A DNA stretch of 56,043 nt, from contig CAJBYM010000022.1 of the NCBI GenBank assembly GCA_903959815.1, forward strand, positions 1 to 56,043. Direction: 5' to 3'. Positions 1 to 56,043 of this stretch are shown here, piece by piece; within the stretch, counting starts at the first letter, position 1; each line of letters begins with the position of its first letter. Source of the stretch: Candidatus Omnitrophota bacterium. GTDB lineage: Bacteria; Omnitrophota; Gorgyraeia; Zapsychrales; Fredricksoniimonadaceae. Made by a program: the position numbers and the translations under genes. Below the pieces are notes generated by a model. The model made no database searches. It was not told where the DNA came from and was given only the letters and a program-made list of their open reading frames with translations.

Positions 1-3000
1 TCACCCACGGCATCACCCAACGTCACAGTCCCTGTATTAAGGAATGTCGTTGTACCCGCGATGCTGTTAACGCCACCCGTGATCGACACGTTGTACGCAC
101 CATTCGCCGCAACGGTCATGCCGGTCGTAACCGTCAGATTATCTGCAAACGCAACCGTGGCTGCATCAGCGGTATCTGTGATCGTCATAGTATTGACATT
201 CACCGTGCTGGAAAACGTAGTGCCCGCACTCTGAGTAATTGTAACCGTACCTATATCTGTTCCGACCGCACCTGACACTGTAACGGCACCCGTCGTATTG
301 ATCACAAGATCAGATACAGCCCCACCCGCCGTCCCCGTAATGGCCGCCAGAGAGATCGGCGTAGCCGCACCAGCACCAACTGTTAAGGTCACCCCATCCA
401 ATAATGCCGCATTCGATAACGTAATAAGACCTGTCGATGTTCCACCCACTGTCGATGAAGCCGCAACATTGAGCGTATTGCCACCGCCCAAGTTAAGAAC
501 GCCGACACCTGCTGCCGTCACCGTAACCCCGCCCAAAATACGGGTCGTTGGAGCTGTTGCGATCAAACCGCCTGTAAAATTGATTGTGTCACCACCATTA
601 CCCAGCGTAAGCGTGCCCGTATTGCTGAACGTCGTCACACCGGCGATCGTGTTCGTACCGCCCGTGAAGGAAACATTGTAATCCTGTACGGCTGTACTCA
701 ATGCCGTTGTAATGGACGTATCCCCCTGGAACGCCACCGTACCGACCGTATCCGTCAATGTGACCGTAGTCGCCGACACAGCCGAAGTAAATGTCGTGGA
801 CAAACTCTGCGTGATGGTGATGGCCAAAGGATCAGACCCACCCACGGCCCCACTCACATTGATCGTACCCGCTGTCCCTGAATTAAGGATCAGCGTTTCC
901 GTAGAATTTCCCGCCGTCCCGTTGATCGAGCCGATCGAAATATTCGCACCGACCGCCGAAACAGTACTCACCGTATACGGCACTCCGCCATTCTCTTCCA
1001 CGACCATGTTCCCGAACGAAATGCTCTTGTCATTATTCGTCACATTGCCCCTGAGATTGACCACGCTGGAGGTCAGGAACGAAAGAGGTGCCGTGATACT
1101 AAGGTTCCCGACATAAACAATACCGGCCGCAGCACTGCCGATATAAAGCGTTCCCGTCGGAATCATATAATTCAACTCGACCTGGGTCAAAGAAAGCGTT
1201 CCCGTCGCTGTATTGACCGCGACAGTATTGCCTGCTGTCAACGGACGAAGCGTAATATTCCCTGCATATAAACTTACACCCAATGTCATGCTATCAGCTG
1301 AAAAGATCACATTGCCCGTTGTCGTAAAGTCATTGCCGCCAGTTATCAATGTACCCAGCGTTTTAAACTCGAAATTTTTCGCACCTTGGGTCAATGCTTC
1401 ATTGGTGCCGATCCAAATACCACCGGTCTGGGTATCGCCGCCAATGATAATGTTCCCGGCTGTAATACCATCCAATTGCGCATCTGTAATGTTCCATGTC
1501 CGCCCTGTATCCCCGACACCAATGGTCGTTGTAATGATAGATGGGGTCAGTGTAACAGTGGCCGCCCCGGCATTGATCGCGCCGTTCATGGTCAAAGTAG
1601 CGCCTTTTAACGTGATCGCATTCCCGTTGGAATTCAAAGCAGCAACGGTAAGACTCCCCCCGTTACCATCAGAATCCGCATTAAGGTACATGGCCCCGGT
1701 AGATGTCACCGTATTTCCCAGATTAATGACATCCTGAGCATCCATCCGCAACGTCCCTGTCGTTGTGATCGTATTTGTCGCAACAATATCACCCGTTCCT
1801 GTTGTTGTTAGCTGGATATTATTAGCGCCGAAACTGACCGCACCATCGGCTCCAAGAAGAATCCCCCCGGTATTCGAAACTGTGCCCAAATAAAGCATAG
1901 TCGTGGCATGCAGGAAATTGAGCTCGTTCTGATCAAGATTGGTCGTACTTCCCCCATTATTCATGATCCCTAAAACCCCGGCTGCCGAATAAGTATCGAT
2001 CGTGATATTATTCGCATTGATAGCTGCGCCGACATTAATACTATCCGTAGAAATAGTCACATTTCCACCTGCGGTGATTCCGGAACCCGCAATCGTCGTG
2101 CCATTAGCGGCTGTAATAGAAACATTCTGGTTGATCGAAAGCTGCCCCGATGCCCCCATACCAAAAGTAGCACCTGCCCCATTAACCGTGAACCCGTTAC
2201 TGTTCGACTGAACCAGTCCATTAATGGTCACATTCCCGGCATTGCCCACATTTTGCAACAAAACACCACCAGGAGCCGTAATATTACCCACCGTAATATT
2301 CGCCCCATTGATCGTTAAAAGACCGGTGCCTGCAAGAATGGAATCACCCGCCTGCATAGAAAAATCACCCGTTGTAATGCCGTCCCAGTTAGCAAGGAAA
2401 GAAACTGTTGTATTATCTGAAAGATTCAGCGATCCCCCTCCCAGGTTATTGATCGTGATCCCATCAACAGCCACAATATAAATGCTCCCGCCTACCAGCG
2501 CTTCAAGCGCGTTCTCCGATATATAATATGTACCCGCGCCCTGGGCACTATTATCAGGTATCGTACCAGCAGGAGCTGACCCACCCGCCCCTGCTTCAAT
2601 GATCACCGTCGTGGGGTCAAGCAAAAGCGTTCCATCGATCCCGTTAGAAGCGGCTGTATCTACAAAACCATAGAATCCAAGATTCTGTTTACCGGAAACT
2701 TCAACAAAACCACCATTCCCCGAAACAGCCCCACCCGTAACACTGATGGTCCCGGCAAAAGATGTCGTGCCATCAGCCCAAAGGATGACCTTGCCGCCAT
2801 TACCTGTCACAAGAGCATTAGCCGTGATCGATGATCCGCTGGACACGAATGTGACCTGGGAATTGAACACGCCCGCATTCTTACCCTGGTAATCGCCGCC
2901 AATGAGTACCGTGCCGCCACCCGCATAACCAGACGCATTGATCTGACTGTTACCCACAAGGGCTGCTGTATTTCCAAGGACCTGAACAGTGCCGCCCGTC

Positions 3001-3845
3001 TGTCCCACCGCGTTACCAGAAACATTGATAGTCCCTGTATTGAGAGCCATACCCTCAGACCCTACAAGACGAATGAGACCGCCTTCGACAACGATCCCGT
3101 TTGCCGGCACAACAGCTTCCGTATTCACGACCTGCTTAACAATATCCGAAACCTGATCTGCGCGAACAATAACACCAGCTCCTGGATTAGCAACTCCGCC
3201 GACCGCAAAGTTAACCAAACCCGCCGCATCAAAACTGAGCGTTCCCTGCGACGTACCCGCAATGGTAACAGAACCTGCCAAAGCCGTAATCGTACCTTCA
3301 TTGATAACCAAAGGCGCGGCCAAAACTACATAACCGTTGACACCTGACGCCGTAATATTTCCCTGATTGATAATATATGATGGAGCAATACCATTTTGAC
3401 TAGAGAACTGATAATTACCTGAAAGAAAATTACTGTTGGACATGTCCAACGTAGAGGCCATAAAACTACCCGTATCCACCACAGACCCCGGGCCAAAGAA
3501 AATGCCATTAGGATTGACCAAAAACACACGGCCATTCGAGAACAAACTGCCCAATATAGAAGAAGGATCCCCGCCAATGATCCTGTTAAGAACCACAGAA
3601 TCCGCCCCTGGCTGATAAAACGTCACCGTTTCAGGCTGGCCAATATTAAAACTGTTATAGTTGATGATCGTATTATCACCTACTGTGATCCCCAGCTGAT
3701 TAGCCTGGGACCAGTCAAAGGTACCATCCCCTTCTACAACCACGCCACCTTCCGGTAATGCATAAGCTGTGTAGTGAAAGAAAGGCGACCCCAAGGTCAG
3801 CGCCAGGACCAGGATAACTGACATTATTTGCTTGAAAGTTCTCAT
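1..3845 (-). CDS. Two-partner-secretion exoprotein (TpsA, filamentous-haemagglutinin/ShlA-like); the C-terminal part runs off the left edge (partial)
   Basis: Absent from the supplied track because its stop lies beyond position 1. ATG at 3845-3843 with AAGGAG 7 nt upstream. My translation gives MRTFKQIMSVILVLALTLG (signal peptide), then VVLNRIIGGDPSSILGSLFSNGRVFLVNPNGIFFGPGS (NPNG motif of the TPS/haemagglutination-activity domain), then GGFVEVSGKQNLGFYGFVDTAASNGIDGTLLLDP. The rest is G/T/N/V/I-rich beta-helix-type repeats. The long P/V/T-rich plus-strand ORFs at 298-2481 are its antisense shadows. It starts 20 nt downstream of tpsB. Confidence 0.85.
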   Translation of the reverse strand, partial: MRTFKQIMSVILVLALTLGSPFFHYTAYALPEGGVVVEGDGTFDWSQANQLGITVGDNTIINYNSFNIGQPETVTFYQPGADSVVLNRIIGGDPSSILGSLFSNGRVFLVNPNGIFFGPGSVVDTGSFMASTLDMSNSNFLSGNYQFSSQNGIAPSYIINQGNITASGVNGYVVLAAPLVINEGTITALAGSVTIAGTSQGTLSFDAAGLVNFAVGGVANPGAGVIVRADQVSDIVKQVVNTEAVVPANGIVVEGGLIRLVGSEGMALNTGTINVSGNAVGQTGGTVQVLGNTAALVGNSQINASGYAGGGTVLIGGDYQGKNAGVFNSQVTFVSSGSSITANALVTGNGGKVILWADGTTSFAGTISVTGGAVSGNGGFVEVSGKQNLGFYGFVDTAASNGIDGTLLLDPTTVIIEAGAGGSAPAGTIPDNSAQGAGTYYISENALEALVGGSIYIVAVDGITINNLGGGSLNLSDNTTVSFLANWDGITTGDFSMQAGDSILAGTGLLTINGANITVGNITAPGGVLLQNVGNAGNVTINGLVQSNSNGFTVNGAGATFGMGASGQLSINQNVSITAANGTTIAGSGITAGGNVTISTDSINVGAAINANNITIDTYSAAGVLGIMNNGGSTTNLDQNELNFLHATTMLYLGTVSNTGGILLGADGAVSFGANNIQLTTTGTGDIVATNTITTTGTLRMDAQDVINLGNTVTSTGAMYLNADSDGNGGSLTVAALNSNGNAITLKGATLTMNGAINAGAATVTLTPSIITTTIGVGDTGRTWNITDAQLDGITAGNIIIGGDTQTGGIWIGTNEALTQGAKNFEFKTLGTLITGGNDFTTTGNVIFSADSMTLGVSLYAGNITLRPLTAGNTVAVNTATGTLSLTQVELNYMIPTGTLYIGSAAAGIVYVGNLSITAPLSFLTSSVVNLRGNVTNNDKSISFGNMVVEENGGVPYTVSTVSAVGANISIGSINGTAGNSTETLILNSGTAGTINVSGAVGGSDPLAITITQSLSTTFTSAVSATTVTLTDTVGTVAFQGDTSITTALSTAVQDYNVSFTGGTNTIAGVTTFSNTGTLTLGNGGDTINFTGGLIATAPTTRILGGVTVTAAGVGVLNLGGGNTLNVAASSTVGGTSTGLITLSNAALLDGVTLTVGAGAATPISLAAITGTAGGAVSDLVINTTGAVTVSGAVGTDIGTVTITQSAGTTFSSTVNVNTMTITDTADAATVAFADNLTVTTGMTVAANGAYNVSITGGVNSIAGTTTFLNTGTVTLGDAVG

Positions 3846-3865
3846 CGCGGATCTCCTTTATAAAA

Positions 3866-5584
3866 TTAAAACTTTTTAGAAACCTGCAAATATGTCACAA
3901 CCTTATCCCCGGTAGACGACTTGTCTCCGGCCACAGGAAGACCAAAATCAAGCTTGACGTTCAGGTCCCTGCCAAAATCAAATCTAAACCCAAAACCCGC
4001 ACCTGCAATATCAGAATGTTTACGCTCTCCGACCTGAGGCTTCTTTAAGTAAACTTTGCCATAATCATAAAAACCGACGATCCTCATGAAATCCTTGATC
4101 TCTTTCTTCACGAACGGAACTTTATAATCACCCAAAAACGGGACCGGAATATTCAACTCCGCGTTGAAGACCTCACCCGTATCACCCAAGTGTTCTGCCT
4201 GTGCGTACCCGCGAACTGTATCCGCGCCACCAATAGCGATCTGCTCAGAAACCGGTAAAGAATTATTTGCAGCCTGGACAGATCCTTTGAGCATCAACAT
4301 ACTGTTAAGCGGTAATTTTTGATAACGGGCAAACTCCAAATTACTCTTAATGAAGTTCCCGCCGACGCCCACACGCGACATGCCCAGATCATCATGCTTC
4401 GACCCGCCCATAAAATTCGAAAGGGCCTGGGAAGCGCTAAGAGCAAAATAATTCCTGCCCATAAAACGCGTATCTAAATTATTGCCTGTTAACCCGAGCT
4501 TAACGATCCTCAACTTATCTTCACTGCTAACGCTGCCCAAAAGATAATTCGTCGCCGTCTTATAATCAAAGCCAAGCGAAACATCCAAAGCTGATGTCAG
4601 AGTTCTTTGCAAAGGCTGCGCCACCAAAAAACTGATCATTTCTGAATCACCACGCGCGTTAAGCCGGCGAAATTCTCTTTGCACATCAAACTTTGACTTT
4701 GTATACGAAACCCCGACCTTAGTATCATACGCATTGATCGGCGTAGAATACCCAACACTCCCATACGTCAAAGCATTTAAAGAGATACCCGACACCCCAT
4801 TTAACGTAACCTTATCACCACCTAAAAACAAATTAGAATACTCCATTCCCAGGCCAAAATGTTCCCTGGAAACATAACGGGAACCATAATTGTCATAATT
4901 CGCCGTGAAATGCAAAGGACGCTTATCTTCAACTTTCAAGAGCACATCAACGGTGTAAGGCTCTTTACCCTTTTGCATAACCGCTTTTACACTAAGATCA
5001 GGATATTCGTTAAGAAGAATGAGCGCTTTAAAAAGACGGTGGTAATTAACAACACCGTTTGCGGAACAGGCGAAATGACCTTTAATAAAATTCGCTGTGT
5101 AAAATTTGCCGCCCTCAATGACCACTTCACCCAATTTCCCTTCAACAACAACAATATTAACCACGCCATTAGCAATATCTTGGGCCGGAAGAATGGCGCG
5201 CGTCAAAAAGAAACCCTTCTCTATATAATATTCATTGATCAAACGAAGGGCATCCTGCAGATCTTTGAAATGAACGGGCTTATGCACATACTTGGCCACA
5301 ACCTTCTTAAGCACAGAACTTTTAAAGATTGTATTGCCCGTAAATTCAAATGCACTGACCGTAATCTCTTTACCTTCATCTAAAAGAAGATCAGTCTTGG
5401 GATAATCCAATTCTTGAAAGATGTTCCTTTTTTCTGTTGTGGCTGGAATTGCTTCGGGCTGGGTAAGACTTCTTTCAACAACACCTGACTTTGCGCTGCC
5501 AGGGACTTCTTGTGCTAAAGCTAATGTTGTTATTGAGAACGCACAAAAGATCGCTACGAACAGAACTTTTGGTTTAAAGCCCAT
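3866..5584 (-). CDS. TpsB outer-membrane transporter (ShlB/FhaC/HecB family, POTRA + beta-barrel)
   Basis: 572-aa ORF with ATG at 5584 and a GGAGGT SD. Signal peptide MGFKPKVLFVAIFCAFSITTLALA. POTRA-type segment FEFTGNTIFKSSVLKKVVAKYVHKPVHFKDLQDALRLINEYYIEKGFFLTRAILPAQDIANGVVNIVVVEGKLGEVVIEG is typical of ShlB-type transporters. The C-terminus is beta-strand-like and ends in F. It lies immediately upstream of tpsA. Confidence 0.85.
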   Translation of the reverse strand: MGFKPKVLFVAIFCAFSITTLALAQEVPGSAKSGVVERSLTQPEAIPATTEKRNIFQELDYPKTDLLLDEGKEITVSAFEFTGNTIFKSSVLKKVVAKYVHKPVHFKDLQDALRLINEYYIEKGFFLTRAILPAQDIANGVVNIVVVEGKLGEVVIEGGKFYTANFIKGHFACSANGVVNYHRLFKALILLNEYPDLSVKAVMQKGKEPYTVDVLLKVEDKRPLHFTANYDNYGSRYVSREHFGLGMEYSNLFLGGDKVTLNGVSGISLNALTYGSVGYSTPINAYDTKVGVSYTKSKFDVQREFRRLNARGDSEMISFLVAQPLQRTLTSALDVSLGFDYKTATNYLLGSVSSEDKLRIVKLGLTGNNLDTRFMGRNYFALSASQALSNFMGGSKHDDLGMSRVGVGGNFIKSNLEFARYQKLPLNSMLMLKGSVQAANNSLPVSEQIAIGGADTVRGYAQAEHLGDTGEVFNAELNIPVPFLGDYKVPFVKKEIKDFMRIVGFYDYGKVYLKKPQVGERKHSDIAGAGFGFRFDFGRDLNVKLDFGLPVAGDKSSTGDKVVTYLQVSKKF

Positions 5585-6187
5585 TTCCTACCTCCGCTTA
5601 TAGTAAAATTCTTTACGACCGCTTGAACTTCTATCTGCTTTTATAACTAAACTTTTGATATCTTAGCATTTTCTCGAAAAAATCAAAATGATTTTTTATC
5701 ACACGACCCGGCACAAAACATTAAATCGCTGCTATCGACGATAAAGTCTATAAGTCCAACAAATACAATCATTTTCATTTCAACGAAATTCAGGAAAACG
5801 CTTTCTTGGAAGATAAGAAATCTCTACTTTATCGGGTATTTCATAATAAGAAGGGCGCATAAATAATCGAACCCGAAGGCCCATAATGGGTCCCCGGGTT
5901 TGAATTGGTATCAAATATGCACAGGGCGGAAAACCGAGCCGCAAAATACTTAATTAGGATTTAGCGCCCTCCAGTCGCTTCGCTCCTTTCGGGTCGGCCA
6001 TTTAAGGACTGGATCATACGAGGGAGGGAAACTTGCCTGTGTTCCGGATGGCAAGTTCCCCGAGCTATCCGGTGGATTTATGAGGAGAAAAAAGTTTAAA
6101 TCTTGCTTTTAAACTTTTTTCGACGAATAAAGACACGGACTCTGGAAAGAATTCTTTCCAGAGTCCATTGTTTCTTTCCGAATAAGC

Positions 6188-6222
6188 AAAAAAGCCCTTC
6201 CATTTCTGGTAAAGGCTTTTTT
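6188..6222 (-). terminator. Weak intrinsic terminator-like hairpin downstream of tRNA-Ser
   Basis: A6 (6188-6193), 6-bp stem GCCCTT/AAAGGC (G-U wobble on the minus-strand RNA), 11-nt loop, T6 (6217-6222). On the minus strand the hairpin is followed by TTTTTTGC. Confidence 0.35.
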
Positions 6223-6240
6223 GCGATGAGGAAGAAACAA

Positions 6241-6329
6241 CGGAGAGGGAGGGATTTGAACCCTCGGACCCAGTCTCCCAGGTCAACTTCTTAGCAGGAA
6301 GTTGCAATCGGCCACTCTGCCACCTCTCC
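6241..6329 (-). tRNA. tRNA-Ser (anticodon GCU), class II with long variable arm
   Basis: Reverse complement reads GGAGAGG-T-GGCAGAGTGGCCGATTGC-AACTTCCTGCTAAGAAGTT-GACCTGGGAGACTGGGTC-CGAGGGTTCAAATCCCTC-CCTCTCC-G. It has a 7-bp acceptor stem, anticodon loop CTGCTAA and T-loop TTCAAAT. No CCA is encoded. Confidence 0.9.
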
Positions 6330-6419
6330 AAAAAACGCTCCGCGTTTTTTGGAGACATCCAATGGGCACGACAAACCAACAGTTTGACGGGCCATCGGAT
6401 ATTCCTTTAACGCGAAAAA

Positions 6420-6887
6420 TCACTTCTTTCTTTTCTTCTTAAAGAACTCGCTCATCACGGCACCGCATTCGTCTTTAAGCAATCCCCCTTCGATCTCGAC
6501 CTGATGGTTCAAGATCTTGTTCCCAGGGATATTGATAACAGACCCGCACGCCCCTGTCTTGGGCGCTTTAGCACCGAAAAATACTTTTTTCAAACGCGCC
6601 AAAACCAAAGCTCCAGCGCACATCGAACAAGGCTCGATTGTAACATACATGACACAATCCTGCAACCACTTGGAAGCAAGAAAATTCGAGGCCTGGGTGA
6701 TCGCGATCATCTCCGCATGGGCGGTAGGATCTTTAAGAAGCTCGACTTGATCATACGCACGGCCGATGACCTGCGTACCATGAACAATAACCGCCCCTAC
6801 CGGCACTTCATCTCTGGAAATGGCCAAACGGGCCTGCTTTAAGGCCTCGCGCATCATGGCTTCATGAAATGTGTAGTCTGGGAGCAT
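6420..6887 (-). CDS. tadA: tRNA-specific adenosine-34 deaminase
   Basis: CMP/dCMP-type zinc deaminase motifs HAEMIAI and PCSMCAGAL, with EVPVGAVIV near the N-terminus. The track ORF extends to 6932; I prefer the ATG at 6887 (MLPDYTFHEAMMREAL...), but the start is uncertain. Confidence 0.85.
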   Translation of the reverse strand: MLPDYTFHEAMMREALKQARLAISRDEVPVGAVIVHGTQVIGRAYDQVELLKDPTAHAEMIAITQASNFLASKWLQDCVMYVTIEPCSMCAGALVLARLKKVFFGAKAPKTGACGSVINIPGNKILNHQVEIEGGLLKDECGAVMSEFFKKKRKK

Positions 6888-7012
6888 ATAAAGTAAAATG
6901 TCCGCCCTACAGAATAATGCAAGACGGACCAATTAAAACACCAGAGGCTCGGGCGACTGTTAGTCGCCAACGCAGCCTCGGAAGTATTTTTTCAAGAATC
7001 CTTGAAAAAATA

Positions 7013-7086
7013 CGCGCCCGACAGGAGTCGAACCTGTAACCTTCTGATCCGTAGTCAAATGCTCTATCCAATTGAGCTACGGGCGC
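7013..7086 (-). tRNA. tRNA-Arg (anticodon ACG)
   Basis: Reverse complement reads GCGCCCG-TA-GCTC-AATTGGATA-GAGC-A-TTTGA-CTACGGA-TCAGA-AGGTT-ACAGG-TTCGACT-CCTGT-CGGGCGC-G. This is a canonical cloverleaf with anticodon ACG. Confidence 0.9.
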
Positions 7087-7245
7087 AAAATACCACAATA
7101 TTTTTACAGAACATTTTTGCGCCAGGACCGAAGCCCAACAGGCTGAGGCCAGGCGCTAAAAAGACATATGCTTTTCTAAAGAACGAATAACGTTGGACAA
7201 TTCTACACAAAATCAGGCTTCTGACAAGGGGAAACTTAAATACAC

Positions 7246-8628
7246 TTAGAGCTTCTCGACATCCTTAAGAAGCTGCTTGCGATTAAGCCCGATGCGATTC
7301 ATGGCATCAGAAGAATCCAAACGGTACGCCCGGCAAAATGTGGTCACATCCTTGAGCGTATGAATACCACGGCTGTGAAGCTGTTTTAAGACAATAGCGC
7401 GCACGATCGTTTCGTTAATGATCTCACGCGGCGTCAACCCCGCCTCACGGGCCAATCTGTCACGGTAGATCGTGCTGGGCGACATCATGATCACGCGATT
7501 CTGCTCATAATTATACTTGTAAACCGGCGAAAGCAGGATCTTCTTCTGCTCCATCCCGCCTGTTTCACTGACTTCATCGACGACACGAAAAACCTTGTCT
7601 TCAATATGGAATCTTTTTAAAACAACGAACACATCAATAAGATTCACCAGCATCTCGGGAATATTCATCGGATCATTCTGAAGACGAATGATCGCCTCAC
7701 GCGACGTAAGGGCATGGATCGTACATATGCAATACTTACCCACATTCATGGCCGTGATCATATCACGCGCCTCAATGCCACGGACTTCACCGATGACAAT
7801 ACGCTCCGGGCGCATGCGCAAGCTATTTTTCACCAGATCAGCCAGCGAAAGCTCATCATCACTTTCCAAACGAGACACCGTATCCAACAAAAAGGTATTA
7901 AGCTCCAGCGTATCTTCAATGATAACCGTATGATCTTTTTCAGGAAAGAAACTAAAAAGAGCATTCAAAAGAGTTGTCTTCCCTGTTCCAGGACCACCCG
8001 CTAACATAATATTCGCAGGGCGAATGGACAACCCATCCACATAAACCCATAGCTGGGCCGCCACTTCATACGTCATACTACCACGGGCTACAAGATCCAA
8101 AATGCTAATAGGGTCAACCTTGGCCTTGGTGATCGTGATCTGAGCTCCGAAAGGCGATGTGATGATATTCGCACGTCCACCCAGATTGGAAAGCTCAAGG
8201 TCAATGATGCGGTTCATGCTGTCACGATTGGAGAAAACCAGAAGCTTCTTGATAAAGATATCGAGTTCGCGAATATGCTCAAATCTCTTGCCCGTATCAA
8301 CAAAGCCCTTCTCGCTGTGATGAATAAAAATAGGCTGCAACCCGTGGATCACAATATCTTCTACATCGCTGTCACACAAAAGCCCTTCGATGACACCATA
8401 AGAAAGAAATTCCCTGACAAAACTGGCCTTGCTCTCAGGCTTAGGAAATTCACTGTCAAAACGACGTGCCTTGTCATTGGCCAAGACGCTTTCCAAAGCA
8501 GCTGCAGCGATCTCCTCACGGTCATGGTCAGGTTGCAAGACCTGTAAACGACCTTTAAGCTTATCGAGCAGCTGATCTTCAAGTTCTAAACGGATATTTT
8601 TATTCATAACTGTAGGATAATTTAACAC
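7246..8628 (-). CDS. Type II/IV secretion-system family ATPase (CpaF/TadA/FlaI-like hexameric ATPase)
   Basis: Walker A GGPGTGKTTLLNAL, Walker B/Asp box TVIIEDTLEL, and ERIVIGEVRGIEARDMITAMNVG...CTIHA (His box). The track start at 8628 is GTG and an ATG lies at 8607; neither has a clear SD. Confidence 0.75.
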   Translation of the reverse strand: MLNYPTVMNKNIRLELEDQLLDKLKGRLQVLQPDHDREEIAAAALESVLANDKARRFDSEFPKPESKASFVREFLSYGVIEGLLCDSDVEDIVIHGLQPIFIHHSEKGFVDTGKRFEHIRELDIFIKKLLVFSNRDSMNRIIDLELSNLGGRANIITSPFGAQITITKAKVDPISILDLVARGSMTYEVAAQLWVYVDGLSIRPANIMLAGGPGTGKTTLLNALFSFFPEKDHTVIIEDTLELNTFLLDTVSRLESDDELSLADLVKNSLRMRPERIVIGEVRGIEARDMITAMNVGKYCICTIHALTSREAIIRLQNDPMNIPEMLVNLIDVFVVLKRFHIEDKVFRVVDEVSETGGMEQKKILLSPVYKYNYEQNRVIMMSPSTIYRDRLAREAGLTPREIINETIVRAIVLKQLHSRGIHTLKDVTTFCRAYRLDSSDAMNRIGLNRKQLLKDVEKL

Positions 8629-8667
8629 TTTAAAAAAGCGATGTAAACCGGAATGTTAAAAAATACC

Positions 8668-11247
8668 CTATTCTCCCGTCTTTTTTAACGCAGGCCTGGT
8701 CAATACAATGGCCGCATGGGCCGTATCAAAATACTTCTGGGCTGCGGCACGCACATCATCGCGCGTCACAGAGCGCAGACGTTCAGGATCCAAATCAACA
8801 TTCTTATAACCCAACCCTAAAAGTTCATCAACAGCCCGAGTCATGGCCTGCGCGCCGAGCGTTTGCATATCACGTGCCGTTTTGCTGATCAAATATGCTT
8901 TGGCATCATCAAGTTCCTTATCACTCACAAGATCGATCCGGATCTTCGAAAATTCTTCTTCCATGATCGAACGAACCTTAGCCACACCTTCATGTGTTGT
9001 CAATGCAAAGAAGTGCACCATTCCCGCATCAACGCCCGGCGTAACCCTGCCGCTAACCGCATAAGACTTGCCCAGCTCTTCACGTATGCGTTTAAACAGG
9101 CGTCCACCCAAAGACGAACTTAAAATATTCACCGCCACATCCAAGGCATAACGATCTTTATCGCCAATCAAAGGCCCCTGGAATCCAAACATCACAACAG
9201 CCTGTTCTTTATCCATGGTCAATTCTTTAACACGAACGGTCCCCGGCCATGATTCAGAAAATGTTTTAAGCTCCGGCTTCCCTGGTTTCAACTTTCCCAA
9301 ACGACGCTCAAGCTCCAAACGGACTTTTACTTTATCTATATCACCGAACACAGCGATAACGCCATTGTCAGGACGAATATAGCGACCAAAAACATCCATG
9401 ATCTTAGCACGTGTAATGCGGCTTAAACTCTCATCTGTACCCAGGCTGTCAAGTCGACATGGATGTGTCAGAAAAAGTGTTTCCACCAAAGCACGCGACG
9501 ACGTATCCAGAACATTGTCCTTGCGGGCCAGAAGTGCGGTGCGCATCTGGTCTTTATCACGTACGATCTCGACATCCGCAAATACAGGCGTTACCATAAA
9601 CTTCTCAAGGTAATCCAACATGAACGCCTGATCCTCAGCCAAAACCGTCATCCCCAGAACAAAACTATTTCTACCCGTATAACTCGACAGCGATGCACCG
9701 CGCGCATCAAATTGACGCTGAATACCATCCGCAGACTCGCCTGCTACACCCTTGACCCACACCGAACCCAAAAGAGACGAAAGGCCATTAAGCTCCTGTG
9801 TCTCCTGTCGCATGCCCCCGTTAAAAACAGCACTCATGGTCACCATGGGCAAAGAATGATCTTCTTTAAGAAGAATCACCAGCCCATTGGAAAGTACAAT
9901 CTTTTCAATGTCGCTCCTGATCACAGATGCTGTCTTAACAGGCACAGTCTCATTTCTTTTAGGTTTTAAAACAACAATGCTAAGTCGCTGATCAACAAGA
10001 TATTGCCGCGCCACACGCTTAATATCGTCGTTGATCACAGCCCTTATCCCATCGAGATAACGTTCCGAAAAGTCAGGGTCGCCTGTTAACGCCTCTTCCA
10101 TGGATGCCTTGTCCGCCATGCCCTCCGCGGTCTGTCGCTCATAAACATTGTCCGCCATGACCTGACGTTTAACTTTGGCCAATTCATCTGGGCGAAGCCC
10201 TCGGGCCTGAATATCCCCGATCATGGTCTTGATCGCAGCAATGACTTTATCCGGATCCTGATCTTTCATAACACATGACACTTCAAAAAAACCACGGTCC
10301 TGCGGCGTCGGATTTGACGCCGAAATAGCCTCCACCAAATGTTTGTTCTTATAAAGTTCCAGATAAAGCCGCGAGCTTTCCCCTGCGCCCAAAGCCATGG
10401 ATAAAACATCCAGCGCATAAAGATCCTTGTCCAACAACGCTACTCCCTGATATGCCAGGCTCATGCGCGTAAGGTCGGTCGGATACACCTTTTCCAATCG
10501 ACGAAGTGAGATCTGCTGAGGCTCCTGAGGAAGATTACGAAGAGGGAACGAACGCGCTTTCACATCCTTAAACTTGTCCTGAACTAATGCCAAAACATCC
10601 TCAGCCTTAAGGCCTCCGGCAATCGAAATGATCATGTTATTAGGCACATACAAACTCTGATGATAGGCAACAAGATCCTCGCGCTTAAGCGCACGAAAAA
10701 CATCTTCGCGGCCAATGATCGGAAATTGATAGGGATGCACATGATACACCGTCTGATAAATCCATTCACCCAACTTGCGTTCAGGCTTATCATTGATCAT
10801 GTTCATTTCTTTAATAATGACCTGGCGCTCTTTCTCCAACTCAGTGGCATCAAAAGACGGATTCATGAGCATGTCGGAAAGAAGATCCAGCGCTTGCGCC
10901 AAATTCTCGCGGGGAACACTTAAAACATAATCGGTATGGTCATAGCCGGTCGAGGCATTGATATACCCACCCATGGCCCTTGCCTGTTCAGGAATAATGC
11001 CGGCGGGACGCTTGACCGTACCTTTAAAGAGCATGTGTTCCACAAAATGTGTGATGCCGCTGGCCATAAATCTGCCTTCATTTGCAGAACCCGTCTTCAC
11101 CCAAAGATCGATCGCCGCCATAGGCGATGATGGCATCTCGTTAACAAGAACCGTCATGCCATTATCCAGCGTATATTTCTGTGTCGCGCCATGAGCCAGC
11201 GGACAAAAAAGAACACAAACAAAAAGAGCAACAAGAATACGTCTCAT
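8668..11247 (-). CDS. Secreted M16 (pitrilysin/insulinase) family zinc peptidase, two tandem M16 units
   Basis: ATG at 11247 is preceded by AAGGAGGA. Signal peptide MRRILVALFVCVLFCPLAHG. Inverted zinc motif HFVEHMLFKG (H-x-x-E-H). The ~860-aa length is consistent with a fused active plus inactive M16 pair. Confidence 0.85.
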   Translation of the reverse strand: MRRILVALFVCVLFCPLAHGATQKYTLDNGMTVLVNEMPSSPMAAIDLWVKTGSANEGRFMASGITHFVEHMLFKGTVKRPAGIIPEQARAMGGYINASTGYDHTDYVLSVPRENLAQALDLLSDMLMNPSFDATELEKERQVIIKEMNMINDKPERKLGEWIYQTVYHVHPYQFPIIGREDVFRALKREDLVAYHQSLYVPNNMIISIAGGLKAEDVLALVQDKFKDVKARSFPLRNLPQEPQQISLRRLEKVYPTDLTRMSLAYQGVALLDKDLYALDVLSMALGAGESSRLYLELYKNKHLVEAISASNPTPQDRGFFEVSCVMKDQDPDKVIAAIKTMIGDIQARGLRPDELAKVKRQVMADNVYERQTAEGMADKASMEEALTGDPDFSERYLDGIRAVINDDIKRVARQYLVDQRLSIVVLKPKRNETVPVKTASVIRSDIEKIVLSNGLVILLKEDHSLPMVTMSAVFNGGMRQETQELNGLSSLLGSVWVKGVAGESADGIQRQFDARGASLSSYTGRNSFVLGMTVLAEDQAFMLDYLEKFMVTPVFADVEIVRDKDQMRTALLARKDNVLDTSSRALVETLFLTHPCRLDSLGTDESLSRITRAKIMDVFGRYIRPDNGVIAVFGDIDKVKVRLELERRLGKLKPGKPELKTFSESWPGTVRVKELTMDKEQAVVMFGFQGPLIGDKDRYALDVAVNILSSSLGGRLFKRIREELGKSYAVSGRVTPGVDAGMVHFFALTTHEGVAKVRSIMEEEFSKIRIDLVSDKELDDAKAYLISKTARDMQTLGAQAMTRAVDELLGLGYKNVDLDPERLRSVTRDDVRAAAQKYFDTAHAAIVLTRPALKKTGE

Positions 11248-11261
11248 GCATCCTCCTTGTA

Positions 11262-11792
11262 TCATAACGAACGGCGCAAATCATCCATCAAACGCTTAAT
11301 GTCTACTTGAGTATTACGTGCGATCTGTGAACAAATAAAAATAAGAACGGAAAATTGCCAAACTTCTTCATGCCCGGCTACAAGACCACAACTCACATCT
11401 TCCTGACGCTCCAGCTGATTGGCAAAATGTGCAATCGCCCGCGACATTTCACCTTCAAACACATCCAATGAACTTGTTTTATTATTGTAGGTCAGCGAAG
11501 GAACGCTGATACCTCTCACCAGAAGATAATTGATCACCGAACTCTGATCAGCCCCCTGTTCCTGCTCAAACTCGAAACCTTCAAAACGCGGAATGTTGGG
11601 CGGCAGGATAAGAGAGGGCCTCTGAACCACAACCTCCCCCTTACGCACGACCGTATCTCCGTCGTTAATGAGCGATGGGGACAAGAACATATACGGCACA
11701 CGGGTATCATCAAAGGTATGCAAGGATGAAACACGCGAGCGGATAATATTTGTTTCTTTAAGCGCCCGTTCCCAGGCTTGTTGAAAATCCAT
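11262..11792 (-). CDS. Hypothetical protein (176 aa), ATGA-overlapped with the extended frame of the M16 peptidase ORF
   Basis: ATG at 11792 with an AGAGGGG SD. No motif recognised. Its stop lies 15 nt upstream of the preferred peptidase start. Confidence 0.55.
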   Translation of the reverse strand: MDFQQAWERALKETNIIRSRVSSLHTFDDTRVPYMFLSPSLINDGDTVVRKGEVVVQRPSLILPPNIPRFEGFEFEQEQGADQSSVINYLLVRGISVPSLTYNNKTSSLDVFEGEMSRAIAHFANQLERQEDVSCGLVAGHEEVWQFSVLIFICSQIARNTQVDIKRLMDDLRRSL

Positions 11793-11892
11793 GACCCCTC
11801 TTATACCATAATAAGAAACTTTTATTCCGATTTTTTTCTTTTATGTTATCATATTGGACAAATTTTAGTTCCATTCTATTAAAGGGGTTCTT

Positions 11893-12900
11893 ATGAATAA
11901 TACTTCTCATTTCTCCAAAAATACGATCATCCTGGCATGCGCGGCCCTGCTTTGCATACCCGCTTCATTAGCACAGGCCCAATTCATGGACAAAGCAACC
12001 CGTGAGGCCAAACGTGAGCAGGACGTCAAAGTCCTGCAAGAACGCTTCAACTGGTGGCCAACGGATGCCAAACCTGCCCCGGTCAAAGATGAGCGTGGCG
12101 GATATTGGTGGTGGCCACAGGCACCTGGTTCTGTTCAAGAAAATTGGGGCAACCGCGGCTACATCTATGTGCTTAAGGTGATCTACGATTACAAGGCCAA
12201 CGATGAACAGAATAATCAGGACATCACCCCTGCGGTAAAAGAAGAACCGAAAGCTCCCAAAGCGTCATTGCTGATCAAAAAGATCCTCAGGAATGTGAAG
12301 ATTTACTTTGATTACAATAAAGCTGACCTGCGCGAAGACCACACGCCCATCCTGGTGAAAGCTGTAAAGACCCTCGAGAAGAACCCTGACGCGTCGATCC
12401 TCATCACGGGCAATTGCGATGCCCGCGGCTCAGATGAATACAATATGAAACTCGGCGCCAAGCGCAGTGCTGTTGTTAAAAACTACATGCTCGATAATGG
12501 CATCACCGAAGATCGTATCAAGATCGTTTCTCGCGGCAAACTTGATGCTGTGGCCCCGGTCAAGGATGTCATGGGTATGCAAAAAGACCGCAATGCCCAG
12601 TTCATGGTCGCTGAAGTTGAAGAATTCAATGTGCCGGCAGATCAGATCCCGCAGGATGAAAGCGTCCAGAAAACAGATGATGGGAAATATGTTGTTGAAG
12701 AAAAAGAAAATGTTGAATCTGCCCCCAAGGCATCAACCCGCGAATACACCATCCAGCCGAATGATTCTCTGTGGAAGATCGCCCAGACTGAAATGGGTAA
12801 CGGGAATCGCTGGAAATATCTTTACGAGCTCAACAAGGATCGGATCAAAAATCCTAACAAGTTAAGAAAAGGCACGGTCATTATAATTCCCGTCGAATAA
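11893..12900 (+). CDS. OmpA-like peptidoglycan-binding protein with C-terminal LysM domain
   Basis: Signal peptide IILACAALLCIPASLAQA. OmpA_C-like segment VKIYFDYNKADL...ILITGNCDARGSDEYNMKLGAKRSAVVKNYM...RIKIVSRG. LysM segment YTIQPNDSLWKIAQTEMGNGNRWKYLYELNKDRI...GTVIIIP. This is the only clear plus-strand gene in the window. Confidence 0.8.
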   Translation: MNNTSHFSKNTIILACAALLCIPASLAQAQFMDKATREAKREQDVKVLQERFNWWPTDAKPAPVKDERGGYWWWPQAPGSVQENWGNRGYIYVLKVIYDYKANDEQNNQDITPAVKEEPKAPKASLLIKKILRNVKIYFDYNKADLREDHTPILVKAVKTLEKNPDASILITGNCDARGSDEYNMKLGAKRSAVVKNYMLDNGITEDRIKIVSRGKLDAVAPVKDVMGMQKDRNAQFMVAEVEEFNVPADQIPQDESVQKTDDGKYVVEEKENVESAPKASTREYTIQPNDSLWKIAQTEMGNGNRWKYLYELNKDRIKNPNKLRKGTVIIIPVE

Positions 12901-12916
12901 AAAATCTTTCTCCATT

Positions 12917-12946
12917 AAAAAAGGGAGCCGATCGGCTCCCTTTTTT
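12917..12946. terminator. Bidirectional intrinsic terminator between convergent genes
   Basis: A6, then perfect palindromic stem GGGAGCCGATCGGCTCCC (12923-12940), then T6. It lies between the stops at 12900 (+) and 12968 (-). Confidence 0.8.
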
Positions 12947-12967
12947 ATTTCATAAGAACAATACCCG

Positions 12968-15766
12968 TCAATTCATGGCCGCTTCCTGCAAGAACGGCAA
13001 ACCTTCGAGCGACATGACAGAAATGATCTCGGGTGAAAATCCTTCTACGGCCTCAGGCGACATCTTCATGCCTTGCAAACCAAACTCTTGCCGTTGCCCC
13101 TTAAGGTCAAATGCACCATTAACATTCCGAACATCAATACCTCCTGTGATCTCAGACTTGTCGAATTCCCTCAAAACCTTAAGAACCAAACCCGTCGGCA
13201 ACTGATTCGCCGCTTGAACAATATCGCACATATAAATATAAGGTATCAAATATTTGTTCAAAGGTGAATTCTTGTCCCCGCCTTTATAATATTTGTGCTC
13301 CCAGTCATGCAAAAAAGCCTCGGTGGACTTAAACTGAACCTCTATGGTCCAAGCCCCATGGCCCAACATAAAAATAACATGCACGCCGTTATACCATTTA
13401 GGAGTTGATGTCTTTTTCTTTCTTTCCAAACTATAATAATTGATAACCCTGGCAACAATAGGCGCGTTGTTCTTAAAATTCTTTTTAATATCCTCGATTC
13501 GGGCCAAATCTCTTTGCAGTCGACCCTTTTCTTCCTGTTCTTCATCCGATAAACTTTCTCCAACAAGTCGTGCCAACTTCTTATTGATCTTTTGTTCAGC
13601 CGCTTGAAAATCACTCCAAAACTGCTTCAAAAATATGACCTGCTTCTTGGGATCAAGAAGGTCCTGCAATGACTTGAATAAATCCCTGGGATTATCATAA
13701 ATAAAACGCAGACCCAAGTAATCATAACCTTCCCTAGGATCAGGTGCCGGCTTTCCACTCCGCTGTGTATTAGAAAACTTCGCATTTAAACTCTCGGCAC
13801 CTTTGGGCCGACCCGCAATGATCTGCGGCTTTGTCCCCATAAGATCCTTCAAGCTTCTTGAAAAGTCATCGGATTTCTTTTGAAAAAGAACCTTGGATTC
13901 TTTGGCTATATTTATAGTCCATTGTTTCAACGAAACATTCGTAGGCACAATAAACTGCCCATCATTAGAGCGGCTATCGTTAATAATACCTGTATCATCC
14001 ATTTCATTGATCTGAGGAAATTTATTCAAATACTCAATTTCTTTCATTAACCGCAGAAAAAGCTCCTTATACTCTGCATCTGTCTTAAATTTCTTGACAA
14101 CAGAAGCCATTCTCGGGATCAACTCCGGATGAAGTTTTAGAATATACTCCCCCAGGATCTCTTGATAAGGAACGTCTTCATCTTTCGTACGCGACATCAT
14201 GGCCAAACCCCGCAAAATATCAAAGGTTTCCTGCGTGCGCGTACCACTCAGGATCTGTTTCTTTAATGCCGATTCTTCTTCGGGCTCATCCATAACATCA
14301 CCTGATGTTTCTGGACGCTTATCCAAAATATCTGCCAATGCTTTAACTAGGAGCTGCTTATGTTCTTCCCCATCCAAATAAAGGTCAAAAGCACCCTTAA
14401 CCTCCTTGACCATTCTTTCCTTATTGGCCTGAAGCAACGACCACTCACGGGATCCATAACTAAACTTTTTCTCCTCATCCTCAAAAATAATAAACGCAAG
14501 TTCCTTGATACTTTCCATCATCAATGCCATTCTTTCTTTACCTGGAAAATTATCACGTTTTATATCCGCAACAAACTCTGAAGGTGGTGCAAACTTATTC
14601 ACCTGCGGGTCAGGACCTCGCAAATCACCTTTTAGCTCAACATATTTCTTCTTCTTTCGCCCCTGCTTTTCTGAAGCATCCATAGAAGAACGCACCTTGA
14701 ACGTCTTCTCGGAGAAATCTTTGCCTATGCCGGTCGTAAACCCACCGGAAAGATATTTGCGCGGGATCGTCTCGCCGCTATAACGGTCAACTTCTTCTTT
14801 AATATAATTAAAAACCCCTTGGCGAAAGGCCTGAACATACTGATTGTAGATGCGCTGATTCTCAGCCACATCAGCCTGCTCTATACCTTTGACCTTACCC
14901 TGATCAACATAAGCCTTACCCAAAAAAGTCTCATGCATCGCCTTTTTATACCAAGTCGCAAGAATAAGCGCATTGTAAATCTGACGCAAGCGAGCGAAAT
15001 TCTTACCCTGATTCACTTCTTTCTCAAGAGCAGGAATGATGATCTGTCGCATCATGGACTTCGTTAATTCTTGCGTAGGGGCCGACCTTGTGTCGGCCCG
15101 TTCATGAGCTACAACATTATTGTCCATCGCGAGATAATCTGATTCCAGCATGACCTTCAGATGCGCTTTTAGGACCATGGCGCTCGTACCCTGCTGATAT
15201 ACCTCGGCAACATCAGGCATGATCCAGACTTTATTGAATGTATCCACCGGAATATCTGTAGTACCAAATTGATCCTGCGCCTGACGATAAACTTCTGCCC
15301 AGAAATCCTTACCAATCCCCTCTTCAGGATAAATGAGCGATGCCGTGATCTGTTTGAGCATATAATCCTGCGCCAAAAGATCACGCCCCATTTCCGTCAA
15401 GCCGAAACGATCATCAATGATGCGGTCTTTTTCATACGGAGAAAGGTTAACCCACAGCTGGTCTTCAGGAATCGTGAGAGAAACCATAAAATCTTTAACG
15501 AGCAGTAAATATTCATCTTTCCGGGCATCTCCTTGCGGCATCTGCCCCGGATCGACAAAAAACTGGAACTGCAAAGGATTTTCAGGATCAACGGTCAAGG
15601 CACTTAAGAGAGCTGGTTCAAAAGATGCGCTTAAAGCAACTTTATCTCCAGCAGGAGGCAGAAGAACAGCCTGGGCATGAACATACGCAGACGGAAAAGC
15701 TAATGCCAAAGCAAGGGCTCCGGCAATGAACCGCTTTAATATATTATTGTAAATACTGCAAATCAT
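12968..15766 (-). CDS. 932-aa signal-peptide protein: conserved N-terminal module, RelA/SpoT-type synthetase-like domain, conserved C-terminal module (paralogue of the 3,175-aa ORF)
   Basis: ATG at 15766. Signal peptide FIAGALALALAFPSAYVHA. Residues 32-345 align with the N-terminus of ORF 36406-45933. Residues ~645-830 carry GRPKGAESLNAK, DYLGLRFIY, WYNGVHVIF and IEVQFKSTEAFLHDWEHKYYKG in the RSH synthetase motif order. The last ~60 aa, GGIDVRNVNGAFDLKG...GFSPEIISVMSLEGLPFL, are shared with the giant ORF. Confidence 0.8.
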   Translation of the reverse strand: MICSIYNNILKRFIAGALALALAFPSAYVHAQAVLLPPAGDKVALSASFEPALLSALTVDPENPLQFQFFVDPGQMPQGDARKDEYLLLVKDFMVSLTIPEDQLWVNLSPYEKDRIIDDRFGLTEMGRDLLAQDYMLKQITASLIYPEEGIGKDFWAEVYRQAQDQFGTTDIPVDTFNKVWIMPDVAEVYQQGTSAMVLKAHLKVMLESDYLAMDNNVVAHERADTRSAPTQELTKSMMRQIIIPALEKEVNQGKNFARLRQIYNALILATWYKKAMHETFLGKAYVDQGKVKGIEQADVAENQRIYNQYVQAFRQGVFNYIKEEVDRYSGETIPRKYLSGGFTTGIGKDFSEKTFKVRSSMDASEKQGRKKKKYVELKGDLRGPDPQVNKFAPPSEFVADIKRDNFPGKERMALMMESIKELAFIIFEDEEKKFSYGSREWSLLQANKERMVKEVKGAFDLYLDGEEHKQLLVKALADILDKRPETSGDVMDEPEEESALKKQILSGTRTQETFDILRGLAMMSRTKDEDVPYQEILGEYILKLHPELIPRMASVVKKFKTDAEYKELFLRLMKEIEYLNKFPQINEMDDTGIINDSRSNDGQFIVPTNVSLKQWTINIAKESKVLFQKKSDDFSRSLKDLMGTKPQIIAGRPKGAESLNAKFSNTQRSGKPAPDPREGYDYLGLRFIYDNPRDLFKSLQDLLDPKKQVIFLKQFWSDFQAAEQKINKKLARLVGESLSDEEQEEKGRLQRDLARIEDIKKNFKNNAPIVARVINYYSLERKKKTSTPKWYNGVHVIFMLGHGAWTIEVQFKSTEAFLHDWEHKYYKGGDKNSPLNKYLIPYIYMCDIVQAANQLPTGLVLKVLREFDKSEITGGIDVRNVNGAFDLKGQRQEFGLQGMKMSPEAVEGFSPEIISVMSLEGLPFLQEAAMN

Positions 15767-15862
15767 ACGCCGCCTTATTTGTTTCTATAACAAATATACT
15801 TACCACCTGTTAAAAGTTTACACTATATATTCTTATATAACAACTGGTTGAAAGAAATATGC

Positions 15863-17032
15863 TCAGGCCTTAAGCGCATAAATATGACCTGGTTTCTGAA
15901 CAATTTTACCCCGAAGTTCCAGGGCCAAAAGGGATGCCATGAGCATGGTCGGGCCAAGCCCTGTGAGAGCCTCGAGATCTTCATACGTTTCATGGCCATC
16001 TTTGATCAGATCAAAAACCCTGCGCTCATCCCCTGAAATGCCCCGCACTCGCACTTCCTCTTGTTTCGGATGATCATCGGAAACCGGCCTGATCACCTCC
16101 AATGGCAATTCCTCCAAAATATCTTCAATACAAACGACAGCCTTAGCCCCCTGCTTGATCAGCGCATGCGGCCCACCCGACATATCATTATCAATGCGCC
16201 CGGGAACAGCAAATACTTCACGACCCTGTTCAAGGGCAAAACCGGCTGTGATCAAGGCCCCGCTTTTAATATTCGCTTCAACGACCACAATACCCAAAGC
16301 AAGCCCGCTGACGATCCGGTTACGTCGCGGAAAGTTGACAGGTAAAGGCGGATACCCAAATGGAAATTCCGAAATGAGACATCCTTTTCGCCTGATCTCG
16401 TTATAAAGTTCACGATTCTCCGGTGGGTAAATGACATCCAATCCGCAGCCCAAGACAGCCATCGTATCGCCGCCAGCACGTAAAGCCCCCTTGTGCGCGG
16501 CTGCATCCACACCACGCGCCAATCCTGAAATGATCGGAATACCCAGCTCAGCGAGTTCAACAGCAAAACGTTCTGCAATATGAAGACCGTAAAGAGATGC
16601 TCGACGAGCACCGACAATACCGACCGCACAATCTAAACGCTTGGGAAATGTTCCGGATACATAAAGTACGGCAGGCGGATCGGGAATATTGTGCAAACCC
16701 GCAGGATATTCATCATCAAGGAACGTCACGACGCGCGCGCCAAACTTCTCACACGCCGCATGATCCATCTTTAAGAAATCTTCACTAGAAAAACTCTGGA
16801 GATTAATACGCGAGGCTTGGGGCAAACCTTTCACATCAAGAAGCGCATCAACGGGTGCACGCAAAGCTTCAGCGGCAGACCCAAAACGTTCAATGAGTCG
16901 ACGGATACGCTTGATACCAAAACCATTGATCGCATTAAGAATTAAAAGGGCATCACGCTCGGTGTACTTGAAGGATGTGAAGGATCTCATGGGCCACCTT
17001 GCCAATGTTGTCTTCATTTGAATCGACAACAT
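15863..17032 (-). CDS. dprA: DNA-processing protein DprA (Smf)
   Basis: SGLARGVDAAAHKGAL, MAVLGCGLDVIYPPEN, ISEFPFGYPP, NFPRRNRIVSGL, VVVEANIKSGALITA, EQGREVFAVPG. The start is uncertain (ATGs at 17032, 17017 and 16990) and it overlaps the aroK 3' end. Confidence 0.85.
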   Translation of the reverse strand: MLSIQMKTTLARWPMRSFTSFKYTERDALLILNAINGFGIKRIRRLIERFGSAAEALRAPVDALLDVKGLPQASRINLQSFSSEDFLKMDHAACEKFGARVVTFLDDEYPAGLHNIPDPPAVLYVSGTFPKRLDCAVGIVGARRASLYGLHIAERFAVELAELGIPIISGLARGVDAAAHKGALRAGGDTMAVLGCGLDVIYPPENRELYNEIRRKGCLISEFPFGYPPLPVNFPRRNRIVSGLALGIVVVEANIKSGALITAGFALEQGREVFAVPGRIDNDMSGGPHALIKQGAKAVVCIEDILEELPLEVIRPVSDDHPKQEEVRVRGISGDERRVFDLIKDGHETYEDLEALTGLGPTMLMASLLALELRGKIVQKPGHIYALKA

Positions 17033-17489
17033 AATTGGCCTTGCGGTAATGGGGGTCGCGCTTGGCTAAAAGTTCCTTGATCTTCTTCAGCGGATCTTTG
17101 ACGTTAAGAAGCGGCCTGTCGGTCCTTCCCTTCGTCCGGCGGTGGATGGCTTCGGGGGAAGCTTCCAGATAAAAACTGATGCCCGTGGCATTCAAGGCAT
17201 TAAAATTCTCTTCATCGGCAGCAACACCTCCGCCGCAATCGATCACAAGACCTGTGCGCTGGGCACACTCTTTAACGACTTCACGCTCAAGCTGACGAAA
17301 ATACGGTTCACCAGAAACAAGAAAAATCTGCGAGATCGAACGTCCCTCACGCTCTTCAATGCGTTCATCGGTCGAGACACGCATAAGCCCCAGACGCTTG
17401 GCTAATTCGCGTGACGTATATGTCTTGCCACAGGCCATAAACCCAACAAGAATAATGTTTTTGTCTTTCAAATGCGCGGGCAAATGCAT
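16953..17489 (-). CDS. aroK: Shikimate kinase
   Basis: Walker A ILVGFMACGKTYTSRELAKRLG. ATG at 17489 with a GGAGAT SD; the track start at 17504 is TTG. Confidence 0.85.
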   Translation of the reverse strand: MHLPAHLKDKNIILVGFMACGKTYTSRELAKRLGLMRVSTDERIEEREGRSISQIFLVSGEPYFRQLEREVVKECAQRTGLVIDCGGGVAADEENFNALNATGISFYLEASPEAIHRRTKGRTDRPLLNVKDPLKKIKELLAKRDPHYRKANYVVDSNEDNIGKVAHEILHILQVHRA

Positions 17490-17560
17490 CGTTCTTATCT
17501 CCAAGTTTCTATGACACTAACACATGTTTGATGAATTGTCAAAATTTATTGATTTCTGGA

Positions 17561-17740
17561 TCAAACCGCTTTCTTGATCTCAGCTTTTAAGTTTTTAAAA
17601 AAACTCTGGGCAGGCGTTAATTTTGATTGAGGGCCAACAGATTTCCCGCCTTTGACAGAAGAACGAACCGCCAGAACATTAACACCCGTTTCTTTACCCT
17701 GCTTTTTATGCCAGAGCTGGACATGCTCTTTTTTTGTCAT
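17561..17740 (-). CDS. Small basic hypothetical protein (59 aa)
   Basis: The ATG at 17740 overlaps the TGA of the upstream Cys-rich gene (ATGA), which suggests translational coupling. Sequence: MTKKEHVQLWHKKQGKETGVNVLAVRSSVKGGKSV... No motif recognised. Confidence 0.4.
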   Translation of the reverse strand: MTKKEHVQLWHKKQGKETGVNVLAVRSSVKGGKSVGPQSKLTPAQSFFKNLKAEIKKAV

Positions 17741-17928
17741 GCCTTCCTGTCCCGGCAAAAATTCGCACAGCTTCTATCGTACGTCTTCTCGCCTTCCGTC
17801 GTAAAGAAACAGCCGGGAATGGCGCCTTTATTGCGGTGATAACGAACACACTCGCAACAGATGCCCTTTTTCGCACAATCATAAGTACATGTGCAATCCT
17901 TCAGGTTCTTTTCTTTAAGGCATTCCAT
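17737..17928 (-). CDS. Small cysteine-rich protein (63 aa)
   Basis: ATG at 17928 with a GGAGGAGGA SD. MECLKEKNLKDCTCTYDCAKKGICCECVRYHRNKGAIPGCFF has about 10 Cys. From memory it resembles the family annotated as DUF6485; this is unverified. Confidence 0.6.
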   Translation of the reverse strand: MECLKEKNLKDCTCTYDCAKKGICCECVRYHRNKGAIPGCFFTTEGEKTYDRSCANFCRDRKA

Positions 17929-17944
17929 CTTGATCCTCCTCCAA

Positions 17945-17985
17945 AAGAAAACCCCGCACCTCAACAAGAAATGCGGGGTTTTTAA
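17945..17985 (-). terminator. Intrinsic terminator after fba
   Basis: Stem ACCCCGCA/TGCGGGGT (17951-17958 / 17972-17979). On the minus strand it is followed by TTTTCTTTTGG. Confidence 0.6.
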
Positions 17986-17999
17986 TTACATACGAACCT

Positions 18000-19010
18000 T
18001 TATGCCCTGCCAGCAGACCCGAGCACCTTCTCGTTCTTCTGCTTATACAGCTTGACCAGCGCATCGCGCGCAGGACCAAGGTACTTGCGCGGATCAAACT
18101 CGCCCGGATTCTCCGCGAACGTCTTACGGATAAGCGCGGTCATGGCCAAACGCCCGTCGGAATCAATGTTGATCTTGCATACCGCAGATTTGGCCGCACG
18201 ACGCAGCTGCTCTTCAGGAATGCCCACAGCAGCTTCAAGCTTGCCGCCGAATTTATTGATCATCTCAACATACTCCGTCGCCACAGAACTTGAACCATGC
18301 AGAACGATCGGAAAACCCGGAATGCGCTTTTCGATCTCTTCCAAAATATCAAAACGAAGCGGCGGCGGGACAAGCACCCCAGTCACCGGATCCTTGGTGC
18401 ACTGCGCTGGCTTGAACTTGTAAGCCCCATGCGATGTGCCAATGGAAATAGCGAGCGAATCAACACCCGTCCTTCCAACAAAATCCACGACCTGATCAGG
18501 CTGCGTGTACACAGAATGTGCCGCTACAACATCATCCTCAATACCGGAGAGCACACCCAATTCAGCTTCAACCGTCACATCATACTTATGCGCAAAATCA
18601 GCGACCTGTTTGGCCAATTCAATGTTCTTTTCATACGGATGATGCGACCCGTCGATCATGACGGACGAGAAACCGGTCTCAATGCAAGACTTCGCCAGTT
18701 CAAACGTATCCCCATGGTCCAGGTGCAGTGCGATCGGGATCTCTTTTAAACCCTTGGCCTTGGCGATCTCTTTCATCATCTCGACCGCGCCCTGGCCCAT
18801 GTAACGCAACAGCGTCGCATTGGCATATTTGCGGGCACCGGATGAAACCTGAAGGATGACCGGAGAACCAGTTTCCACACAAGCCGTAATAATGGCCTGG
18901 ATCTGTTCCATGTTATTGAAATTATACGCCGGGATGGCATAGCCACCTTTAACCGCTGCCGCGAACATTGCTTTCGTGTTGGACAAACCTAACTCTTTGT
19001 AAGAAACCAT
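18000..19010 (-). CDS. fba: Class II fructose-1,6-bisphosphate aldolase
   Basis: 336 aa. AYNFNNMEQ, IALHLDHGD, SVMIDGS, IVLHGSSS. ATG at 19010 with a GGAGAT SD. Confidence 0.9.
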   Translation of the reverse strand: MVSYKELGLSNTKAMFAAAVKGGYAIPAYNFNNMEQIQAIITACVETGSPVILQVSSGARKYANATLLRYMGQGAVEMMKEIAKAKGLKEIPIALHLDHGDTFELAKSCIETGFSSVMIDGSHHPYEKNIELAKQVADFAHKYDVTVEAELGVLSGIEDDVVAAHSVYTQPDQVVDFVGRTGVDSLAISIGTSHGAYKFKPAQCTKDPVTGVLVPPPLRFDILEEIEKRIPGFPIVLHGSSSVATEYVEMINKFGGKLEAAVGIPEEQLRRAAKSAVCKINIDSDGRLAMTALIRKTFAENPGEFDPRKYLGPARDALVKLYKQKNEKVLGSAGRA

Positions 19011-19112
19011 ATGAATCTCCTTGATTAGTTAATTCAAAAAGCCTTTTGGCTTGAATGTCGAGGTCTTACTATACTAAGATTTCAAAACAACGACAAGGGA
19101 AAAAGTCATTTC

Positions 19113-19811
19113 TCAATATTTTCGAACACAACGAATATGCGCAAAAAGATCTGTCTTGCCCGTAGTGCCCTGACTGGCATTAGAGAAATACTGATACTCG
19201 GCGCCATAACCGCTCGTCTCCGTTGACGACCAGTAATAATACGTTGAAAACCCTTTGATCGCGTCCTTGTTGTTATAAAGGACATCGTTAACTTCTTTCT
19301 TGGCAGGTAGATACCAGTCGTTATACCCGCTATAAACCATATCCTGACAATATTTAGCCGCGTCCGTATCCGTATAAAAAGGAGACAGGGTTGTCAATTT
19401 ATTAGTGTTAAAAACGCCATCGGTCTCACTTGCCGCGCCTGTAACGACATTGTAAGCCGTTGTCCCTGAATTGTTGGCCCATTTCAATATTACAGTATCA
19501 TTATTAGCACCACCCGCACAAGTCGGATGGGTCAGATCCGCACCCGCGCACCCTCCGGGTGTGACCATATATTTATCCGTTGGAACAAGGTTCGCATAAT
19601 TCGTACCTCCATACAACGCCAGCGTACCATCGCACGCCTGTCCTATGGATTTCCCCGCGCAAGGATCAGTCACCAACGACGGAACAGCAATCTGCGCGCT
19701 GGATATCCTCGCGCCTGAAATGAAGGCCGCTTGTGCCGCATATGAAGCATCCATACATGCGAATAAAAAAAAAGGAAGAACAATAAATATCCGGCAAGTT
19801 TTAATAGCCAT
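19113..19811 (-). CDS. Secreted Cys-rich protein with DUF1566/Lcl-like C-terminal domain
   Basis: Signal peptide IFIVLPFFLFACMDASYA. The C-terminal YCQDMVYSGYNDWYLPAKKEVNDVLYNN...YYWSSTE...IRCVRKY resembles the DUF1566 fold family (from memory). It overlaps the pilD stop by 11 nt. Confidence 0.6.
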   Translation of the reverse strand: MAIKTCRIFIVLPFFLFACMDASYAAQAAFISGARISSAQIAVPSLVTDPCAGKSIGQACDGTLALYGGTNYANLVPTDKYMVTPGGCAGADLTHPTCAGGANNDTVILKWANNSGTTAYNVVTGAASETDGVFNTNKLTTLSPFYTDTDAAKYCQDMVYSGYNDWYLPAKKEVNDVLYNNKDAIKGFSTYYYWSSTETSGYGAEYQYFSNASQGTTGKTDLFAHIRCVRKY

Positions 19812-21003
19812 ACATCCCCATGACCCATCGGATGATCATATCACCCCAAAAAAGACTGGCAACAATACCGACAGCAAGAAATGGTCCGTAAGCAATCGCT
19901 GTATCCTGTCGACGTAAAACCTTGATCAGACCAAACACCGCTCCAATAAAAGGCGCAATAAAGAATGCCACCAGAGCCAACTGCCACCCTAAAAACGCAC
20001 CCGCCATGGCCAAGAATTTCACATCCCCCCAGCCCATGACCCCGCCCTGATCCACATCCTGCAGCATCGCAAAGATCTCCTGACGCTTATCCTCAAACAC
20101 AGGTTCAAGCTTTAGGCCTGCGGCCGTCTTCACATCACGCAACGCCGATTGAAGGCTCCCCTGAGCATCCACATAACCTGCCCCATGAAGGGCTTTCATC
20201 AGCGCCAAAGGATCATCCACCATACCTTTAAAATCAAATTCCGTCACAACACGTTTGGTGATCAAGACCTCTCCGATAAGCCCCGTGACCCAAAGGGAGC
20301 ACGCACCGATCACGGCACCCTGTAAAGCATCAGCAAGCGCCGCAAAAGACGTCGCGCAAGACGGGATGACACCTGCCAATGTCATCAATGACCATTGCAA
20401 TAACAAAAATGCCGTCCCCAAAAGAAGGATCTTCTTGTCTTCTCCATCAACGGGGATCTTAAAGCGAAATAACTTGAGCAGATGAAGCCCCATGCATGTG
20501 CCACCCAGAATAAAAGCGACCATGCTACCGACGATCAGCACTTCAGATGCCGGACCTTTATGAAGAGCAGGAATGAGCATGCTCAATAAGAAACCGACCC
20601 ACATCCCGCCCACACTAACCTCATCCGGAATGATACGCCACTCAAGATCCACAAACGATGCCACAACCAGAAGGCCGATGAGCACAAAAGCTGGAACCAA
20701 CACCCAGGAAAAACCAAACACGATATACGCAAAGAAGAATAAAGCCGCTGTTAAAAGTTCAACCACGAAATAATGCAACGGTATGCCTTTTTGACACGAG
20801 CGGCACCTGGCTTTTAGGGCCAAGAAACTGATCAAAGGAATGTTGTCATACCAATAGATCGGCGCCTGACACTGCGGGCAATGCGACGATGGAAAAACGA
20901 TCGATTCACTCTTGGGAAGACGGACAATGCACACATTAAGGAAACTGCCGATCAAAGCACCGAAAACAAAAAAGATAGTCCGCAAGAAGATCTCTATTTC
21001 CAT
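19801..21003 (-). CDS. pilD: Prepilin (type IV leader) peptidase, A24 family, with a large internal insertion
   Basis: N-terminal zinc knuckle CPQCQ...CRSCQ. First Asp region SFVDLEWRIIPDE and second Asp motif GWGDVKFLAMAGAFLG. 400 aa, compared with the usual ~250-290. Confidence 0.8.
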   Translation of the reverse strand: MEIEIFLRTIFFVFGALIGSFLNVCIVRLPKSESIVFPSSHCPQCQAPIYWYDNIPLISFLALKARCRSCQKGIPLHYFVVELLTAALFFFAYIVFGFSWVLVPAFVLIGLLVVASFVDLEWRIIPDEVSVGGMWVGFLLSMLIPALHKGPASEVLIVGSMVAFILGGTCMGLHLLKLFRFKIPVDGEDKKILLLGTAFLLLQWSLMTLAGVIPSCATSFAALADALQGAVIGACSLWVTGLIGEVLITKRVVTEFDFKGMVDDPLALMKALHGAGYVDAQGSLQSALRDVKTAAGLKLEPVFEDKRQEIFAMLQDVDQGGVMGWGDVKFLAMAGAFLGWQLALVAFFIAPFIGAVFGLIKVLRRQDTAIAYGPFLAVGIVASLFWGDMIIRWVMGMYGY

Positions 21004-21040
21004 TATTAAATCCTTTTACAAGTGAGTTTCAAACAGGCCC

Positions 21041-21916
21041 CTACGCCTTATTGTTTTCCGAAGATTTCTTCTGTAACTCTGCCCACATCCGCTCTTTCAC
21101 CTTCTCCGGAAGCTGCATTTCCGCCCAATGCTGGAACGCCAGAACGCCTTGATAAAAAAGCATTTTAAGCCCGTTGACCGCCTTCGCCCGCCTGGCCTTG
21201 GCCATAATCAAGAGCTTGGTCTGCGACGGATTATAAACAAGATCATAAACCATGATATTCGGATGCAGCAACTCTTCATTAACAAGACATGGATCCGTGG
21301 GCTTCATGCCGATGGGCGTGGCATTAACGAGAAGATCCGCAAGTTCAATATTCAGATCATCAATGCTGCCCACCACCTCAACACGACCTGTATCCATGCG
21401 CGTCGAAAGATCTTGAACAAGCGCCTTAGCCCGGTCGCGATCCACATCAAATATTTTGATCACATGCGCCTTTTCAGGTAAAAGGCAAAAGACACTGATG
21501 ATGGCACGCGAAGCGCCACCAGCCCCAAGGATCGCAATGCGTTTATCCTTAGGGTCAAACCCCTCTTCCTTCAAATGTGCCAGGAACCCTGGGCCGTCGG
21601 TGTTATGGCCAATAAGCTTGCGCTCAGGCGAAATGACAACGGTATTGACCGCGCCAACTTTCATGGCAAAGGGATCCAGTCCATCAAGAAACGGGATCAC
21701 ATGCTCTTTATGCGGGATCGTCACATTCACACCAAAAACATGACTGTCTTTTTCTTTAAGTGATTTAAAAAAAGCTCCCAACTCTTCCTGCTTCATAGGA
21801 AAGAGTTCATAGACAGCGTCCACACCCAATACATCGAATGCCGTATTATGAATGACCGGCGAAAGACTATGCCCGAGCGGATATCCAACAAGCCCATAGG
21901 TCGACTTAACGGTCAT
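21041..21916 (-). CDS. aroE: Shikimate 5-dehydrogenase
   Basis: YGLVGYPLGHSLSPVIHNTAF, NVTIPHK, ILGAGGASRAI. ATGA overlap with the leuA stop. Confidence 0.9.
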   Translation of the reverse strand: MTVKSTYGLVGYPLGHSLSPVIHNTAFDVLGVDAVYELFPMKQEELGAFFKSLKEKDSHVFGVNVTIPHKEHVIPFLDGLDPFAMKVGAVNTVVISPERKLIGHNTDGPGFLAHLKEEGFDPKDKRIAILGAGGASRAIISVFCLLPEKAHVIKIFDVDRDRAKALVQDLSTRMDTGRVEVVGSIDDLNIELADLLVNATPIGMKPTDPCLVNEELLHPNIMVYDLVYNPSQTKLLIMAKARRAKAVNGLKMLFYQGVLAFQHWAEMQLPEKVKERMWAELQKKSSENNKA

Positions 21917-23475
21917 GGCTGCAACCCGAAATCGATCTTCTTGGTCTTTGACTTCTTAGCTGTTGCCGCAACACAGGCTTTATTGACCGCATTCAAATAT
22001 GCTTTCACCGAAGCCTCAATAACATCCGTCGACGCGCCGATACCAATGACCTTCTGACCATTGAAATTGACGCGCACACGCACCTCACCCATGGCATCCT
22101 GTCCCTCGGTGACAGATTGAATACTATAATTCAAAAGCTTGCCCTTTAAACCTGTGATCTTATCAATGGCCACATAACAGGCGTCAATCGGACCATCACC
22201 GGTCGCCTTCTTGGTATGCACTTTTCCTCCGGACTTCAGTCGCATCGTCACATCGGGAACGATCTTTGTCCCGCTGGTCACCGTCAATGAATCCAAGATC
22301 CAAATGTCCTTGACCTCCTGAACCTCATCTTCAACAATAGCAACAAGGTCCTCATCAAAGACTTCTTTCTTCTTATCGCACAAGTCCTTGAACCGGTCGA
22401 ACGCGCGCAGCATTTCCTGTTCGCTCAGCTCAATGCCCAAACGTTTCAGACGATCCTTCAATCCCGCACGGCCAGAATGCTTGCCCAACACCAGGCCAGT
22501 GCCTGTAAAACCCACATCCTCAGGACGAATGATCTCATACGTTGTCGGTTCTTTCAAAACTCCATCCTGATGGATCCCTGATTCATGACGAAAGGCATTC
22601 CCACCAACGATCGCCTTGTTCGGTGCAATCACAAACCCGGTATACTTGCTGACCATACGCGAAACACGTGATATCTCGGGCGTATTGATGCCCGTCATGG
22701 CACCAAAATAATCACTGCGTGTCCGCAAGGCCATGACGATCTCTTCCATGGCCGCATTGCCGGCACGTTCACCAATACCATTGATCGTGCACTCAACCTG
22801 ACGGGCACCGCTTTTAACGGCCGCCAATGAATTGGCCACAGCCAGACCCAGATCATTATGGCAATGGACTGAAATGATCGCCTTGTTGATATTCGGCACG
22901 TTGCTACGGATATCTGTGATCAATTTTGCATACTGCTCCGGCATGGCATACCCGACGGTATCAGGAATATTAACCGTCCTGGCACCTGCCTTAATGACGG
23001 CCTCCAAAACACGGTACAAGAAGGTTTTGTCACTGCGGGATGCATCCTCAGGAGAGAATTCAATATCATCGATCTTATCCCGGGCATACGTCACAGCGTC
23101 CACCGCCATCTGAACGATCTCATCCGGTGTTTTCCTCAATTTATGTTCCAGATGGATCTTGGAGGTAGCCAGAAAAACATGGATGCGCGGACGCTTGGCG
23201 CCTTTAACAGCTTCGGCCGCAGCATCAATATCTTTTCTGACAGCACGGGCCAATCCCGCAACGGTCGATGTCTTTACTTTCTTGGCAACGATCTGAACAG
23301 ACTCAAAATCCCCTTTGGAAATAACAGGGAACCCTGCTTCAATGATATCCACACCCAAACGTTCGAGCGCCAAAGCCACTTCCAGCTTTTCACGCTGATT
23401 CATGCTGGCGCCAGGGGCTTGTTCGCCGTCGCGCAAGGTGGTGTCGAAAATCAATACTCTGTCTTGTTTGCTCAT
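21913..23475 (-). CDS. leuA: 2-isopropylmalate synthase
   Basis: IFDTTLRDGEQAPGASM, HCHNDLGLAVANSLAAV, and a C-terminal LeuA regulatory domain. ATG at 23475; the track start at 23481 is TTG. Confidence 0.9.
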   Translation of the reverse strand: MSKQDRVLIFDTTLRDGEQAPGASMNQREKLEVALALERLGVDIIEAGFPVISKGDFESVQIVAKKVKTSTVAGLARAVRKDIDAAAEAVKGAKRPRIHVFLATSKIHLEHKLRKTPDEIVQMAVDAVTYARDKIDDIEFSPEDASRSDKTFLYRVLEAVIKAGARTVNIPDTVGYAMPEQYAKLITDIRSNVPNINKAIISVHCHNDLGLAVANSLAAVKSGARQVECTINGIGERAGNAAMEEIVMALRTRSDYFGAMTGINTPEISRVSRMVSKYTGFVIAPNKAIVGGNAFRHESGIHQDGVLKEPTTYEIIRPEDVGFTGTGLVLGKHSGRAGLKDRLKRLGIELSEQEMLRAFDRFKDLCDKKKEVFDEDLVAIVEDEVQEVKDIWILDSLTVTSGTKIVPDVTMRLKSGGKVHTKKATGDGPIDACYVAIDKITGLKGKLLNYSIQSVTEGQDAMGEVRVRVNFNGQKVIGIGASTDVIEASVKAYLNAVNKACVAATAKKSKTKKIDFGLQP

Positions 23476-23558
23476 AAACAACTCTTTCTTTAAGAAGGCG
23501 GGTTTAAAACCCGCCCCTACACAATAATTTTACGGTTGTTATTCCTTAATTATACAAT

Positions 23559-23593
23559 AAAAAAGCGCATGCCATAAGACATGCGCTTTTTTT
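23559..23593 (-). terminator. Intrinsic terminator after ilvC (symmetric A/T flanks)
   Basis: A6, stem GCGCATG (23565-23571) / CATGCGC (23580-23586), then T7. On the minus strand the hairpin is followed by TTTTTTATT. A TATAAT-like box follows before leuA. Confidence 0.7.
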
Positions 23594-23614
23594 GTCGAAC
23601 TTAACGTGCACGCC

Positions 23615-24607
23615 TTACTTTTTTATCCACGACATCATACCACGAAGTCGCTTGCCGGTCTCTTCGATCGGATGCTTATCCGCATCAATGCGCATCTGCT
23701 TGAAATTCTCACGGCCCTTCTTGTTCTCCTTCATCCACTCACGCGCAAACTTGCCCGTCTGGATTTCCTTAAGAATCTTTTCCATTTCCTTACGGGTCTT
23801 CGCATTAATGATGCGTGGACCGCGGCTATAATCACCATATTCAGCCGTATCAGAAACACGCTTACGCATGCCGGCGATACCTTCTTCATAAATAATATCC
23901 ACAATGAGCTTAAGCTCATGCAAACATTCGAAATAGGCCATCTCCGGAGCATAGCCCGCGTTGACCAGCGTTTCATATCCCGCCTTGACCAACTCTGTCG
24001 TTCCACCGCAAAGAACAACCTGTTCGCCAAAAAGATCTGTCTCGGTCTCTTCCTTAAAGGTGGTCTCGAATACACCCGCACGTGTGCCGCCCAAACCCTT
24101 GGCATACGCGAGCGCTTCTTTCAAAGCATTACCCGATGCATTCTGATGAATAGCCACCAAACACGGAACGCCCTTACCCTCTTCATACTGACGGCGCACA
24201 AAAGAACCCGGCCCCTTGGGAGCGACCATCCACACATCAACATCCGCCGGCGGCTTGATCTGGCCAAAATGAATATTGAATCCGTGTGAAAAAACCAGAG
24301 CTTTGCCCGGCTTCATATGACGACGAATAGACTTCTTATAGATCTCAGCCTGCAAATGATCCTGGGCCAAAATCTGGACGATATCCGCCTTCTGAGCCGC
24401 CTTGCCCGCATCCATGGGCTTGAAACCATCCTCAACCGCCTTCTGGAAATTCGGAGTGGTCTCAAGTTCAGAAACAATAACATTGATCCCGCTATCGCGC
24501 AAATTAAGGGCCTGGCCTCTTCCCTGAATACCATAACCAATAATGGCAACAGTCTTGCCTTTTAATACATTCAGGTCTGCATCTTTGTCGTAATAGATCT
24601 TAGGCAT
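23615..24607 (-). CDS. ilvC: Ketol-acid reductoisomerase (class I)
   Basis: 330 aa. [26 protein letters not shown]-binding motif with conserved KARI core strings. Confidence 0.9.
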
Positions 24608-24629
24608 TTCTTCATTTCCCCTTTTTAGT

Positions 24630-25604
24630 TTAACGGAGCATCTCGATAAGTCTCAGACGCTCCTGATAGATGTCATTATCACGCTTCCTGGCCTGGGCCA
24701 AAGGAATGACGTTTAATTTATCACGAATTACGCCTAAAGCAACTCCAAAGTTGCCCTTGAGCATCTCTTCCACAGCCGCAACCCCCAGCCGCGTCGATAA
24801 CAAACGATCCGCACCGCACGGTGTCCCACCCCGCATCACATGCCCCAGGACCACGCTGCGCGTCTCCACACCTGTCATATTTGTAATCGTCTGAGCCACC
24901 ACATCTGCCTTGGCACCGCCCTCAGCTGTAATAATGATCCAGCTGATCTTGCCCTTTTTATTCCCGGCCTGAATGTTGTCGCAAAGTTGTTTATAATTAG
25001 GCTTAAACTCAGGAACGATCACATCTTCCGCTCCTGCGGCCAGGGCAACTTCCATGGCCATGTAACCCGAGCGATTACCCATGACCTCAATGACGAACAC
25101 CCTCTCCATGCTTTGCGCCGTATCACGGACTTTATCGATCGCATCCAATGCCGTATTGATCGCGGTATGACATCCGATAGTTTGATCTGTCCCGAAAAGA
25201 TCATTATCAATGGTGCCGGGAATACCGATCGTCGGAAAACGCCACTTCTCATAGAGAGTGCTCGCGCCCAAATAAGACCCGTCTCCACCAATAACAACAA
25301 GCCCGTCGATCTTATGTTTCTTTAAAGTGGCCATGGCCTTTGCCTGACCTTCTTGTGTTCGAAAATCTTTGCTACGTGCCGTCTTAAGGATCGTGCCGCC
25401 GCGGCTGATGATATTCGAGACGGAACGAGGACCCATATCGATCAGATCATTATCGATCAATCCCTGATAACCACGCATAACACCTTCGACCTTCAATCCA
25501 TTAAAACAAGCCGCACGAACGACCGCACGCACAGCCGCGTTCATCCCCGGGCCGTCGCCACCAGAACACAGAACGCCAATCTTATTGATTTTGGAATTTT
25601 TCAT
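24630..25604 (-). CDS. pfkA: 6-phosphofructokinase
   Basis: [50 protein letters not shown]. The ATG at 25604 lies just after the ahcY stop; the track's longer start overlaps ahcY. Confidence 0.85.
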
Positions 25605-25608
25605 AAAC

Positions 25609-27012
25609 TCAATACCGATAGTGGTCTGGTTTATAGGGCCCTTCAACAGGGATGCCGAGATACTGCGACTGCTTCTTGGACAATTTGGTCAGCTTGACAC
25701 CAACGTTATCAAGGTGCAGGCGGGCCACTTCCTCATCCAAATGTTTCGGCAAACGATAAACGCCGACCGCATATTTCTTCTGCCACAGCTCAAGCTGAGC
25801 CAATGTCTGATTCGTAAATGAATTCGACATCACAAACGAAGGATGACCGGTCGCACAACCCAAATTCACCAAACGCCCTTCAGCTAAAAGAATAATACAA
25901 TGCCCGTCAGGAAAAATATACTTGTCCACCTGAGGCTTAATATTCACATGTTTAACACCCGGACACTTATAAAGGCCACCGACCGCGATCTCATTATCAA
26001 AATGGCCGATATTACAAACAATCGCGTGATCTTTCATTTTTTTCATATGATCAAGCGTAATGATCTCGCAATTCCCTGTGGCTGTCACAAATAAATTCGC
26101 TTCTGGCAGTGCATCCTCAACCGTCTTCACCTCAAACCCTTCCATAGCCGCCTGAAGAGCACAGATAGGATCGATCTCGGTCACAATAACACGTGCCCCA
26201 TAATAACGCAGAGAATGTGCGCACCCCTTGCCCACATCGCCATAGCCGCACACGACCGCCACCTTGCCTGCCAGCATGATATCCGTCGCACGCTTAATGC
26301 CATCGGCCAAAGATTCTCGGCAACCATAAAGATTATCAAACTTTGACTTGGTCACCGAATCGTTCACATTGAACGCCGGAAAAAGAAGCTTCTTTTCCTG
26401 CATCATTTGATACAAACGATGAACACCCGTCGTGGTCTCTTCAGAAACACCCTTGATCTTCGGCGTGATCCCGTGCCAAAGTTTTGGATTCTCTTTAAGG
26501 GTCTCTTTAAGGCAAAGGTAAAGCTCCTTTTCATCGTCGCCACCAGGCTTGCGATTCAGAACTTTGGCGTCCTTCTCCGCAGCGAGCCCCAGATGCACCA
26601 TCATAGTCGCATCCCCGCCATCATCAACAATAAGATCCGGTCCCTTGCCATCCGGAAACACAAGCGCCTGCTTCGTGCACCACCAGTATTCCTTGAGGGT
26701 CTCACCCTTCCACGCAAACACAGGCACACCCAAATCCGCGATCGCAGCCGCAGCCTGATCCTGTGTGGAAAAAATATTACAACTCGCCCAGCGCACATCC
26801 GCACCCAACGCGACCAGGGTCTTGATCAGCACCGCCGTCTCAATGGTCATGTGCAGCGACCCCATGATCCGCGCACCCTTGAGCGGCTTATCCTTGCCAT
26901 ATTTACGACGGAGCGACATAAGCCCCGGCATTTCCTTCTCCGACATAGCGATCTGTTTATGTCCAAGCTCTGCAAGGGAAATATCTCTAACTTTATATTC
27001 TTGAGCCGCCAT
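25609..27012 (-). CDS. ahcY: Adenosylhomocysteinase
   Basis: [37 protein letters not shown] site [20 protein letters not shown], and C-terminus PDHYRY. ATG at 27012 with an AGGAA SD. Confidence 0.9.
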
Positions 27013-27013
27013 A

Positions 27014-28171
27014 TTAAATTCCTGCATCTTTCTTTAATGTTGCTGCCATATCGGTCTTTTCCCAACGGAAAGCCGCGTTGCCAAAATGCCCATACGCTGC
27101 TGTTTGACGGAATACAGGCTTACGCAACTCAAGCTTCTTAATGATCCCAGCCGGAGTCAAATCAAAATTCTTGCGGATGATCTCAACGATCTTTTGTTCG
27201 CTGATCTTGCCCGTCCCCATGGTATCAACAAAAATACTGAGCGGCTCCGCCTTACCAATGACATAGCTAAGCTGAACAAGACACTTGTTGGCGATCTTGG
27301 CCGCAACAATATTCTTAGTGATGTAACGCGCCATGTACGCTGCACTGCGATCAACCTTCGTCGGATCCTTGCCTGAAAAAGCACCGCCGCCGTGAGGCAC
27401 GATCCCGCCATACGTATCCACGATGATCTTACGGCCAGTCACACCCGTATCCGACTGCGGGCCGCCGACAACAAACTTGCCTGTCTGATTAATATAAAAT
27501 TTTGTGTTCTTATCCATGAGCTTGCCAACGACTGGCAACGTTACAACTTTAATGATCTCTTGACGTGCCTTATCCGTGATCTTCTTGCCCGTTTTATCCA
27601 GGATCTTCTCCGTATGCTGCGCCGCGAGAACCACGGTATCAATGCGCATCGGCTTCCCATCCACATATTCAACTGTAACCTGGCTTTTGCAATCAGGCCC
27701 AAGATAATCCAGGATCTTTTTCTTCCTAACCTCTTCAACACGCTTGACCAACGCATGGGCAAGAGTAATAGGTAAAGGCATCAGTTCCTTGGTTTCATCC
27801 GTCGCATAACCATACATAATGCCCTGATCACCAGCACCACCCGCATCAACACCCTGAGAAATGTCCGGTGACTGACGGTTAATGGCATTCAGGATCGCGC
27901 AAGTTGAAGAATCAAAGCCATAAACCTGGCTGGTATAACCAATGTCGTCTAGCACACCACGCACAAGCTTATGCACATCCACATACGTGGATGTCGTGAT
28001 CTCACCACCGACGATAACGAGCCCGGCACTGATGAACGTTTCACACGCCACACGCCCCTTGGGATCATCCTTTAGGACCGCATCCAGCACCGCATCCGAG
28101 ATCTGATCGCAGACTTTATCCGGATGACCGTTACCTACTGACTCTGATGTAATAAAATAATTGCCTTTCAC
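27014..28171 (-). CDS. metK: S-adenosylmethionine synthetase
   Basis: [59 protein letters not shown] start at 28171 behind AAGGAAAGGAAAG. Confidence 0.9.
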
Positions 28172-28211
28172 GCGTTCTTTCCTTTCCTTAATGGATCAAG
28201 TGGAGTTTTGT

Positions 28212-28958
28212 TCAAGACTTGTCAAAAAATCTCTTCTGTGCCTGATCGTATGATTCTAAACTCCCGATATCATACCATTTTCCCTGGAATTTAAAACCGT
28301 AAACTGGACTCTTTAAATAGAGCCACTGGATGCAGCCACCAGTCGTATCCGTGCTATGGGTTTCATCCACATACCGATGAATAAGGGGCAATGCTTCCTT
28401 CGGGAAATAATACAAACACATCGAAATAAGGCTCGATTTCGGAGCCTTGGGTTTCTCTTCCAAAGACATCAAACGTCCGTCCGCATCAAGCGCAAGCACC
28501 CCATACTTGGATGCAGCGGAAACTTCAAGGATATCATAAGCACCGACTGTCGTCGATGGTGCTTTGCTCATGGCAAAACGCACGAACGCATCAACCCCTT
28601 GATCAAAAAGATTATCACTGCCTGCCACAAGCCAATCTGTCGGCTCTTTATCCTGATCCAGGACAAACAAAATATCCCCTACTGCTCCGAGTCGCTCTTC
28701 CGGAGTCTTGGTCCCATCACTGATAACGCGGATTAAGAAAGGAAGTGCGGTTTTCTTGTCGGCCCAAGCTTTAAGCAAGGCATAAAACTTATCATTAGTA
28801 ACAACACACACTTCCTCAACGCCCGGAAGCTGATAAAACTTTTCAAGAACATGATCAATGAGGGTTTTTCCACACACCTCAAGAAGAGCCTTGGGTGTAT
28901 CTTTAACAAGAGGATAAAGGCGTGTGCCATAACCGCCGGCAAGGATCAAGATCTTCAT
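28212..28958 (-). CDS. Sugar-phosphate nucleotidyltransferase (NTP_transferase family; substrate unknown)
   Basis: N-terminal MKILILAGGYGTRLYPLVKDTPKALLEV (G-x-G-T-R-L signature). ATGA overlap with the ptsI stop. Confidence 0.75.
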   Translation of the reverse strand: MKILILAGGYGTRLYPLVKDTPKALLEVCGKTLIDHVLEKFYQLPGVEEVCVVTNDKFYALLKAWADKKTALPFLIRVISDGTKTPEERLGAVGDILFVLDQDKEPTDWLVAGSDNLFDQGVDAFVRFAMSKAPSTTVGAYDILEVSAASKYGVLALDADGRLMSLEEKPKAPKSSLISMCLYYFPKEALPLIHRYVDETHSTDTTGGCIQWLYLKSPVYGFKFQGKWYDIGSLESYDQAQKRFFDKS

Positions 28959-30787
28959 TTCTTGCGACCATCATAGTTGTAAATATCAGGTGCCAGCTTT
29001 GTCAATTCGCTGACCATGAATTCCTCAACCTCCTGCCCGGTGCTTAACCTCAAAGCCTGACGGGCCAGTTCCTGCGCATCAGAAAAACGGATGCTGCGCA
29101 CAGCACGCTTGATCGCTGGGATACTGGCCGGAGACATACTGAAAGAATCAAGCCCGAGCCCTAAAAGAACAACGGCCAAAGTCGGATCACTGGCCATCTC
29201 ACCGCACAAACTGACCTTGATATTAGCATCATGCGCCGCACTGATCGTCCGGCGGATAAGCCGAAGCACCGCCGGATGGCCTGGTTCATAGAATTGCGCC
29301 ATCTTTTCATTGGTGCGATCAACCGCCAATGTGTACTGAATAAGATCATTGGTGCCGATACTAAAAAAATTGCATTCTTTGGCTAAAAGGTCCGCCGTCA
29401 TAGCCGCCGCCGGCACTTCGATCATGACGCCCACCGGCATATTCTCATTAAACGGTACAGATTTCTCACGCAGCCGCTGCTTGACCGCCTTAAGGATCAC
29501 GTTGGCCGCGCGAAGTTCACCAGGGCCTGCGATCATCGGATACATCATGGCCACATTACCATGAGCAGAAGCCCTCACAATAGCCCTAAGCTGCGTTCGG
29601 AAAATCTCCTGCTCTTCCAAACATAAACGGATCGCACGCGACCCCAGGAACGGCGTCATTTCTTTCGGAAGTTGAATGCTCGAAAGAAATTTATCGCCAC
29701 CCAAGTCAAGCGTACGAATGATCACCGGATTCGGCGCCATTTCCTCTGCGATCCTCTTATACGTCCGGTACTGTTCTTCCTCTGTCGGAAGGTCCAGTCG
29801 GTTCATATAAAAGAATTCTGTACGATAAAGACCAATGCCTTCGGCCCTGTATTTCTTGACCGCAGGAATCTCGCCATCCATTTCAAAATTCGCCATCAGG
29901 ACAATCCGCCGACCATCCTGAGTTTCTGAAGGCGAATCCTGCAAATTCTCCAGAGACCCTTCATAGGCGACGATCTTGTCCCTCTCCTGACGATAAAGTT
30001 CGACCGTATCCTCCGAAGGATTAACAATGACCACACCTTTTCGGCCATCGATAATGATCGCGTCCTGATTGTCGATGCGCAGCGTGGCATCCTTCAAACC
30101 CAAGACAGCCGGAACGCCCAAAGATTTCGCAATGATCGCTGTATGCGCTGTGCGGCCTCCCACATCGGTCACAAAACCCAAAATTTTCTTGTTGTACATG
30201 GTGACCGCATCTGACGGAGAAATGTCATGCGCCACAATGATGATCTCACCTGTAAGCTGATCAAAATCATGGGTCCTGCTCTCGCCCATCAAATGCTTCA
30301 AAACCCTGCGCCCAACATCCTCAACATCCGCAGATCGCTCTTTAATATAATCGTCCTGGATCCTGGCAAAAACTTCAACGTAACGCTTAAGGACGCGTGA
30401 AAATACACATTCGGCACTATATTTTTCTGCTTTAATATGTTTCTTAACCTCATCGATGAGCATGCAATCTTCCAAAACCAGAAGATGCGCGTCAAAGATC
30501 TGGGCATCCATGCTCCCGACCTGAGCGGAAATCTTTTCCTTGATAAGCTGGATCTCTTCTTTTGTATGAGCAACCGCTTCTTCAAAACGCGCGATCTCAA
30601 CCGGGATCTCATCATCAAAAATAAGACGTTCAGGGACAATAAAGTCCTGCTGATCCATTAAAAAAGCAGAGCCGATGGCAATGCCCGGCGCCGCAGGAAT
30701 ACCCTTAATGACGATCTCTGGTCTATTCTTCTTTTGCAAGGTATGCCTCCAGTTCGGCAAACATCTGTTCACCATCTTCACCATCAA
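28955..30787 (-). CDS. ptsI: Phosphoenolpyruvate-protein phosphotransferase (PTS enzyme I)
   Basis: GIPAAPGIAIGSAF, active-site region GGRTAHTAIIAKSLGVPAV, GTNDLIQYTLAVDR, CGEMASDP. The start is uncertain; candidate ATGs at 30784 and 30775 overlap the ptsH 3' end. Confidence 0.85.
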   Translation of the reverse strand: MMVKMVNRCLPNWRHTLQKKNRPEIVIKGIPAAPGIAIGSAFLMDQQDFIVPERLIFDDEIPVEIARFEEAVAHTKEEIQLIKEKISAQVGSMDAQIFDAHLLVLEDCMLIDEVKKHIKAEKYSAECVFSRVLKRYVEVFARIQDDYIKERSADVEDVGRRVLKHLMGESRTHDFDQLTGEIIIVAHDISPSDAVTMYNKKILGFVTDVGGRTAHTAIIAKSLGVPAVLGLKDATLRIDNQDAIIIDGRKGVVIVNPSEDTVELYRQERDKIVAYEGSLENLQDSPSETQDGRRIVLMANFEMDGEIPAVKKYRAEGIGLYRTEFFYMNRLDLPTEEEQYRTYKRIAEEMAPNPVIIRTLDLGGDKFLSSIQLPKEMTPFLGSRAIRLCLEEQEIFRTQLRAIVRASAHGNVAMMYPMIAGPGELRAANVILKAVKQRLREKSVPFNENMPVGVMIEVPAAAMTADLLAKECNFFSIGTNDLIQYTLAVDRTNEKMAQFYEPGHPAVLRLIRRTISAAHDANIKVSLCGEMASDPTLAVVLLGLGLDSFSMSPASIPAIKRAVRSIRFSDAQELARQALRLSTGQEVEEFMVSELTKLAPDIYNYDGRKK

Positions 30788-30986
30788 CCATCATCAGGAC
30801 CTCACTACCATGATCCGCCCCCAGCATAAGCATCCCCATGATAGATTTGCCATTAACCTCTTCACCCGCTTTTCGCACGGTCACGGATGACTGGTATTTA
30901 TTGGCGATCTGAACAAACATGGCCGCAGGACGAGCATGAAGCCCCTGTTTGCATTTGATAATGACATTTCTTTGAATCTTAGGCAT
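30723..30986 (-). CDS. ptsH: Phosphocarrier protein HPr
   Basis: MPKIQRNVIIKCKQGLHARPAAMF (His-15 site) and GKSIMGMLMLG (Ser-46 site). I prefer the ATG at 30986 over the track start at 31043. Confidence 0.8.
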   Translation of the reverse strand: MPKIQRNVIIKCKQGLHARPAAMFVQIANKYQSSVTVRKAGEEVNGKSIMGMLMLGADHGSEVLMMVDGEDGEQMFAELEAYLAKEE

Positions 30987-31005
30987 AAAAACTCGTATTC
31001 TAAAA

Positions 31006-32286
31006 CTACCTTTTAATAACTCTGTTACGCTCGATCGCAGCAATGAGCACTTGGGTTAATTTATGCGAATCATGCCGCACATAATCTTTAATACTAACAA
31101 TATCCTCAGCAAAAACCTTATACCCCATCGACCGGATCTCATCACTGTCTGCTTTGACAGGGATCGAATTCTCTTGACGATAACGTTCCAGCGTTGCTTT
31201 ATCTTGGATCTCGCTCGAATTAACCACCACGCCATCGATGATATTGCGATTCGTATGATTAATGAGCGCCTTCACATGCTCGCTGGCAGTGTACGTTTCG
31301 GTTTCGCCTTCCTGGGTCATCACATTGCACACATAGATCTTAAACGCCGACGAGGATTCCATCGCCTGAGGGATCCCTTGAATAACCAGATTGGGCAAAA
31401 CACTGGTGTAAAGGCTCCCCGGCCCAAGGATAATAACATCCGCTTCACGGATAGCATCAATAGCCTCTTCCGTGGGGGGCGCGTCCGGCGGATTCAAAAA
31501 AACCCTGTCAATCGGCACGCCCTTGCGCGGGATCCTGGCCTCCCCCTCCGTGATCTTACCATCACGGTAACGCGCGACCAAATGAACATTGGCAACTGTG
31601 GACGGAACAACCTTGCCCCTGATCGCCAAAACCTTGCTCGCCAGTTCAACCGCCTGACGAAAATCGCTGTGACCTACCACATAAAGAGCCGTTAGAAAAA
31701 GATTCCCGAAATTGTGCCCCTTGAGTTCAGACTTCTCCGGAAACCGATACTGAAAAAGATCACCCATGATCCCCGGCGCATCGGCCAGTGCGACAAGGCA
31801 ATTGCGAATATCCCCCGGGGCAACAATGTCGAACTGTTCACGTAACCGCCCCGATGATCCACCACTATCAGCAACGGTAACGATCGCCGTAATGTTCGAC
31901 GTGTACTCTTTAAGTGCTAAAAGAAGATTAGAAAGACCATGCCCCCCGCCAATGGCGACGATCTTAGGGCCGCGTTCCAAAAAACGTTTTTGATAAAGGA
32001 TGTTAACAAGATCTTGTTCGCGCTTCGGCAGGAATATCGTGATCAAGGAAATCGTTAACTTGCCAATACCAAGGACCGTTAAGAGTATCCCGCACAAAAC
32101 AATGACAACACCGAAGGTGCTAACAAAAGGATGAGGATAGGCAGAAAAATAAGCGCCTAAGGCAACAATGCAGACCCCGAACAACGATGTCGACACCCAC
32201 CGTTTGACCTGCATACCCGGATACAGCCATTTGAGAAGATTTTTGGACATTATTCTTCTGCCCGAAATGTGAGGCTCCACGACCAT
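31006..32286 (-). CDS. yvcK: YvcK-like gluconeogenesis factor (UPF0052/CofD-like) with N-terminal TM helices
   Basis: IVAIGGGHGLSNLLLALK, ITAIVTVADSGGSSGRLR, GNLFL, ILGPGSLYTSVLPNL. An alternative ATG lies at 32250. Confidence 0.8.
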   Translation of the reverse strand: MVVEPHISGRRIMSKNLLKWLYPGMQVKRWVSTSLFGVCIVALGAYFSAYPHPFVSTFGVVIVLCGILLTVLGIGKLTISLITIFLPKREQDLVNILYQKRFLERGPKIVAIGGGHGLSNLLLALKEYTSNITAIVTVADSGGSSGRLREQFDIVAPGDIRNCLVALADAPGIMGDLFQYRFPEKSELKGHNFGNLFLTALYVVGHSDFRQAVELASKVLAIRGKVVPSTVANVHLVARYRDGKITEGEARIPRKGVPIDRVFLNPPDAPPTEEAIDAIREADVIILGPGSLYTSVLPNLVIQGIPQAMESSSAFKIYVCNVMTQEGETETYTASEHVKALINHTNRNIIDGVVVNSSEIQDKATLERYRQENSIPVKADSDEIRSMGYKVFAEDIVSIKDYVRHDSHKLTQVLIAAIERNRVIKR

Positions 32287-32331
32287 GGAGCGAAACCCCG
32301 CTCCTTCATAGCTGCGGGATCAAATTCAAGA

Positions 32332-32802
32332 TCAATTCAGCTGTGCATCTTCGCGCGCAACGAGCTCAAGGATCTCTTTAGCATCCTTAACCGCCTTAAG
32401 GCTTTCACGAAAATACTTATCCTTAAGAAGCCTGGACACGCGGGCCAACGCCTTAAGATGCGGACCGGCAGAATCCATCGGAGCCGCAAGAAGAAAGAAA
32501 ATATAAGCTGGCTCTCCATCAAGAGCATCAAAGTCGATACCCTTCCTGCTAATGGCAAGGCCAGAAACGAGCTTGTCCACACAATCGGTCTTACCATGCG
32601 GAATAGCAATGCCCTGACCGATGGCGGTCGAGCCAAGAGCTTCACGGGCCATAAGGACATCGATGATCTTCGCCTTGTGCTTCTTTTCAAAAGCACCTGC
32701 CTCGACCATCATAGTGACCATTTCTTCAATGAGTTCTTTTTTTGTTGTCGCTTTAAGATCTGCTGTAACTGCGTCGGGACAAAGGAAGTCAAGGATCTTC
32801 AT
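32332..32802 (-). CDS. ptsN: PTS EIIA (nitrogen-regulatory/fructose type, PtsN-like)
   Basis: MKILDFLCPDAV..., STAIGQGIAIPHGKTD (phospho-His), YIFFLLAAP. I use the ATG at 32802 because the track's longer ORF runs into tRNA-Gly. Confidence 0.75.
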   Translation of the reverse strand: MKILDFLCPDAVTADLKATTKKELIEEMVTMMVEAGAFEKKHKAKIIDVLMAREALGSTAIGQGIAIPHGKTDCVDKLVSGLAISRKGIDFDALDGEPAYIFFLLAAPMDSAGPHLKALARVSRLLKDKYFRESLKAVKDAKEILELVAREDAQLN

Positions 32803-32840
32803 AAAAGGCAATGCTCCTGTGGTTGTAACCAATAAAAATT

Positions 32841-32917
32841 TGGAGCGGCGGAAGGGATTCGAACCCTCGACATCCACCTTGGCAAGGTGGCATTCTAGCC
32901 AACTGAATTACCGCCGC
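32841..32917 (-). tRNA. tRNA-Gly (anticodon GCC), CCA encoded
   Basis: Reverse complement reads GCGGCGG-TA-ATTC-AGTTGGCTA-GAAT-G-CCACC-TTGCCAA-GGTGG-ATGTC-GAGGG-TTCGAAT-CCCTT-CCGCCGC-T-CCA. Confidence 0.9.
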
Positions 32918-32957
32918 ATAAAAGCTAAAAGATCAAAATCATCAAAGAATGTGCATT

Positions 32958-32985
32958 ATTTTAACATCACAACTACTTTAGTCAA
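32958..32985 (-). promoter_or_regulatory. Sigma-70-type promoter upstream of tRNA-Gly/ptsN
   Basis: On the minus strand: TTGACT (32985-32980), a 16-nt spacer, then TAAAAT (32963-32958), about 45 nt upstream of tRNA-Gly. Confidence 0.5.
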
Positions 32986-33017
32986 CAGCACAAGTTGCAA
33001 AAGATTTTTTACAATAA

Positions 33018-33099
33018 TGGGCGGAAGAGGACTTGAACCTCCATCCCTTGCGGGACCAGATCCTAAGTCTGGCGCGTCTCCCAGTTCCGCCATCCGCCC
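33018..33099 (-). tRNA. tRNA-Leu (anticodon UAG), class II
   Basis: Reverse complement reads GGGCGGA-TGGCGGAACTGGGAGACGCG-CCAGA-CTTAGGA-TCTGG-TCCCGCAAGGGATG-GAGGTTCAAGTCCTC-TTCCGCCC-A. Confidence 0.9.
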
Positions 33100-33275
33100 T
33101 GATCGACCAAAGATTTTTGGGCGATCACTCCGAAGCTATTGCCGGCGCTCAACAAGCGCCCAGGGCTTCGGAGTTCCTCAAAAGATGTCTTGATCACTTA
33201 TCCGTCAGTGCCCGTGCTGAGCGCCCCAGGACATCGGGACCAAATCCAAGAAAACTAATCCTGAATTCTCTGGTT

Positions 33276-33320
33276 GTGACACTTGAACTGACGGAGCAGT
33301 TCAAGTGTCACTATTTTTTT
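33276..33320 (+). terminator. Strong intrinsic-terminator-type hairpin oriented on the plus strand
   Basis: Perfect 15-bp stem GTGACACTTGAACTG (33276-33290) / CAGTTCAAGTGTCAC (33297-33311) with a 6-nt loop, followed by TATTTTTTT. No plus-strand gene is annotated upstream. Confidence 0.6.
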
Positions 33321-33368
33321 CCTAAAAGCAGCAAACATTCACCCTCTTACGGGCAGAATGTTTGCTGC
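33321..33368 (-). terminator. Hairpin/terminator downstream of tRNA-Lys
   Basis: 13-bp stem GCAGCAAACATTC (33328-33340) / GAATGTTTGCTGC (33356-33368). On the minus strand it is followed by TTTTAGG. Confidence 0.5.
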
Positions 33369-33384
33369 ACTATAGAAAAAATAG

Positions 33385-33457
33385 TGACCCACCCGCGACT
33401 CGAACGCGGCACACCAGCCTTAAAAGGGCTGTGCTCTACCGGATGAGCTAGTGGGTC
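33385..33457 (-). tRNA. tRNA-Lys (anticodon UUU)
   Basis: Reverse complement reads GACCCAC-TA-GCTC-ATCCGGTA-GAGC-A-CAGCC-CTTTTAA-GGCTG-GTGTG-CCGCG-TTCGAGT-CGCGG-GTGGGTC-A. Confidence 0.9.
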
Positions 33458-33478
33458 AAAATCTATAAAAGAACAGAA

Positions 33479-34039
33479 TCAAATATTCAAAAGCTCTTTA
33501 TTCTTCTTTTCAAGGACGCCGTCGACTTCCTTAATATACTTATCCGTCAACTTCTGGATCTCTTCCTGACCCTTAAAATCATCGTCCTCGGAAATAACAT
33601 TATCTTTTTTCAATTTAGCGATCTTCTCATTCGCTTCACGACGGATACTACGCAAAGACACGCGACCCTTCTCCGCCATATCCTTGACCACTTTCGCCAT
33701 TTCCTTACGGCGCTCTTCCGAAAGCATCGGGACAACAAGCCGGATGATCTTGCCATCATTATTCGGCGTAAGTCCGATTTTGGAATTCAAAATAGCTTTT
33801 TCGATCTCAACCAAAGCACCCGGGTCCCATGGCTGAATCACCAAACAACTCGCATCAGGAGAAGAAACAGCTGCCATCTGTTTGATCGGCGTCGGGGTAC
33901 CATAATAATCGGCATAAAGCTCTTCAACAAGAGAAGGATGCGCGCGCCCGGTACGGACCTCAGCGAACTCGCGTAAAACAGCCTCAATGGCTTTTTTCAT
34001 TCTTCCATCAGTTTCATGAATAGCATCTTTAACAGTCAT
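33479..34039 (-). CDS. frr: Ribosome recycling factor
   Basis: 186 aa. RTGRAHPSLVEELYADYYGTPTPIKQMA and other canonical Frr strings, in the pyrH-frr gene order. Confidence 0.9.
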   Translation of the reverse strand: MTVKDAIHETDGRMKKAIEAVLREFAEVRTGRAHPSLVEELYADYYGTPTPIKQMAAVSSPDASCLVIQPWDPGALVEIEKAILNSKIGLTPNNDGKIIRLVVPMLSEERRKEMAKVVKDMAEKGRVSLRSIRREANEKIAKLKKDNVISEDDDFKGQEEIQKLTDKYIKEVDGVLEKKNKELLNI

Positions 34040-34063
34040 ATGATCCCCCCTGTTTAAGAATCC

Positions 34064-34792
34064 TTACTCGGTCACTAAAGTTCCAATGTTCTCACCCAAG
34101 ACGGCTTTCTTAATATTGCCTTCTTGCATCAAATTGAACACGTGGATCGGCAAACTATTGTCCATACACATGCTGATCGCGGTCGAATCCATCACCTTAA
34201 GGTTCTCGCGCAACACATCCATGAACGTAATGCGATCATACTTCTTCGCATGCTTATCTTTCATCGGATCTGCGGAATAGATGCCGTCAACCTTGGTCGC
34301 TTTCATAATGACCTCAGCCTTGATCTCACTGGCACGCAACGCCGCCGCTGTATCTGTTGTAAAGAACGGATTGCCTGTGCCTGCCACAAAAATGACCGCA
34401 CGTCCTTTTTCCAAGTGACGAAGAGCCCGACGGACAATATACGGTTCGGCGATCGCATGCATCTCGATCGCAGTCATAACACGCGTTGCAACCCCCAAAT
34501 GCTCCAGCGCATTTTGAAGCGCAAGACCATTAAGAACGGTCGCCAACATGCCCATATAATCTGCCACAGAACGATCAAGATCGAACCGTTTGGATTCAAA
34601 CTGTCCGCGAAAAATATTCCCTGCACCGACAACCATCGCGACCTGGACGCCCATATCATGGACTTCCTTGATCTGTGCTGCAAAACCGGCGCAAACATCC
34701 GCATCAATGCCATGGCCCTGTTTGCCCTGCAGTGCTTCACCGCTGAGCTTAAGAAGTATCCTTTTATAAACAGGCTTTCTTCCGGGCATCAT
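34064..34792 (-). CDS. pyrH: UMP kinase
   Basis: [57 protein letters not shown]. Confidence 0.9.
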
Positions 34793-34810
34793 GACCCCCT
34801 ATGTTAACAC

Positions 34811-35317
34811 TTATTCGCCGATCTTGTAACGCACAAAACGGCCGATCACAATATTCTCACCGATCTTGGCCACAAGTTCATTCAAAAGATCCTGGATCGA
34901 CTTGGATGTATCCTTAACAAACGGCTGTTCCAAAAGGCAAATGGCCTTGATATCAGCTCCGCCGGCAACAATATCAGCCGGAACATCCTCTTTCTTTAAA
35001 TATACAGGCGCCATGGCCGCAATATGCATCGCCAGGTCCTTGGAAAACTGCATGAAAGATTCATTGCGCGCGACGAAATCCGTCTCACAATTAACTTCAA
35101 CAATAACCCCGATCTTATTGCCATTATGCACATACCCCTCGATGCGGCCTTCATTGGCCACACGCGATGCTTTCTTAAGCGCCATCTGAAGCCCCTTCTC
35201 ACGAAGAAGCTCTTTGGCTTTCTTAAGATCGCCGCCCGCCTGCTCCAGGGCTTTCTTGCAATCAACGATCCCGCAATTGGTCAACTCACGTAATTCTTTA
35301 ATAGCATCCAGCGACAT
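34811..35317 (-). CDS. tsf: Elongation factor Ts (unusually short, 168 aa)
   Basis: N-terminal UBA-like IKELRELTNCGIVDCKKALEQAGGDLKKAKELLREKG, core VEVNCETDFVARNESF, and C-terminal LLEQPFVKD...IVIGRFVRYKIGE. Confidence 0.85.
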   Translation of the reverse strand: MSLDAIKELRELTNCGIVDCKKALEQAGGDLKKAKELLREKGLQMALKKASRVANEGRIEGYVHNGNKIGVIVEVNCETDFVARNESFMQFSKDLAMHIAAMAPVYLKKEDVPADIVAGGADIKAICLLEQPFVKDTSKSIQDLLNELVAKIGENIVIGRFVRYKIGE

Positions 35318-35323
35318 GATAAA

Positions 35324-36205
35324 TTACTCCTTTTCAACGGCCTTCTTAATGATCTTCTTCTTACCCGTTTCCTTAACGCCAACGGTTTCATCGAGTTCGA
35401 CCATACCTTCCGCAAGACTTTCCACAATAACCTGCGGAATAACACCCTCAACCACAGCAACCGGAATAGCCGCTGCTGCTTCAGCCGAAATTTCAGCAAC
35501 AGGCGTAGCCTGCTCTCCTGAAAATTCTTTCTTACCTTCAATGATGCTATCTGTCAAAAGACCGGCAATAAGACGAACGGATTTAACCGCGTCATCATTA
35601 GCAGGGATAGGACGATCAATAGGATCAGGATCAGAGTTCGTATCGATCATAGCGATGACCGGGATATTCAAGCGCTTGCATTCCTTGATCGCAATATCTT
35701 CCTTCTTCACGTCAACAACAAAAACAGCGTCAGGCAAACGGACCATATCGCGGATACCGCCCAGGTCGCTCATCAAACGCTCTCTTTCCTTATTAAGCAG
35801 CGCGATCTCTTTCTTGGTCAAACGAGCAAAAATGCCGTCCTTTTCCATGCGCTCGATCTCCTGGAGCTTACGGATCGATTTTTTGACCGTTTCAAAATTA
35901 GTCAAAAGACCGCCCATCCAGCGGGCATTCACAAAAAACATGCCGGAACGCGCAGCTTCCTGCTGAACCACTTCCTGGGCCTGCTTCTTGGTTCCCACAA
36001 AAAGAAAACGCCCGCCTTTCGCCGCAATGTTACGCGCGAAATCACGGGCCTCTGCCAGACACTCTGCTGTCTTCTCAAGGTCAATAACATAAATACCACT
36101 GCGTTCACCAAAGATATACTTCTTCATCTTCGGGTTCCAGCGGCGGGTTTGGTGGCCAAAATGCACACCAGCCTCTAGAAGCTGCTTGACTAACTCTAAA
36201 CTCAT
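35324..36205 (-). CDS. rpsB: 30S ribosomal protein S2 (with acidic/hydrophobic C-terminal extension)
   Basis: [57 protein letters not shown] at 36205 with an AGAGGAGAA SD. Confidence 0.9.
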
Positions 36206-36351
36206 ACGTTCTCCTCTGATTACTGTCCCGCCGTGTATGTGCAGAAGTGAAGGCGGTGACGATTTTCCCCGGGTTTGCCCCGGTTGAAGCTTGCGGCGTT
36301 TTCACTTCTTTCCACAGCCGCAGACCCCGTTAATAAAATTTAAGTTGGGTT

Positions 36352-36380
36352 AGTATACCGAAGGGTTGAAAATATTGCAA
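36352..36380 (-). promoter_or_regulatory. Sigma-70-type promoter of rpsB-tsf-pyrH-frr, followed by a structured ~140-nt leader
   Basis: On the minus strand: TTGCAA (36380-36375), a 17-nt spacer, then TATACT (36357-36352). The leader contains the nested stems GAAGTGAA...TTCACTTC and CCGGG-GCAAA-CCCGG. S2-mediated leader autoregulation is known in E. coli; homology here is untested. Confidence 0.5.
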
Positions 36381-36405
36381 CTATTTTTCATCAATATAAA
36401 CGTTT

Positions 36406-39400
36406 CTACGGCAAGAGGAACAAACCGGGGTCCTCAAGCGGCTGGAAAGCTGTTATCCTGAAATCAAAACCCCGGAAAAGCTGAAGGAATTGCTGTGAAC
36501 TCTCGGGAGAGAAAATCTGAAGGCCAATATCGACAGGGGTAAGGATGCCCTTAAAATCAACGATGTCGGATACACCTGTAAGGTCAAGCCCGCCATTCTC
36601 CGGTAAGGCAGCGCTGTCAGGCTCTTCAGGCGCAGCAACCTCCTCGGATTTATCCAGCCCCGCCTGTTTCAGTTGCAAGCTGATATCCTCCATTTGATCC
36701 CGGAATTTGATATGCTCAACCTTGGCCGAACTATAGTTCGGCAGAATAGCGCCGGCTTCAATATCACCCCTGAAATCCTTTCTCGCTTCAAGAAAAAGAT
36801 CATAATACAACAAATACCGTTTGCGCGCCGCGTTCTGCTCATCGATCAGTTCCTTATGATCGAAACCGTTGTGCTCATAAACATCCGGCTGTGAGATCCT
36901 TTTCTCAAGATACGCCTTCAACAGCCGGTCCTCGGGCAATATCAAAGGATTGATGATATCATTAGTCATGTGCAAAAGCGGCAAACTGTTCCAAAGATCC
37001 GGATCCTGCTCAAGTTTATCAAGGACTTTCCCCAGGATGCTGACAGTCTTCGCGTTAAAGAACATGAGGCCGCTAAGCGCGGGGAACTGTTTCAATTTCT
37101 TACGCTTCAGATCAAAACGTGTATTCAGATAAATCAGCTCGTGATCGACGTACATCGGCTCACGGCCTTTGCGTTCAATATCAGAAACGATCATCTTCTC
37201 ATGGATCTCTGCAACGGCATTGGTCTGACCATCGGGGTCCATCTTCAGAAGACCAAGCGTCTCAAGCTCCTTTTCATTCACCCAGTCGGCCTGAACATTG
37301 ATATCCTTATCCGCCGTGAATTCTAGCATGGGACCGAAATACGCGTCGCGGCTGTAAACAGTGATCTGCCCGCCCTTCGAAAAAGGATCGTCCTTCTTCA
37401 GCTTGGCCGCCAAACGGTAACCGTTGATCAAAGCCCAGTCAAGGACCCTGTTGTCATGGAACTTATTCATACCATGAAAAACAAACATGGCCCGGACATC
37501 CTGCCACGGCTTACCGCGCAAGTGCGGATACCGGGCCAAAAAATCCGGGTCCTTCAGTTTTGTGCGCATGAACTGCAAGGCGCGCAGTTCGACATTGCCG
37601 CTCCCTTTTGCGCTCGGAGCAATTACCATCGGCACACTATCCCTGGTCATCACTCCCCTGCTGATATCCACATATTTATTAACCTCATCGACATAATCCA
37701 AATCTTCCGGGATAACGATGACCATGTCCACGCTGGGCGCCCCGCTGCCATTCACTTGTTCATTCAACGCAGCCTTGCCTTCGTCGACGGACCGCTTGAC
37801 CACTTTGTCCATCCCTTTGGCGCCATTGCCATTGGACGTCAAAGGATCACCATTCTTTTTATCAAAATTTTCATCAAGTTTATTATTGATAGCCTTCATA
37901 TCCTTGAGCCATTCCGGATGCGTGATGACATACTGCGCCCACCAGAACGACCCAAACTTGGCAATAGCCCCCAGAATAGTCATCACGATCAACCCATTGC
38001 CGAGCAAGGGCAGTCCGAGAAAACGGGCAAAGAATCCCAGCCCCAAAAATATCGGGGGGGCATAGAGGAAAAGACGGCCCCTCCACCTGCGCCACAGATC
38101 CGCCCGGGCCGCTGCAGCCGATGTCAGAGAATGCAGGGTCTCGGCTTCCGCTATCATATCCTCCAATATCTTTTTGCTCCTGCCCAGAAGATCTTCATCC
38201 TCGTTATAAATCCCCGGCATTAATTTGTTGCCCTTTATTCTGATCTCGGGGATGAGCTCATAGATCCTCTTGGTGGAAATGCCGATCTGATCGGTATATT
38301 TGATCCCATAACGCATAAAAGGATACACTTTGCTCTTTTCGATAAAATGATCATCCGACCCCTTATATCCCATCAGCTTGTCAACAGAGCCCCGGCTTTC
38401 AAAAAGTTCCAGGTAGTCTTCGAGGTACGTTTGCATGTCAAGCAAACGTGCCTTATCGTCAAAAAGCATTTCCGTCTGACGACTATCAAATCCTGAGTGG
38501 CTGTCCTGATAATGGTCAAGGGCATTGCGCAATTCGGTGATCGACAGATAAAGATGAAAGAACGTTTTCATGTACTTGCCGTTACGGATCTCGCCATCCT
38601 CCGACCCCCTGCCCATGAGCTCCGGCACGTAAGGCATGGAACGGATGACATGGTCATACTGGTTCAAGGCTTCATTAATGTCATGGATAACCCCTTGCGG
38701 ATCAACCCCCTCATCTTCGTTCCAGCTCTTAACAATATTTTGCACCTTGACCAGGCGCTTGCGCGCCGAATTATTGAAACCGTCCTCAGGAATGATCGTG
38801 AATGTCAGGCCAGCCGATGTGCCCAGAGCGCCGGGGATCAGGAACATTCTGGCAACCTTTTCTTTCCAGCTGGTTGTTTTGCGCTTGACGCGAATAACGT
38901 CCTTGCGCAAAGACACGACAAGGTCGTCAACCTTGCCATATTTTCTGAAAAATTTCTTCTGAACAAAGCCATGAGCAATGAAGGCCCCGGCCGCAAATAG
39001 CGCCCAAAAAGCGTACCAGATCGACGAAGGAGTGTTCGAGACATTCTGATCATTCTTCAAAATAGACTCTTCAAGGCTCTTCATTTTCTTTTCGATCTCT
39101 CTTTTCAGGGACTTCTGGGTCGAATTGACCGGATTGAAATCCTCGAAATGGGTGATGATCTTCATTGGATCGGTCTCACCGGCGATCTTGAGTCTCATAT
39201 CTTTAATGAGAGCCGTCTCTGCGGTCCCGAATTTGCTGTTGTTCCAGAAATCCAGTTGCGGGGTGTACTCGATGCGCGACTCGACCAAATCAAGGGCTAT
39301 GCCGATCGCCATGGCCTTGATCTGGGCCTTGACCATGTCCGCCCCGTTGGGACGGGGATCCGTGGCCGCATGCAATTCGCCGAAGGTAAAAGTCTTTAAA

Positions 39401-42400
39401 CGGATATTCAAAGGCCAATCCTGCCCGGTGCGTCCATACATCTTAATCATGCCCTCACGCAAGATACTCATGGACTCCGGATCAGGCATGGATTGAACAT
39501 CCGCCCGAAGCAGTGCTTCCCAAGTACGGCTTTCCACCAAAGACAACAGATCATTATCGCTGGAATGCACATACTCCCTCCAGGCCAGGATACGGCCGTC
39601 AGGTTTCTCCATCAGTTTATCCAATACCACACCTCTCTGGAATGTCGGAGAGGCAAGAATACGCGCCAGCTCAGAAAGCCCGGTCCCGTTAATATACTCT
39701 GTCTGGGCATCAGTTCCCAGGGCATCAAAATACGTCAGCATGTCCGTGCTCTCAAGGGACAGGTCCTTAAGCTCATACAACGGCGAGGCAGTCCCCTTAT
39801 TTTCAGGATCCCCGGAAGAGATCTCCCTGTCAGCCTCTTTCTCGGCCCCCCTGAGAAGATCCTTATCGACAAAGCCCTCCATGTCCCGGTTCTCGGGAGA
39901 AGCTGTGAAAAACCTCGTGTTCATGTCTTTAAAAATGTCGCGCATATGCGCGTCATAAATATCCCCTTCACTGACACCCAAACCGCCCAGATTTCTAAAT
40001 GCCCCTTTGTTAAAAAAGTCAGGAACGCTCTCCTCGAACTTACGCCGAATGAGCTCTTTTCTTATAATGGGCGCGAGCTTCGCCGCGGCAGGTTCTTTGG
40101 CGCCAAGAAGGTCATTGTGGATCCCGGCAAGCTGTCGCGTGGACCAGTAGTTACTTTGGAGAAACCGCTCTTTGCCGACCCAATCGTCAGGTGCGAAAGC
40201 AAGGAATGTCAGAAGCACGCGCCGGGCATCCTGGGGCGTCATCTTCATAAAATCAGCATCGCCGCCTTCCGAATAACTGGCTTCAGTCCAATGCCTGAGC
40301 ACGGTCGTATCCTGAATGAACAGATCATTCAAAGCCTGAAAACCCAGCCTGGCCAACGCCATATTGTTCTTGCTGATCGCTTGATCAATGGTATGAACAA
40401 AGAACCTGGGCTCGCTGCCATTCGTCTTGCTCATATTCATGAATAATCGCTGGACCACATCAGGGAACGGAGAATTCAGGACAGCTTTTTGTGCGACAAC
40501 CATGAATTTTCCGTCGTTCTGTCGCTCTTTCATGAAAAAATCCAAGGTCTGCGTGCGCGTGATAATATTAGGATCATGCATTAGGATATCGAGGAGCACA
40601 TCATATTCATCCTGTCCCTGATTTTGGCCACCCGCCATCATGGCCCACATGACCGCCGAACTAATTGTCTTGGGTGAAGAAGAATAATTCACATGGCCTG
40701 CGGACATACCGCTCACCTGCCCCGATGATACCGGTTGTGTCGACGATCCCTGCACGACTGCCGGCGCTGAATATGTCACAGAAAGGGCTGCCATACCGGT
40801 AATCGGAGGGGCAGCATGGAACCCAGTCCCGAAAGAAGAACTTGAAGAAGCTAGCGGCGAACTTCCGTACTTGAATGCAGATGCCGACGGCCCCCCGTAC
40901 CCGGGATTTACGGCATCTTGGACGGCCTCGACAACATCCTGCCCGATCGAAGAGCTTTGTACGGACGCCAATACGCGCGTCGTGCCGTAATCAAGAAGCT
41001 GCATCTGCGTCAACCGGGACTCCGCCTTGAAGTATTTAGCTTTAAGGTCATAAAGCGCCTGGGCGGTTCTTGCGATCTCCTCACGAGCGGCAACCTGTTC
41101 ATAAGGCGAGTAGAGGTCAGGCCGGGACGCCATGTTCTTCCAACTCTTGATGGCCTTAAGGTAGTCCTCATTCCCTTCCTTGATCTGCTGGCTCAAGCTA
41201 TTGATACTCGCCGCGACCTGCGTCAATTCTGATCCAACCTCGGCTCGGATGCGCTGCTGATCATTGACAAACTTGTTCATATTGATCGGCCCAATGTCCT
41301 TTAGCGCCTGATTTTTGGAATTATAAATGGGAATATTCACATTGACCGCACCGTTCGCTCCCGACTGGGAAGCGCTCGTCTTATAGGTGGAACCGGAATA
41401 CGGATCAACAGCCGTATTGCTGATATCCTGAGTTAAAAAAAGCCCATTCACATTGACCTCCGGAAGCGCGCCGAGCTTGTTAAGCTTGATTGTCATGGCC
41501 ATGCCCTCGATCATGGCCTTGGCCTCCTTAAGCTTGAAATTCGGGGTCTTATCACCCAACAAGGTTGAGCTCAAGGCATCCAGCTCGCTTTGCGACATGC
41601 CCGGAAAGTCCCCGTTCCAGGGGAACTCAGGCGAGAACTTCGTGCCAGATTCAAGCCCATGATAAAAATTCGCTTCAAACGTCCAGGCAACAAGGTCATC
41701 TTGCCATTTACTCAGATTGTTGCGCGAGGCCTTGATCTTCGCATGGAGCGCGTCTTTTTCAGCCGTAACAACATTCCCGACCTTTTCATTGGCTTCGACA
41801 ACCGCCAGAGCTTTATTAAGATCATTCAACAAGGCCTGAAGATGGTCAATATGCCACTGAGCATTGCCGACTTGGATATCCAGGTCTTGCGCGTGCTGAA
41901 TATTCCGGCTGACCAGATCTCCCATCACATATGTGAGCGCCTCGGTCTTCTTGACCTGAAGAGCCTTGAGCTTTTGCGGCTCCCCGGTGATGACCTTCAC
42001 AAGCTCTCCGACAAGAGTGGAAACGATCGGGGAAAGCGCCCCATAAATATTGCCCGTCGTTAGCCCACCCTGTATCCCGTTGAACACAAGTCCCAGCCCA
42101 CCGCTCACGCCCAGTTTGCCGTTATTGGAAACAATGCCGAATTTCAGATTAAAGCTCGAAGGGTTGGCAAACTTCTCCTTGGCGCGGCTTTCCTGGACCT
42201 CAAGCTCGGCCTTGCCGTTGATCAGAAAATTATTGGCCGTCCGCGTCGAAAGTTCTTTCATGCTGACTACCTGGCCTTTTGGCAATGAGAGCACGTCGAA
42301 GGAAACCGACACAGGCGCCGCGTTCTTCAAAGGAAGCAGGGGCATGCTGGTCGGCATGATCACTGCGTTGGCAAACTGTTGCTGTGTCGAGACCCTGATC

Positions 42401-45400
42401 TGCGCCGTGCCGCCACCCGAGCGCCCCCCATTCACCGCTGGCTCTGCTCCATAACTCACAGACCTCGCCGCGCTATTGAACATGGCCAACACAAGGTCCT
42501 TGTCCTCATCCGTGGGCACGATCACTTTGACCGGCAGGTTCGGCTGAAGGACATTGTTGATATCTTCCGCTAGGATCTCGACCGTCTGGACACCACTTAG
42601 CCTCATGGTCTGGCCCATGGGCATGGTGTTGACATTCTTGACCCTCGCCGGCACATACTCTCCCCAGGGAGTCATAAGAACGATAGGATCATTGAACTGA
42701 AGACTGATATTGTCAGGCAACTGGATCGTATTATTCATGTCGTAAAGACTGCCCAGCGGGACCTCACTGGGCTTGATGCGCAGCATCTCATCGGCAAATG
42801 CAAAAGAAGAAACGCTCATCGCTGAAATTGACGTCACGATGCCATTAGCAGGCGCCGTGACTCGCGTGCGGCGGACCTGTTTCCTGAGCGCTTTAAGTTT
42901 TGCCCCTAAAGCAGCAGCTTTTTCCTCAAGCTCATCCATCTGGTCATTAGAAAAATGCTGGACACCATCCCGAGGGGCAGACATCTCAAGCTGGGACTTG
43001 ACCGCTTCATAAGCCTTAAGCGTGCTTTTGTACTCTTCCGACGCGGAGCCTTCCACAATGACCATAAGCTGGCCTTTCTTTACCGTCTGGCCCAGCTTGA
43101 CAAAATACTGCGCAGTGCCATCCACCGGAGAAGGAACCAGGAGTTCTGCCGACGCAGGAACGCTTGAGATCGCCCAACCCTTCGCGTTGATGACAGGCGC
43201 ATTGGCCGAGAGCACCGGCGGCAGTATCTCAAGGTTCAAATGCGCATTCCTCGAATTTGAAATGGGCGCGGAGGGCTCGACAAGAAAGGTCACCCGCGCG
43301 AGATTATGCGTGGGATCAGGGTCTACGGCCACGTTAAGGATCCGCCTGACCTGCTGGCCGTCGATCTCAAACCTTCCGAAATATCCGAAAAACGCCTTAT
43401 TATAGGGCATCTCAACCGTCAGCCGCACCCTATCCTGGTCAATATATTCGAACATCTCCGTCCCCTTCTTGACAGGAGTGTTGTTGTAGATCCTCATATT
43501 CTTGATAAGCAAACGGGACGGCGCTCTGACCGTAAAAAGACGACGTTGATTGTCGAGCCGGGCTTTGACCTGGTTGCGCTGGGCCACCTGCCCCTCGACG
43601 GCACGAACTTTTACGGCTGGCATATTCCCGTTAGCGTTCAATTCCAGGGATCTATTCAATTTCGCGCCGCTGATCTTTAACAACTCATCATTCGTCTCGC
43701 TTTGCTCCAGGACATCATCTTCCTCAATGTTGAACATGACCGCGCCGCTCTGGTATCCATTTGCTCCCCGGTTCAGCCCCGAAACATAACCGGTCGTCTG
43801 GGCCACCATCGTCCTCTCATCGGGAACAAGCCCGACCTGTTTCGAGATGGTAAATGTTCCGGACGTTGACGAAAACGATGATGCCGTCGTTGAAGACTGC
43901 TTGACCATCACCGGGGCCGAAACCGGTGCAACAGTTTTTACCGGAGCAACATACGGGCTTGAAACAACCTTCTTCGGTGGCGGAAGAGGTGGCCGCGGAG
44001 GCCCCCCCGAACCTGATACCGCACTTTCAACAGTATTAGACGCCGCCATGGTTATCGTTACAGGCTTAGATTTTACGAAATCTTTGTTCACAACAGACAC
44101 CGGTCTTACAAGGGACGGCGATTTCACGCCCATCGATGTTTTAACTTCTTTCGCCTTGGATACTGACGAATTCTTCTCAACAGAAGGCACCTTGACCTTA
44201 ACATCTGATTTCGCCGCCGCAGACGTCGTCTTCACAACAGCCGTCCCGGTCATCAACGACCCCAATGCTCCGCGTGTCTGAGGCCCTATGTCCCCATCCT
44301 CAACAATCCCCATTTTATGCTGAGCAACAATAACGATCGCCTCCTGCATCCACCCCATCGTAGATGAAGAAAAGATCTTGTCCCAATTGCGCTCAATGGC
44401 ATCAGCATCAAAATCATAGGCTTGTCCCGTCAAAGGATTCTCTTTTCCCTGAATATCCCTGACATCATCGATGGTCAGAAAACCATTCATAAATGAAAAA
44501 TATTTTTGATCCTCTTCAAGGATAGGATCTCCTCGACTAATGATCTTCCGCGACACATCCTCAAGAGAGATCACATTCCGGGGACCTCCATTATTTTGCG
44601 CCACCTGCACCATATGGGTGGAATCAACAGGAACATGGAATGCCCCTTGCCCAGCGCCCTGAATCCCAAGACCTGACATGGAAGAAAGAAAAAGCCCTCC
44701 GGCAAAAGCCAACCCCAAAAGGCTTTTCCTGGACATCCCCCGGGGAACCAAAGAAACTGTAAAACGAAAAATATTCTTACCAAAACGATTCATTAAAGAA
44801 ACAAGCTCCGGCCTTGTCAAGGACCAGACAGGCATGATCTCGGTCCGCTCCGCCGCATCCTCGAAAGAAAATCCCCCTGAGAAATAATGGCGCGGAACGA
44901 CCTCCTGTTGATCCGTGTCATAATCCTCACGGATGATATCGTAAACCCCTTTTTTCAACGCCACCATATACTGGGCATAAATCTTTTGGGCGATCTCTTT
45001 GTCTTGTATTTGAATGCCAGATGTTTTCTTTTTATTGCTGTATATTTGATTAACAATGTGCTTCTGAAGCTTCTTCTTAAACCAGATCGCAAGGACCAAG
45101 GAATTGAACATTTGACGCAATTGTGAGAAATAATGACCCTCATTAACTTCCCGCTCAAGCTCAGGAATGATGATGTCGCGTGCGATCATCAGATATAACC
45201 CCGTAATCTCCTTTTCCGCATGTACAGAGACTTTATCCTCAGCAGCCGTCTTTTTAAGAGTCAAATAATCCTGATCAAGCAAAACCTTCAATCGGCTTTC
45301 AGCAATAAAAGCCATGCCCTTTTGCTCATAAACAACAGCTTTCTGTGGAACCACCCACACCTTGCTGAATGTGTCGAGCGGAAGATCAACCTCACCGTAT

Positions 45401-45933
45401 TTATTTCTGATCTTGGAACGCACCTGTTCCCAAAAAGATTTCCCCGGCTCCACATCGGGAAAGGTCATCGACGCCGCCATCTGTTTCAAGAGATAATCCT
45501 GCCTGAGCAGATCCTCACCGACAGCGGTGCCGCCCAAAACCGGATTAACAATACGATCCGGCTCGGAAGGAGAAAGATTGACCCAAAGATCTTTTTCCGG
45601 AATGGTCAAAAAAGCGAGAAAATATTTGATCAGGCGCTGTGACCCTTCTTCATTAAAGTTCGGATGTTCTCCCGCATCAACGAGAAAATCGATCTTCAGC
45701 GGATCAATCGGATCAATGGATATCGCTTTCAGAAGAGGGCATGCAGCCGTGGATGATGCAGACAATAAAACGCCAGGAGGAGGATCCATAATAATGCTTT
45801 GCGCATAAGCATCCTTAACACGCAAAAGATCAATCCCGATAGTGTTGCCGGTATAGATCACCAGTAGCGCACAACACACAAAACGGAAGGAGCGTGACCA
45901 TCCTGAATTTCTCTGCTGCATCAATGAATACAT
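36406..45933 (-). CDS. Giant (3,175-aa) signal-peptide multidomain envelope protein: shared N-module, PG-binding-like motif, two MFP(HlyD)-like units, TolC-like coiled coils, TM helices, unknown domains, shared C-module
   Basis: An uninterrupted 9.5-kb ORF with ATG at 45933 and signal peptide CCALLVIYTGNTIGIDLLRVKDAYA. Supporting motifs: GIVEDGDIGPQTRGALGSL; VKLGQTVKKGQLMVIVEGS ... coiled coil ... RVTAPANGIVTSI; and LGALPEVNVNGLF / NVNIPIYNSKNQ / YEQVAAREEIARTAQALYDLKAKYFKAESRL. Hydrophobic helices at aa 2305-2324 and 2620-2670. All long plus-strand ORFs inside it are low-complexity shadows. Confidence 0.85.
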   Translation of the reverse strand: MYSLMQQRNSGWSRSFRFVCCALLVIYTGNTIGIDLLRVKDAYAQSIIMDPPPGVLLSASSTAACPLLKAISIDPIDPLKIDFLVDAGEHPNFNEEGSQRLIKYFLAFLTIPEKDLWVNLSPSEPDRIVNPVLGGTAVGEDLLRQDYLLKQMAASMTFPDVEPGKSFWEQVRSKIRNKYGEVDLPLDTFSKVWVVPQKAVVYEQKGMAFIAESRLKVLLDQDYLTLKKTAAEDKVSVHAEKEITGLYLMIARDIIIPELEREVNEGHYFSQLRQMFNSLVLAIWFKKKLQKHIVNQIYSNKKKTSGIQIQDKEIAQKIYAQYMVALKKGVYDIIREDYDTDQQEVVPRHYFSGGFSFEDAAERTEIMPVWSLTRPELVSLMNRFGKNIFRFTVSLVPRGMSRKSLLGLAFAGGLFLSSMSGLGIQGAGQGAFHVPVDSTHMVQVAQNNGGPRNVISLEDVSRKIISRGDPILEEDQKYFSFMNGFLTIDDVRDIQGKENPLTGQAYDFDADAIERNWDKIFSSSTMGWMQEAIVIVAQHKMGIVEDGDIGPQTRGALGSLMTGTAVVKTTSAAAKSDVKVKVPSVEKNSSVSKAKEVKTSMGVKSPSLVRPVSVVNKDFVKSKPVTITMAASNTVESAVSGSGGPPRPPLPPPKKVVSSPYVAPVKTVAPVSAPVMVKQSSTTASSFSSTSGTFTISKQVGLVPDERTMVAQTTGYVSGLNRGANGYQSGAVMFNIEEDDVLEQSETNDELLKISGAKLNRSLELNANGNMPAVKVRAVEGQVAQRNQVKARLDNQRRLFTVRAPSRLLIKNMRIYNNTPVKKGTEMFEYIDQDRVRLTVEMPYNKAFFGYFGRFEIDGQQVRRILNVAVDPDPTHNLARVTFLVEPSAPISNSRNAHLNLEILPPVLSANAPVINAKGWAISSVPASAELLVPSPVDGTAQYFVKLGQTVKKGQLMVIVEGSASEEYKSTLKAYEAVKSQLEMSAPRDGVQHFSNDQMDELEEKAAALGAKLKALRKQVRRTRVTAPANGIVTSISAMSVSSFAFADEMLRIKPSEVPLGSLYDMNNTIQLPDNISLQFNDPIVLMTPWGEYVPARVKNVNTMPMGQTMRLSGVQTVEILAEDINNVLQPNLPVKVIVPTDEDKDLVLAMFNSAARSVSYGAEPAVNGGRSGGGTAQIRVSTQQQFANAVIMPTSMPLLPLKNAAPVSVSFDVLSLPKGQVVSMKELSTRTANNFLINGKAELEVQESRAKEKFANPSSFNLKFGIVSNNGKLGVSGGLGLVFNGIQGGLTTGNIYGALSPIVSTLVGELVKVITGEPQKLKALQVKKTEALTYVMGDLVSRNIQHAQDLDIQVGNAQWHIDHLQALLNDLNKALAVVEANEKVGNVVTAEKDALHAKIKASRNNLSKWQDDLVAWTFEANFYHGLESGTKFSPEFPWNGDFPGMSQSELDALSSTLLGDKTPNFKLKEAKAMIEGMAMTIKLNKLGALPEVNVNGLFLTQDISNTAVDPYSGSTYKTSASQSGANGAVNVNIPIYNSKNQALKDIGPINMNKFVNDQQRIRAEVGSELTQVAASINSLSQQIKEGNEDYLKAIKSWKNMASRPDLYSPYEQVAAREEIARTAQALYDLKAKYFKAESRLTQMQLLDYGTTRVLASVQSSSIGQDVVEAVQDAVNPGYGGPSASAFKYGSSPLASSSSSFGTGFHAAPPITGMAALSVTYSAPAVVQGSSTQPVSSGQVSGMSAGHVNYSSSPKTISSAVMWAMMAGGQNQGQDEYDVLLDILMHDPNIITRTQTLDFFMKERQNDGKFMVVAQKAVLNSPFPDVVQRLFMNMSKTNGSEPRFFVHTIDQAISKNNMALARLGFQALNDLFIQDTTVLRHWTEASYSEGGDADFMKMTPQDARRVLLTFLAFAPDDWVGKERFLQSNYWSTRQLAGIHNDLLGAKEPAAAKLAPIIRKELIRRKFEESVPDFFNKGAFRNLGGLGVSEGDIYDAHMRDIFKDMNTRFFTASPENRDMEGFVDKDLLRGAEKEADREISSGDPENKGTASPLYELKDLSLESTDMLTYFDALGTDAQTEYINGTGLSELARILASPTFQRGVVLDKLMEKPDGRILAWREYVHSSDNDLLSLVESRTWEALLRADVQSMPDPESMSILREGMIKMYGRTGQDWPLNIRLKTFTFGELHAATDPRPNGADMVKAQIKAMAIGIALDLVESRIEYTPQLDFWNNSKFGTAETALIKDMRLKIAGETDPMKIITHFEDFNPVNSTQKSLKREIEKKMKSLEESILKNDQNVSNTPSSIWYAFWALFAAGAFIAHGFVQKKFFRKYGKVDDLVVSLRKDVIRVKRKTTSWKEKVARMFLIPGALGTSAGLTFTIIPEDGFNNSARKRLVKVQNIVKSWNEDEGVDPQGVIHDINEALNQYDHVIRSMPYVPELMGRGSEDGEIRNGKYMKTFFHLYLSITELRNALDHYQDSHSGFDSRQTEMLFDDKARLLDMQTYLEDYLELFESRGSVDKLMGYKGSDDHFIEKSKVYPFMRYGIKYTDQIGISTKRIYELIPEIRIKGNKLMPGIYNEDEDLLGRSKKILEDMIAEAETLHSLTSAAAARADLWRRWRGRLFLYAPPIFLGLGFFARFLGLPLLGNGLIVMTILGAIAKFGSFWWAQYVITHPEWLKDMKAINNKLDENFDKKNGDPLTSNGNGAKGMDKVVKRSVDEGKAALNEQVNGSGAPSVDMVIVIPEDLDYVDEVNKYVDISRGVMTRDSVPMVIAPSAKGSGNVELRALQFMRTKLKDPDFLARYPHLRGKPWQDVRAMFVFHGMNKFHDNRVLDWALINGYRLAAKLKKDDPFSKGGQITVYSRDAYFGPMLEFTADKDINVQADWVNEKELETLGLLKMDPDGQTNAVAEIHEKMIVSDIERKGREPMYVDHELIYLNTRFDLKRKKLKQFPALSGLMFFNAKTVSILGKVLDKLEQDPDLWNSLPLLHMTNDIINPLILPEDRLLKAYLEKRISQPDVYEHNGFDHKELIDEQNAARKRYLLYYDLFLEARKDFRGDIEAGAILPNYSSAKVEHIKFRDQMEDISLQLKQAGLDKSEEVAAPEEPDSAALPENGGLDLTGVSDIVDFKGILTPVDIGLQIFSPESSQQFLQLFRGFDFRITAFQPLEDPGLFLLP

Positions 45934-46005
45934 GCCGTTCTCTCTTACATGGGGACTATAGGTTGAATATTCTTAGAAAAAGTATATACGCTAAATGTGG
46001 AATCC

Positions 46006-46064
46006 CCGTAACGCCGATGTAAACTCTGTGTTAACTACGTTAAAGAATGTTAAAATAATGTTGC
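46006..46064 (-). promoter_or_regulatory. Array of 5-6 direct hexamer repeats TT(A/T)AC(A/G) at ~10.5-bp phasing, merging into a putative -35 upstream of the giant ORF
   Basis: Minus-strand hexamers start at 46064 (GCAACA), 46053 (TTAACA), 46043 (TTAACG), 46034 (TTAACA), 46023 (TTTACA) and 46011 (TTACGG). A 17-nt spacer then leads to TATATA (45988-45983), about 50 nt upstream of the ATG at 45933. Confidence 0.35.
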
Positions 46065-46084
46065 GGATGATCGAAATAAGATAT

Positions 46085-46276
46085 TTAATTGTTTTCAAAC
46101 CTTGAAGGTGTTATTTCACCCTTCGTCAAGTCGACCCGAAAATATTTCATGTGACTCTGGCTTCTAAACCATGCCCGCCTGTTCTTCTGCAAACATGATC
46201 CAAAGGATTTTCCCATATCCCCTTCCCTGGACAAAATCTGTTCATTCAGAAAATACGGATCCCGAAAATAACTCAT
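46085..46276 (-). CDS. Small hypothetical protein (63 aa)
   Basis: ATG at 46276 is preceded by a strong AGGAGGTG SD at optimal spacing. No motif recognised. Confidence 0.45.
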   Translation of the reverse strand: MSYFRDPYFLNEQILSREGDMGKSFGSCLQKNRRAWFRSQSHMKYFRVDLTKGEITPSRFENN

Positions 46277-46402
46277 AGGCCACCTCCTATTTCAAATCTT
46301 TGTCTTTTAACAAAACAACTATACTTATGAAATATGACAATGCCATGACGCCACTGTCAACTTCCTGTGAAATAAGACATCTCTTGGGTTTGTTAAAGGA
46401 TA

Positions 46403-46966
46403 TTACGGTAAACGGGGATCAAAACGGGGCAAGGGCTCGATCAAGACACCGCCGGCGCTCTTTTCCGGATTCTTTTCTTTGATTCTTCTGATGTCATTTT
46501 TGATGGCATCAATCTCATCCAGGATCTTGGGAAGACCCTGGTCAACGATCTCTGATGTCGAATTTAACGACACCTCAAGCGCATCAACTTTTTGCTGAAT
46601 CGACACCAACGTGCTCACATAATCTTTCTGCCACTCTTTGGTATCATCCTTGATCTTCCAAGCCTCTGCCCTGCTCTGGGAAATGACGGACTTTATCTCA
46701 ACGATAGAATCCTTAATCTGCGGGATCAACTCGCCGATCTGGGCATTTTCTTTCTGAACTTTCTCAAACTTAACACGTTGTTCCTCGAGGCCGTTTTTCA
46801 AATCCTTGATCCCCACCTTCAACTCTTGTATATTTTTCTGTTGATCAGCCGTATACGTCCCCATCCATTCAAGAGACCTTTGTTGCTGGGCATAACAATA
46901 AAAAGAAAAGACGGTCATAGCAATAACCATGACCACCCCGATAATATTCAACAACCGTCTGAACAT
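46403..46966 (-). CDS. Membrane-anchored coiled-coil protein (about 187 aa), last gene of the pst-phoU operon
   Basis: The ATG at 46966 overlaps the phoU TGA. N-terminal TM IIGVVMVIAMTVFSFYCYA followed by heptad-like K/E/Q-rich sequence. Confidence 0.6.
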   Translation of the reverse strand: MFRRLLNIIGVVMVIAMTVFSFYCYAQQQRSLEWMGTYTADQQKNIQELKVGIKDLKNGLEEQRVKFEKVQKENAQIGELIPQIKDSIVEIKSVISQSRAEAWKIKDDTKEWQKDYVSTLVSIQQKVDALEVSLNSTSEIVDQGLPKILDEIDAIKNDIRRIKEKNPEKSAGGVLIEPLPRFDPRLP

Positions 46967-47631
46967 CAAAGCCTTTCCGGATGATGCTTGACCACCTCAG
47001 CTTTGACCATATAGATGACATCCTCTGCAATATAAGTAGCATGGTCAGAAACGCGCTCAAGAAATCGAGCGATCAACAGGAGTTGAACAGCACGCGGCGC
47101 TGAGGACGGATCCCTGGCGATATAAACATCAACAAGTTCTTTGTGGATCGCATCACGCAAAGCATCCGCCTCCGGCTCCATGGCAAGAACCATCTTGGCT
47201 ATCTCAATATCACGGGCAATAAATGCATCAATGGACATCCTGACCATCTTTTGTGCGATCGATGCTAACTTGGGAATATCCACCAAAGGCTTAAGCAAAG
47301 GCTCATCTGCCATCTCAATAACATGTTGAGAAATATCGACCGCAAGATCCGCGATACACTCAAGTTCATTGTTAAGCCGCATGCCTGTTGTAATAAACCT
47401 GAGATCCACGGCCATAGGCTGTTGCCGGGCAATAAGATCAAGGCACTTCTCATCGATGATCAGTTCCAATTCATCGATACAACTGTCATTGTCAATGACC
47501 GATTGTGCAGCATCAACATCACGACTTTTTAATGCTGCGATCGATCTCGCCACCGCTTCTTCCGCCAAAGTCCCCATCTTAAGGATATCATTATTCAATT
47601 CTGCTAATTCTTCATGAAAATGTTTACTCAT
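46966..47631 (-). CDS. phoU: Phosphate-uptake regulator PhoU
   Basis: MSKHFHEELAELNNDILKMG... with two PhoU repeats (DxxxD-type helices, e.g. ERVSDHATYIAEDV). ATG at 47631; the track's longer ORF overlaps arsC. Confidence 0.85.
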   Translation of the reverse strand: MSKHFHEELAELNNDILKMGTLAEEAVARSIAALKSRDVDAAQSVIDNDSCIDELELIIDEKCLDLIARQQPMAVDLRFITTGMRLNNELECIADLAVDISQHVIEMADEPLLKPLVDIPKLASIAQKMVRMSIDAFIARDIEIAKMVLAMEPEADALRDAIHKELVDVYIARDPSSAPRAVQLLLIARFLERVSDHATYIAEDVIYMVKAEVVKHHPERL

Positions 47632-47644
47632 AGCACACTCCCTT

Positions 47645-48043
47645 TTATCTCGACAATCTAACCCAGTCAATGAGCCGCTCAACCTCATCACGAATATCTT
47701 CTCTAACTTCACGAAAGAAATCAAGGCTCTTTCCTTTCGGATCCCTGATCTGCCAATCTTCACGATCTTCCGCTGGAATGAACGGACACTTATCTCCACA
47801 GCCCATGGTCACAACCCAATCAAACTCATGCGATGACAGTTCATTAAACCCTTTTGAGACATGGCCTGAAATGTCGATCTCAACCTCTCGCATCACCTTG
47901 ACCGCATCTGAATTCAGCTTACCCGACGCGCTTGATCCTGCACTAAACACCTCGACCACCCCTTCACCCAACACACGCGCGAAACCTTCTGCCATTTGAC
48001 TGCGACAGGAATTTTCTACGCAGACGAACAATACTTTTTTCAT
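47645..48043 (-). CDS. arsC: Low-molecular-weight phosphatase-fold arsenate reductase (thioredoxin-coupled ArsC type) or LMW-PTP
   Basis: P-loop VLFVCVENSCRSQMAEG (C-x5-R-S) plus the downstream Cys pair GCGDKCP. ATG at 48043 just after the pstB stop. Confidence 0.65.
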   Translation of the reverse strand: MKKVLFVCVENSCRSQMAEGFARVLGEGVVEVFSAGSSASGKLNSDAVKVMREVEIDISGHVSKGFNELSSHEFDWVVTMGCGDKCPFIPAEDREDWQIRDPKGKSLDFFREVREDIRDEVERLIDWVRLSR

Positions 48044-48047
48044 ACGA

Positions 48048-48809
48048 TCAACCAAACCTTCCCGTAATATAATCTTCCGTACGCTTATCTCTTGGACGGG
48101 TAAAAATGACCTCCGTCTTGTCAAACTCCACAAGCTCCCCCATATAAAAGAAACCGGTATGATCTGATACGCGCGCCGCCTGTTGCATGTTGTGCGTTAC
48201 AATAACAATCGTATAATCTTTCTTTAACTCAAGGATGAGAGCCTCAACCTTATGTGTAGAGATCGGGTCCAAAGACGCGCATGGCTCGTCAAATAAAACA
48301 ACCTCAGGCTCGATCGCCAGGCAACGCGCAATGCAAAGGCGCTGCTGCTGCCCACCGGAAAGGCGCAACGCGCTCTCATGCAGCCTGGTCTTGACCTCTT
48401 CCCAAAGTGCCGACTTTTTGAGCGACTCAACAACCTTCTGTTCAATGAAATCCCGGTCCCGGACACCATTGACCTCGAGCCCGTAAGCAATATTCTCATA
48501 AATGCTCTTGGGGAACGGATTAGGCTTCTGGAACACCATACCGACCTTGCGACGAATCTCGACAGGATCCACCTCAGGCGCCATAATATCTTTCCCGTCA
48601 AGTGTGATCGAACCTTCAAGCCGTGCATTGGACACAAGCTCATGCATGCGGTTCAAAAGCCGGATGAACGTGGATTTTCCGCACCCCGACGGGCCGATGA
48701 TGGCCGTAACATTGTTCTCGAAAATATCCAGGTCAATCCTTTTGAGGACCTGCACCGGACCGTAGTAAAAATCAACATCCTTGGCTTTCATCCTAATCTT
48801 CTTATCCAT
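48048..48809 (-). CDS. pstB: Phosphate ABC transporter ATP-binding protein
   Basis: Walker [10 protein letters not shown], signature [13 protein letters not shown], Walker B VVLFDEP, and H-loop VTHNMQQA. Confidence 0.9.
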
Positions 48810-49668
48810 GAGCCATTCCTCTTTTTCTCAAACGATAACGAATAATGACCGCCACCAGGTTCATCAAAAAAACAAGTGCAATCAACACTAGCGCCGTTCC
48901 GTAAGCAATGGGCCTGACCAGCGAAATATTATGATGCTGAGTCGACATGATATACAAATGATACGGCAATGCCATGAACTGACTGAAGATCGAATTGGGA
49001 ATATCCGGCAGAAAGAAAGCCGCTCCTGTAAAAAGAATGGGCGCCGTCTCACCTGCCGCCCGAGAAAGGCCGAGTATCGTACCTGTCAATATTCCCGGGA
49101 TCGCGAAAGGCAATACATTGGTCCGGATCGACTGCCACTTTGTAGCGCCAAGAGCCAGGGCGCCCTCACGATAAGATCGCGGCACGGTCTTAAGCGCTTC
49201 TTCGCTCGCCGTGATGGTCAAAGGCAACGTCATGAGTCCAAGAGTGGCCCCTGCCGACAGGATCGATGTGCCGAAATGGCACATATCCACAAAGAGCGTA
49301 ACACCAAAAAGACCGTAAACGATCGATGGCACACCCGAAAGATTCCGGATCGAAAGCCGGATGAACCGCGTTAACCCGTTATCCCGGGCGTACTCATTAA
49401 GGTAGATCGCACACCCCATCCCCAGAGGAACAGCGAGGATCGCGGTAATAGCCGTGACAAAGAACGTCCCCAGGATCGCGGGAAAGATGCCGCCTTTTGT
49501 CATGCCGTCAACAGGAGGTTTTGTCAAGAACTCCCAAGATATGATCCCGGCACCTTTGGAAAAGATATCATAAAAAATAACAGCAAGGATCATCACAACA
49601 ACGAGCATGCACAACCGCAGTGTGTTGAATCCCATGACTTCCTTGATACGCTTGATCTTGAGCCTCAT
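48802..49668 (-). CDS. pstA: Phosphate ABC transporter permease PstA
   Basis: Multi-TM permease with the EAA-type loop [25 protein letters not shown]. The ATG at 49668 forms an ATGA overlap with the pstC stop. Confidence 0.85.
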
Positions 49669-50546
49669 GCCTGCACCCGCGTATGCTTGTGAAAAATAAT
49701 ATCCGCACATAAATTAACAACGAACGTAATCAAAAAGAGAATAAGTCCGACGGCAAACAACATATGAAAATGTGTCGTGTAATAAGCCACTTCACCCAAT
49801 TCAATGGCAATCGTCGATGTCATGGTCTTAACCGGACCAAGAAAACTTCTTGGGAATTCAGCTGCATTTCCGGTCGCCATAAGAACCGTCATCGTCTCCC
49901 CGATCGCGCGCCCCATCCCCAACATGCAGGCCGCAAGAATGCCGGATGCCGCAGCCGGCACTTTGACCTTGATCACGGTTTCCCATTTATTCGCTCCCAG
50001 GGCTAAAGAAGCCTCTTCGTAAGCCCTCGGCACACTGCCCAACGCATCTTCAGAAAGACTGATGATCGTAGGCAAGGCCATCACCGCAAGCAGAATAGAA
50101 CCGTTAAGTGCATTCAACCCGTTATACGTCCCTGTCAATCTTGATATCACAGGCCCCAACAACACGATCCCCAGAAAGCCGACAACGACCGACGGAATAC
50201 CCGCCAGGATCTCAACCAAAGGCTTCGCGATCTCGCGCACACGCGGGCTGGCCACATCGGAAAGATAAGCTGCTGTTCCGATCCCGAGAGGGACCGCCAC
50301 AACAAGTGAGCCGACAGTGACCATCAAAGAACTGACCAGCATGGGCAATAACCCATATGTCGGCTGTTCGTAGGCGTCCGGATTCCAGATAGGCTTAGTC
50401 AAGAAATGCTGAAGGCTGACCTCCTTGAACGCGGGCAAAGCATTCTTCAACAAAAGAAGGAATATCCCGACAAGGATCAAAATAACCAGGATCCCATTAA
50501 AAAGGAAGAACATCTCGATCAGTTTTTCTTTGTTTTTTCTATTCAT
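49665..50546 (-). CDS. pstC: Phosphate ABC transporter permease PstC
   Basis: Multi-TM permease with the EAA-type loop SEDALGSVPRAYEEASLALGANKWE. Gene order is pstS-C-A-B. Confidence 0.85.
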   Translation of the reverse strand: MNRKNKEKLIEMFFLFNGILVILILVGIFLLLLKNALPAFKEVSLQHFLTKPIWNPDAYEQPTYGLLPMLVSSLMVTVGSLVVAVPLGIGTAAYLSDVASPRVREIAKPLVEILAGIPSVVVGFLGIVLLGPVISRLTGTYNGLNALNGSILLAVMALPTIISLSEDALGSVPRAYEEASLALGANKWETVIKVKVPAAASGILAACMLGMGRAIGETMTVLMATGNAAEFPRSFLGPVKTMTSTIAIELGEVAYYTTHFHMLFAVGLILFLITFVVNLCADIIFHKHTRVQA

Positions 50547-50617
50547 AAATTATATAGGGCATGAAAAGGGAAGGCCTTTGAGACGGCCTTCCCTTCGAAA
50601 CGCTTCACGATCAATAA

Positions 50618-51490
50618 TTATAATCCATTCTTGATATTCTGCGCCTTATATTCCTCCGCGATCGCATAAAAACCTTCTTCCTCAACGATCACCTGGCCTT
50701 CAGAGCTTACTTCGAACTGCAGGAACTTCTTCGTCTCGCCGGATGGCGTGCCGCTCACATACTGATACAACGGACGCGCGATCGGATAAGACCCGTCTTC
50801 AACTGACGCTTTATCCAACGGGCTCTTGTAGATCCCGTTAGGACCCGATGCGACCTCTAGAACAGAGATCCCTTCAGCATTCTTGACATAACCGACACCG
50901 ACATAACCAATGCCTGAAGGATCCGCCTTGACCGCTTCAACGATCTGGGAGCTGCCGTTCATGCTGTTCATTTTGGAAGAATATTCTCCTTTAAGAACAA
51001 GCTCACGGAAAAAACCATACGTGCCTGAATTAGACTGACGGCCGTAAAGATTGATCGGCATATCACTGCCGCCCACCTCGGACCAATTGCCGATCTCACC
51101 GCGATAGATCTTGCCGATCTGGTCAGATGTAAGCTGAGTGACCGGATTACCCTTGTTCACAACAACGCTCAAGCCATCAATGGCGATCACGATACGTGTA
51201 GGCGCAACACCGACAGCCGTTGCACTTTCCATTTCTTTCGCATTAATAGCACGCGAAGAATTGGCGATATTGCACTTCTTGTTAATGAGCGCCGCAATAC
51301 CCGTACCCGACCCGCCGCCCGTCACAGATATCTTCACACCTGGATTCTGCTGCATATAGATCTCTGCCAATTTCTGGCTGAGATTGATGATCGTATCCGA
51401 CCCCTTGATCTGGATCATTTCAGCCGATGCCGCTGTGGCCATCAAAGCCGCCCCAGCCATCGCCACACCTAAAACCTTCACTATTTTCAT
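50618..51490 (-). CDS. pstS: Phosphate-binding protein PstS
   Basis: ATG at 51490 with a GGAGGAAG SD. Signal peptide MKIVKVLGVAMAGAALMATAASA. IKGSDTI, TGGGSGTG, SRAI and other PBP-2 phosphate-binding strings. Confidence 0.85.
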   Translation of the reverse strand: MKIVKVLGVAMAGAALMATAASAEMIQIKGSDTIINLSQKLAEIYMQQNPGVKISVTGGGSGTGIAALINKKCNIANSSRAINAKEMESATAVGVAPTRIVIAIDGLSVVVNKGNPVTQLTSDQIGKIYRGEIGNWSEVGGSDMPINLYGRQSNSGTYGFFRELVLKGEYSSKMNSMNGSSQIVEAVKADPSGIGYVGVGYVKNAEGISVLEVASGPNGIYKSPLDKASVEDGSYPIARPLYQYVSGTPSGETKKFLQFEVSSEGQVIVEEEGFYAIAEEYKAQNIKNGL

Positions 51491-51594
51491 ACTTCCTCCT
51501 TGATAACATTGATTTTCAAAATAACCCCTGCGGCTCCGGCTCCTACAAGTCGCCCGGCAGCCGCTGGGGTGATCATGCGAGAATCCTCGCATGA

Positions 51595-52869
51595 TCAAAA
51601 CTTCATGTTGATATCCGCTTGAAAAACGCTCTCATCAGCTTTGGTCCCTTTAAGCACATCCGACATATACCAATCCAAGCCCAGCGAAATATTTTTCGCC
51701 AGCCCGATATCCAGGATCAGCTCATGACCCTTGATATTGGTATTGCCGCTGTAACGATCAGAATCCGGAAAAGCATCCAGCCATGCATCTTTTCCCAAAC
51801 TGACATACTGATACTTTAACTGCCAATCCTTGGCCACAGCAACTTTCGGATAGCCGAACTTCAACCCTGCTGCCCATCCGCTATTCTGACTGCTGGGATC
51901 CGGATTAACAACATAATCCCCGAACACAGCCGCCATCTTGATCGGCGATGATGTTTCAGCAGGGAAATTATACGCGATCTCAGCAGACCCTGAAAGCATC
52001 TGAGAAAAGTCATAAACATACTTGCCACCCACAACAGTGTTCGATGTATTACCGGTCAAAGCCGTATTATCATCTTTTCTGTATTGCAAAACCCCAAAGG
52101 ACTTACCCATATTAGTCCCATAATAAGTCCCTGCGAACTTAACGGTCACCGGATCAGGATTAAAAACCATCCCTGCCTGAGCATAATACATGCCAGCATC
52201 TCCAGGCGTAGACTTCTCTTCCTCAAGCACCCAATATCCAGCATTCAAGAACGCATCTCCCGCCAAGACATTCGGAATGTCAAGGTGTGCTGACGCACCT
52301 TCCTGATTGATATCAGAATCCCACATCATATCCGTTGTATACCACAGGTAATTCTTACTGATAGCATTATATTTACCGCCAATGACGCTGAACGAAGATA
52401 AAGGCTTATATTCACCCCATGCATAATCCATATTGATGGTGCCCTTGGCAAATGATGCATCAAAAGTTTGGTTCGTCGAGCGCGGATCAGCACCACCGCT
52501 CGCAAGGCCCATCCCCACCGTAACTTGATCGTTCGGCTTTGTTTCGATCCCCAAACGATAACGCACGCGGCCACGATTCCTCATGATACTGGCTTCTTTA
52601 TTCTGCGTTTGATAACGAAGACGCAAATCACCTTTGATCTTCGTCGTTTGGATCCACGCGGGAAGCATATCATTCGTACCCTTCGCATTCTGCTTCGCGA
52701 CTTCCTGGCGTGTGTCATCCAGCAATATTTGTGCTTCGTTCGCCGAAAGAATATTCTTCTCAACGAGCTTCTGCACAAGAAGATCAACCTCTCCCGCATA
52801 GACAGCTGACGCGCCACACATCAACACAACTCCCCACACCAACATCGTGGCCCATAATCCTTTTCTCAT
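51595..52869 (-). CDS. Putative outer-membrane porin (first gene of the Pho-box-controlled operon)
   Basis: ATG at 52869 with a GGGGGAAG SD. Signal peptide MRKGLWATMLVWGVVLMCGASAVYA. N-terminal helix LLVQKLVEKNILSANEAQ, then alternating beta-strand-like sequence ending ...FQADINMKF. The track's longer ORF overlaps phoR. Confidence 0.6.
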   Translation of the reverse strand: MRKGLWATMLVWGVVLMCGASAVYAGEVDLLVQKLVEKNILSANEAQILLDDTRQEVAKQNAKGTNDMLPAWIQTTKIKGDLRLRYQTQNKEASIMRNRGRVRYRLGIETKPNDQVTVGMGLASGGADPRSTNQTFDASFAKGTINMDYAWGEYKPLSSFSVIGGKYNAISKNYLWYTTDMMWDSDINQEGASAHLDIPNVLAGDAFLNAGYWVLEEEKSTPGDAGMYYAQAGMVFNPDPVTVKFAGTYYGTNMGKSFGVLQYRKDDNTALTGNTSNTVVGGKYVYDFSQMLSGSAEIAYNFPAETSSPIKMAAVFGDYVVNPDPSSQNSGWAAGLKFGYPKVAVAKDWQLKYQYVSLGKDAWLDAFPDSDRYSGNTNIKGHELILDIGLAKNISLGLDWYMSDVLKGTKADESVFQADINMKF

Positions 52870-52928
52870 AATACTTCCCCCTTTTTTCTTTTGGGCTTTT
52901 AGACAGACCCTTTCGGCCTTTGGTGGAA

Positions 52929-52962
52929 AGTATACAAAGAATGTATGACAGAATGATGGCAG
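52929..52962 (-). promoter_or_regulatory. Pho box plus -10 element (PhoB-dependent promoter of porin-pstSCAB-arsC-phoU)
   Basis: The minus strand reads CTGCCAT-CATT-CTGTCAT (52962-52945), two 7-nt direct repeats at 11-bp spacing that match the E. coli consensus CTGTCAT-A(A/T)A(T/A)-CTGTCA(C/T). Exactly 10 nt further on is TATACT (52934-52929). The site is about 60 nt upstream of the porin ATG, just after the phoR stop. Confidence 0.6.
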
Positions 52963-52999
52963 TGATGTTACATCCGTGTGAACTTTTTTTAACTCGGGA

Positions 53000-54766
53000 T
53001 CAAACGCGAGGGATGGTAAAGCTGAAAGTGGTGCCGCGGCCCAGCTGGGAACTGGCCCATACCTCGCCGCCATGGGCAAGGACGATATGTTTAACAATGG
53101 AAAGTCCAAGGCCTGTGCCGCCAAGATCCCTGGAACGCGCTTTATCCACACGATAAAACCTTTCAAAGATCCGCGGCAAGTCCTCTTCAGGGATACCGAT
53201 GCCCGTATCTATGACATCAAAACGCACGTTCTTTTCCTGCGAAACGGCTTTAACACTGATCGATCCGCCTTCAGATGTATACTTAACCGCATTATCCAGA
53301 AGATTCAATACCACCTGAGAAAATCGTGACTCATCCGCCAAAACTTTAGGTAAATTTCCCGGCAGATCCATGGTCACAGACAATTTCTTATCCTGGATCG
53401 TCTTCTCTAATATATTCAAACAACGCTGAACTACGGAAACAGCCTCCATCGCAACAGGTACGATTTTCATGCGTCCTGATTCGATCCTCGCCAGATCTAA
53501 AAGATCATTGATCAAATTAACCAACCGGTCACTGTTCTCATGAATAGTACCCAGGAATTCCTTTAAAGCCTGTTTATCCTCCATCGCCCCGCTCAAAAGC
53601 GTTTCCGCATACCCCTTGATACTCGCGACCGGTGTACGCAGTTCATGGGACACATTCGCCACAAAATCCTGCCTGACCTTTTCCAAACGGCGTAATTCCG
53701 TAATATCATGGAACACCAGGACCGCACCCTCTATCTTATTGAGGGTAGAAATAGCAACACCATTAACCTGGATCACCCGTTCATCAGGGAACGTAATCAC
53801 AAGCTCATGGCTGATGATACGTTCTTTGCCAGTAAGGAGATCGCTAAGCATATCAGAAAGAACACTGTTACGGACAACCTCGACAGCACGGCGGCCATGA
53901 ACAGGAGTGTCAATAAGAAAGGCCTTTCTCAAAGATGGGTTCATGAGCTGCACAACACCCTTTTCATCCACCACCATGATGCCTTCAAACATATGCATGA
54001 TCACCGCATCAAGCTTAGCTTTTTCCTGTTGAATGTCATCAATCTTTTCCTTGATCTGATCCGACATATGCGTGATCGCACGGGCTAGATCACCCACCTC
54101 ATCCCTGGAACGAACAGACGGCTTTCGGGAGAAATCTCCTGCTGCCATGGCCCGAGCTATGCCCGCCATTTCTTCCAGGGGATGCGAAATAATGATGGCC
54201 ATAAAATAGGTAAAACCGAGGCTCAAAAGAAATGCCAAAAATAACGATAAAACTACGATCCTCTGTGACCCCGATTCAAAAATCGCCACGGCGGAAAGAG
54301 GCATGGCCAAACGCACAATGCCTTCAACGCTCTTTTGTCCAAAAGGAACCGCAAGATACAGGAGCTCCTTTTTTAACGTATAACTATAACGCTTACTCAA
54401 GCCAAAGCCTGTTTTCAATGCTTCTTTGATCTCAACGCGCCCCCCGTGATTTTCGATAACTTTCAGCTCTGCTTCATCAAGATCAGAATCAGCACGCACG
54501 ACACCATTCAAAGCCACAATAGTGACACGGATCCCGATCTCTTTAGATATCTTACGTGCTAAAAGCTGAACATCAGCCGTATCCCCATGTTCTTCAATGA
54601 GGTCGCGCACCAAATAGATTTCACGCTTAAGATTACTCTGAAGATTTTGATCCAGGAAAGTTTTTAAATGCGCGGTAAGATAAAAATAGCCCAATAAAAG
54701 ACCAAAAATGATCGCAGAACAAAAAATAACAGTAAGCTTCCAATGCAATTTAAGCTTCATCATCAT
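53000..54766 (-). CDS. phoR: Phosphate-regulon sensor histidine kinase
   Basis: Two TM helices, HAMP, PAS, H-box VSHELRTPVASIKGY, N box NLLDNAVKYT, G boxes DTGIGI and [12 protein letters not shown]. It lies directly downstream of phoB. Confidence 0.85.
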   Translation of the reverse strand: MMMKLKLHWKLTVIFCSAIIFGLLLGYFYLTAHLKTFLDQNLQSNLKREIYLVRDLIEEHGDTADVQLLARKISKEIGIRVTIVALNGVVRADSDLDEAELKVIENHGGRVEIKEALKTGFGLSKRYSYTLKKELLYLAVPFGQKSVEGIVRLAMPLSAVAIFESGSQRIVVLSLFLAFLLSLGFTYFMAIIISHPLEEMAGIARAMAAGDFSRKPSVRSRDEVGDLARAITHMSDQIKEKIDDIQQEKAKLDAVIMHMFEGIMVVDEKGVVQLMNPSLRKAFLIDTPVHGRRAVEVVRNSVLSDMLSDLLTGKERIISHELVITFPDERVIQVNGVAISTLNKIEGAVLVFHDITELRRLEKVRQDFVANVSHELRTPVASIKGYAETLLSGAMEDKQALKEFLGTIHENSDRLVNLINDLLDLARIESGRMKIVPVAMEAVSVVQRCLNILEKTIQDKKLSVTMDLPGNLPKVLADESRFSQVVLNLLDNAVKYTSEGGSISVKAVSQEKNVRFDVIDTGIGIPEEDLPRIFERFYRVDKARSRDLGGTGLGLSIVKHIVLAHGGEVWASSQLGRGTTFSFTIPRV

Positions 54767-55446
54767 CCTGTCTAAACCGATAGCCGGCCCCGATCACGGT
54801 CTCTATCATGTCACCGGAGGTCCCCAACTTGGAACGCAAGCGACGCACATGCGTATCGACTGTCCGCGTAAAGACATCCGCATCAATCCCCCACACATCA
54901 GCAAGCAATTTCTCCCTATCCTGAACACGCCCCCTGCGCTCCATCAAGGAAGACAACAATTTAAATTCCATGGCGGTGAGTGTGATCTCTTTCCCTTTTA
55001 ACAGTCACACGGTGCCGGCCCCTGTCAATGGCCAGCTCCCCTGCTTTTAAGACCTCTCCCGTATCTTCATCCGCTTTATGTCGACGCAAAACCGCTTTAA
55101 CACGCAGTGTGAGCTCGCGAGGGCTGAAAGGCTTGACCACGTAATCTTCCGCGCCAAGTTCCAACCCCACGATACGATCCACCTCTTCACCCTTAGCCGT
55201 CAACATAATAACAGGAATATTCTTATGATCTTCATCCTGTTTGATAAGACGGCAAATATCGAAACCGTTCGCACCCGGCAACATAACATCGAGCAAAACA
55301 AGATCCGCGGGATAACGTGCAAGCGCTTTTAAGCCGTCTTCTCCCGACACCGCGACCTCACACGCATAACCCGCTTTATCCAAATTATATTGGATCAGCC
55401 TGGCAATATCTTTATCATCTTCAACGATCAAGATCTTCTTTTTCAT
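54750..55446 (-). pseudogene. phoB: OmpR/PhoB-family response regulator interrupted by a single-base frameshift
   Basis: Receiver ORF 54961-55446 (MKKKILIVEDDKDI...LVLLDVMLPG...MLTAKG) ends ...HRVTVKRERDHTHRHGI*. The winged-helix domain continues in another frame (54750-54971: MEFKLLSSLMERRGRVQDREKLLADVWG...GAGYRF). Deleting one base of the T4 run at 54996-54999 restores ...HRVTVKGKEITLTAMEFKLL... Confidence 0.75.
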
Positions 55447-55829
55447 ACTCTTTTAGCCAATGGCAAGAATATCCGAAAAGTCGTTCCCTTCCCGACTTCA
55501 CTCTCAACTTCAATACGCCCCTTATGCTTTCTAATAATATCATAACTAATGCTCAAACCCAAGCCCGTGCCCTTACCCGGCTCTTTTGTCGTGAAGAATG
55601 GATCAAAAATTTTCGGAAGCTGTTCTTTAGAAATTCCAGCTCCTGTATCCGCAATCTCAATAACAGCCTGCTTCTCATGAACATAGGTCTTTACACGGAT
55701 CACGCCCCGATGGACAATCGCCTGCGCTGCGTTAAGAAGAAGATTGATGAACACTTGTTTGAGCTGTTCTTCATTCGCATCAACCGCCGGCACATCCCCA
55801 TATTCTTTAATAAGCTCGGCCTTACACAT
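55443..55829 (-). pseudogene. Histidine-kinase C-terminal fragment (HATPase_c only; H-box/DHp and sensor missing)
   Basis: [19 protein letters not shown] (N box), [34 protein letters not shown]. Upstream in frame there is a stop about 20 nt beyond 55829, and the flanking sequence belongs to another gene. Confidence 0.7.
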
Positions 55830-55834
55830 GATCT

Positions 55835-56043
55835 CTCTGGAATACCGGCTTCAACCTTACCGACCAAGTCGGCTCCCACGTCTGCACCTTTGGTGAAGAT
55901 GCCACCGCCCAAACGGGCGAAGATGGAAATAAGTGAAGAGCCAAAGGCAAAGCCAATGAGGGGATTCAAGATGACGGACAGCTTGACATCGGGGGTGAGG
56001 TTGCCATTGCCAGCCAAGAACCAGTAAAAGCCCGTGACACCCA
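55835..56043 (-). pseudogene. hppA: Fragment of a membrane-bound H+/Na+-translocating pyrophosphatase gene. The N-terminal side continues off the right edge, and homology stops abruptly at about 55835.
   Basis: Translation ...[69 protein letters not shown] matches the highly conserved GGG(I)(Y/F)TK(A/G)[24 protein letters not shown] block. After GIPE it reads RSCVRPS... with no similarity. Confidence 0.75.

Follow-up and report, generated by a model that had tools for sequence, protein, structure and literature searches.

A predicted Sec-exported RelA/SpoT-type synthetase framed by Omnitrophota-specific carrier modules

Exported alarmone synthetases (EAS) are a newly recognized class, first described by Ahmad et al. 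(mBio 2025, PMC12691689): some 600 are reported, 252 of them with Sec signal peptides, in a set defined by two jackhmmer iterations from Apk1. The export-associated features named for this set are the Sec signal peptide, WXG/LXG, XopAD, MuF, DUF4157, and Rhs/PAAR. Sec-type EAS occupy isolated loci without immunity genes and are toxic only when kept in the cytoplasm; for SaEAS, which has a low Km for ATP, an extracellular role is favored, and VpEAS/RelV is harmless in the periplasm (PMC12691689). The survey names neither Omnitrophota, which are reported to be ultra-small and host-dependent or predatory (PMC10066038; PMC12583861), nor a carrier resembling the one described below (PMC12691689). 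A preliminary description of the gene studied here knew exported or weaponized RelA/SpoT-homologue (RSH) enzymes solely as Tas1 and the toxSAS toxins, a view that the published EAS set overtakes.

The gene lies in a stretch of 56,043 nucleotides from a Candidatus Omnitrophota bacterium, referred to as the window. It occupies positions 12968..15766 on the minus strand (as do all of its features given below) and runs from an ATG, preceded at 5 to 11 nt by a Shine-Dalgarno-like stretch with AAGG, through 932 codons to a TGA stop; the N terminus is kept in homologues. Upstream lies dprA across a gap of 96 nt, and downstream a convergent OmpA-LysM gene across 67 nt. These gaps are too short for an antitoxin or immunity ORF and hold none, as had been noted, and no such neighbor is found beside two homologues elsewhere. 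At these loci the RSH-carrier gene is flanked by housekeeping genes in a neighborhood that is not conserved, and no gene recurs as a neighbor across 80 loci of the carrier family. We found no secretion system or other delivery machinery linked to the gene and no known delivery domain (PAAR/Rhs, MuF, or other) in the protein. The gene stands, like those for Sec-type EAS, in an isolated locus with no co-operonic immunity gene, and the absence of partner genes matches the published EAS pattern.

An RSH synthetase (pyrophosphokinase) domain extends over residues ~601 to 870 (13157..13966), as judged by Pfam matches of homologues, profile, fold, and motifs. The ordered motifs R-x-K-x3-S-x3-K, D-x2-G-x-R, Y-x3-H, E-x-Q-x-[RK]-[ST], and E-H-x2-Y-K are all present, and the four synthetase motifs that had been read from the sequence each lie in order where they had been placed. 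These are Syn1, GRPKGAESLNAK (R653, K655, S659, K663; residues 652 to 663, 13778..13813); Syn2, DYLGLRFIY (D682, R687; residues 682 to 690, 13697..13723); Syn3, WYNGVHVIF (Y792, H796; residues 791 to 799, 13370..13396); and Syn4/Syn5, IEVQFKSTEAFLHDWEHKYYKG (IEVQFKST...EHKYYKG; E809, Q811, K813, E823, H824, Y827; residues 808 to 829, 13280..13345). Twelve residues (R653, K655, K663, D682, R687, Y792, H796, E809, Q811, K813, E823, and H824) do not vary across nine homologues, although identity in the RSH region is only 20 to 27%, which indicates purifying selection on the active site. PF04607 matches eight of 10 full-length homologues (best E = 5e-12), whereas the window protein alone has no match in Pfam or NCBIfam, PF04607 being absent even at E <= 10. 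The proposed check against PF04607 and known structures failed for the window protein in Pfam and succeeded through its homologues and through Foldseek, which finds RelP/RelQ. Together, the invariant motif residues, the homologue matches to PF04607, and the RelP/RelQ matches by profile and fold establish that the domain is a genuine RSH synthetase whose catalytic motifs are all intact, as originally claimed. To judge from these motifs it is apparently catalytically competent; too divergent for Pfam in the window protein, it could also have an altered activity.

Which RSH enzymes the domain most resembles was less well anticipated. The best direct PDB sequence match of the window protein was FaRel2 (E = 0.19). 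An RSH-only family profile matched RelP (6fgk) at E = 1e-8, RelQ at 7e-7, RelA at 5e-5, and Rel at 7e-5, and among toxins FaRel2 at 3e-4 and CapRel at 0.035; neither SaEAS (8vx3) nor Tas1/Apk1 was retrieved at E <= 1, so that this profile shows no sequence relatedness to the Apk1/SaEAS clusters from which the published EAS set was defined. In sequence the domain lies nearer to RelP/RelQ, which are of the housekeeping type, than to FaRel2, CapRel, or SaEAS, and the toxSAS-like affinity given in the preliminary description is therefore not demonstrated.

An AlphaFold2 model of residues 410 to 870 (pLDDT ~80) has a SYNTH fold, a mixed beta-sheet with helices on its flanks and the motifs on strands 649-654, 684-690, 770-776, 795-800, and 807-814. 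RelP and RelQ were the top Foldseek matches (probability 1.0; TM 0.45 to 0.57, with 0.57 on the target), and the top 30 matches were all RSH synthetases (probability 0.75 to 1.0 for the top 28). CapRel and FaRel2 were also matched, at probability 0.97 to 1.0, as was the exported SaEAS 8vx3, weakly (E = 0.15). Between Syn2 and Syn3 the model contains a ~60-aa helical-hairpin insertion (H717-734, H741-762; 13472..13654), around which the HMMER alignment to RelP splits in two; small alarmone synthetases have no insertion of equivalent length at this point. The domain is preceded by a helical region (residues 407 to 600; 13967..14548) that has no Pfam match, is modeled as helices at pLDDT ~80 to 88, and is kept in RSH-bearing homologues only (G508, Y510, T511, L545).

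The protein opens with a signal-peptide-like segment (residues 1 to 31, MICSIYNNILKRFIAGALALALAFPSAYVHA then QA; 15674..15766), identified by its sequence features and predicted cleavage. It has a positive n-region (K11, R12), a hydrophobic core of 12 to 13 residues, and, after a Pro that follows the core, V-H-A/Q-A at -3/-1 (the slash marks the predicted cut). In the AlphaFold2 model residues 2 to 23 form a helix followed by coil, and this segment is the sole hydrophobic one in the protein, with no further transmembrane (TM) helix. We called signal peptides with a simple rule, in place of a dedicated predictor, over 36 genes of the window, with one false positive; the rule places the 932-aa protein with TpsB, OmpA-LysM, an M16 peptidase, and an Lcl_C protein, apart from ~22 cytoplasmic enzymes. 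In style its N terminus matches those of TpsB, OmpA-LysM, and Lcl_C from the same window, and a signal-like N terminus recurs in a giant ORF discussed below and in essentially all of ~110 complete N termini of the family. With positive charges N-terminal to its hydrophobic core, the protein has its body on the outside by the positive-inside rule. On this rule-based reading, which agrees with the Sec-type signal peptide first proposed, the protein looks to be exported via a Sec-type cleavable signal.

Two conserved modules enclose the RSH domain, as had been recognized; profile hidden Markov models (HMMs) of both match the protein. The N-module (residues 32 to 345, WVNLSPYE ... GRDLLxQDYxLKQ ... 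IPRKYxSGG; 14732..15673; HMM E = 5e-156) is a domain of ~310 aa that is 47 to 80% identical to 78 family members, with 42 invariant columns. Its model (pLDDT 84.9, pTM 0.81) is mixed alpha/beta with nine helices, and it has no match in Pfam, NCBIfam, PDB, or the viral folds of BFVD. A K-rich linker follows (residues 346 to 406; 14549..14731; pLDDT below 40), in which residues 372 to 375, MDAS, are a degenerate form of the D-x-A-M motif that is 16-fold enriched at module boundaries in the family. The C-module of ~62 aa (residues 871 to 932, GGIDVRNV ... EGFSPEIISV ... GLPFLQ; 12971..13156; HMM E = 2e-14, 53 bits) is modeled at low confidence (pLDDT below 35); its GGID is 100% conserved, 55 to 75 aa from the C terminus, in 103 members.

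Signal peptide, N-module, a variable enzyme cargo of cytoplasmic type, and the GGID C-module make up the layout of the whole carrier family, which comprises at least 3874 proteins from one search. In species-representative genomes the N-module family has at least 593 loci, all in Omnitrophota metagenome-assembled genomes. Other cargos are CheY receivers, HATPase, NUDIX, starch synthase, EPSP-synthase-like (MurA-like), and PrmA domains; it would be odd to export cargos that normally need cytoplasmic partners, and this counts against the export explanation. Among 1.84 billion cluster representatives, the RSH cargo is matched by 10 at E <= 1e-30 and 35 at E <= 1e-10, and every match better than 1e-20 bears the N- and/or C-module. 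Because this cargo is rare relative to a carrier family of thousands, it is an accessory and not a universal housekeeping enzyme. Within the same proteins the cargo is 20 to 27% identical and the carrier 54 to 80%; fast-evolving cargo beside a conserved carrier is, by analogy, typical of modular effector families. We found no paper describing the N-/C-module carrier, and the family appears to be undescribed. The earlier proposal of an undescribed delivery context thus holds for the carrier and fails for Sec export of an RSH enzyme, which was already known (PMC12691689).

The window contains a second N-module, at residues 43 to 364 (44842..45807, minus strand; 39% identity, E = 2e-74; HMM E = 9e-115) of a giant 3175-aa ORF (36406-45933, minus strand). 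This ORF also has a GGLDL motif at the same distance from its C terminus as the GGID of the C-module, but the C-module HMM gives it 8 bits, short of significance when the whole window is searched. The modules said to be shared with the giant ORF are therefore clearly shared at the N terminus and at best weakly at the C terminus. Elsewhere in the window, a TpsA gene (3-3857; PF05860 match at 1e-22) lies beside TpsB (3866-5584; PF03865). We considered the 932-aa protein itself as a two-partner secretion substrate of the TpsA kind and rejected this, as it has no TPS match and its N-module is mixed alpha/beta with nine helices.

The explanation we prefer, with moderate confidence, is that the gene encodes a Sec-exported, catalytically competent RSH pyrophosphokinase that is the cargo of an Omnitrophota-specific carrier and acts outside the producer cytoplasm, probably on nucleotides of a host or prey. 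The N-terminal signal would take the unfolded protein across the inner membrane, with signal peptidase I presumably cutting after A31. Export would deny the enzyme access to the ATP/GTP pool of its producer, an argument already made for SaEAS and VpEAS, and this would explain the absent immunity gene. The N- and C-modules may then supply a family-wide step, such as outer-membrane passage, surface retention, or entry into another cell. On meeting ATP and an acceptor, likely inside the cytoplasm of a host or prey cell or in material leaked from one, the RSH domain would transfer pyrophosphate to a 3'-OH; the fold and the active-site residues are established, and activity, acceptor, and target are predicted. 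The most likely product would be (p)ppGpp and/or (p)ppApp, with purine nucleotide depletion and arrest of the target as the expected outcome.

Exported, the enzyme might instead serve its producer, making extracellular or periplasmic alarmones from scavenged nucleotides for signaling or nutrient sensing, as proposed for Streptomyces SaEAS. The low Km of SaEAS for ATP and the harmlessness of periplasmic VpEAS/RelV fit this reading, as does the lack of linked delivery machinery. We nevertheless think it unlikely: many further enzymes that depend on ATP or on partners ride on this carrier and are hard to fit into extracellular signaling, its modules are kept in thousands of paralogues, suggesting a common trafficking step, and Omnitrophota lifestyles are host- or prey-associated. 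An exported pyrophosphokinase acting on tRNA or another non-nucleotide acceptor in the toxSAS manner, which would block target-cell translation and make no alarmones, would suit the direct match to FaRel2 and the Foldseek probabilities of CapRel and FaRel2, as well as the K for R in E-x-Q-x-R-T, the long insertion, and the family-specific helical N-terminal extension. Profile and fold, however, rank RelP/RelQ and the long Rel/RelA above FaRel2 and CapRel, and Syn3 keeps an invariant Y792, which we take to be the guanine-stacking Tyr of RSH structures; this acceptor is accordingly doubtful.

The N-terminal segment could also be an uncleaved anchor that tethers a cytoplasmic small alarmone synthetase to the membrane for the cell's own stringent response. 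The affinity to housekeeping RelP/RelQ and the cytoplasmic type of the family's cargos speak for it; for giants with TM segments only, a cytoplasmic-face reading is considered in a 2026 preprint on Omnitrophota, and 0.8 Mb of Omnitrophota DNA, a tiny sample, showed no second RSH gene. The shortness of the hydrophobic core, the Pro and cleavage site that follow it, and charges that place the body outside make this improbable, as does the rarity of the RSH cargo relative to the carrier family and to Omnitrophota diversity, unlike that of a housekeeping gene. That the domain is an inactive relic in a structural surface protein would agree with its divergence and the missing Pfam match, but with all 12 catalytic and substrate-binding motif residues invariant we consider it very improbable. 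A type II toxSAS toxin-antitoxin or CapRel-like antiphage module, suggested by the RSH fold and weak similarity to FaRel2 and CapRel, is largely refuted by the lack of an adjacent small ORF or fused antitoxin domain, by the protein's length of 932 aa, its several domains, and its signal peptide, by unconserved housekeeping neighborhoods, and by the absence of a consistent PADLOC match in 10 homologues.

We put forward a wider reading tentatively: N-/C-module proteins may be substrates of an undescribed, phylum-wide Omnitrophota scheme that delivers interchangeable enzyme cargos out of these ultra-small cells and into or onto a host or prey. Four elements would make up the carrier, namely the signal peptide, an N-module of novel fold, linkers punctuated by D-x-A-M, and the GGID C-module, and giants of the Archaeovorin type would follow the same plan with several cargos. 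The RSH protein would then offer a compact and tractable case of Omnitrophota manipulating or killing their partners. Whatever its destination, the analysis exposes a very large and apparently unannotated family in which constant modules frame the cytoplasmic-type domains that fill Omnitrophota giants. Because the 932-aa member carries a single, easily assayed enzyme and can be expressed and mutated, unlike giants of 30 to 150 kaa, it could reveal where carrier proteins go and what the carrier does.

In layout, the carrier recalls CdiA/TpsA, Rhs, MARTX, and oomycete CRN proteins, in which a signal peptide and a constant trafficking region precede a swappable enzymatic cargo marked off by a short boundary motif (VENN in CdiA, HVLVxxP in CRN). 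The likeness is one of analogy only: the carrier has no TPS domain, RTX repeats, Rhs, or PAAR and is not homologous to these proteins, and its cargo lies between two constant modules, unlike theirs. Within the phylum, the giant Archaeovorins likewise begin with a signal or TM segment, which is followed by enzyme domains of cytoplasmic type, and their cargos overlap with those of the carrier family (starch synthase PF08323, receiver PF00072, HATPase PF02518, NUDIX, and methyltransferases). Archaeovorins are at least 10 to 30 kaa long, with many TM helices and N-terminal regions without identifiable domains, and the papers describing them (West-Roberts et al. 2023 bioRxiv; 2026 complete-genome preprint) do not report the N-/C-module family or any RSH cargo. 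We rejected the 932-aa protein as an Archaeovorin given its length, single hydrophobic segment, and one recognizable enzyme domain in place of a multi-enzyme array.

Among RSH enzymes, RelP (SAS2; 6fgj, 6ewz, 6fgk) and RelQ (SAS1; 5ded) have all Syn motifs in common with the protein, except that it has K for R in E-x-Q-x-R-T; they are cytoplasmic homotetramers of ~210 aa, without a signal peptide or added modules. FaRel2, CapRel, and Tas1/Apk1 share the RSH fold and turn an RSH enzyme against another cell or phage, as proposed here, but unlike these toxSAS and T6SS toxins the 932-aa protein has no antitoxin or immunity gene, and its similarity to them is weaker than that to RelP/RelQ. In architecture the nearest relatives are the EAS, such as SaEAS of Streptomyces albidoflavus (PDB 8vx3) and VpEAS/RelV of Vibrio, which also carry a SYNTH domain behind a Sec-type signal, at isolated loci where export is the presumed self-protection. 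Known Sec-type EAS are essentially single-domain proteins of ~250 aa, to which the 932-aa protein adds the N-module, the helical region, the SYNTH insertion, and the C-module; it also comes from a phylum outside the EAS survey, and its carrier is absent from the survey's list of six export features. It would bring into the EAS class a candidate phylum whose members are ultra-small and host-dependent or predatory, with the N-/C-module carrier as a seventh, structurally novel export context beyond those catalogued in 2025. RSH enzymes that follow a Sec signal are thus of a known kind; what is new is the Omnitrophota-only modular carrier around it.

The 932-aa protein is encoded by an ORF with an ATG start at 12968-15766 on the minus strand in the ORF listing of the window; an AAGG-containing stretch lies 5 to 11 nt 5′ of the ATG, inside an AT-rich 96-nt gap downstream of dprA. 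The preliminary description assigned it a RelA/SpoT-homologue (RSH) synthetase domain, and all four synthetase motifs that it quoted are in place, in residue and nucleotide numbering alike. From the window protein alone, this motif reading was suggestive but unproven: searches against Pfam and NCBIfam returned nothing relevant, and the top direct PDB sequence match, the toxSAS FaRel2, reached only E=0.19 over residues 786 to 840. The picture changes with the full-length homologues (883 to 957 aa, 37 to 46% identity overall), several of which have a precomputed PF04607 match. A match to Pfam RelA_SpoT is absent from the window protein itself but present in 8 of 10 homologues (best E=5e-12). In the full-length alignment, R653, K655, K663, D682, E809, and H824 are invariant, and conservation is 90% or more at S659, R687, Y792, H796, Q811, K813, E823, and Y827; excised, the RSH region shares 20 to 27% identity among homologues, yet 12 motif residues are invariant.

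Profile and structure searches agree with this assignment. The full-length family profile found RelP at 1.8e-5, and a profile of the RSH region only matched RelP (6fgk, 1e-8), RelQ (7e-7), and RelA/Rel (5e-5 to 7e-5), with FaRel2 (3e-4) and CapRel (0.035) on the toxSAS side. Word-indexed searches with the RSH region alone or the RSH-only alignment gave zero matches and missed even their source proteins, which we take as a limit of sensitivity and not as evidence. In an AlphaFold2 model of the whole window protein, pLDDT is about 80 over residues 410 to 870, the synthetase motifs (Syn) lie on five strands, and a helical hairpin of about 60 aa is inserted between Syn2 and Syn3. The top Foldseek matches in the PDB are RSH synthetases only, including RelP 6fgj (E=1e-3, probability 1.0, TM 0.57 on target), RelQ, CapRel, FaRel2, and 8vx3 ([quoted passage not shown]). 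Together, motif invariance, family profiles, and the AlphaFold2 and Foldseek results uphold the earlier call, and we conclude, on sequence and modeled structure, that this is a bona fide, though divergent, RSH synthetase domain whose set of active-site motifs is intact.

The remainder of the protein belongs to a large carrier family. Residues ~30 to 345 are 50 to 57% identical to thousands of Omnitrophota metagenome-bin proteins of 580 to 1600 aa (3874 of 8000 scored candidates at E≤0.001). The family layout is very regular: a signal-peptide-like N terminus is followed by an N-module with the landmarks WVNLSPYE (at about residue 105) and IPRKYFSGG (at about residue 340), a middle part that varies between members, and a C-module (consensus GGIDLNaaNLnLQIKRDGkGVPLP...GFvPvIieIkPv) whose GG-I-D motif is 100% conserved 55 to 75 residues before the C terminus. 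The cargo parts differ between members, and the majority have no Pfam match in precomputed or direct scans. The cargo domains that do match are CheY receivers and HATPase, NUDIX, starch synthase, DnaJ plus peptidase M3, EPSP-synthase/MurA-like and PrmA, LysM, proline dehydrogenase, UDP-glucose pyrophosphorylase, PP2C, and phosphoglycerate mutase.

At least 593 N-module loci turned up when one genome was scanned per GTDB species; the best 80 (L004 to L083) are all in Omnitrophota MAGs, several per MAG. Some of these records (L004, L009, L011, L014, L016, and others) bear the title "uncultured Planctomycetales bacterium," a taxonomic label that probably came from the depositor and is at odds with gene content. 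Since single MAGs supply at least 3 of the best 80 loci, the family is multi-copy per genome; 10 of the 80 have two N-module ORFs within ±5 kb. The 53 complete proteins with both modules at these loci span 627 to 2056 aa (median, 1191). Across 99 proteins with N- and C-modules (P0012 to P0120), the motif D-x-A-M occurs 196 times against 11.9 expected, an enrichment of about 16-fold. Most copies (181) fall between the two modules, often within 60 aa past the N-module or within 40 aa before GGID, and they recur every 100 to 250 aa in multi-cargo members. D-x-A-M resembles a motif that marks boundaries between modules or sites of processing. Only degenerate D-x-A-Q/E/S variants occur in the window protein and its close homologues; in the window protein, the positions concerned are MDAS at residues 372 to 375 (14642-14653, minus strand) and D869-K870 (13157-13162, minus strand).

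The modules were said to be shared with a giant 3175-aa ORF at 36406-45933 (minus strand), and module HMMs bear this out in part: they find two N-modules in the window, one in each protein, but only one clear C-module, the GGLDL at the equivalent position of the giant ORF scoring just 8 bits. The giant ORF has a signal-like N terminus, its N-module at residues 43 to 364, one more hydrophobic stretch near residues 2627 to 2661, no D-x-A-M copy, and uniformly marginal Pfam matches (OEP, 7e-5; HlyD_D23, 1.6e-4). It is flanked by the housekeeping operons rpsB-tsf-pyrH-frr and phoU-pstBAC and appears to be a multi-cargo member of intermediate size, bridging the carrier family and the giant proteins of Omnitrophota.

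Modeled from a 79-sequence alignment (pLDDT 84.9, pTM 0.81), the N-module adopts a fold of mixed alpha/beta type in which 180 to 207 form a long beta-hairpin, and Foldseek found nothing at E≤0.001 in the PDB (best E=0.13, TM 0.12) or BFVD (best E=0.16). Its most conserved stretch, residues 100 to 124 (WVNLSPYEKDRI), in which W-V-N-L-S-P is invariant in 118 sequences, is modeled as a loop with confidence below its surroundings, which would fit a partner-recognition or catalytic loop better than a structural core. We rejected a ClyA-family pore-forming toxin (NheA, SmhA, MakE) or colicin Ia as its identity, these being recurring weak matches (TM ~0.12, probability ≤0.08), and also a TPS domain, given the mixed alpha/beta fold and the absence of a TPS match; the window's genuine TpsB/TpsA pair does match PF03865 and PF05860. 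That pair, TpsB (3866-5584, minus strand; POTRA_2 and ShlB domains, PF03865) and TpsA (3-3857, minus strand; at least 1285 aa, running past the left edge; TPS domain PF05860, E=1e-22), is unrelated to the N-module family, and the organism thus also has classical large exoproteins. The C-module has pLDDT below 35 in the full-length model. Inspection of its sequence excluded an exosortase, sortase, or rhombosortase signal (no terminal hydrophobic helix and basic tail); the module also does not fit the GGxGxD nonapeptide of RTX repeats, and its length of about 62 aa falls far short of an autotransporter barrel.

RSH is a rare cargo on this carrier. An exhaustive HMMER search of 1.84 billion cluster representatives with the RSH-only profile gave 849 matches at E≤1e-3, 35 at 1e-10, and 10 at 1e-30; all those better than 1e-20 are proteins with N- and C-modules or C-module-bearing fragments, and a more distant RSH is present in one more N-module protein, P0139. 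By this profile, the RSH cargo lineage is confined to the carrier family and sporadic, a pattern that speaks against a role in the housekeeping stringent response. Carrier identity among these proteins is 54 to 80%, whereas their cargo is only 20 to 27% identical.

The N terminus of the window protein, MICSIYNNILKR-FIAGALALALAF-PSAYVHA|QA, combines a positive n-region, a hydrophobic core of 12 to 13 residues that is the protein's sole hydrophobic segment, a helix-breaking Pro, and V/A at -3/-1; in the AlphaFold2 model it is a helix that gives way to coil. Endings of the "...YAQ/LAQ" style are shared with three other proteins of the window, TpsB, OmpA-LysM, and Lcl_C. A rule based on n-region charge, h-region, and -3/-1 residues, applied to 36 window genes, was positive for these three, both N-module proteins, one unknown ORF, and two Pst permeases, with one false positive among ~22 cytoplasmic enzymes. 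A like design is present in nearly all of ~110 complete carrier-family N termini. Given these features, the comparison within the window, and the family-wide design, the predicted export of the protein via Sec is well supported, though not proven.

The gene's surroundings (dprA, shikimate kinase, FBP aldolase, a convergent OmpA-LysM gene, and an M16 peptidase) and the remaining window genes are housekeeping in character. The earlier observation that no antitoxin or immunity ORF is adjacent holds at this locus, and two homologues elsewhere lie in unrelated housekeeping surroundings. Across 80 carrier-family loci no partner gene is kept, the most frequent neighbor family occurring at 6. These varied, nonrecurring neighbors point to neither an antitoxin or immunity gene nor a dedicated secretion operon. 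Three minus-strand genes less than 7 kb away from the RSH gene encode generic components of pili or secretion systems: a T2SS/T4P-type ATPase (T2SSE; 7246-8628), an Lcl_C-domain protein with a signal peptide (19113-19811), and a prepilin peptidase (19801-21003). PADLOC models gave no consistent match and no defense-system signature, promoter and terminator site counts were at shuffled-sequence level, and a search of 0.8 Mb of Omnitrophota DNA, a sample too small to inform, turned up no second RSH gene. The best-matching families of a 170-aa ORF (6420-6932, minus strand) are MafB19-like deaminase at 2e-44 and dCMP/cytidine deaminase at 3e-28; we consider a tRNA adenosine deaminase of the TadA type, and not a toxin, its most likely identity.

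We propose that the window protein would be exported via Sec with cleavage after A31, sparing the producer from its own enzyme, and that the N- and C-modules would serve a trafficking role common to the whole family. Once substrates are available, the RSH domain would use ATP to pyrophosphorylate a purine nucleotide. A host or prey cell, or its immediate surroundings, is the most plausible setting in view of the host-dependent or predatory lifestyles reported within Omnitrophota (PMC10066038, PMC12583861). There are four main rival readings: alarmone synthesis outside the cell or in the periplasm that serves signaling by the producer itself; a tRNA-directed, toxSAS-like activity; a nonexported, membrane-tethered housekeeping synthetase; and an inactive relic domain. 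The last two are disfavored by the geometry of the signal, by how rare the cargo lineage is, and by an active site that does not vary.

Exported alarmone synthetases (EAS), the subject of the study from which the 8vx3 structure comes, offer the closest precedent for an exported RSH enzyme of this kind (Ahmad et al., mBio 2025, PMC12691689). About 600 are predicted, 252 with Sec signal peptides (Streptomyces, Vibrio, Shewanella); their genes lie at isolated loci without immunity genes, they are toxic only once the signal peptide is removed, and their products are (p)ppGpp and/or (p)ppApp, while other EAS carry WXG/LXG, XopAD, MuF, DUF4157, or Rhs/PAAR domains (PMC12691689). The preliminary description had proposed an exported effector in an undescribed delivery context, which our results support in part. 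An exported RSH without an immunity gene fits, but with EAS published in 2025 this core of the proposal is of a known kind. Neither Omnitrophota nor a comparable carrier is mentioned in that paper (PMC12691689), and our literature search found no paper linking Omnitrophota with ppGpp or describing the N-module. Two papers on Omnitrophota giant proteins report the same paradox, in which a signal peptide or TM segment precedes enzyme domains of cytoplasmic type, together with a domain repertoire that overlaps that of the carrier family; N-terminal regions are stated there to be without identifiable domains, and the carrier family is described in neither. Compared with EAS, the window protein comes from another phylum, has a much larger multidomain architecture, and carries its RSH domain as one of many cargos on a common carrier. 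The more novel lead, beyond the RSH cargo, is the carrier family itself.

Follow-up and report, generated by a model that had tools for sequence, protein, structure and literature searches.

Substrates of type I secretion systems (T1SS) have no Sec signal and carry an uncleaved C-terminal signal, usually with GGxGxDxUx (RTX) repeats ahead of it, and the export operon for the ABC, MFP and OMP components lies next to their genes. LapA-like giant adhesins, which are T1SS substrates as well, combine an N-terminal retention module and a LapG cleavage site with a C-terminal secretion signal. The signals of sortases, exosortases and rhombosortases consist of a short motif, a TM helix and a terminal basic cluster, classical autotransporters (type Va) have a C-terminal beta-barrel translocator of at least 250 aa, and double-glycine leaders follow a consensus with hydrophobic residues at positions -4, -7 and -12. 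[quoted passage not shown]

The window analysed here is a stretch of 56,043 nucleotides from a Candidatus Omnitrophota bacterium, in which two genes, encoding proteins of 932 and 3175 aa (the latter is referred to below as the giant), share an N-terminal module (N-module) and a C-terminal module of ~60 aa (tail) on either side of unrelated middle regions, here called cargo (Table 1). The neighbours of both genes are housekeeping genes (rpsB-tsf-pyrH-frr, pstB/phoU, dprA). An earlier note on this DNA had read the common tail as a possible sorting or secretion signal; the tail coordinates and sequences that it quoted are correct, and the presence of the module on both paralogues is borne out by family-level profiles.

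Table 1. Features of the two family members in the window (nucleotide positions in the window)
Feature	Position	Strand	Content or basis
932-aa family member gene	12968..15766	(-)	signal peptide, N-module, RelA/SpoT-like cargo, tail; ORF and translation
Sec-type signal peptide, 932-aa protein, residues 1-33	15668..15766	(-)	direct sequence reading; putative cleavage
N-module, 932-aa protein, residues ~34-345, end ...IPRKYLSGG	14732..15667	(-)	HMM, BLASTP against the giant
RelA/SpoT-like nucleotide pyrophosphokinase cargo domain, 932-aa protein (...TIEVQFKS..FLHDWEH)	13157..13699	(-)	sub-threshold PF04607, E=0.002
Tail, 932-aa protein, residues 875-932	12971..13144	(-)	independent tail profile, E=1.2e-6
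Box 1 GGID, 932-aa tail	13133-13144	(-)	GGID starts at residue 875
Box 2 GFSPEIISVMSLEGLPFL, 932-aa tail	12989-13042	(-)	sequence
3175-aa family member gene (giant)	36406..45933	(-)	signal-peptide-like N-terminus, N-module, multi-domain cargo, divergent tail
N-module, giant, residues 39-362	44848..45819	(-)	HMM E=4e-124 (window protein left out of HMM)
HlyD / membrane-fusion-protein-like segment, giant's cargo, residues ~801-1059	42757..43533	(-)	weak matches
TolC-like outer-membrane efflux protein (OEP) segment, giant's cargo, residues 1465-1602	41128..41541	(-)	PF02321 E=7e-5
Start of the final cargo domain of the giant, weak likeness to nucleotidyltransferase (CofC)	37534..37791	(-)	PF01983 E=0.003-0.02, sub-threshold
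D-S-A-A, degenerate D-x-A-[MQ] copy, five residues upstream of giant's GGLD	36607..36618	(-)	sequence
Tail, giant, residues 3114-3175	36409..36594	(-)	hhalign comparison with 53 other tails, 87%, E=4e-6
Box 1 GGLD, giant's tail	36583-36594	(-)	GGLD starts at residue 3114
Box 2 GFDFRITAFQPLEDPGLFL, giant's tail	36415-36471	(-)	sequence

Compared directly, the two window tails resemble each other weakly (BLASTP E=1.1 for the tail segment in a whole-protein comparison), and the divergent tail of the giant reaches only 7.6 bits against an HMM of 92 tails from which the window protein and its orthologues had been left out. Both values would suit a likeness due to chance, or a motif that is an ordinary internal repeat, a reading that can be set aside almost entirely: it is already refuted by the family-level profiles, and the weak pairwise similarity is settled because this family context is decisive. 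The same HMM matches the 932-aa tail with E=1.2e-6 among 948 six-frame window ORFs, and about 100 of 120 N-module homologues have the tail module at their C-terminal end. The last 475 aa of the giant have one homologue only, P0121, among 5.8 billion proteins; the two are 41% identical over these 475 aa, yet QFLQLFRGFDFRI[ST]AFQPLEDP is almost unchanged in both and the last ~25 residues are nearly identical. When the tails of the giant and P0121 are combined into a two-sequence profile, hhalign matches them over their full length to 53 other tails, with a probability of 87% and E=4e-6; thirty column-shuffled controls of this comparison reach 2.5% at most. The shuffle test that the earlier note had proposed, run on the tails alone, gave z=4.8 and p~0.001, and GG[ILVMF]D[ILVMFT] occurs at two sites only in all six frames of the window, 58 and 62 codons ahead of the stop codons of the 932-aa and 3175-aa genes, respectively. 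The idea that the tail arose by duplication of an N-module segment was rejected (hhalign probability 0.2%). The two boxes of the motif first described stand, while its form had to be refined to G-G-I-D, ~33 aa, G-[FL]-x-P-x-I-x-x-I-x-P and then L-P-x-[FL]-L; the positions of GGID, G[FL]xPxIxxIxP and LPx[FL]L are invariant or near-invariant across the family, GG being invariant.

Conserved termini around unrelated middles, first remarked on the two window proteins, are found in thousands of proteins. Among 1.84 billion proteins the tail profile retrieves 6,501 cluster representatives with an E-value of 1e-3 or less and 3,285 with one of 1e-10 or less. The common layout begins with a signal peptide, the N-module and a D-x-A-M motif; unrelated, exchangeable cargo follows, between 170 and ~2,900 aa long, and after it come another D-x-A-M, the ~60-aa tail and 0-49 variable residues. 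Across paralogues, the N-module and the tail have a mean identity of 56% and 32%, respectively, versus 10% for the middles. The tail is strictly C-terminal: in 142 cluster representatives, the distance between a full match and the end of the protein is 0-63 aa (median 9), and in 69 genes from genomes the match stops 0-49 aa short of the stop codon (median 7). The internal repeat that would have spoken against the earlier note was looked for, and the internal matches are confined to partial copies of box 1 in 2 of the 142 representatives. That note had also suggested checking whether the N-module goes with the tail, and in essentially all complete genes it does. In Omnitrophota genomes, where loci were found by N-module alignment, 77 of 79 complete N-module genes carry it (a count that includes six split genes and two divergent tails), the four apparent exceptions to the pairing are all split genes, and neither tail-only nor N-module-only genes were found among the complete genes examined. 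Stop-codon recoding was rejected as the source of the split genes, since the in-frame stops are TAA, TGA, TGA and TAG and therefore point to no consistent recoding.

The remark in the earlier note that similar tails occur on hypothetical proteins of uncultivated lineages was right, the lineage being Candidatus Omnitrophota, and a viral origin was rejected, with only 3 matches in 2.9 million viral contigs. The family is among the largest in Omnitrophota, with thousands of distinct proteins, several per genome and often in tandem, and it is apparently undescribed: no description of the family or of its motif was found in the searchable full-text literature outside subscription journals, and neither module is found in Pfam, NCBIfam or PDB, whether by Pfam-A and NCBIfam models, by PDB sequence profiles or by Foldseek comparison with PDB structures.

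The N-module spans ~330 aa and is marked by the signatures WVNLSPYEKDRI, GRDLLAQDYxLKQ and ...RKYFSGG; both window proteins qualify, their N-modules being 39% identical over 327 aa (BLASTP E=2e-74), and an HMM from which the window protein was left out matches the 932-aa protein with E=6e-167. In that protein the AlphaFold2 model of the N-module is a mixed alpha/beta structure with a pLDDT mostly of ~90. The N-terminus ahead of it has a basic K/R n-region, the hydrophobic core FIAGALALALAF and a c-region with AYVHA before and QA after the presumed cleavage point, and that of the giant is less canonical, with hydrophobic residues 19-37 followed by AYA and, past the presumed cleavage point, Q. 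By a heuristic test of family N-termini, as distinct from a trained predictor, a basic-plus-hydrophobic Sec-type N-terminus is present in 105 of 112 members with complete N-termini; we infer that these signal peptides are cleaved and that the proteins are exported.

The cargo spans a broad range of enzyme and signalling domains, often enzymes of cytoplasmic type. The cytoplasm-type domains, such as REC, HATPase_c, RelA/SpoT, NUDIX, DnaJ, EPSP synthase and methyltransferase, would make little sense in the periplasm and are in keeping with the proposal that Omnitrophota live as predators or depend on hosts (PMC10066038; bioRxiv 10.1101/2023.11.21.568195). The 932-aa protein has ten full-length orthologues with 37-46% identity, several of them with PF04607 (precomputed for P0002, P0003, P0005, P0006, P0007 and P0010), and the best, non-significant, Foldseek match of its cargo is the small alarmone synthetase toxin FaRel2. 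Among these orthologues the identity of the tail is 33-61%, versus 20-29% for the cargo. In the giant, the HlyD-like segment has weak Pfam matches to HlyD_D23, HlyD_3 and Biotin_lipoyl, as well as NCBIfam matches to RND_mfp (E=3e-5) and type_I_hlyD (E=4e-4) that lie far under the curated cut-offs, and the OEP segment matches PF02321 with 23.1 bits against a cut-off of 22.

The membership of T1SS, T9SS or PEP-CTERM-type systems that the earlier note had considered did not hold up, as NCBIfam and Pfam gave no match of the tail to models for T9SS, PEP-CTERM or other C-terminal sorting signals. The NCBIfam T9SS CTD models have no match at E<=0.1 in four family members, and Pfam has none at E<=10 for four isolated tails. 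Classification as T9SS cargo (Por_Secre_tail, type A/B CTD) was rejected on the lack of a model match and on the predicted structure of the isolated tail, an extended chain without strands or a compact fold (pTM 0.27). Like T9SS cargo, members of the family pair a Sec signal peptide with a conserved module at the very end of proteins whose functional domains are unrelated, and they are scattered around the genome, away from the machinery; nevertheless, the CTD is a 70-100-aa beta-sandwich whereas the Omnitrophota tail has ~60 aa and, in isolation, a predicted extended conformation, and T9SS cargo belongs to another host phylum and is not known to have an obligatory conserved N-terminal domain. 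T1SS substrates were rejected as well, because the family has a single GGID, no RTX repeats, no export operon beside the window genes and a Sec-type signal peptide, which argues against T1SS. Signals of the PEP-CTERM, LPXTG and GlyGly-CTERM types have no NCBIfam match and would require a TM helix with a basic cluster, a combination absent here; GG is followed by ~33 hydrophilic residues, and the protein ends are variable and non-basic. A classical autotransporter was rejected on the length of the conserved C-terminal module, only ~60 aa, and on the lack of an autotransporter Pfam match.

Architecture, strict C-terminal position, obligatory pairing with the N-module, stronger conservation than in the cargo and absence from known families are direct observations, and the tail that they describe is most likely a targeting or docking tag. 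The sorting-signal reading of the tail is plausible, and in the form that we prefer, to which we give a probability of roughly 40%, a phylum-specific address device would consist of two parts, and the tail, as the C-terminal one, would be read after Sec by an envelope component. The terminal position of the tail, its spread over otherwise unrelated proteins, its conservation relative to the cargo and the cytoplasm-type cargo domains speak for this form. Sec would carry the protein across the inner membrane, and the Sec signal peptides in 105 of 112 members imply that a post-Sec routing step is then needed. The tail would act as an extended recognition peptide and not as a self-folding domain, in agreement with the predicted extended, foldless state of the isolated tail, which is typical of linear signals. 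Its boxes GGID(L/F)N and GFxPVIIxIxP..LPxFLG may be read by the envelope component, while the variable extension after box 2 indicates that such reading does not depend on the free C-terminus as such. This component would set the post-Sec fate of the cargo, be it crossing of the outer membrane or attachment to it, with delivery to another cell as a further possible fate, and the N-module could serve as a carrier or retention partner. Recognition of the tail in trans and any delivery step are likewise what we infer.

Three points weigh against the address device. No transporter, sortase or protease is genetically linked to the family: the co-occurring transporter or sortase-like gene that the earlier note had envisaged was seen neither beside the window genes nor at 80 genomic loci, where 1,784 flanking ORFs within +/-10 kb held no specific recurring neighbour, and only generic families recur there, namely receiver domains of response regulators (13 loci) and ABC ATPases (7 loci). 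Known C-terminal signals need no conserved 330-aa N-terminal domain, which is obligatory here. Finally, AlphaFold2 gives the tail higher confidence and beta-strands only in the full-length protein, which suits docking inside the protein no less than reading by a machine.

An obligatory 330-aa N-module is atypical of simple signal-bearing substrates and opens a serious, if somewhat less probable, rival to the sorting signal, in which the tail would be a docking strand for the N-module. Docking could occur in cis, as a clasp that turns the protein into a loop with the cargo inserted in it, or in trans, where the tail of one member might enter the N-module groove of another by analogy with donor-strand complementation in chaperone-usher pili; members would then be linked head to tail into a mixed surface assembly. 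The co-occurrence of N-module and tail in essentially every complete gene speaks for docking, as do the conservation of the ends across paralogues with unrelated middles, expected if any tail must fit any N-module, and the lack of a linked separate machine. The tail, foldless alone, also gains strands (876-878 and 886-891) and a pLDDT of up to 87-92 in the full-length AlphaFold2 model, although the gain is modest (+5 to +25 per 10-residue block). On the other hand, mutual information with APC over 179 non-redundant pairs, a small sample, placed no N-module/tail pair above the permutation null, and a pure structural unit might also be expected to occur alone, whereas no cargo-less members were found (the smallest cargo is ~170-214 aa). 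Encapsulin cargo-loading peptides and the donor strands of chaperone-usher systems are similar short, conserved terminal peptides, extended and unfolded by themselves and ordered only when bound to a partner; they differ in being cytoplasmic (encapsulins) or N-terminal extensions (pilins), with motifs unrelated to the tail.

Another, unlikely, possibility raised by the sequence motifs is that the tail serves in maturation and is removed by cleavage, with the Gly-Gly of box 1, the D-x-A-M motifs on either side of the cargo or both as protease sites, so that the cargo would be freed from the N-module and tail in a manner analogous to C39-cut double-glycine leaders or to the LapG release of LapA. 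GG is invariant, and cargo regions contain D-x-A-[MQ] ~10 times as often as expected (214 versus 20.8 occurrences, with DAAM as the most enriched 4-mer, 33-fold), the motif clustering at both cargo edges, within 60 aa past the N-module in 57 of 94 proteins and within 20 aa ahead of GGID in 39 of 94. C39 peptidase domains, moreover, are reported to be common in Omnitrophota giant proteins (bioRxiv 10.1101/2023.11.21.568195; 10.64898/2026.06.07.730766). Against such a cut, the sequence ahead of GG is unlike the hydrophobic -4/-7/-12 pattern, both window proteins have degenerate D-x-A motifs only, and no Cys, His or Ser is invariant in the N-module, as would be expected of a self-processing protease. 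The family is similar to LapA in that both ends are conserved around a large variable part, with a short motif after the N-module as a possible release site, and the window giant itself contains the HlyD-like and TolC-like segments. In contrast, LapA-type proteins carry RTX repeats and are not known to have a Sec signal peptide, whereas the Omnitrophota proteins have signal peptides and a single GGID; no sequence similarity of the family to LapA-type proteins was detected.

It is still less probable that the tail is a membrane or envelope anchor, whose hydrophobic, proline-containing box 2 would sit in or on the outer membrane and tether the cargo. In 19 of 103 members, box 2 (GFxPVIIxIxPVxxLPLLLGL) exceeds a Kyte-Doolittle threshold of 1.6 over 19 residues, but both window tails are under this threshold and no basic cluster follows box 2, and its three near-invariant prolines and frequent charged residues indicate that it is not a TM helix.

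The address device and head-to-tail docking could both be forms of a wider proposal, a rather doubtful one: the N-module and the GGID tail may be the halves of an unrecognised Omnitrophota-wide protein-handling system, working either as a post-Sec bipartite-signal route of secretion or delivery with D-x-A-M processing or by head-to-tail docking that joins many different enzyme cargoes in a modular surface assembly, and serving as the main vehicle by which cytoplasm-type enzymes are presented or delivered to other cells. The enzymes carried would then be RelA/SpoT-like, receiver, kinase, NUDIX and other proteins. Omnitrophota are abundant, uncultured and ultra-small bacteria that are suspected to be predators or parasites, and if the two ends form an address or docking system, a simple sequence rule would define the candidate effector or surface proteome of the phylum and would point to an envelope machine not yet recognised; two new Pfam/NCBI domain models would also give thousands of 'hypothetical proteins' an annotation. 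Should the tail do no more than complete the fold of the N-module, the family would still be a striking example of a conserved scaffold, one able to take up insertions as long as ~2,900 aa.

In some respects the family also resembles TpsA proteins and polymorphic toxins, which have a conserved N-terminal module of ~250-330 aa that their handling requires, then highly variable regions, and large, often tandem paralogous families. A TpsA identity was rejected, as the N-module is mixed alpha/beta and has no NPNL/NPNG motifs, while the TPS domain is a beta-helix that carries them and has a cognate TpsB alongside; in the Omnitrophota family, furthermore, it is the middle that varies, between conserved ends. 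A TpsB is encoded in the window as well (3866-5584), and it adjoins its own TpsA with the sequence VNPNGIFFGPG, a pair unrelated to the N-module and tail family.

The first ~330 residues of the 932-aa protein and of the 3,175-aa protein (hereafter the giant) are clearly homologous by alignment (39% identity, BLASTP E=2e-74). The last ~60 residues, here called the tail, consist of a GGID/GGLD motif (box 1), a spacer and a GFxPxIxxIxP...LPxFL motif (box 2). The earlier note had held that the two tails align, and the tails and coordinates it quoted agree with the window sequence. Judged in isolation, the similarity between them is marginal (BLASTP E=1.1 in the whole-protein comparison; z=4.8, p~0.001 in a tail-restricted shuffle test). 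It is telling, nevertheless, that GG[ILVMF]D[ILVMFT] occurs at just two sites across the six frames of 56 kb, both coinciding with the ends of the two family genes, 58-62 codons ahead of their stops. An HMM of 92 tails, built with the 932-aa protein and ten orthologues left out, found the 932-aa tail at E=1.2e-6 as the sole match among 948 six-frame window ORFs, and gave the giant's tail 7.6 bits. The giant's tail is divergent in sequence, and among 5.8 billion proteins P0121 alone is homologous to the giant's C-terminal part (41% identity, 475 aa), with a tail that retains GGIDL and a near-identical QFLQLFRGFDFRI[ST]AFQPLEDP..FLG. Compared as profiles, this pair of tails and a set of 53 others align over their whole length (hhalign probability 87%, E=4e-6), and 30 column-shuffled controls reached at most 2.5%. 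Because of the independent HMM match of the one and the profile-profile match of the other, both window tails are genuine family members, the 932-aa tail typical of its own orthologue group and the giant's an outlier; these family-level matches exclude a chance likeness.

A search with the 932-aa protein gave more than 3,800 matches, and those carrying organism names belong to Candidatus Omnitrophica/Omnitrophota. The earlier note's remark that similar tails occur on hypothetical proteins of uncultivated lineages is right, the lineage among named matches being Candidatus Omnitrophota. The relatives have the N-terminal module (N-module) in common and diverge totally beyond it, and about 100 of the best 120 finish in GGID(L/F)N..LxLQIKRDGxGVPLP..QQD.....IxGFxPVIIxIxP...LPxFLG, 55-91 residues from GGID to the end, those without it being apparently truncated. 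A 55-tail profile (A1) run against 1.84 billion cluster representatives detected 6,501 proteins with E<=1e-3, of which 3,285 pass E<=1e-10; viral contigs are essentially devoid of the tail family. Species-representative genomes hold at least 588 N-module matches, of which the best 80 loci were taken, 57 labelled Omnitrophota/Omnitrophica, 22 'uncultured Planctomycetales' and 1 'bacterium'. The 22 loci (L007, L012, L014, L017, L019 and 17 others) come from third-party MAG assemblies, and their N-modules show 47-58% identity, equal to that of Omnitrophota-labelled MAGs; the label may be either a placeholder or a sign that the family reaches another PVC lineage. In the openly searchable papers on the genomes, lifestyle and giant proteins of Omnitrophota, neither the family nor its motif is mentioned.

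The tail is strictly C-terminal, its match ending 0-63 residues (median 9) from the C-terminus in the best 142 retrievable tail-profile matches, and full matches are all terminal rather than internal repeats. Neither ground on which the earlier note would have given up its reading, a non-significant similarity or an internal repeat, therefore applies. Two of these proteins carry a second, internal copy of box 1 alone, nearly identical to box 1 in the tail of the protein concerned, which suggests partial internal duplication (P0165 residues 714-741, P0167 residues 617-638; D-x-A-M..GGIDLxPxxxxLQT). The tail's pairing with the N-module was likewise borne out: among the 79 N-module ORFs with a complete 3' end at the 80 loci, the tail lies within the same ORF, 0-49 aa before the stop, in 69, lies in the adjoining ORF of a split gene in 6 and is visibly divergent in 2, the other 2 reaching a contig end. 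Nor do these loci hold any 5'-complete ORF with a tail alone, except beside an N-module ORF or at the edge of a locus or contig. The N-module is apparently missing from 25 of 64 tail representatives of at least 450 aa, and in all four of those checked it lies in the ORF directly upstream, severed by a frameshift or in-frame stop. Many family genes are split in this way between N-module and tail, as at L001:2739-2741, L002:3109-3172, L004:909-952 and L005:6719-6798 and 7592-7594, with further split genes at L021, L049, L062, L067, L079 and L080. The in-frame stops (TAA, TGA, TGA, TAG) are mixed, which rules out consistent recoding, and two splits are shared by independently listed assemblies (L002/L003, L005/L006); the split genes could be pseudogenes of a fast-turnover family or assembly errors.

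By inspection, 105 of 112 members begin with a Sec signal peptide, presumably cleaved, in which basic residues precede a hydrophobic core and a c-region resembling (S/G)YAQ or AxA. The N-module is the best-conserved part (57-80% identity among orthologues, 56% family mean), is predicted by AlphaFold2 to adopt a confident mixed alpha/beta fold, and has no Cys, His or Ser among its invariant residues. Neither it nor the tail is found in Pfam-A (2025 copy) or NCBIfam r20 or has a PDB relative, the N-module having been sought by sequence and Foldseek. The tail is intermediate (33-61% among orthologues), with invariant G-G-x-D and box-2 G and near-invariant I, P, I and P. Between these termini lies the cargo, which is never absent, spans 170 to ~2,900 aa and is unrelated between members at the sequence level (10% identity), so that the description of conserved ends around unrelated middles stands. 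Cytoplasm-type domains are common in it (receiver, HATPase_c, RelA/SpoT, NUDIX, DnaJ with M3 peptidase, EPSP synthase, PrmA, PP2C, glycogen synthase). The 932-aa protein carries a RelA/SpoT-like domain as cargo, and FaRel2, a toxic small alarmone synthetase, is its best structural neighbour, at a non-significant level; this is a hint that an exported protein with a signal peptide may act like an effector or toxin. Between residues ~400 and 2700 the giant joins, in a single chain, a hydrophobic segment directly past the N-module, a peptidoglycan-binding-like DGDIGPQTRGAL motif, a Pro-rich linker, HlyD/membrane-fusion-like and TolC/OEP-like segments and 3-4 other TM-like stretches, which taken together resemble a fused envelope-spanning assembly. 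Its cargo ends in a weakly nucleotidyltransferase-like domain, and all of its domain matches are weak.

Features of the family genes and of other loci in the window
Feature	Position (nt)	Strand	Basis or detail
932-aa family gene	12968-15766	-	ORF and translation
3175-aa family gene (giant)	36406-45933	-	ORF and translation
Tail of 932-aa protein	13144 down to 12971	-	GGID from residue 875
Tail of giant	36594 down to 36409	-	GGLD from residue 3114
RelA/SpoT-like cargo of 932-aa protein	13157-13699	-	
MDASE past N-module of 932-aa protein			sequence
FEDAAE directly past giant's N-module	~44830-44847	-	sequence
DSAA ahead of giant's tail	36607-36618	-	sequence
TpsA	1-3857	-	large, cut by window edge; signal peptide, TPS motif VNPNGIFFGPG
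TpsB	3866-5584	-	ShlB/FhaC type; POTRA_2 and ShlB
T2SSE ATPase	7246-8628	-	type II/IV secretion family
Prepilin peptidase (A24)	19801-21003	-	
Small exported Lcl_C protein	19113-19811	-	

Family-wide (P0001-P0120; loci L007-L086), the cargo is bracketed by D-x-A-[MQ], observed 214 times in the middles against 20.8 expected from shuffles (~10-fold). It falls within 60 aa past ...RKYFSGG in 57 of 94 proteins and within 20 aa ahead of GGID in 39 of 94 (D-x-A in 59). An unbiased scan of 164 cargo regions returned DAAM (33-fold), DSAM (22-fold) and D[RKE]AM as top 4-mers. Degenerate D-x-A copies remain in the giant (FEDAAE, PDSAAL) and the 932-aa protein (MDASE, DKSE). The motif could serve for processing or for docking; a processing role for GG, D-x-A-M or both is rather improbable. 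The same scan found SSPV 9-fold enriched; the linker motif (A/S)SSPV often recurs within a protein, between domains (for example P0165 residues 690-790, L001, L022).

The tail is tentatively read, at a probability of about 0.4, as an extended recognition peptide, since it is strictly terminal, occurs on thousands of unrelated cargoes, is better conserved than they are, accompanies signal peptides and cargo of cytoplasmic type, for which a periplasm would offer no use, and is predicted to be intrinsically unfolded when isolated. Cargo-bearing proteins would be exported through Sec, and tail and N-module together would form a bipartite address directing them to their post-Sec destination, whether they cross the outer membrane, attach to the surface or are delivered. 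In the main rival reading, somewhat unlikely, the N-module is what the tail binds, either in cis as a clasp or in trans from one family member to another. It is favoured by the obligatory pairing, by how well both ends are conserved among paralogues, and by the beta-strands and raised pLDDT that the tail shows in the full-length AlphaFold2 model alone. Covariation over 179 N-module/tail pairs, a small sample, gave no pair above the permutation null. These readings, processing and the quite doubtful one of box 2 as a membrane anchor are not mutually exclusive. Same-strand tandems are frequent, with 2-3 N-module genes at 20 of the 80 loci and all 23 adjacent pairs co-oriented; at several loci the tail ORF stops just ahead of the next N-module start.

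The proposal that the tail is a T1SS, T9SS or PEP-CTERM-type signal did not hold. Unlike T9SS cargo, whose CTD is an autonomous beta-sandwich, the family tail is predicted to lack one, and it matches no T9SS model; T1SS is ruled out by the Sec signal peptide and the absence of RTX repeats and of an export operon; a sortase, exosortase or rhombosortase signal by the lack of a TM helix with basic cluster; and an autotransporter barrel by a conserved tail of a mere 60 aa. Recurring neighbour genes were limited to generic receiver and ABC-ATPase families. The family can be grouped with other modular exported proteins whose conserved ends would serve for addressing or docking, and the system behind it could genuinely be new.

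The window also encodes a classical two-partner secretion pair, which is unrelated to the tail family; dependence of the family on it was rejected, as TpsB is already paired with its own adjoining TpsA. The T2SSE ATPase, prepilin peptidase and Lcl_C protein form a set of T2SS/type IV pilus components, a machinery reported in the literature as conserved in Omnitrophota. Almost every long ORF is read from the minus strand, all 2-kb bins have a negative GC skew (-0.07 to -0.23), and the cumulative curve is monotonic; the window therefore lies inside one replichore, with strongly co-oriented genes.

Follow-up and report, generated by a model that had tools for sequence, protein, structure and literature searches.

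A conserved Omnitrophota family of ~3,000-residue envelope proteins combines adaptor, TolC-like and inner-membrane modules and may form a single-chain trans-envelope duct

As judged from sequence, the uncultured phylum Omnitrophota has a conserved family of envelope proteins, each of about 3,000 amino acids. The member described here is encoded in a 56,043 nucleotide stretch of DNA from Candidatus Omnitrophota bacterium, referred to below as the window. Read from the N-terminus, the predicted order of parts is a Sec signal, an N-module, a peptidoglycan (PG)-binding domain, a linker, two membrane fusion protein (MFP) units, a TolC-type unit, a second linker, a helical domain, a transmembrane (TM) and cytoplasmic part, and a C-module. 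Our leading interpretation, to which we assign a probability of roughly 45%, is that the protein is a self-contained trans-envelope duct. A trimer would then have the canonical ratio of three TolC units to six adaptors. We infer the topology, the trimerisation, and the duct function. Note that Omnitrophota are uncultured, ultra-small, and probably host-dependent organisms, with enigmatic giant proteins.

Results

The earlier note on this DNA proposed one intact 9.5 kb open reading frame. Consistent with this, the frame runs from ATG to stop with 0 internal stops; for sequence of ~49% GC, the chance of 3175 stop-free codons is near (61/64)^3175, or about e^-152. Approximately 30 colinear full-length orthologs (for example P0002-P0004, P0009, and P0024) were found in independent Omnitrophota assemblies from ENA, JGI, NCBI, and Logan. 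Colinearity over the full length persists down to 22-27% identity. Furthermore, an identical protein occurs on another contig and the synteny of the locus is matched in one other genome. The sole hint of a chimeric assembly, or of ordinary genes fused by sequencing errors, is a GC content of 0.52-0.54 at 40-44 kb, slightly above the flanks. Since the ~30 colinear orthologs are from independent assemblies, we regard such an artefact as ruled out. The intact frame and its colinear orthologs also favour the duct reading. A search for related loci with profile A8 returned six close Omnitrophota loci.

The gene is single and located among housekeeping operons (Table 1). As previously claimed, it is flanked by pst-phoU and rpsB, and no terminator-like site was found between the giant ORF and rpsB. 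The proposed core chromosome context applies in the source genome. Conversely, in other lineages, the five ortholog neighbourhoods place the gene within different operons. In none of these five is an ortholog flanked by an ABC, RND, or MFS transporter gene, or by an adaptor gene. Hence, the giant gene stands alone, as expected if the duct is self-contained. One neighbourhood (L004) has an unrelated OEP and RND pair 6 kb from the ortholog; canonical separate OEP and RND genes thus also occur in Omnitrophota. Two candidate partner genes were rejected. The first, a 188-aa upstream ORF (46403-46969), has its only conserved counterpart in the closest syntenic relative (42% identity) and is unrelated to small ORFs beside a distant ortholog. 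The second, pst-phoU, is linked to the family gene in 3 of 6 contexts and unlinked in the other three.

Table 1. Predicted features of the giant ORF and selected genes in the window
Feature	Position	Strand	Basis or remark
Giant ORF, 3175 aa, ATG start, stop codon included	36406..45933	minus	single ORF by ORF finder
Predicted Sec-type signal peptide, aa 1-45	45799..45933	minus	basic n-region, h-region FVCCALLVIY, AYA/Q; read from sequence
N-module, aa 46-398, mixed alpha/beta, specific to Omnitrophota large proteins	44740..45798	minus	39% identity to ORF 12968-15766
Internal signal-peptide-like segment, aa 399-432	44638..44739	minus	GMSRK, Gly/Ala/Leu-rich h-region, AGQGA
Conserved domain ending in PG_binding_1-like helix pair …MGIVEDGDIGPQTRGALGSL, aa 455-565	44239..44571	minus	profile A7 vs PDB
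S/V/K/P/T-rich low-complexity linker containing GGPPRPPLPPPKK, aa 566-699	43837..44238	minus	S 19%, V 18%, K 12%, P 11%
Adaptor unit 1 (hairpin, lipoyl half, start of beta-barrel), aa 700-915	43189..43836	minus	profile A9 positions 12-154
Adaptor unit 2 (lipoyl, alpha-hairpin, lipoyl, beta-barrel), aa 916-1160	42454..43188	minus	profile A9 positions 218-373
TolC/OEP-like outer-membrane-factor unit, aa 1216-1679, long helices and two putative beta-hairpins	40897..42288	minus	Pfam OEP, hhalign
Ser/Gly/Ala-rich linker, aa 1680-1759	40657..40896	minus	S 27%, G 12%, A 12%
Conserved alpha-helical domain, probably periplasmic, aa 1760-2300	39034..40656	minus	33/34 family members scored, and paralog P0037
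TM helix aa 2303-2326, then KKFFRKYGK; putative stop-transfer, outside to inside	38956..39027	minus	sequence; AF2 helix 19-48 of model me38f2d97e495
All-alpha domain, probably cytoplasmic, aa 2327-2605	38119..38955	minus	AF2 pLDDT mostly 75-92
TM helical hairpin, RRWRGR before it, aa 2606-2671	37921..38118	minus	AF2 helices 322-354 and 358-387 of model me38f2d97e495
Nucleotidyltransferase (GT-A) fold domain, aa 2737-3091	36661..37725	minus	AF2 pLDDT about 80-90
C-module, aa 3095-3175, GGLDLTG … FRGFDFRITAFQPLEDPGLFLLP	36409..36651	minus	C-module HMM E 1e-11
Paralog, 932 aa: signal peptide, N-module, unannotated cargo, C-module	12968..15766	minus	N-module HMM E 3e-155
PhoU	46966-47799		upstream of giant ORF
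PstB	48048-48809		upstream of giant ORF
rpsB, then tsf, pyrH, frr	35324-36205 (rpsB)	same as giant ORF	downstream of giant ORF

The two terminal modules of the giant protein had been described as shared; a second ORF in the window, the 932-aa paralog, carries both. For the N-module, tblastn aligned aa 43-364 with this ORF at 39% identity, and the N-module HMM matches the giant protein with an E value of 4e-152. The C-module HMM also matches the paralog, weakly (E 4e-4, 15.7 bits), and the paralog has no Pfam match. On sequence grounds, the two modules enclose the members of a family of ~8,300 clusters and are not a local duplication. The N-module is found in 8,301 clusters of the representative library, N-terminal without exception. 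Among complete N-module proteins, 208 of 213 have a Sec-type signal pattern, and the module begins at median residue 37. The C-module, of roughly 60 aa, almost always accompanies the N-module. In 90 of 126 N-module representatives it lies at the very end of the chain, and this group includes most representatives exceeding 1000 aa. We define the N/C-module (‘bookend’) superfamily by a Sec-type signal, an N-module near residue 37, and a C-module within ~70 residues of the C-terminus. The giant protein is a member (N-module E 4e-152, C-module E 1e-11). Many members carry enzyme domains, including those of glycolytic enzymes, kinases, methyltransferases, and SNF2 helicases. The N-module has no Pfam, NCBIfam, or PDB sequence match. 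Its AF2 model is mixed alpha/beta, of moderate confidence (pLDDT 64.8), and Foldseek detected no PDB fold match for it; with a pLDDT of just 64.8, a claim of a novel fold is not secure. The AF2 pLDDT of the C-module is below 50; no NCBIfam match was found, nor any Pfam match there in the whole-protein scan.

An improbable explanation is that the giant protein serves this superfamily, as the envelope component of a phylum-specific system exporting, anchoring, or assembling N/C-module proteins. The modules would be handles, joining all members into one assembly, in a manner like type I secretion or LapA-type adhesin retention; this, too, we consider improbable. The invariable N-terminal location of the N-module after a Sec-type signal, in 8,301 clusters, and the frequent C-terminal location of the C-module fit such a role. 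In addition, apart from their motor, type I secretion systems are built from MFP and TolC (PMC8277102), and both kinds of unit are present here. Among the Omnitrophota lineages sampled, the TolC-adaptor family is conserved, and each lineage contains the N-module superfamily as well. However, a cytoplasmic C-module is predicted for the giant protein, whereas in paralogs with signal peptides and no TM helices this module would be exported. This is inconsistent, unless topology differs. There is also no ABC exporter and, to our knowledge, type I substrates are without Sec signals. Finally, an N-module model with no fold match gives no mechanistic handle. More broadly, the bookends could mark a phylum-wide and previously undescribed system, of at least 8,300 clusters, by which multi-enzyme proteins of very large size would be exported, anchored at the surface, or concatenated, with the TolC-adaptor fusion as its portal. 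We consider that scenario similarly doubtful. If true, cytoplasmic-type enzymes would genuinely exit the cytoplasm, with a host or prey cell as one conceivable destination.

A hydrophobic segment had been noted at aa 404-424. The segment is present, but is really part of a longer conserved element, at aa 399-432, that resembles a signal peptide. In most orthologs aligned at this position, the sequence G[MIV]S[RK][KQR]xLL is followed by an h-region and then AxA. The hydrophobicity is borderline (KD 1.59 in the giant protein and 0.7-2.0 in orthologs). We rejected a twin-arginine (Tat) signal, because most orthologs have KK, RK, or RQ, not RR. A hidden TM helix inside the N-module, which would reconcile both signal-like segments, was also rejected, since no stretch is hydrophobic enough. 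For the duct reading, the element is a difficulty, because it makes the membrane side of the N-module ambiguous. It could instead point to a polyprotein, made as one chain and cut after the N-module, at the signal-peptide-like site, and in the low-complexity linkers. The N-module, adaptor, TolC-like, and inner-membrane parts would then act as individual proteins in an ordinary multi-subunit system. Besides the conserved n-h-c segment with its terminal AxA, two long Ser/Pro/Val-rich linkers, themselves unconserved, are positioned exactly between the functional blocks. There is also a precedent, since self-cleavage by their own peptidase domains has been proposed for Omnitrophota giant proteins (bioRxiv 10.1101/2023.11.21.568195). 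Yet Pfam and NCBIfam scans detected no peptidase domain in the giant protein. Moreover, the fusion order is strictly kept among orthologs at 22-45% identity, and no split genes were seen in that range. We consider both cleavage and a set of separate products improbable.

The next conserved domain is consistent with the PG-binding-like motif suggested previously. Profile A7 matches the PG-binding domain of an L,D-transpeptidase in the PDB (4lpq) with an E value of 1e-6. The assignment to PG_binding_1, a profile-detectable helical bundle with a DG-x-x-G-x-x-T motif, applies at the family level: PF01471 matches 12 of 14 family members scanned (best 1.4e-4), while the giant protein alone is sub-threshold (E 0.07, 13.8 bits, cutoff 23). 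Of the 34 members scored, only about 14 have a recognisable copy of this domain. The two low-complexity linkers are at the locations previously claimed and their compositions agree. The first, at aa 566-699, is unconserved among orthologs.

Two MFP/HlyD-like units had also been proposed, and profile A9 matches adaptors in the PDB over two stretches. In the first unit, these are EmrA, MexJ, ZneB, and 4l8j, and Pfam HlyD_3 matches aa 801-888. In the second, they are 4l8j (3e-13, the best E value), MacA (E 1e-11), MexA, and HlyD, with HlyD_D23 at aa 944-1054. Further E values for profile A9 were 9e-8 for MexA, 1e-6 for EmrA, and 7e-5 for HlyD. The HlyD_3, HlyD_D23, and Biotin_lipoyl models each match 11 of 13 orthologs. 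Hence, both units have the adaptor architecture, in which a lipoyl domain is interrupted by an alpha-hairpin and followed by a beta-barrel. Adaptors are otherwise encoded beside an ABC, RND, or MFS transporter; here, none is in the chain and none flanks the gene in the five neighbourhoods.

Outer membrane factors (OMFs) have two tandem repeats, each with two beta-strands and long helices, and a trimer forms a 12-strand barrel and an alpha-tunnel. The earlier suggestion of a TolC-like region is supported by Pfam OEP (PF02321), which matches aa 1465-1602 with 23.1-27.4 bits (cutoff 22) and is found in 9 of 12 orthologs (best E 2e-15). Using hhalign, profile A2 aligned with a profile built from 18 OMFs over 238 columns (E 5e-6), with a probability of 85.8%, not above 95%. 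The alignment extends from the helices of the first repeat through the second beta-hairpin and helix. Against the single E. coli TolC sequence, the hhalign probability was only 2%; in the alignment to this protein, LPEVNVNG and VNVNIPIYN are opposite TolC strand segments. Searching the PDB with an HMM of the TolC region gave nothing relevant. The first putative hairpin (FNLKFGIVS-NNGK-LGVSGGLGLVF) is assigned by pattern only, and the second is EVNVNGLFLTQ…AVNVNIPIYNS. We conclude that the unit is homologous to the OEP repeat. An OMF is normally a stand-alone protein of ~420-500 aa with its own signal peptide; this unit is instead embedded in a chain of 3175 residues.

Some family members differ in these parts. 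Of the TolC-like unit, P0005-7 and P0015 have only the helices, both beta-hairpin regions being absent. The TolC unit is absent from P0017, and both adaptors and TolC unit from P0013. Similarly, P0026, P0027, P0031, and P0032 have no GT-A-like domain. The variants without beta-hairpins, or without the adaptor-TolC cassette, retain the N-module, helical domain, TM region, and C-module. Hence, an outer-membrane channel is not the invariant core of the family, and these losses count against the duct reading. They better fit a scaffold than an obligatory channel. Accordingly, the protein might be a structural staple, a non-transporting tether or strut that links outer membrane, peptidoglycan, and inner membrane, and sets their spacing in very small cells. 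A single chain uniting a PG-binding domain with membrane anchors at both ends would suit this role, as would a single gene, among housekeeping operons, with no transporter or motor domain fused or adjacent. Even so, we think a staple unlikely. The lipoyl and alpha-hairpin architecture is kept in two copies, with HlyD_3 and HlyD_D23 in 11 of 13 members scanned, and a 2:1 ratio of adaptor to TolC is needed by a sealed duct, not by a tether. Furthermore, the PG-binding domain is detected in less than half of the members, and it is hard to see what a passive tether would do with conserved cytoplasmic domains.

The helical region without a recognised family, listed in the earlier note, is a conserved domain (33 of 34 members) with no PDB or Pfam match. 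For the part that follows, we infer three TM helices, a cytoplasmic helical domain, and a nucleotidyltransferase-fold domain. The TM helices resemble those proposed earlier: AF2 and hydrophobicity give one helix at aa 2303-2326, with equivalent hydrophobic segments in several orthologs, and a hairpin at aa 2606-2671. For the all-alpha domain between them, no match was among the 50 Foldseek matches listed. The alpha/beta-looking domain near the C-terminus was recovered, with a Rossmann-like GT-A fold by AF2 and Foldseek. The latter matched it to ADP-glucose pyrophosphorylase (1yp2, E 7e-4, probability 1.0), and to UDP-glucose pyrophosphorylase; sequence identity to pyrophosphorylases is 10-14% and the TM-score at most 0.29. 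In alignment A6, the GSGN and SRDAYF motifs are kept and the G-x-G-x-R loop is absent, with the consensus VDM[IV]VIVPE in its place. A match to CofC is weak (E 0.004, below cutoff), and neither a Pfam NTP_transferase match nor a PDB sequence match was found. Sugar nucleotidyltransferases have the G-x-G-x-R/K loop and are recognised at the sequence level. Because the loop is replaced, and there is no family-level sequence match, we do not assign the domain to that class. With the G-x-G-x-R loop missing, catalysis is in doubt.

Discussion

The earlier note described an apparently envelope-spanning single chain. The PG-binding, MFP, OEP, and TM modules were all found; spanning itself is predicted, because of the usual locations of these domain families and the positive-inside rule. 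Note that PG-binding, MFP, and OEP domains are normally extracytoplasmic. In the duct reading, Sec would thread the chain as far as the stop-transfer helix at aa 2303-2326. Three chains would associate, with their TolC-like units forming a 12-strand barrel in the outer membrane together with an alpha-helical tunnel. Each chain would contribute two of the six adaptor units of a hexameric sleeve, in the 3:6 ratio of AcrAB-TolC and MacAB-TolC, and the PG-binding domain would fasten everything to the cell wall. At the inner membrane, the duct would be closed by the helical domain, nine TM helices, and the cytoplasmic domains, which would stand in for a separate transporter of the ABC, RND, or MFS type. 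The outcome would be a duct or portal across the whole envelope.

Several observations favour such a duct. Adaptor, TolC, and PG-binding homologies were all detected by profile. Topology is suggested by KKFFRKYGK after the first TM helix, by RRWRGR before the hairpin, and by the nucleotide-utilising fold of the last domain. Low-complexity linkers lie either side of the adaptor-TolC block, as the chain would require in order to extend to the outer membrane and back. Two adaptors and one TolC unit per chain would give, as a trimer, the canonical 6:3 ratio known from tripartite pump structures (reviewed in PMC8277102). On the other side, no motor was identified, since Pfam and NCBIfam detected no ABC nucleotide-binding, RND, or MFS domain in the chain, and there are just three TM helices. 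The TolC statistics are weak, with no PDB match by HMM and a profile-profile probability of 86%, and the nucleotidyltransferase-like domain is without its G-x-G-x-R loop.

A natural single-chain version of these machines, with the 2:1 ratio of adaptor to channel built in, would be a ready-made object for the study of duct assembly. It would also show that a trans-envelope conduit is possible without a classical motor. In addition, the family connects recognisable envelope parts with the large N/C-module superfamily. This link makes the possible extracytoplasmic fate of enzyme-laden, signal-peptide-bearing proteins, and the route that they would take, a matter of specific localisation and interaction tests.

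In textbooks, tripartite pumps and type I secretion systems are machines built from three proteins. Like AcrAB-TolC, MacAB-TolC, and HlyBD-TolC, the giant protein has adaptor and TolC/OEP homologs, and its 2:1 ratio per chain reproduces their 6:3 stoichiometry. Both membranes are spanned by machines of the AcrAB-TolC type, and the same is predicted here. However, the former are three proteins and the latter is one 3175-aa polypeptide. Where AcrAB-TolC-type machines have a transporter, the giant protein has three helices, helical domains without known relatives, and a GT-A-fold domain; it adds the PG-binding domain, N-module, and C-module. Since the defining part of a tripartite pump or type I system, an energised inner-membrane transporter, is absent, the protein may work like these systems and yet be no member as defined.

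Outer-membrane tethers of other phyla include OmpM, SlpA, OmpA, Pal, and Lpp. The first four, of the type with a coiled coil and a wall-binding domain, combine an outer-membrane anchor and a PG-binding module in each chain, as the giant protein is predicted to do. Here, however, the anchor is TolC-type and the PG-binding domain PG_binding_1-type, and there are adaptors and inner-membrane anchoring. Sugar-nucleotide pyrophosphorylases share their fold with aa 2737-3091, and GSGN-A and SRDAYF resemble their GTADAV and SGDHLY. In contrast, this domain has VDM[IV]VIVPE for the nucleotide loop, is membrane-tethered, and is missing in some orthologs. The N-module family follows the same logic as TpsA proteins of two-partner secretion, with a Sec signal, a conserved N-terminal domain (about 350 aa, compared to about 250 aa in TpsA), and a variable region of very large size. 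Unlike the beta-helix of TpsA, the N-module has a predicted mixed alpha/beta structure, and the family adds a C-terminal module. No Pfam match, and hence none to Haemagg_act, the beta-helical TPS domain that an adjacent TpsB recognises, was found for the N-module. A canonical TpsA/TpsB pair is present separately in the window, at 3-5584, where TpsB is paired with its own TpsA.

Known Omnitrophota giant proteins, of ‘Archaeovorin’ and dockerin types, are over 10-147 kaa long (bioRxiv 10.1101/2023.11.21.568195; 10.64898/2026.06.07.730766; PMC10066038). They resemble the protein described here in belonging to the same phylum, in large size, and in having a signal peptide, TM helices, and long unannotated stretches. 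The giant ORF product is 10-50x smaller and is part of a conserved orthologous family, whereas those proteins are mostly sequence-unique. A conserved 3-kaa family would be a far easier entry to Omnitrophota than proteins of >10 kaa.

The giant gene and its surroundings

The ORF finder bore out the by-eye reading of the giant gene as a single frame, and its translation contains no internal stops (coordinates of all features are in the table). The earlier note had raised the possibility of misassembly. However, a second contig carries the identical protein, and ~30 clusters, drawn from ENA, JGI, NCBI and Logan assemblies, align with it colinearly over the full length (2.5-3.5 kaa, 22-45% identity). 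Hence, misassembly does not account for the ORF, and we regard that explanation as scarcely credible. Source-named matches are all Candidatus Omnitrophota or Omnitrophica, one paralog being from Candidatus Aceula. The GTDB genome collection yielded six related loci, five of them in Omnitrophota MAGs and one on a 3.8-kb contig that had been binned as Planctomycetales. GC content is 0.52-0.54 within the gene (40001-44000) versus 0.44-0.50 in the flanks, the elevated stretch being that of the adaptor, TolC-like and linker regions.

Features of the giant protein and other genes in the window
Feature	Residues (aa)	Position (nt)	Strand	Details
TpsA-like ORF	at least 1285	3-3857	-	haemagglutinin-type N-terminus (…LPEGGVVVEGDG…NYNSFNIG…); cut by window edge
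TpsB, ShlB/FhaC-type		3866-5584	-	POTRA_2 and ShlB
T2SSE ATPase		within 7246-21003
Prepilin peptidase		within 7246-21003
Paralog p932	932	12968-15766	-	bookend protein
DprA		within 7246-21003
OmpA-LysM protein		within 7246-21003
Class II fructose-bisphosphate aldolase		within 7246-21003
rpsB		35324-36205	-	followed by tsf, pyrH, frr
Giant ORF	3175	36406-45933	-	ATG start
Sec-type signal peptide	1-45			basic n-region, h-region, AYA followed by Q
N-module	46-398
Internal signal-peptide-like segment	399-432	44638-44739	-	G[MIV]S[RK][KQR]xLL, Gly/Ala/Leu-rich h-region, often AxA
Conserved domain	455-565			last 45 residues PG_binding_1-like
S/V/K/P-rich linker	566-699
Two periplasmic adaptor (MFP) units	700-1160
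TolC/OEP-like unit	1216-1679
Ser-rich linker	1680-1759
Conserved alpha-helical domain	1760-2300			no database match
TM helix	2303-2326			then KKFFRKYGK; AlphaFold2 model
All-alpha domain	between TM helix and hairpin			AlphaFold2 model
TM hairpin	2606-2671			RRWRGR ahead; AlphaFold2 model
Alpha/beta domain	2737-3091			AlphaFold2 model
C-module	C-terminal end			low confidence in AlphaFold2 model
~44-aa ORF	~44	within 45934-46402		…RRAWFRSQSH…
188-aa ORF	188	46403-46969	-	N-terminal TM helix, coiled-coil-like sequence; overlaps phoU end
PhoU		46966-47799
PstB		48048-48809

The flanks are those described from the sequence, with PhoU and PstB upstream, and rpsB, tsf, pyrH and frr downstream on the same strand. 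Promoter-like sites precede both the giant ORF and rpsB and, as had been claimed, no terminator-like site was found between the two. Synteny is shared with P0003 (locus L002; 42% identity), the closest ortholog that is well assembled, in which pstSCAB-phoU is followed by a small ORF, the giant gene and rpsB-tsf-pyrH-frr. The small upstream ORF is kept only in this syntenic relative, where an ORF in the same place is 42% identical to the 188-aa ORF. Similarly, the ~44-aa ORF, in the 470-bp gap ahead of the giant gene, weakly resembles a 66-aa ORF that L002 carries in its corresponding gap.

Elsewhere, the gene lies upstream of a phoB-like regulator, porin and pstSCAB-phoU (P0024, L003), between kdpFABC and kdpDE (P0029, L004), between thrS and infC-rpmI-rplT (P0020, L006), or in an unrelated neighbourhood (P0009). 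In L002, L003, L004 and L006, it is inserted in otherwise conserved operons. The pst-phoU cluster adjoins it in three of six contexts, in differing orientations. None of the five ortholog neighbourhoods has an ABC, RND or MFS transporter gene, or an adaptor gene, beside the ortholog. L004 does have an OEP gene, separate from the ortholog and ~6 kb downstream of it, with an RND gene as neighbour.

Other window genes include a canonical two-partner secretion pair, formed by the TpsA-like and TpsB ORFs, and an OmpA-LysM protein. The T2SSE ATPase, prepilin peptidase and DprA genes are of type IV pilus/competence type. Together with the OmpA-LysM and aldolase genes, they account for the ORFs at 7246-8628, 11893-12900, 15863-17032, 18000-19010 and 19801-21003.

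Wall-binding, adaptor and TolC-like units

The peptidoglycan-binding-like motif suspected by eye was recovered by profile search against the PDB, where an L,D-transpeptidase was matched in its PG-binding domain (E 1e-6). Among 14 members, 12 are matched by PF01471, which is sub-threshold for the window protein by itself. The proposed pair of MFP/HlyD-like units also held up; profile search of the PDB gave matches in two separate stretches (4l8j, 3e-13; MacA, 1e-11), with MexA, EmrA and HlyD matched too. HlyD_3 and HlyD_D23 are each found in 11 of 13 orthologs. Likewise, for the segment called TolC-like, Pfam OEP scores above cutoff in the window protein and matches 9 of 12 orthologs (best 2e-15). 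Aligned by hhalign to a profile of 18 canonical OMFs, the unit gave a probability of 85.8% (E 5e-6, 238 columns). Two strand-turn-strand segments, read from the sequence, are at the places of the TolC hairpins, each followed by ~130-140 residues of predicted helix.

The membrane region and topology

No match to the helical domain was found in Pfam or PDB profile searches. The AlphaFold2 model of residues 2285-3175 has a pLDDT of 76.5 and pTM of 0.76. For its alpha/beta domain, Foldseek returned ADP-glucose/UDP-glucose pyrophosphorylases (E 7e-4, probability 1.0, TM-score at most 0.29), and a weak CofC match agrees with this placement. The GSGN-A and SRDAYF motifs resemble GTADAV and SGDHLY of these enzymes. 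However, the pyrophosphorylase G-x-G-x-R loop is replaced by VDMIVIVPE in both alignments of this part of the protein (A4 and A6). Hence, the catalytic competence of this GT-A-like domain appears doubtful.

PG-binding, MFP and OEP domains function outside the cytoplasmic membrane, and nucleotide-utilizing GT-A domains inside. Based on this, and on the basic clusters after the TM helix and before the hairpin, we assign residues ~432-2300 to the periplasm and outer membrane. Residues 2327-3175, except the short hairpin loop, are placed in the cytoplasm.

The side of the N-module is less clear. The N-terminal segment resembles a cleavable Sec signal, and on that basis the module would lie outside. 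In 208 of 213 complete N-module relatives, one or more Lys/Arg residues precede a strong h-region; the module of these relatives starts at median residue 37. Conversely, the internal signal-like segment directly after the module, with basic residues on its N-side, would fit the module staying inside, as would the cytoplasmic-type cargo of paralogs with no TM segment. These signals point opposite ways. The internal segment is kept at the same position in most orthologs and has borderline hydrophobicity (KD 0.7-2.0). If the protein were a polyprotein, it would be cut at this site and in the linkers; we consider this very improbable. A Tat signal was ruled out because its n-region mostly carries KK, RK or RQ. 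So was a hidden TM helix within the N-module, every segment being too weakly hydrophobic.

The bookend superfamily

The N- and C-modules had been described as shared. The giant ORF and p932 are the window's only two bookend members, and the modules belong to a much larger superfamily. The N-module profile matches 8,301 representatives of 50% identity clusters at E ≤ 1e-3 (6,742 at E ≤ 1e-30), and the match starts within the first 72 residues in every one of the best 150. The module has no match in Pfam, NCBIfam or PDB sequences, and its mixed alpha/beta AF2 model (pLDDT 64.8) none in Foldseek. The C-module (~60 aa; consensus GGIDLNPAxLDLQIKRDGNGVPLP…IxGFxPVIINIxPVxNLPLLLG) has no NCBIfam match, and no Pfam match in a whole-protein scan. 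Of 126 N-module representatives, 90 have it no more than ~70 residues from the C-terminus, among them most of the representatives longer than 1000 aa; short representatives without it may be fragments. The first half of the C-module HMM (…LDLQIKRDGNGVPLP…) also gives partial matches at internal positions in several members, including p932 (residues 411-434) and the L004 and L005 orthologs.

Cargo between the modules is extremely variable. Precomputed Pfam lists include glycolytic enzymes, methyltransferases, Ser/Thr kinases, response regulators, SNF2 helicases, NUDIX and HAD; some cargo carries nothing annotated. Of 88 paralogs checked, about half show no hydrophobic segment beyond the N-module. 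Hence, cytoplasmic-type enzymes lie behind apparently canonical Sec signal peptides. Not all central-metabolism enzymes of this genome are fused to bookends, since the window's fructose-bisphosphate aldolase stands alone. The giant protein could be a dock or conduit for this superfamily, which we think quite improbable. A similar long shot is a phylum-wide system of export or assembly, marked by the bookends and with the giant protein as its portal.

Family variants and a possible mechanism

We searched 34 family members with sub-domain HMMs. N-module, helical domain, TM region with cytoplasmic helical bundle, and C-module form a near-invariant core; the sole exception, P0016, is a partial record ending within the helical domain. 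Four members (P0005-P0007 and P0015) keep the TolC-like helices and are missing both beta-hairpin regions. P0017 has no TolC unit, and P0013 neither adaptors nor TolC unit. The GT-A-like domain is missing from P0026, P0027, P0031 and P0032, and the PG-binding domain is detectable in ~14 members.

Given these homologies, the domain order and its conservation, the most economical mechanism would be a single-chain trans-envelope assembly, acting in the manner of a tripartite pump or a type I secretion duct. The chain would be exported through Sec as far as the stop-transfer helix, and the TolC-like units would then trimerise. Two adaptor units per chain could provide the canonical hexameric sleeve (3:6), and wall attachment would come from the PG-binding domain. 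The place usually taken by the transporter would be filled by the helical domain, nine TM helices and cytoplasmic domains, and we infer a duct for whatever substrate there may be. We put the probability of this reading at roughly 0.45, and no higher because no motor is present and some lineages lack the outer-membrane part. The same domains could instead make a purely structural tether between outer membrane, wall and inner membrane, which we judge unlikely.

Comparison with known systems

The giant protein falls in none of the described Omnitrophota giant-protein classes. Searches of papers on such proteins (PMC10066038; bioRxiv 10.1101/2023.11.21.568195; bioRxiv 10.64898/2026.06.07.730766) gave no mention of TolC or HlyD. 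Similarly, a limited full-text search of the literature, including a large 2021 review, returned no natural adaptor-TolC fusion. The giant protein is homologous to both MFP and OMF components. However, these are stand-alone subunits with an energized transporter partner, and the giant protein is not a stand-alone subunit and has no such partner. Hence, we describe it as working like MFP/OMF systems, rather than as a member of them.

Follow-up and report, generated by a model that had tools for sequence, protein, structure and literature searches.

A conserved fusion of two tandem adaptor units and a TolC-type channel protomer within a giant Omnitrophota envelope protein

The window analysed here, the whole stretch of 56,043 nucleotides from an uncultured Candidatus Omnitrophota bacterium, carries on its minus strand a giant ORF whose full-length orthologues, of 2,800-3,500 aa, come from Omnitrophota metagenomes. 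The first-pass annotation had marked adaptor-like and TolC-like modules at 40984-43611, which corresponds to aa 775-1650 of ORF 36406-45933, and the peptides that it quoted all lie at the positions given for them. Since the first adaptor starts at about aa 700 and the channel module occupies aa 1213-1672, the feature spans window positions 40918-43836 on the minus strand, that is, aa 700-1672 of the 3,175-aa ORF. The ORF and its parts, from the N-terminus, are as follows.

36406..45933, minus strand: whole giant ORF, 3,175 aa, stop codon included; single and uninterrupted
45799..45933, minus strand: Sec-type signal peptide, aa 1-45, judged from the sequence itself (basic n-region, then hydrophobic core, then AYA|Q site)
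44734..45816, minus strand: N-terminal domain, aa 40-400, common to hundreds of other large Omnitrophota proteins (BLASTP ranges, module census)
44668..44724, minus strand: conserved, moderately hydrophobic segment, aa 404-422, after LxPxGxSRK (family-mean hydropathy 1.33; alignment consensus)
44239..44421, minus strand: possible peptidoglycan-binding motif, aa 505-565 (GIVEDGDIGPQTRGAL; weak Pfam matches)
43219..43836, minus strand: adaptor (MFP) unit 1, aa 700-905, comprising two lipoyl halves with an alpha-hairpin between them (aa ~739-799), then a beta-barrel (AF2 secondary structure; Pfam HlyD_3 at aa 801-888; PDB profile; hhalign against unit 2)
42460..43191, minus strand: adaptor (MFP) unit 2, aa 915-1158, with the same four parts and its alpha-hairpin at aa ~964-1022 (Pfam HlyD_D23 and Biotin_lipoyl; NCBIfam RND_mfp; MacA/MexA; Foldseek)
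42298..42459, minus strand: variable spacer from adaptor unit 2 to the channel module, aa 1159-1212 (low occupancy and conservation in the orthologue alignment)
40918..42297, minus strand: complete TolC-type outer-membrane-factor (OMF) protomer, aa 1213-1672, in two repeats, each running from a helix through a beta-hairpin into a long helix (~65 residues) and back by a return helix (AF2, Foldseek, Pfam OEP, strand hydrophobicity)
40657..40917, minus strand: low-complexity spacer, aa 1673-1759 (composition; low alignment occupancy)
39034..40656, minus strand: conserved domain H, aa 1760-2300, predicted periplasmic (module HMM in all orthologues)
38962..39027, minus strand: transmembrane helix, aa 2303-2324, then a loop with 7 K/R in 20 residues (conserved hydrophobic segment, flanking charges)
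38074..38958, minus strand: conserved domain C1, aa 2326-2620, predicted cytoplasmic (module HMM, charges)
37930..38073, minus strand: transmembrane helical hairpin, aa 2621-2668, with 5 Arg before it (hydrophobic segment, flanking charges)
36409..37926, minus strand: conserved domain C2, aa 2670-3175, predicted cytoplasmic (module HMM; Pfam search)

The signal-peptide pattern AxA|Q is found in 19 relatives, with a conserved hydrophobic segment. The N-terminal domain has no Pfam match and corresponds to no known family; domain H has no Pfam or PDB sequence match, no Pfam family was assigned to C1, and C2 gives only a hint of a CofC-like nucleotidyltransferase, below cut-off (Pfam E 0.0037). 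The last ~80 aa of C2 form a tail common to other proteins with the N-terminal domain (P0033/35/36/38/93/99). About half of the orthologues matched a module HMM for aa 505-565, and PG_binding_1 and PG_binding_3 each matched weakly in one of 15 (E 0.003 and 0.002, respectively). By the positive-inside rule, the charges at aa 2326-2362 and at aa 2600-2620 predict that aa 425-2300 lie outside the cytoplasm. The segment at aa 404-422 is preceded by 4 K/R and followed by none; should it act as a true stop-transfer helix behind a signal peptide that is cleaved, the modules would lie in the cytoplasm instead.

In our analysis both adaptor units are complete. The annotation had recognized the full adaptor order at aa 935-1145, and profile searches and structure comparison bear this out for unit 2; it had also proposed a second, partial unit at aa 775-900, which is indeed an adaptor but a whole one, beginning at about aa 700. 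The PDB profile search returned adaptors and lipoyl domains only (E 1.5e-13 for 4l8j, 7e-12 for MacA), with two stretches per adaptor so that both halves were matched, the unit 1 half by 4l8j, EmrA, MexJ, CusB, ZneB and MexC and the unit 2 half by MacA and MexA. The two units align with each other in hhalign (96% probability, E 4.9e-9), pointing to a duplication. In the AF2 model of the region (pLDDT 83.3) an alpha-helical hairpin with helices of ~27-29 residues interrupts the lipoyl domain of both units, and the second half of that domain leads into a strand-rich beta-barrel (aa ~826-905 in unit 1, aa ~1049-1140 in unit 2); the MacA, MexA, 4l8j and EmrA alignments cross the lipoyl-hairpin junctions in both units. 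The best 50 of 68 Foldseek matches in the PDB at E<=1e-3 are all adaptors of the MexA/AcrA/MacA/EmrA type (MexA, E 3.5e-11), with alignments of ~250 columns to MexA chains that have hairpin, lipoyl domain and barrel. On the full query, Pfam found HlyD_D23 at aa 944-1054 (E 1.6e-4) and HlyD_3 at aa 801-888 (E 0.011), and on the isolated block the scores against cut-off were 22.6/22.2 for HlyD_3, 23.9/22.1 for Biotin_lipoyl and 28.1/30 for HlyD_D23. NCBIfam RND_mfp matched the query at E 3.4e-5 (score 23, cut-off 94.9) and 14 of 15 orthologues, several of them far above the query (best 1.4e-22). Biotin_lipoyl, HlyD_3 and HlyD_D23 were found in 17, 16 and 15 of 19 orthologues, respectively.

The units thus resemble those of the HlyD family and of MexA/AcrA/MacA/EmrA in their hairpin-split lipoyl domain followed by a beta-barrel, with a hairpin length near that of MexA/AcrA, and among these they are like three-domain adaptors such as EmrA. 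They differ in standing in tandem, across a joint of ~11 residues, and in being covalently placed before a channel. Unlike those of MexA/AcrA/MacA, they have no anchor of their own, since they are internal and joined by ~11 residues, and neither unit (~205-245 aa) has a membrane-proximal domain in the AF2 model or the Foldseek alignments. The target-normalised Foldseek TM-score is ~0.65 on MexA chains without that domain and ~0.46 on complete chains. The membrane-proximal domain is the part of an adaptor that contacts RND or ABC transporters.

The channel module is likewise more complete than had been proposed. OMF-like repeats had been noted at aa ~1320-1650; their OMF nature is upheld by Pfam OEP and Foldseek, while their extent has to be revised from repeat fragments to the two-repeat protomer at aa 1213-1672. 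The AF2 model (pLDDT 74.9, pTM 0.72) has long helices of 67 and 64 residues, and the 44 Foldseek matches in the PDB with E<=1e-3 are without exception full-length alignments to OMFs (440-490 columns, TM ~0.6, E 5e-13 to 2e-9), with no non-OMF match above E 0.1. Pfam OEP scores 23.1 bits against a cut-off of 22 on the whole query, covering repeat 2 only (aa 1465-1602), and 28.1 bits on the isolated block; 14 of 19 orthologues match, the best at E 5.8e-17. The two repeats have no sequence similarity to each other detectable by hhalign, and a single-sequence phmmer search of 1.84 billion representatives found no free OMF. The strand segments keep alternating hydrophobic columns across 19 orthologues, with a variable outer loop like that of TolC; in the monomer model the four strand segments have pLDDT <50. 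As in the TolC/OprM family (Pfam OEP PF02321; TCDB 1.B.17), there are two repeats per protomer with tunnel helices of ~65 residues and two beta-hairpins with alternating hydrophobic residues, and an 'LP..L...' strand start and an 'IPIY' strand end align with E. coli TolC, although solved OMFs share only 9-19% sequence identity with the module. Unlike TolC/OprM, the module is an internal part of the chain (aa 1213-1672 of 3,175) without its own signal peptide or lipobox, rather than being a free-standing polypeptide with its own export signal. The Pfam scores of the query itself are marginal and lie near threshold.

About 30 Omnitrophota orthologues at 22-46% identity keep the same order and the short spacers. 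With module HMMs, the complete order N-MFP1-MFP2-OMF-H-C1-C2 was found in 31 of the fetched proteins, and eight GTDB species representatives have it as well. Median spacer lengths are 11 aa from MFP1 to MFP2, 44 from MFP2 to OMF (27-72 aa, n=26 orthologues) and 58 from OMF to H. With a whole second adaptor upstream, the chain encodes adaptors and channel directly at 2:1, two units and one protomer, in the 31 fetched proteins and the eight GTDB loci. We conclude that aa 700-1672 are a genuine, conserved gene fusion of two tandem MFP units followed by one complete TolC-type protomer, and that the giant protein is an envelope protein with adaptors and channel in one chain. The fusion is preceded in the chain by an exported N-terminal region and followed by a C-terminal one in which three transmembrane helices are conserved. 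Profile, structural and comparative tests agree with the covalent fusion followed by transmembrane helices that had been suggested for this chain. To our knowledge, every efflux or type I secretion machine described so far has its adaptor and its channel as separate proteins. Within the family the modules vary: in a sister subfamily (P0005/6/7/15) the channel module is reduced to its lower helices and tips, the barrel and upper tunnel being lost, while P0017 lacks the channel module and P0013 both module types. This indicates that an outer-membrane pore is not indispensable to the family.

The chain has no recognisable RND, ABC or MFS domain in Pfam, and a Walker A motif is absent throughout; no engine was therefore identified within it. 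Orthologue neighbours differ (pst/phoU-rpsB, kdpC/kdpD and others), the adjoining ABC genes being the pstSCAB-phoU phosphate uptake operon, and none of the five contexts examined has a transporter gene as a conserved neighbour. Thus, among chain domains and neighbours, no energised inner-membrane transporter encoded with the adaptors and channel was found. One genome has a separate canonical OEP and RND pair.

We see about an even chance that the protein is a self-contained, envelope-spanning duct of trimeric chains, with six adaptors, three channel protomers and a C-terminal inner-membrane anchor. The chain would trimerise via its TolC-like module, and the three protomers would form a 12-stranded outer-membrane barrel and a periplasmic alpha-tunnel ~100 A long. 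As a TolC protomer begins and ends on the periplasmic side, the module could insert into the outer membrane without its flanking domains being threaded across. The six adaptor units, two per chain, could then assemble into a hexameric sleeve docked hairpin-tip to channel-tip, which would reproduce in cis the 6:3 adaptor to channel ratio that is canonical for AcrAB-TolC, MexAB-OprM and MacAB-TolC. The C-terminal helices would hold the duct in the inner membrane and, together with domains H, C1 and C2, may stand in for the inner-membrane partner.

Other readings of the fusion differ in what they make of these same features. The modules might transport nothing and serve as a rigid membrane-inserted scaffold, tying together outer membrane, peptidoglycan and inner membrane or positioning other domains. 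The possible peptidoglycan-binding motif upstream would suit such a role, as would the lack of a transporter or ATPase domain in the chain and of a conserved cargo gene nearby, and the relatives with a tip-only or missing channel module do keep the rest of the protein. A mere tether, however, needs neither channel anatomy nor a 2:1 ratio, and both count against this reading: the complete anatomy, including the long tunnel helices and both beta-hairpins, is kept over 22-46% identity, and the ratio is conserved with it. We regard a scaffold as unlikely. We find it quite unlikely that the fused modules are a tethered variant of the usual subunits, accessory to a conventional pump whose inner-membrane transporter, perhaps along with free TolC or adaptor subunits, is encoded at another locus. 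An inner-membrane anchor is already built into the chain, the units are without the domain that grips RND and ABC transporters, and a transporter gene is not a conserved neighbour in the five contexts; yet Omnitrophota genomes do encode canonical OEP and RND genes, the adaptor units score best against RND-type models (as with RND_mfp above), and docking to a free channel is conceivable for the tip-only subfamily.

Cleavage after export could also release ordinary adaptor and channel proteins at a fixed 2:1 from what would then be a polyprotein. The spacers between modules are variable and of low complexity, and it has been suggested that Omnitrophota giant proteins of other families are processed by peptidases built into the chain (bioRxiv 10.1101/2023.11.21.568195). 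In the present chain, however, Pfam found no peptidase domain, the MFP1-MFP2 spacer is only ~11 residues long and no conserved cleavage motif was seen, and we consider this very improbable. An artefact, either an assembly error or frameshift joining separate genes or generic coiled coils mimicking adaptor and TolC helices, has a practically negligible probability. It is true that the Pfam scores of the query are near threshold and that some MAG copies (L009, L011, L013) have frame breaks, but the breaks fall in the N-side linker or C2 and never between modules, and ~30 independent assemblies of differing origin show the architecture equally unbroken. Parts that are not coiled match too (lipoyl halves, beta-barrels, beta-hairpins), there are no OMF-unrelated Foldseek matches at the level given above, and profiles and structures lie far above chance, which is not what a generic coiled coil, the outcome that the annotation had named as fatal to its proposal, would give.

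The proposed duct can also be compared with TriABC-OpmH, in which two different adaptors, TriA and TriB, serve each channel protomer. The giant protein likewise has two non-identical adaptor units per protomer, which would take up the two non-equivalent hexamer positions, but its pair is naturally fused, also to the channel, and no RND transporter is associated. PDB 6vej (695-residue chain), an engineered TriA-TriB fusion, was matched with two stretches in the PDB profile search, and the linked adaptor pair of that construct is reportedly functional. Trimeric autotransporters (type Vc) build a 12-stranded barrel from four strands of each of three identical chains and carry large non-barrel parts in cis. 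The likeness is conceptual only, a barrel of three identical chains being what we infer for the giant protein; there is no sequence or fold relationship, and the barrel proposed for the giant protein would be of TolC type and placed mid-chain, with both flanks periplasmic.

The giant protein is encoded by a single unbroken ORF (window 36406-45933, minus strand; 3,175 aa), in which residue n lies at window position 45933-3(n-1), so that 40984-43611 corresponds to aa 775-1650. The fusion of adaptor-like and TolC-like modules within this chain was proposed in the first-pass annotation, and every peptide quoted there is found at its assigned residues. With the giant protein alone as query, the following profile matches were obtained:

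aa 1465-1602, Pfam OEP, 23.1 bits against a cut-off of 22
aa 944-1054, Pfam HlyD_D23, E 1.6e-4
aa 801-888, Pfam HlyD_3, E 0.011
aa 939-961, Pfam Biotin_lipoyl, weak match
NCBIfam RND_mfp, E 3.4e-5
NCBIfam type_I_hlyD, E 4.2e-4

Because these scores are marginal, orthologues were brought into the analysis. In the alignment of the adaptor block (A2, aa 700-1160) Pfam Biotin_lipoyl matches 17 of the 19 members, HlyD_3 16, HlyD_D23 15, HlyD_2 10 and Biotin_lipoyl_2 9. A PDB profile search with this block finds a Bacteroides adaptor (4l8j, E 1.5e-13), MacA (7e-12), EmrA (1e-8) and MexA (4e-6), together with MexJ, LipC and others, and most of these adaptors match in two separate stretches, one per half of the block; with the whole protein this search finds nothing beyond the adaptor region. 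In the AlphaFold2 model (pLDDT 83.3) a series of strands, helical hairpin, strands and strand-rich barrel region is seen twice, the hairpin helices being 27-29 residues each in unit 1 and 22 and 27 residues in unit 2. Foldseek gives 68 matches to this model at E<=1e-3, the best 50 of which are all adaptors, including MexA (3.5e-11), AcrA, MacA, ZneB, EmrA and Spr0693, and each of these 50 spans about 250 of 461 columns, that is, one unit. Compared profile to profile, the two units match each other with 96% probability (E 4.9e-9, 161 columns), while hhalign to single AcrA, used for element mapping alone, is colinear and weak (E 0.003 for unit 1, E 3e-5 for unit 2). The adaptor block is two complete units, aa ~700-905 and aa 915-1158, about 10 residues apart. 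The adaptor order read in the first-pass annotation at aa 935-1145 is borne out as unit 2 by the HlyD_D23 match, the model and the Foldseek adaptors, MexA, AcrA and MacA among them. The further unit placed at aa 775-900 is indeed adaptor-like; it is not partial, as had been supposed, but a complete adaptor according to the model and to hhalign against unit 2. Both units lack the membrane-proximal domain, and the target-normalised TM is ~0.65 on truncated MexA chains and ~0.46 on full ones.

The channel block (aa 1213-1672) is matched by Pfam OEP in 14 of the 19 members of its alignment (A1; best E 5.8e-17); taken in isolation, the block of the query reaches 28.1 bits. A PDB sequence profile search with this block returned no outer-membrane factor (OMF), only coiled-coil noise; it takes Pfam OEP or fold comparison to reveal the homology. 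The AlphaFold2 model (mean pLDDT 74.9, pTM 0.72) has helices with pLDDT >90 and two beta-hairpin segments (local 46-100 and 277-325) below 50, and the order short helix, beta-hairpin, long helix (67 and 64 residues) and return helix is present twice. All 44 Foldseek matches to PDB entries at E<=1e-3 are OMFs (ST50, OprM, TolC, CmeC, OprN, CusC, VceC, MtrE and others). The 39 folded-channel entries among them reach E 4.6e-13, with 440-490 aligned columns against 460 and a TM of ~0.6, and the next matches after the 44 have E >0.1. In the strand segments hydrophobic columns alternate across the family, and the outer loop is variable and sometimes deleted. In a weak, colinear hhalign alignment to single E. 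coli TolC (E 0.006), again for element mapping alone, LPEVNVNGLF...AVNVNIPIY is aligned to LPTLDLTAST...GLSFSLPIY and the first helical tip, KVGNVVTAEKDAL, to NVGLVAITDVQNA. Aa 1213-1672 is therefore predicted to be a complete TolC-type protomer rather than scattered repeat-like stretches; the OMF character that had been noticed at aa ~1320-1650 is upheld by the model and Foldseek, and its extent is revised.

The fusion is a conserved property of a family. A whole-protein search found 730 relatives, labelled Candidatus Omnitrophota or Omnitrophica wherever the source names one; about 30 of these (2,800-3,500 aa) align to the query over the greater part of its length, with identities of 22-46%, and most of the remainder have only aa ~16-360 in common with it. 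When aa 750-1700 was compared exhaustively by phmmer with 1.84 billion representatives, only 46 proteins were found; almost all are members or fragments of the giant-protein family, typically matched in one piece along the entire 950-residue stretch, and no free adaptor or TolC protein is among them. In a 32-sequence alignment conservation is high in two blocks, aa ~700-1158 and aa ~1216-1665, which are divided by a variable spacer and have low-complexity linkers on their outer sides. HMMs for nine modules were run on 146 fetched proteins, and the complete order N-domain, (PG motif), MFP1, MFP2 (the two adaptor units), OMF repeat 1, OMF repeat 2, H, C1, C2 was found in 31, the shorter matches being fragments. 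In a pattern scan covering a single genome for each GTDB species, the query as sole sequence gave nothing; an 8-sequence alignment gave eight further loci of identical module order, five labelled Omnitrophota or Omnitrophica and the others 'Ca. Elulimicrobium sp.', 'uncultured Planctomycetales' and 'bacterium'. The spacers are also stable.

Spacer lengths in 26 complete orthologues
MFP1 to MFP2: range 8-66 aa, median 11
MFP2 to OMF: range 27-72 aa, median 44
OMF to H: range 26-97 aa, median 58

The shared order and stable spacers in orthologues exclude an assembly artefact as the source of the fusion. Three copies from metagenome-assembled genomes have frame breaks, none between modules: one (L011) in the low-complexity linker after the N-domain, the others (L009 and L013) inside C2. 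Misassembly of repetitive or low-complexity DNA probably accounts for them, or else the copies may be genuine pseudogenes.

Family members usually carry the adaptor-channel cassette, but it is not obligatory. A subfamily near the query (P0005, P0006, P0007 and P0015, the first three with 43% identity to it in the N-terminal third) keeps both adaptor units and a channel remnant, HMM positions ~133-234 of repeat 1 and ~128-198 of repeat 2 (for example P0005 aa 1179-1366). What remains of each repeat is the lower half of its long helix, its periplasmic tip and its return helix, with the beta-hairpins and upper tunnel deleted; in known pumps it is precisely this part of the channel to which adaptor hairpins dock. 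One relative (P0017) has adaptors and no channel module, and another (P0013) has neither. Together with the trimmed subfamily, these two indicate that the family core is N + H + C1 + C2. In P0146 (3,623 aa) the order differs, a channel-like repeat preceding the adaptors.

The N-termini of the query and 18 relatives look like Sec signal peptides, as read from the sequence, ending in AxA followed by Q. Hydrophobic segments are conserved in the family at aa 16-37, 404-422, 2303-2324, 2621-2639 and 2650-2668, the last three being the transmembrane helices that the first-pass annotation had noted C-terminal to the modules. Seven K/R residues lie in the 20 residues after aa 2324 and five Arg precede aa 2621, and this charge distribution would place aa ~425-2300 outside the cytoplasm, with C1 and C2 within it. 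Such a placement suits the adaptors, the channel and a weak peptidoglycan-binding-like motif. If the moderately hydrophobic segment at aa 404-422 (mean hydropathy 1.33) were a stop-transfer helix, the modules would instead be cytoplasmic; this seems unlikely, because the charge rule would be broken at three sites. The surrounding region (aa ~392-422, window 44668-44760, minus strand) resembles a signal peptide located 400 residues from the start of the protein: a conserved LxPxGxSRK is followed by a hydrophobic stretch rich in Gly and Ala, with a GAGQGA-like sequence at its end.

The N-domain, H and C1 have no match in Pfam (isolated regions, E<=10) or among PDB sequences, C2 has only a sub-threshold CofC-like Pfam match (E 0.0037 in a search at E<=10), and no Walker A motif is present in the whole chain. 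The N-domain is found at ~45% identity in hundreds of Omnitrophota proteins of 1,700-5,300 aa, which bear in their other parts a mixture of enzyme domains, among them glycolytic enzymes, kinases, methyltransferases, NUDIX and receiver domains. Three regions of the window are relevant here:

44734-45816, minus strand, N-terminal domain of the giant protein (aa ~16-400)
36409-36651, minus strand, its C-terminal tail, GGxDL ... FxGFxF (aa ~3095-3175)
12968-15766, minus strand, 932-aa ORF with the same N-terminal domain (module HMM E 5e-121) after a textbook signal peptide

The same tail ends six otherwise unrelated N-domain proteins (P0033, P0035, P0036, P0038, P0093 and P0099), which suggests that N-domain proteins have common 'bookend' modules. 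The last ~60 residues of the 932-aa ORF show weak similarity to the tail of the giant protein (BLASTP E 0.002). This ORF has no Pfam match, and a RelA/SpoT-like motif read in it by eye was dropped for want of Pfam support.

The chain thus carries, in order, an exported N-terminal part, two adaptors and one channel protomer, separated by short spacers, and C-terminal membrane helices. Known pumps such as AcrAB-TolC, MexAB-OprM and MacAB-TolC, whose structures recur in the Foldseek matches to the two blocks, have three channel protomers and six adaptors, with two non-equivalent adaptor positions per protomer, and three copies of the chain would supply exactly these numbers. As both termini of an adaptor unit would lie at the barrel end, an 11-residue link could join ring neighbours. 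The termini of a TolC protomer are both periplasmic, so that an internal module could enter the outer membrane and the flanks need not be dragged across. By our estimate the spacers of ~44 and ~58 residues could span from the ring to the equatorial region of the channel, and H, the helices and C1/C2 may stand in for the inner-membrane partner. We favour such a self-contained, envelope-spanning duct, at close to an even chance. Our confidence is no higher because of the barrel-less variants, the missing membrane-proximal domain and the lack of a known engine, and these same points leave room for a purely structural strut, for fused modules that cooperate with a transporter encoded elsewhere, or for proteolytic processing of the chain into separate parts. 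Going further, the duct might be a new type of export machine, spanning the envelope and encoded entirely by one gene, in which three chain copies form the channel, a six-fold adaptor sleeve and an undescribed inner-membrane and cytoplasmic engine (H, C1, C2); we consider this improbable. Such a machine may serve the many further large proteins of Omnitrophota that bear the N-domain and tail, or may export a polymer made by the nucleotidyltransferase-like C2.

[quoted passage not shown] The modules belong, as diverged members, to the OMF fold and the three-domain adaptor fold; they differ from those families in not being free-standing polypeptides and in having no associated transporter. For the adaptor pair the nearest functional analogy is TriA/TriB of Pseudomonas and an engineered fusion (PDB 6vej, matched in the PDB profile searches). 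The stoichiometry and tip-to-tip docking of tripartite systems were long in dispute, and a natural chain with two adaptors permanently linked to one channel protomer would, as independent evidence from evolution, speak for the adaptor pair as repeating unit and for a 6:3 complex; it would also give structural work an object of fixed stoichiometry. The chain would further mean that a very long polypeptide can insert a predicted TolC-type barrel lying in its middle. Omnitrophota are uncultured, probably host-dependent and known for giant proteins without known function, and one conserved family of ~3,000 residues now gains a concrete, testable envelope role. The automatic names 'TolC family protein' and 'biotin carboxyl carrier protein', which some members carry beside 'hypothetical protein', are misleading and are corrected by the fusion. 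Neither the literature on giant proteins of Omnitrophota nor a 2021 review of tripartite systems describes, in the portions available to us, a natural adaptor-channel fusion; a 2026 catalogue of these giant proteins covers only those of 10,000 aa or more.

The window is bacterial chromosomal DNA, and its genes lie nearly all on the minus strand. Profile annotation places a two-component system, a Porin_5 protein, pstSCAB, phoU and a small coiled-coil ORF 5' of the giant gene and rpsB, tsf, pyrH and frr 3' of it. A close orthologue (P0003) has the identical pst-phoU / rpsB-tsf neighbourhood, while a distant one (P0029; contig JAGWOQ010000002.1, 10001-19261) sits between kdpC and kdpD in a potassium-uptake operon, on a contig that also carries a separate canonical OEP and RND transporter pair ~6 kb downstream; the neighbours of P0030, P0009 and P0007 differ from both. 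No conserved neighbouring transporter, cargo or accessory gene was found in the contexts of the query and these five orthologues, and Rfam and tRNA scans gave nothing bearing on the giant gene. A sigma-70-like site, a consensus match only, lies ~400 bp 5' of its start codon. Syntenic contig L001 has an unannotated 164-aa ORF in the same place as the coiled-coil ORF of the window. G+C is 0.52-0.54 at window 40001-44000 (linkers, adaptors, channel) against ~0.44-0.50 in the flanks, which probably reflects an Ala/Gly/Pro/Val-rich amino-acid composition. The coiled-coil ORF, and the envelope machinery that the window encodes besides the giant protein, are located as follows:

46403-46969, minus strand, coiled-coil ORF of 188 aa between phoU and the giant gene
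3866-5584, minus strand, ShlB/FhaC-type two-partner-secretion outer-membrane transporter
7246-8628, minus strand, PilB-like type II/IV secretion ATPase
19801-21003, minus strand, prepilin peptidase
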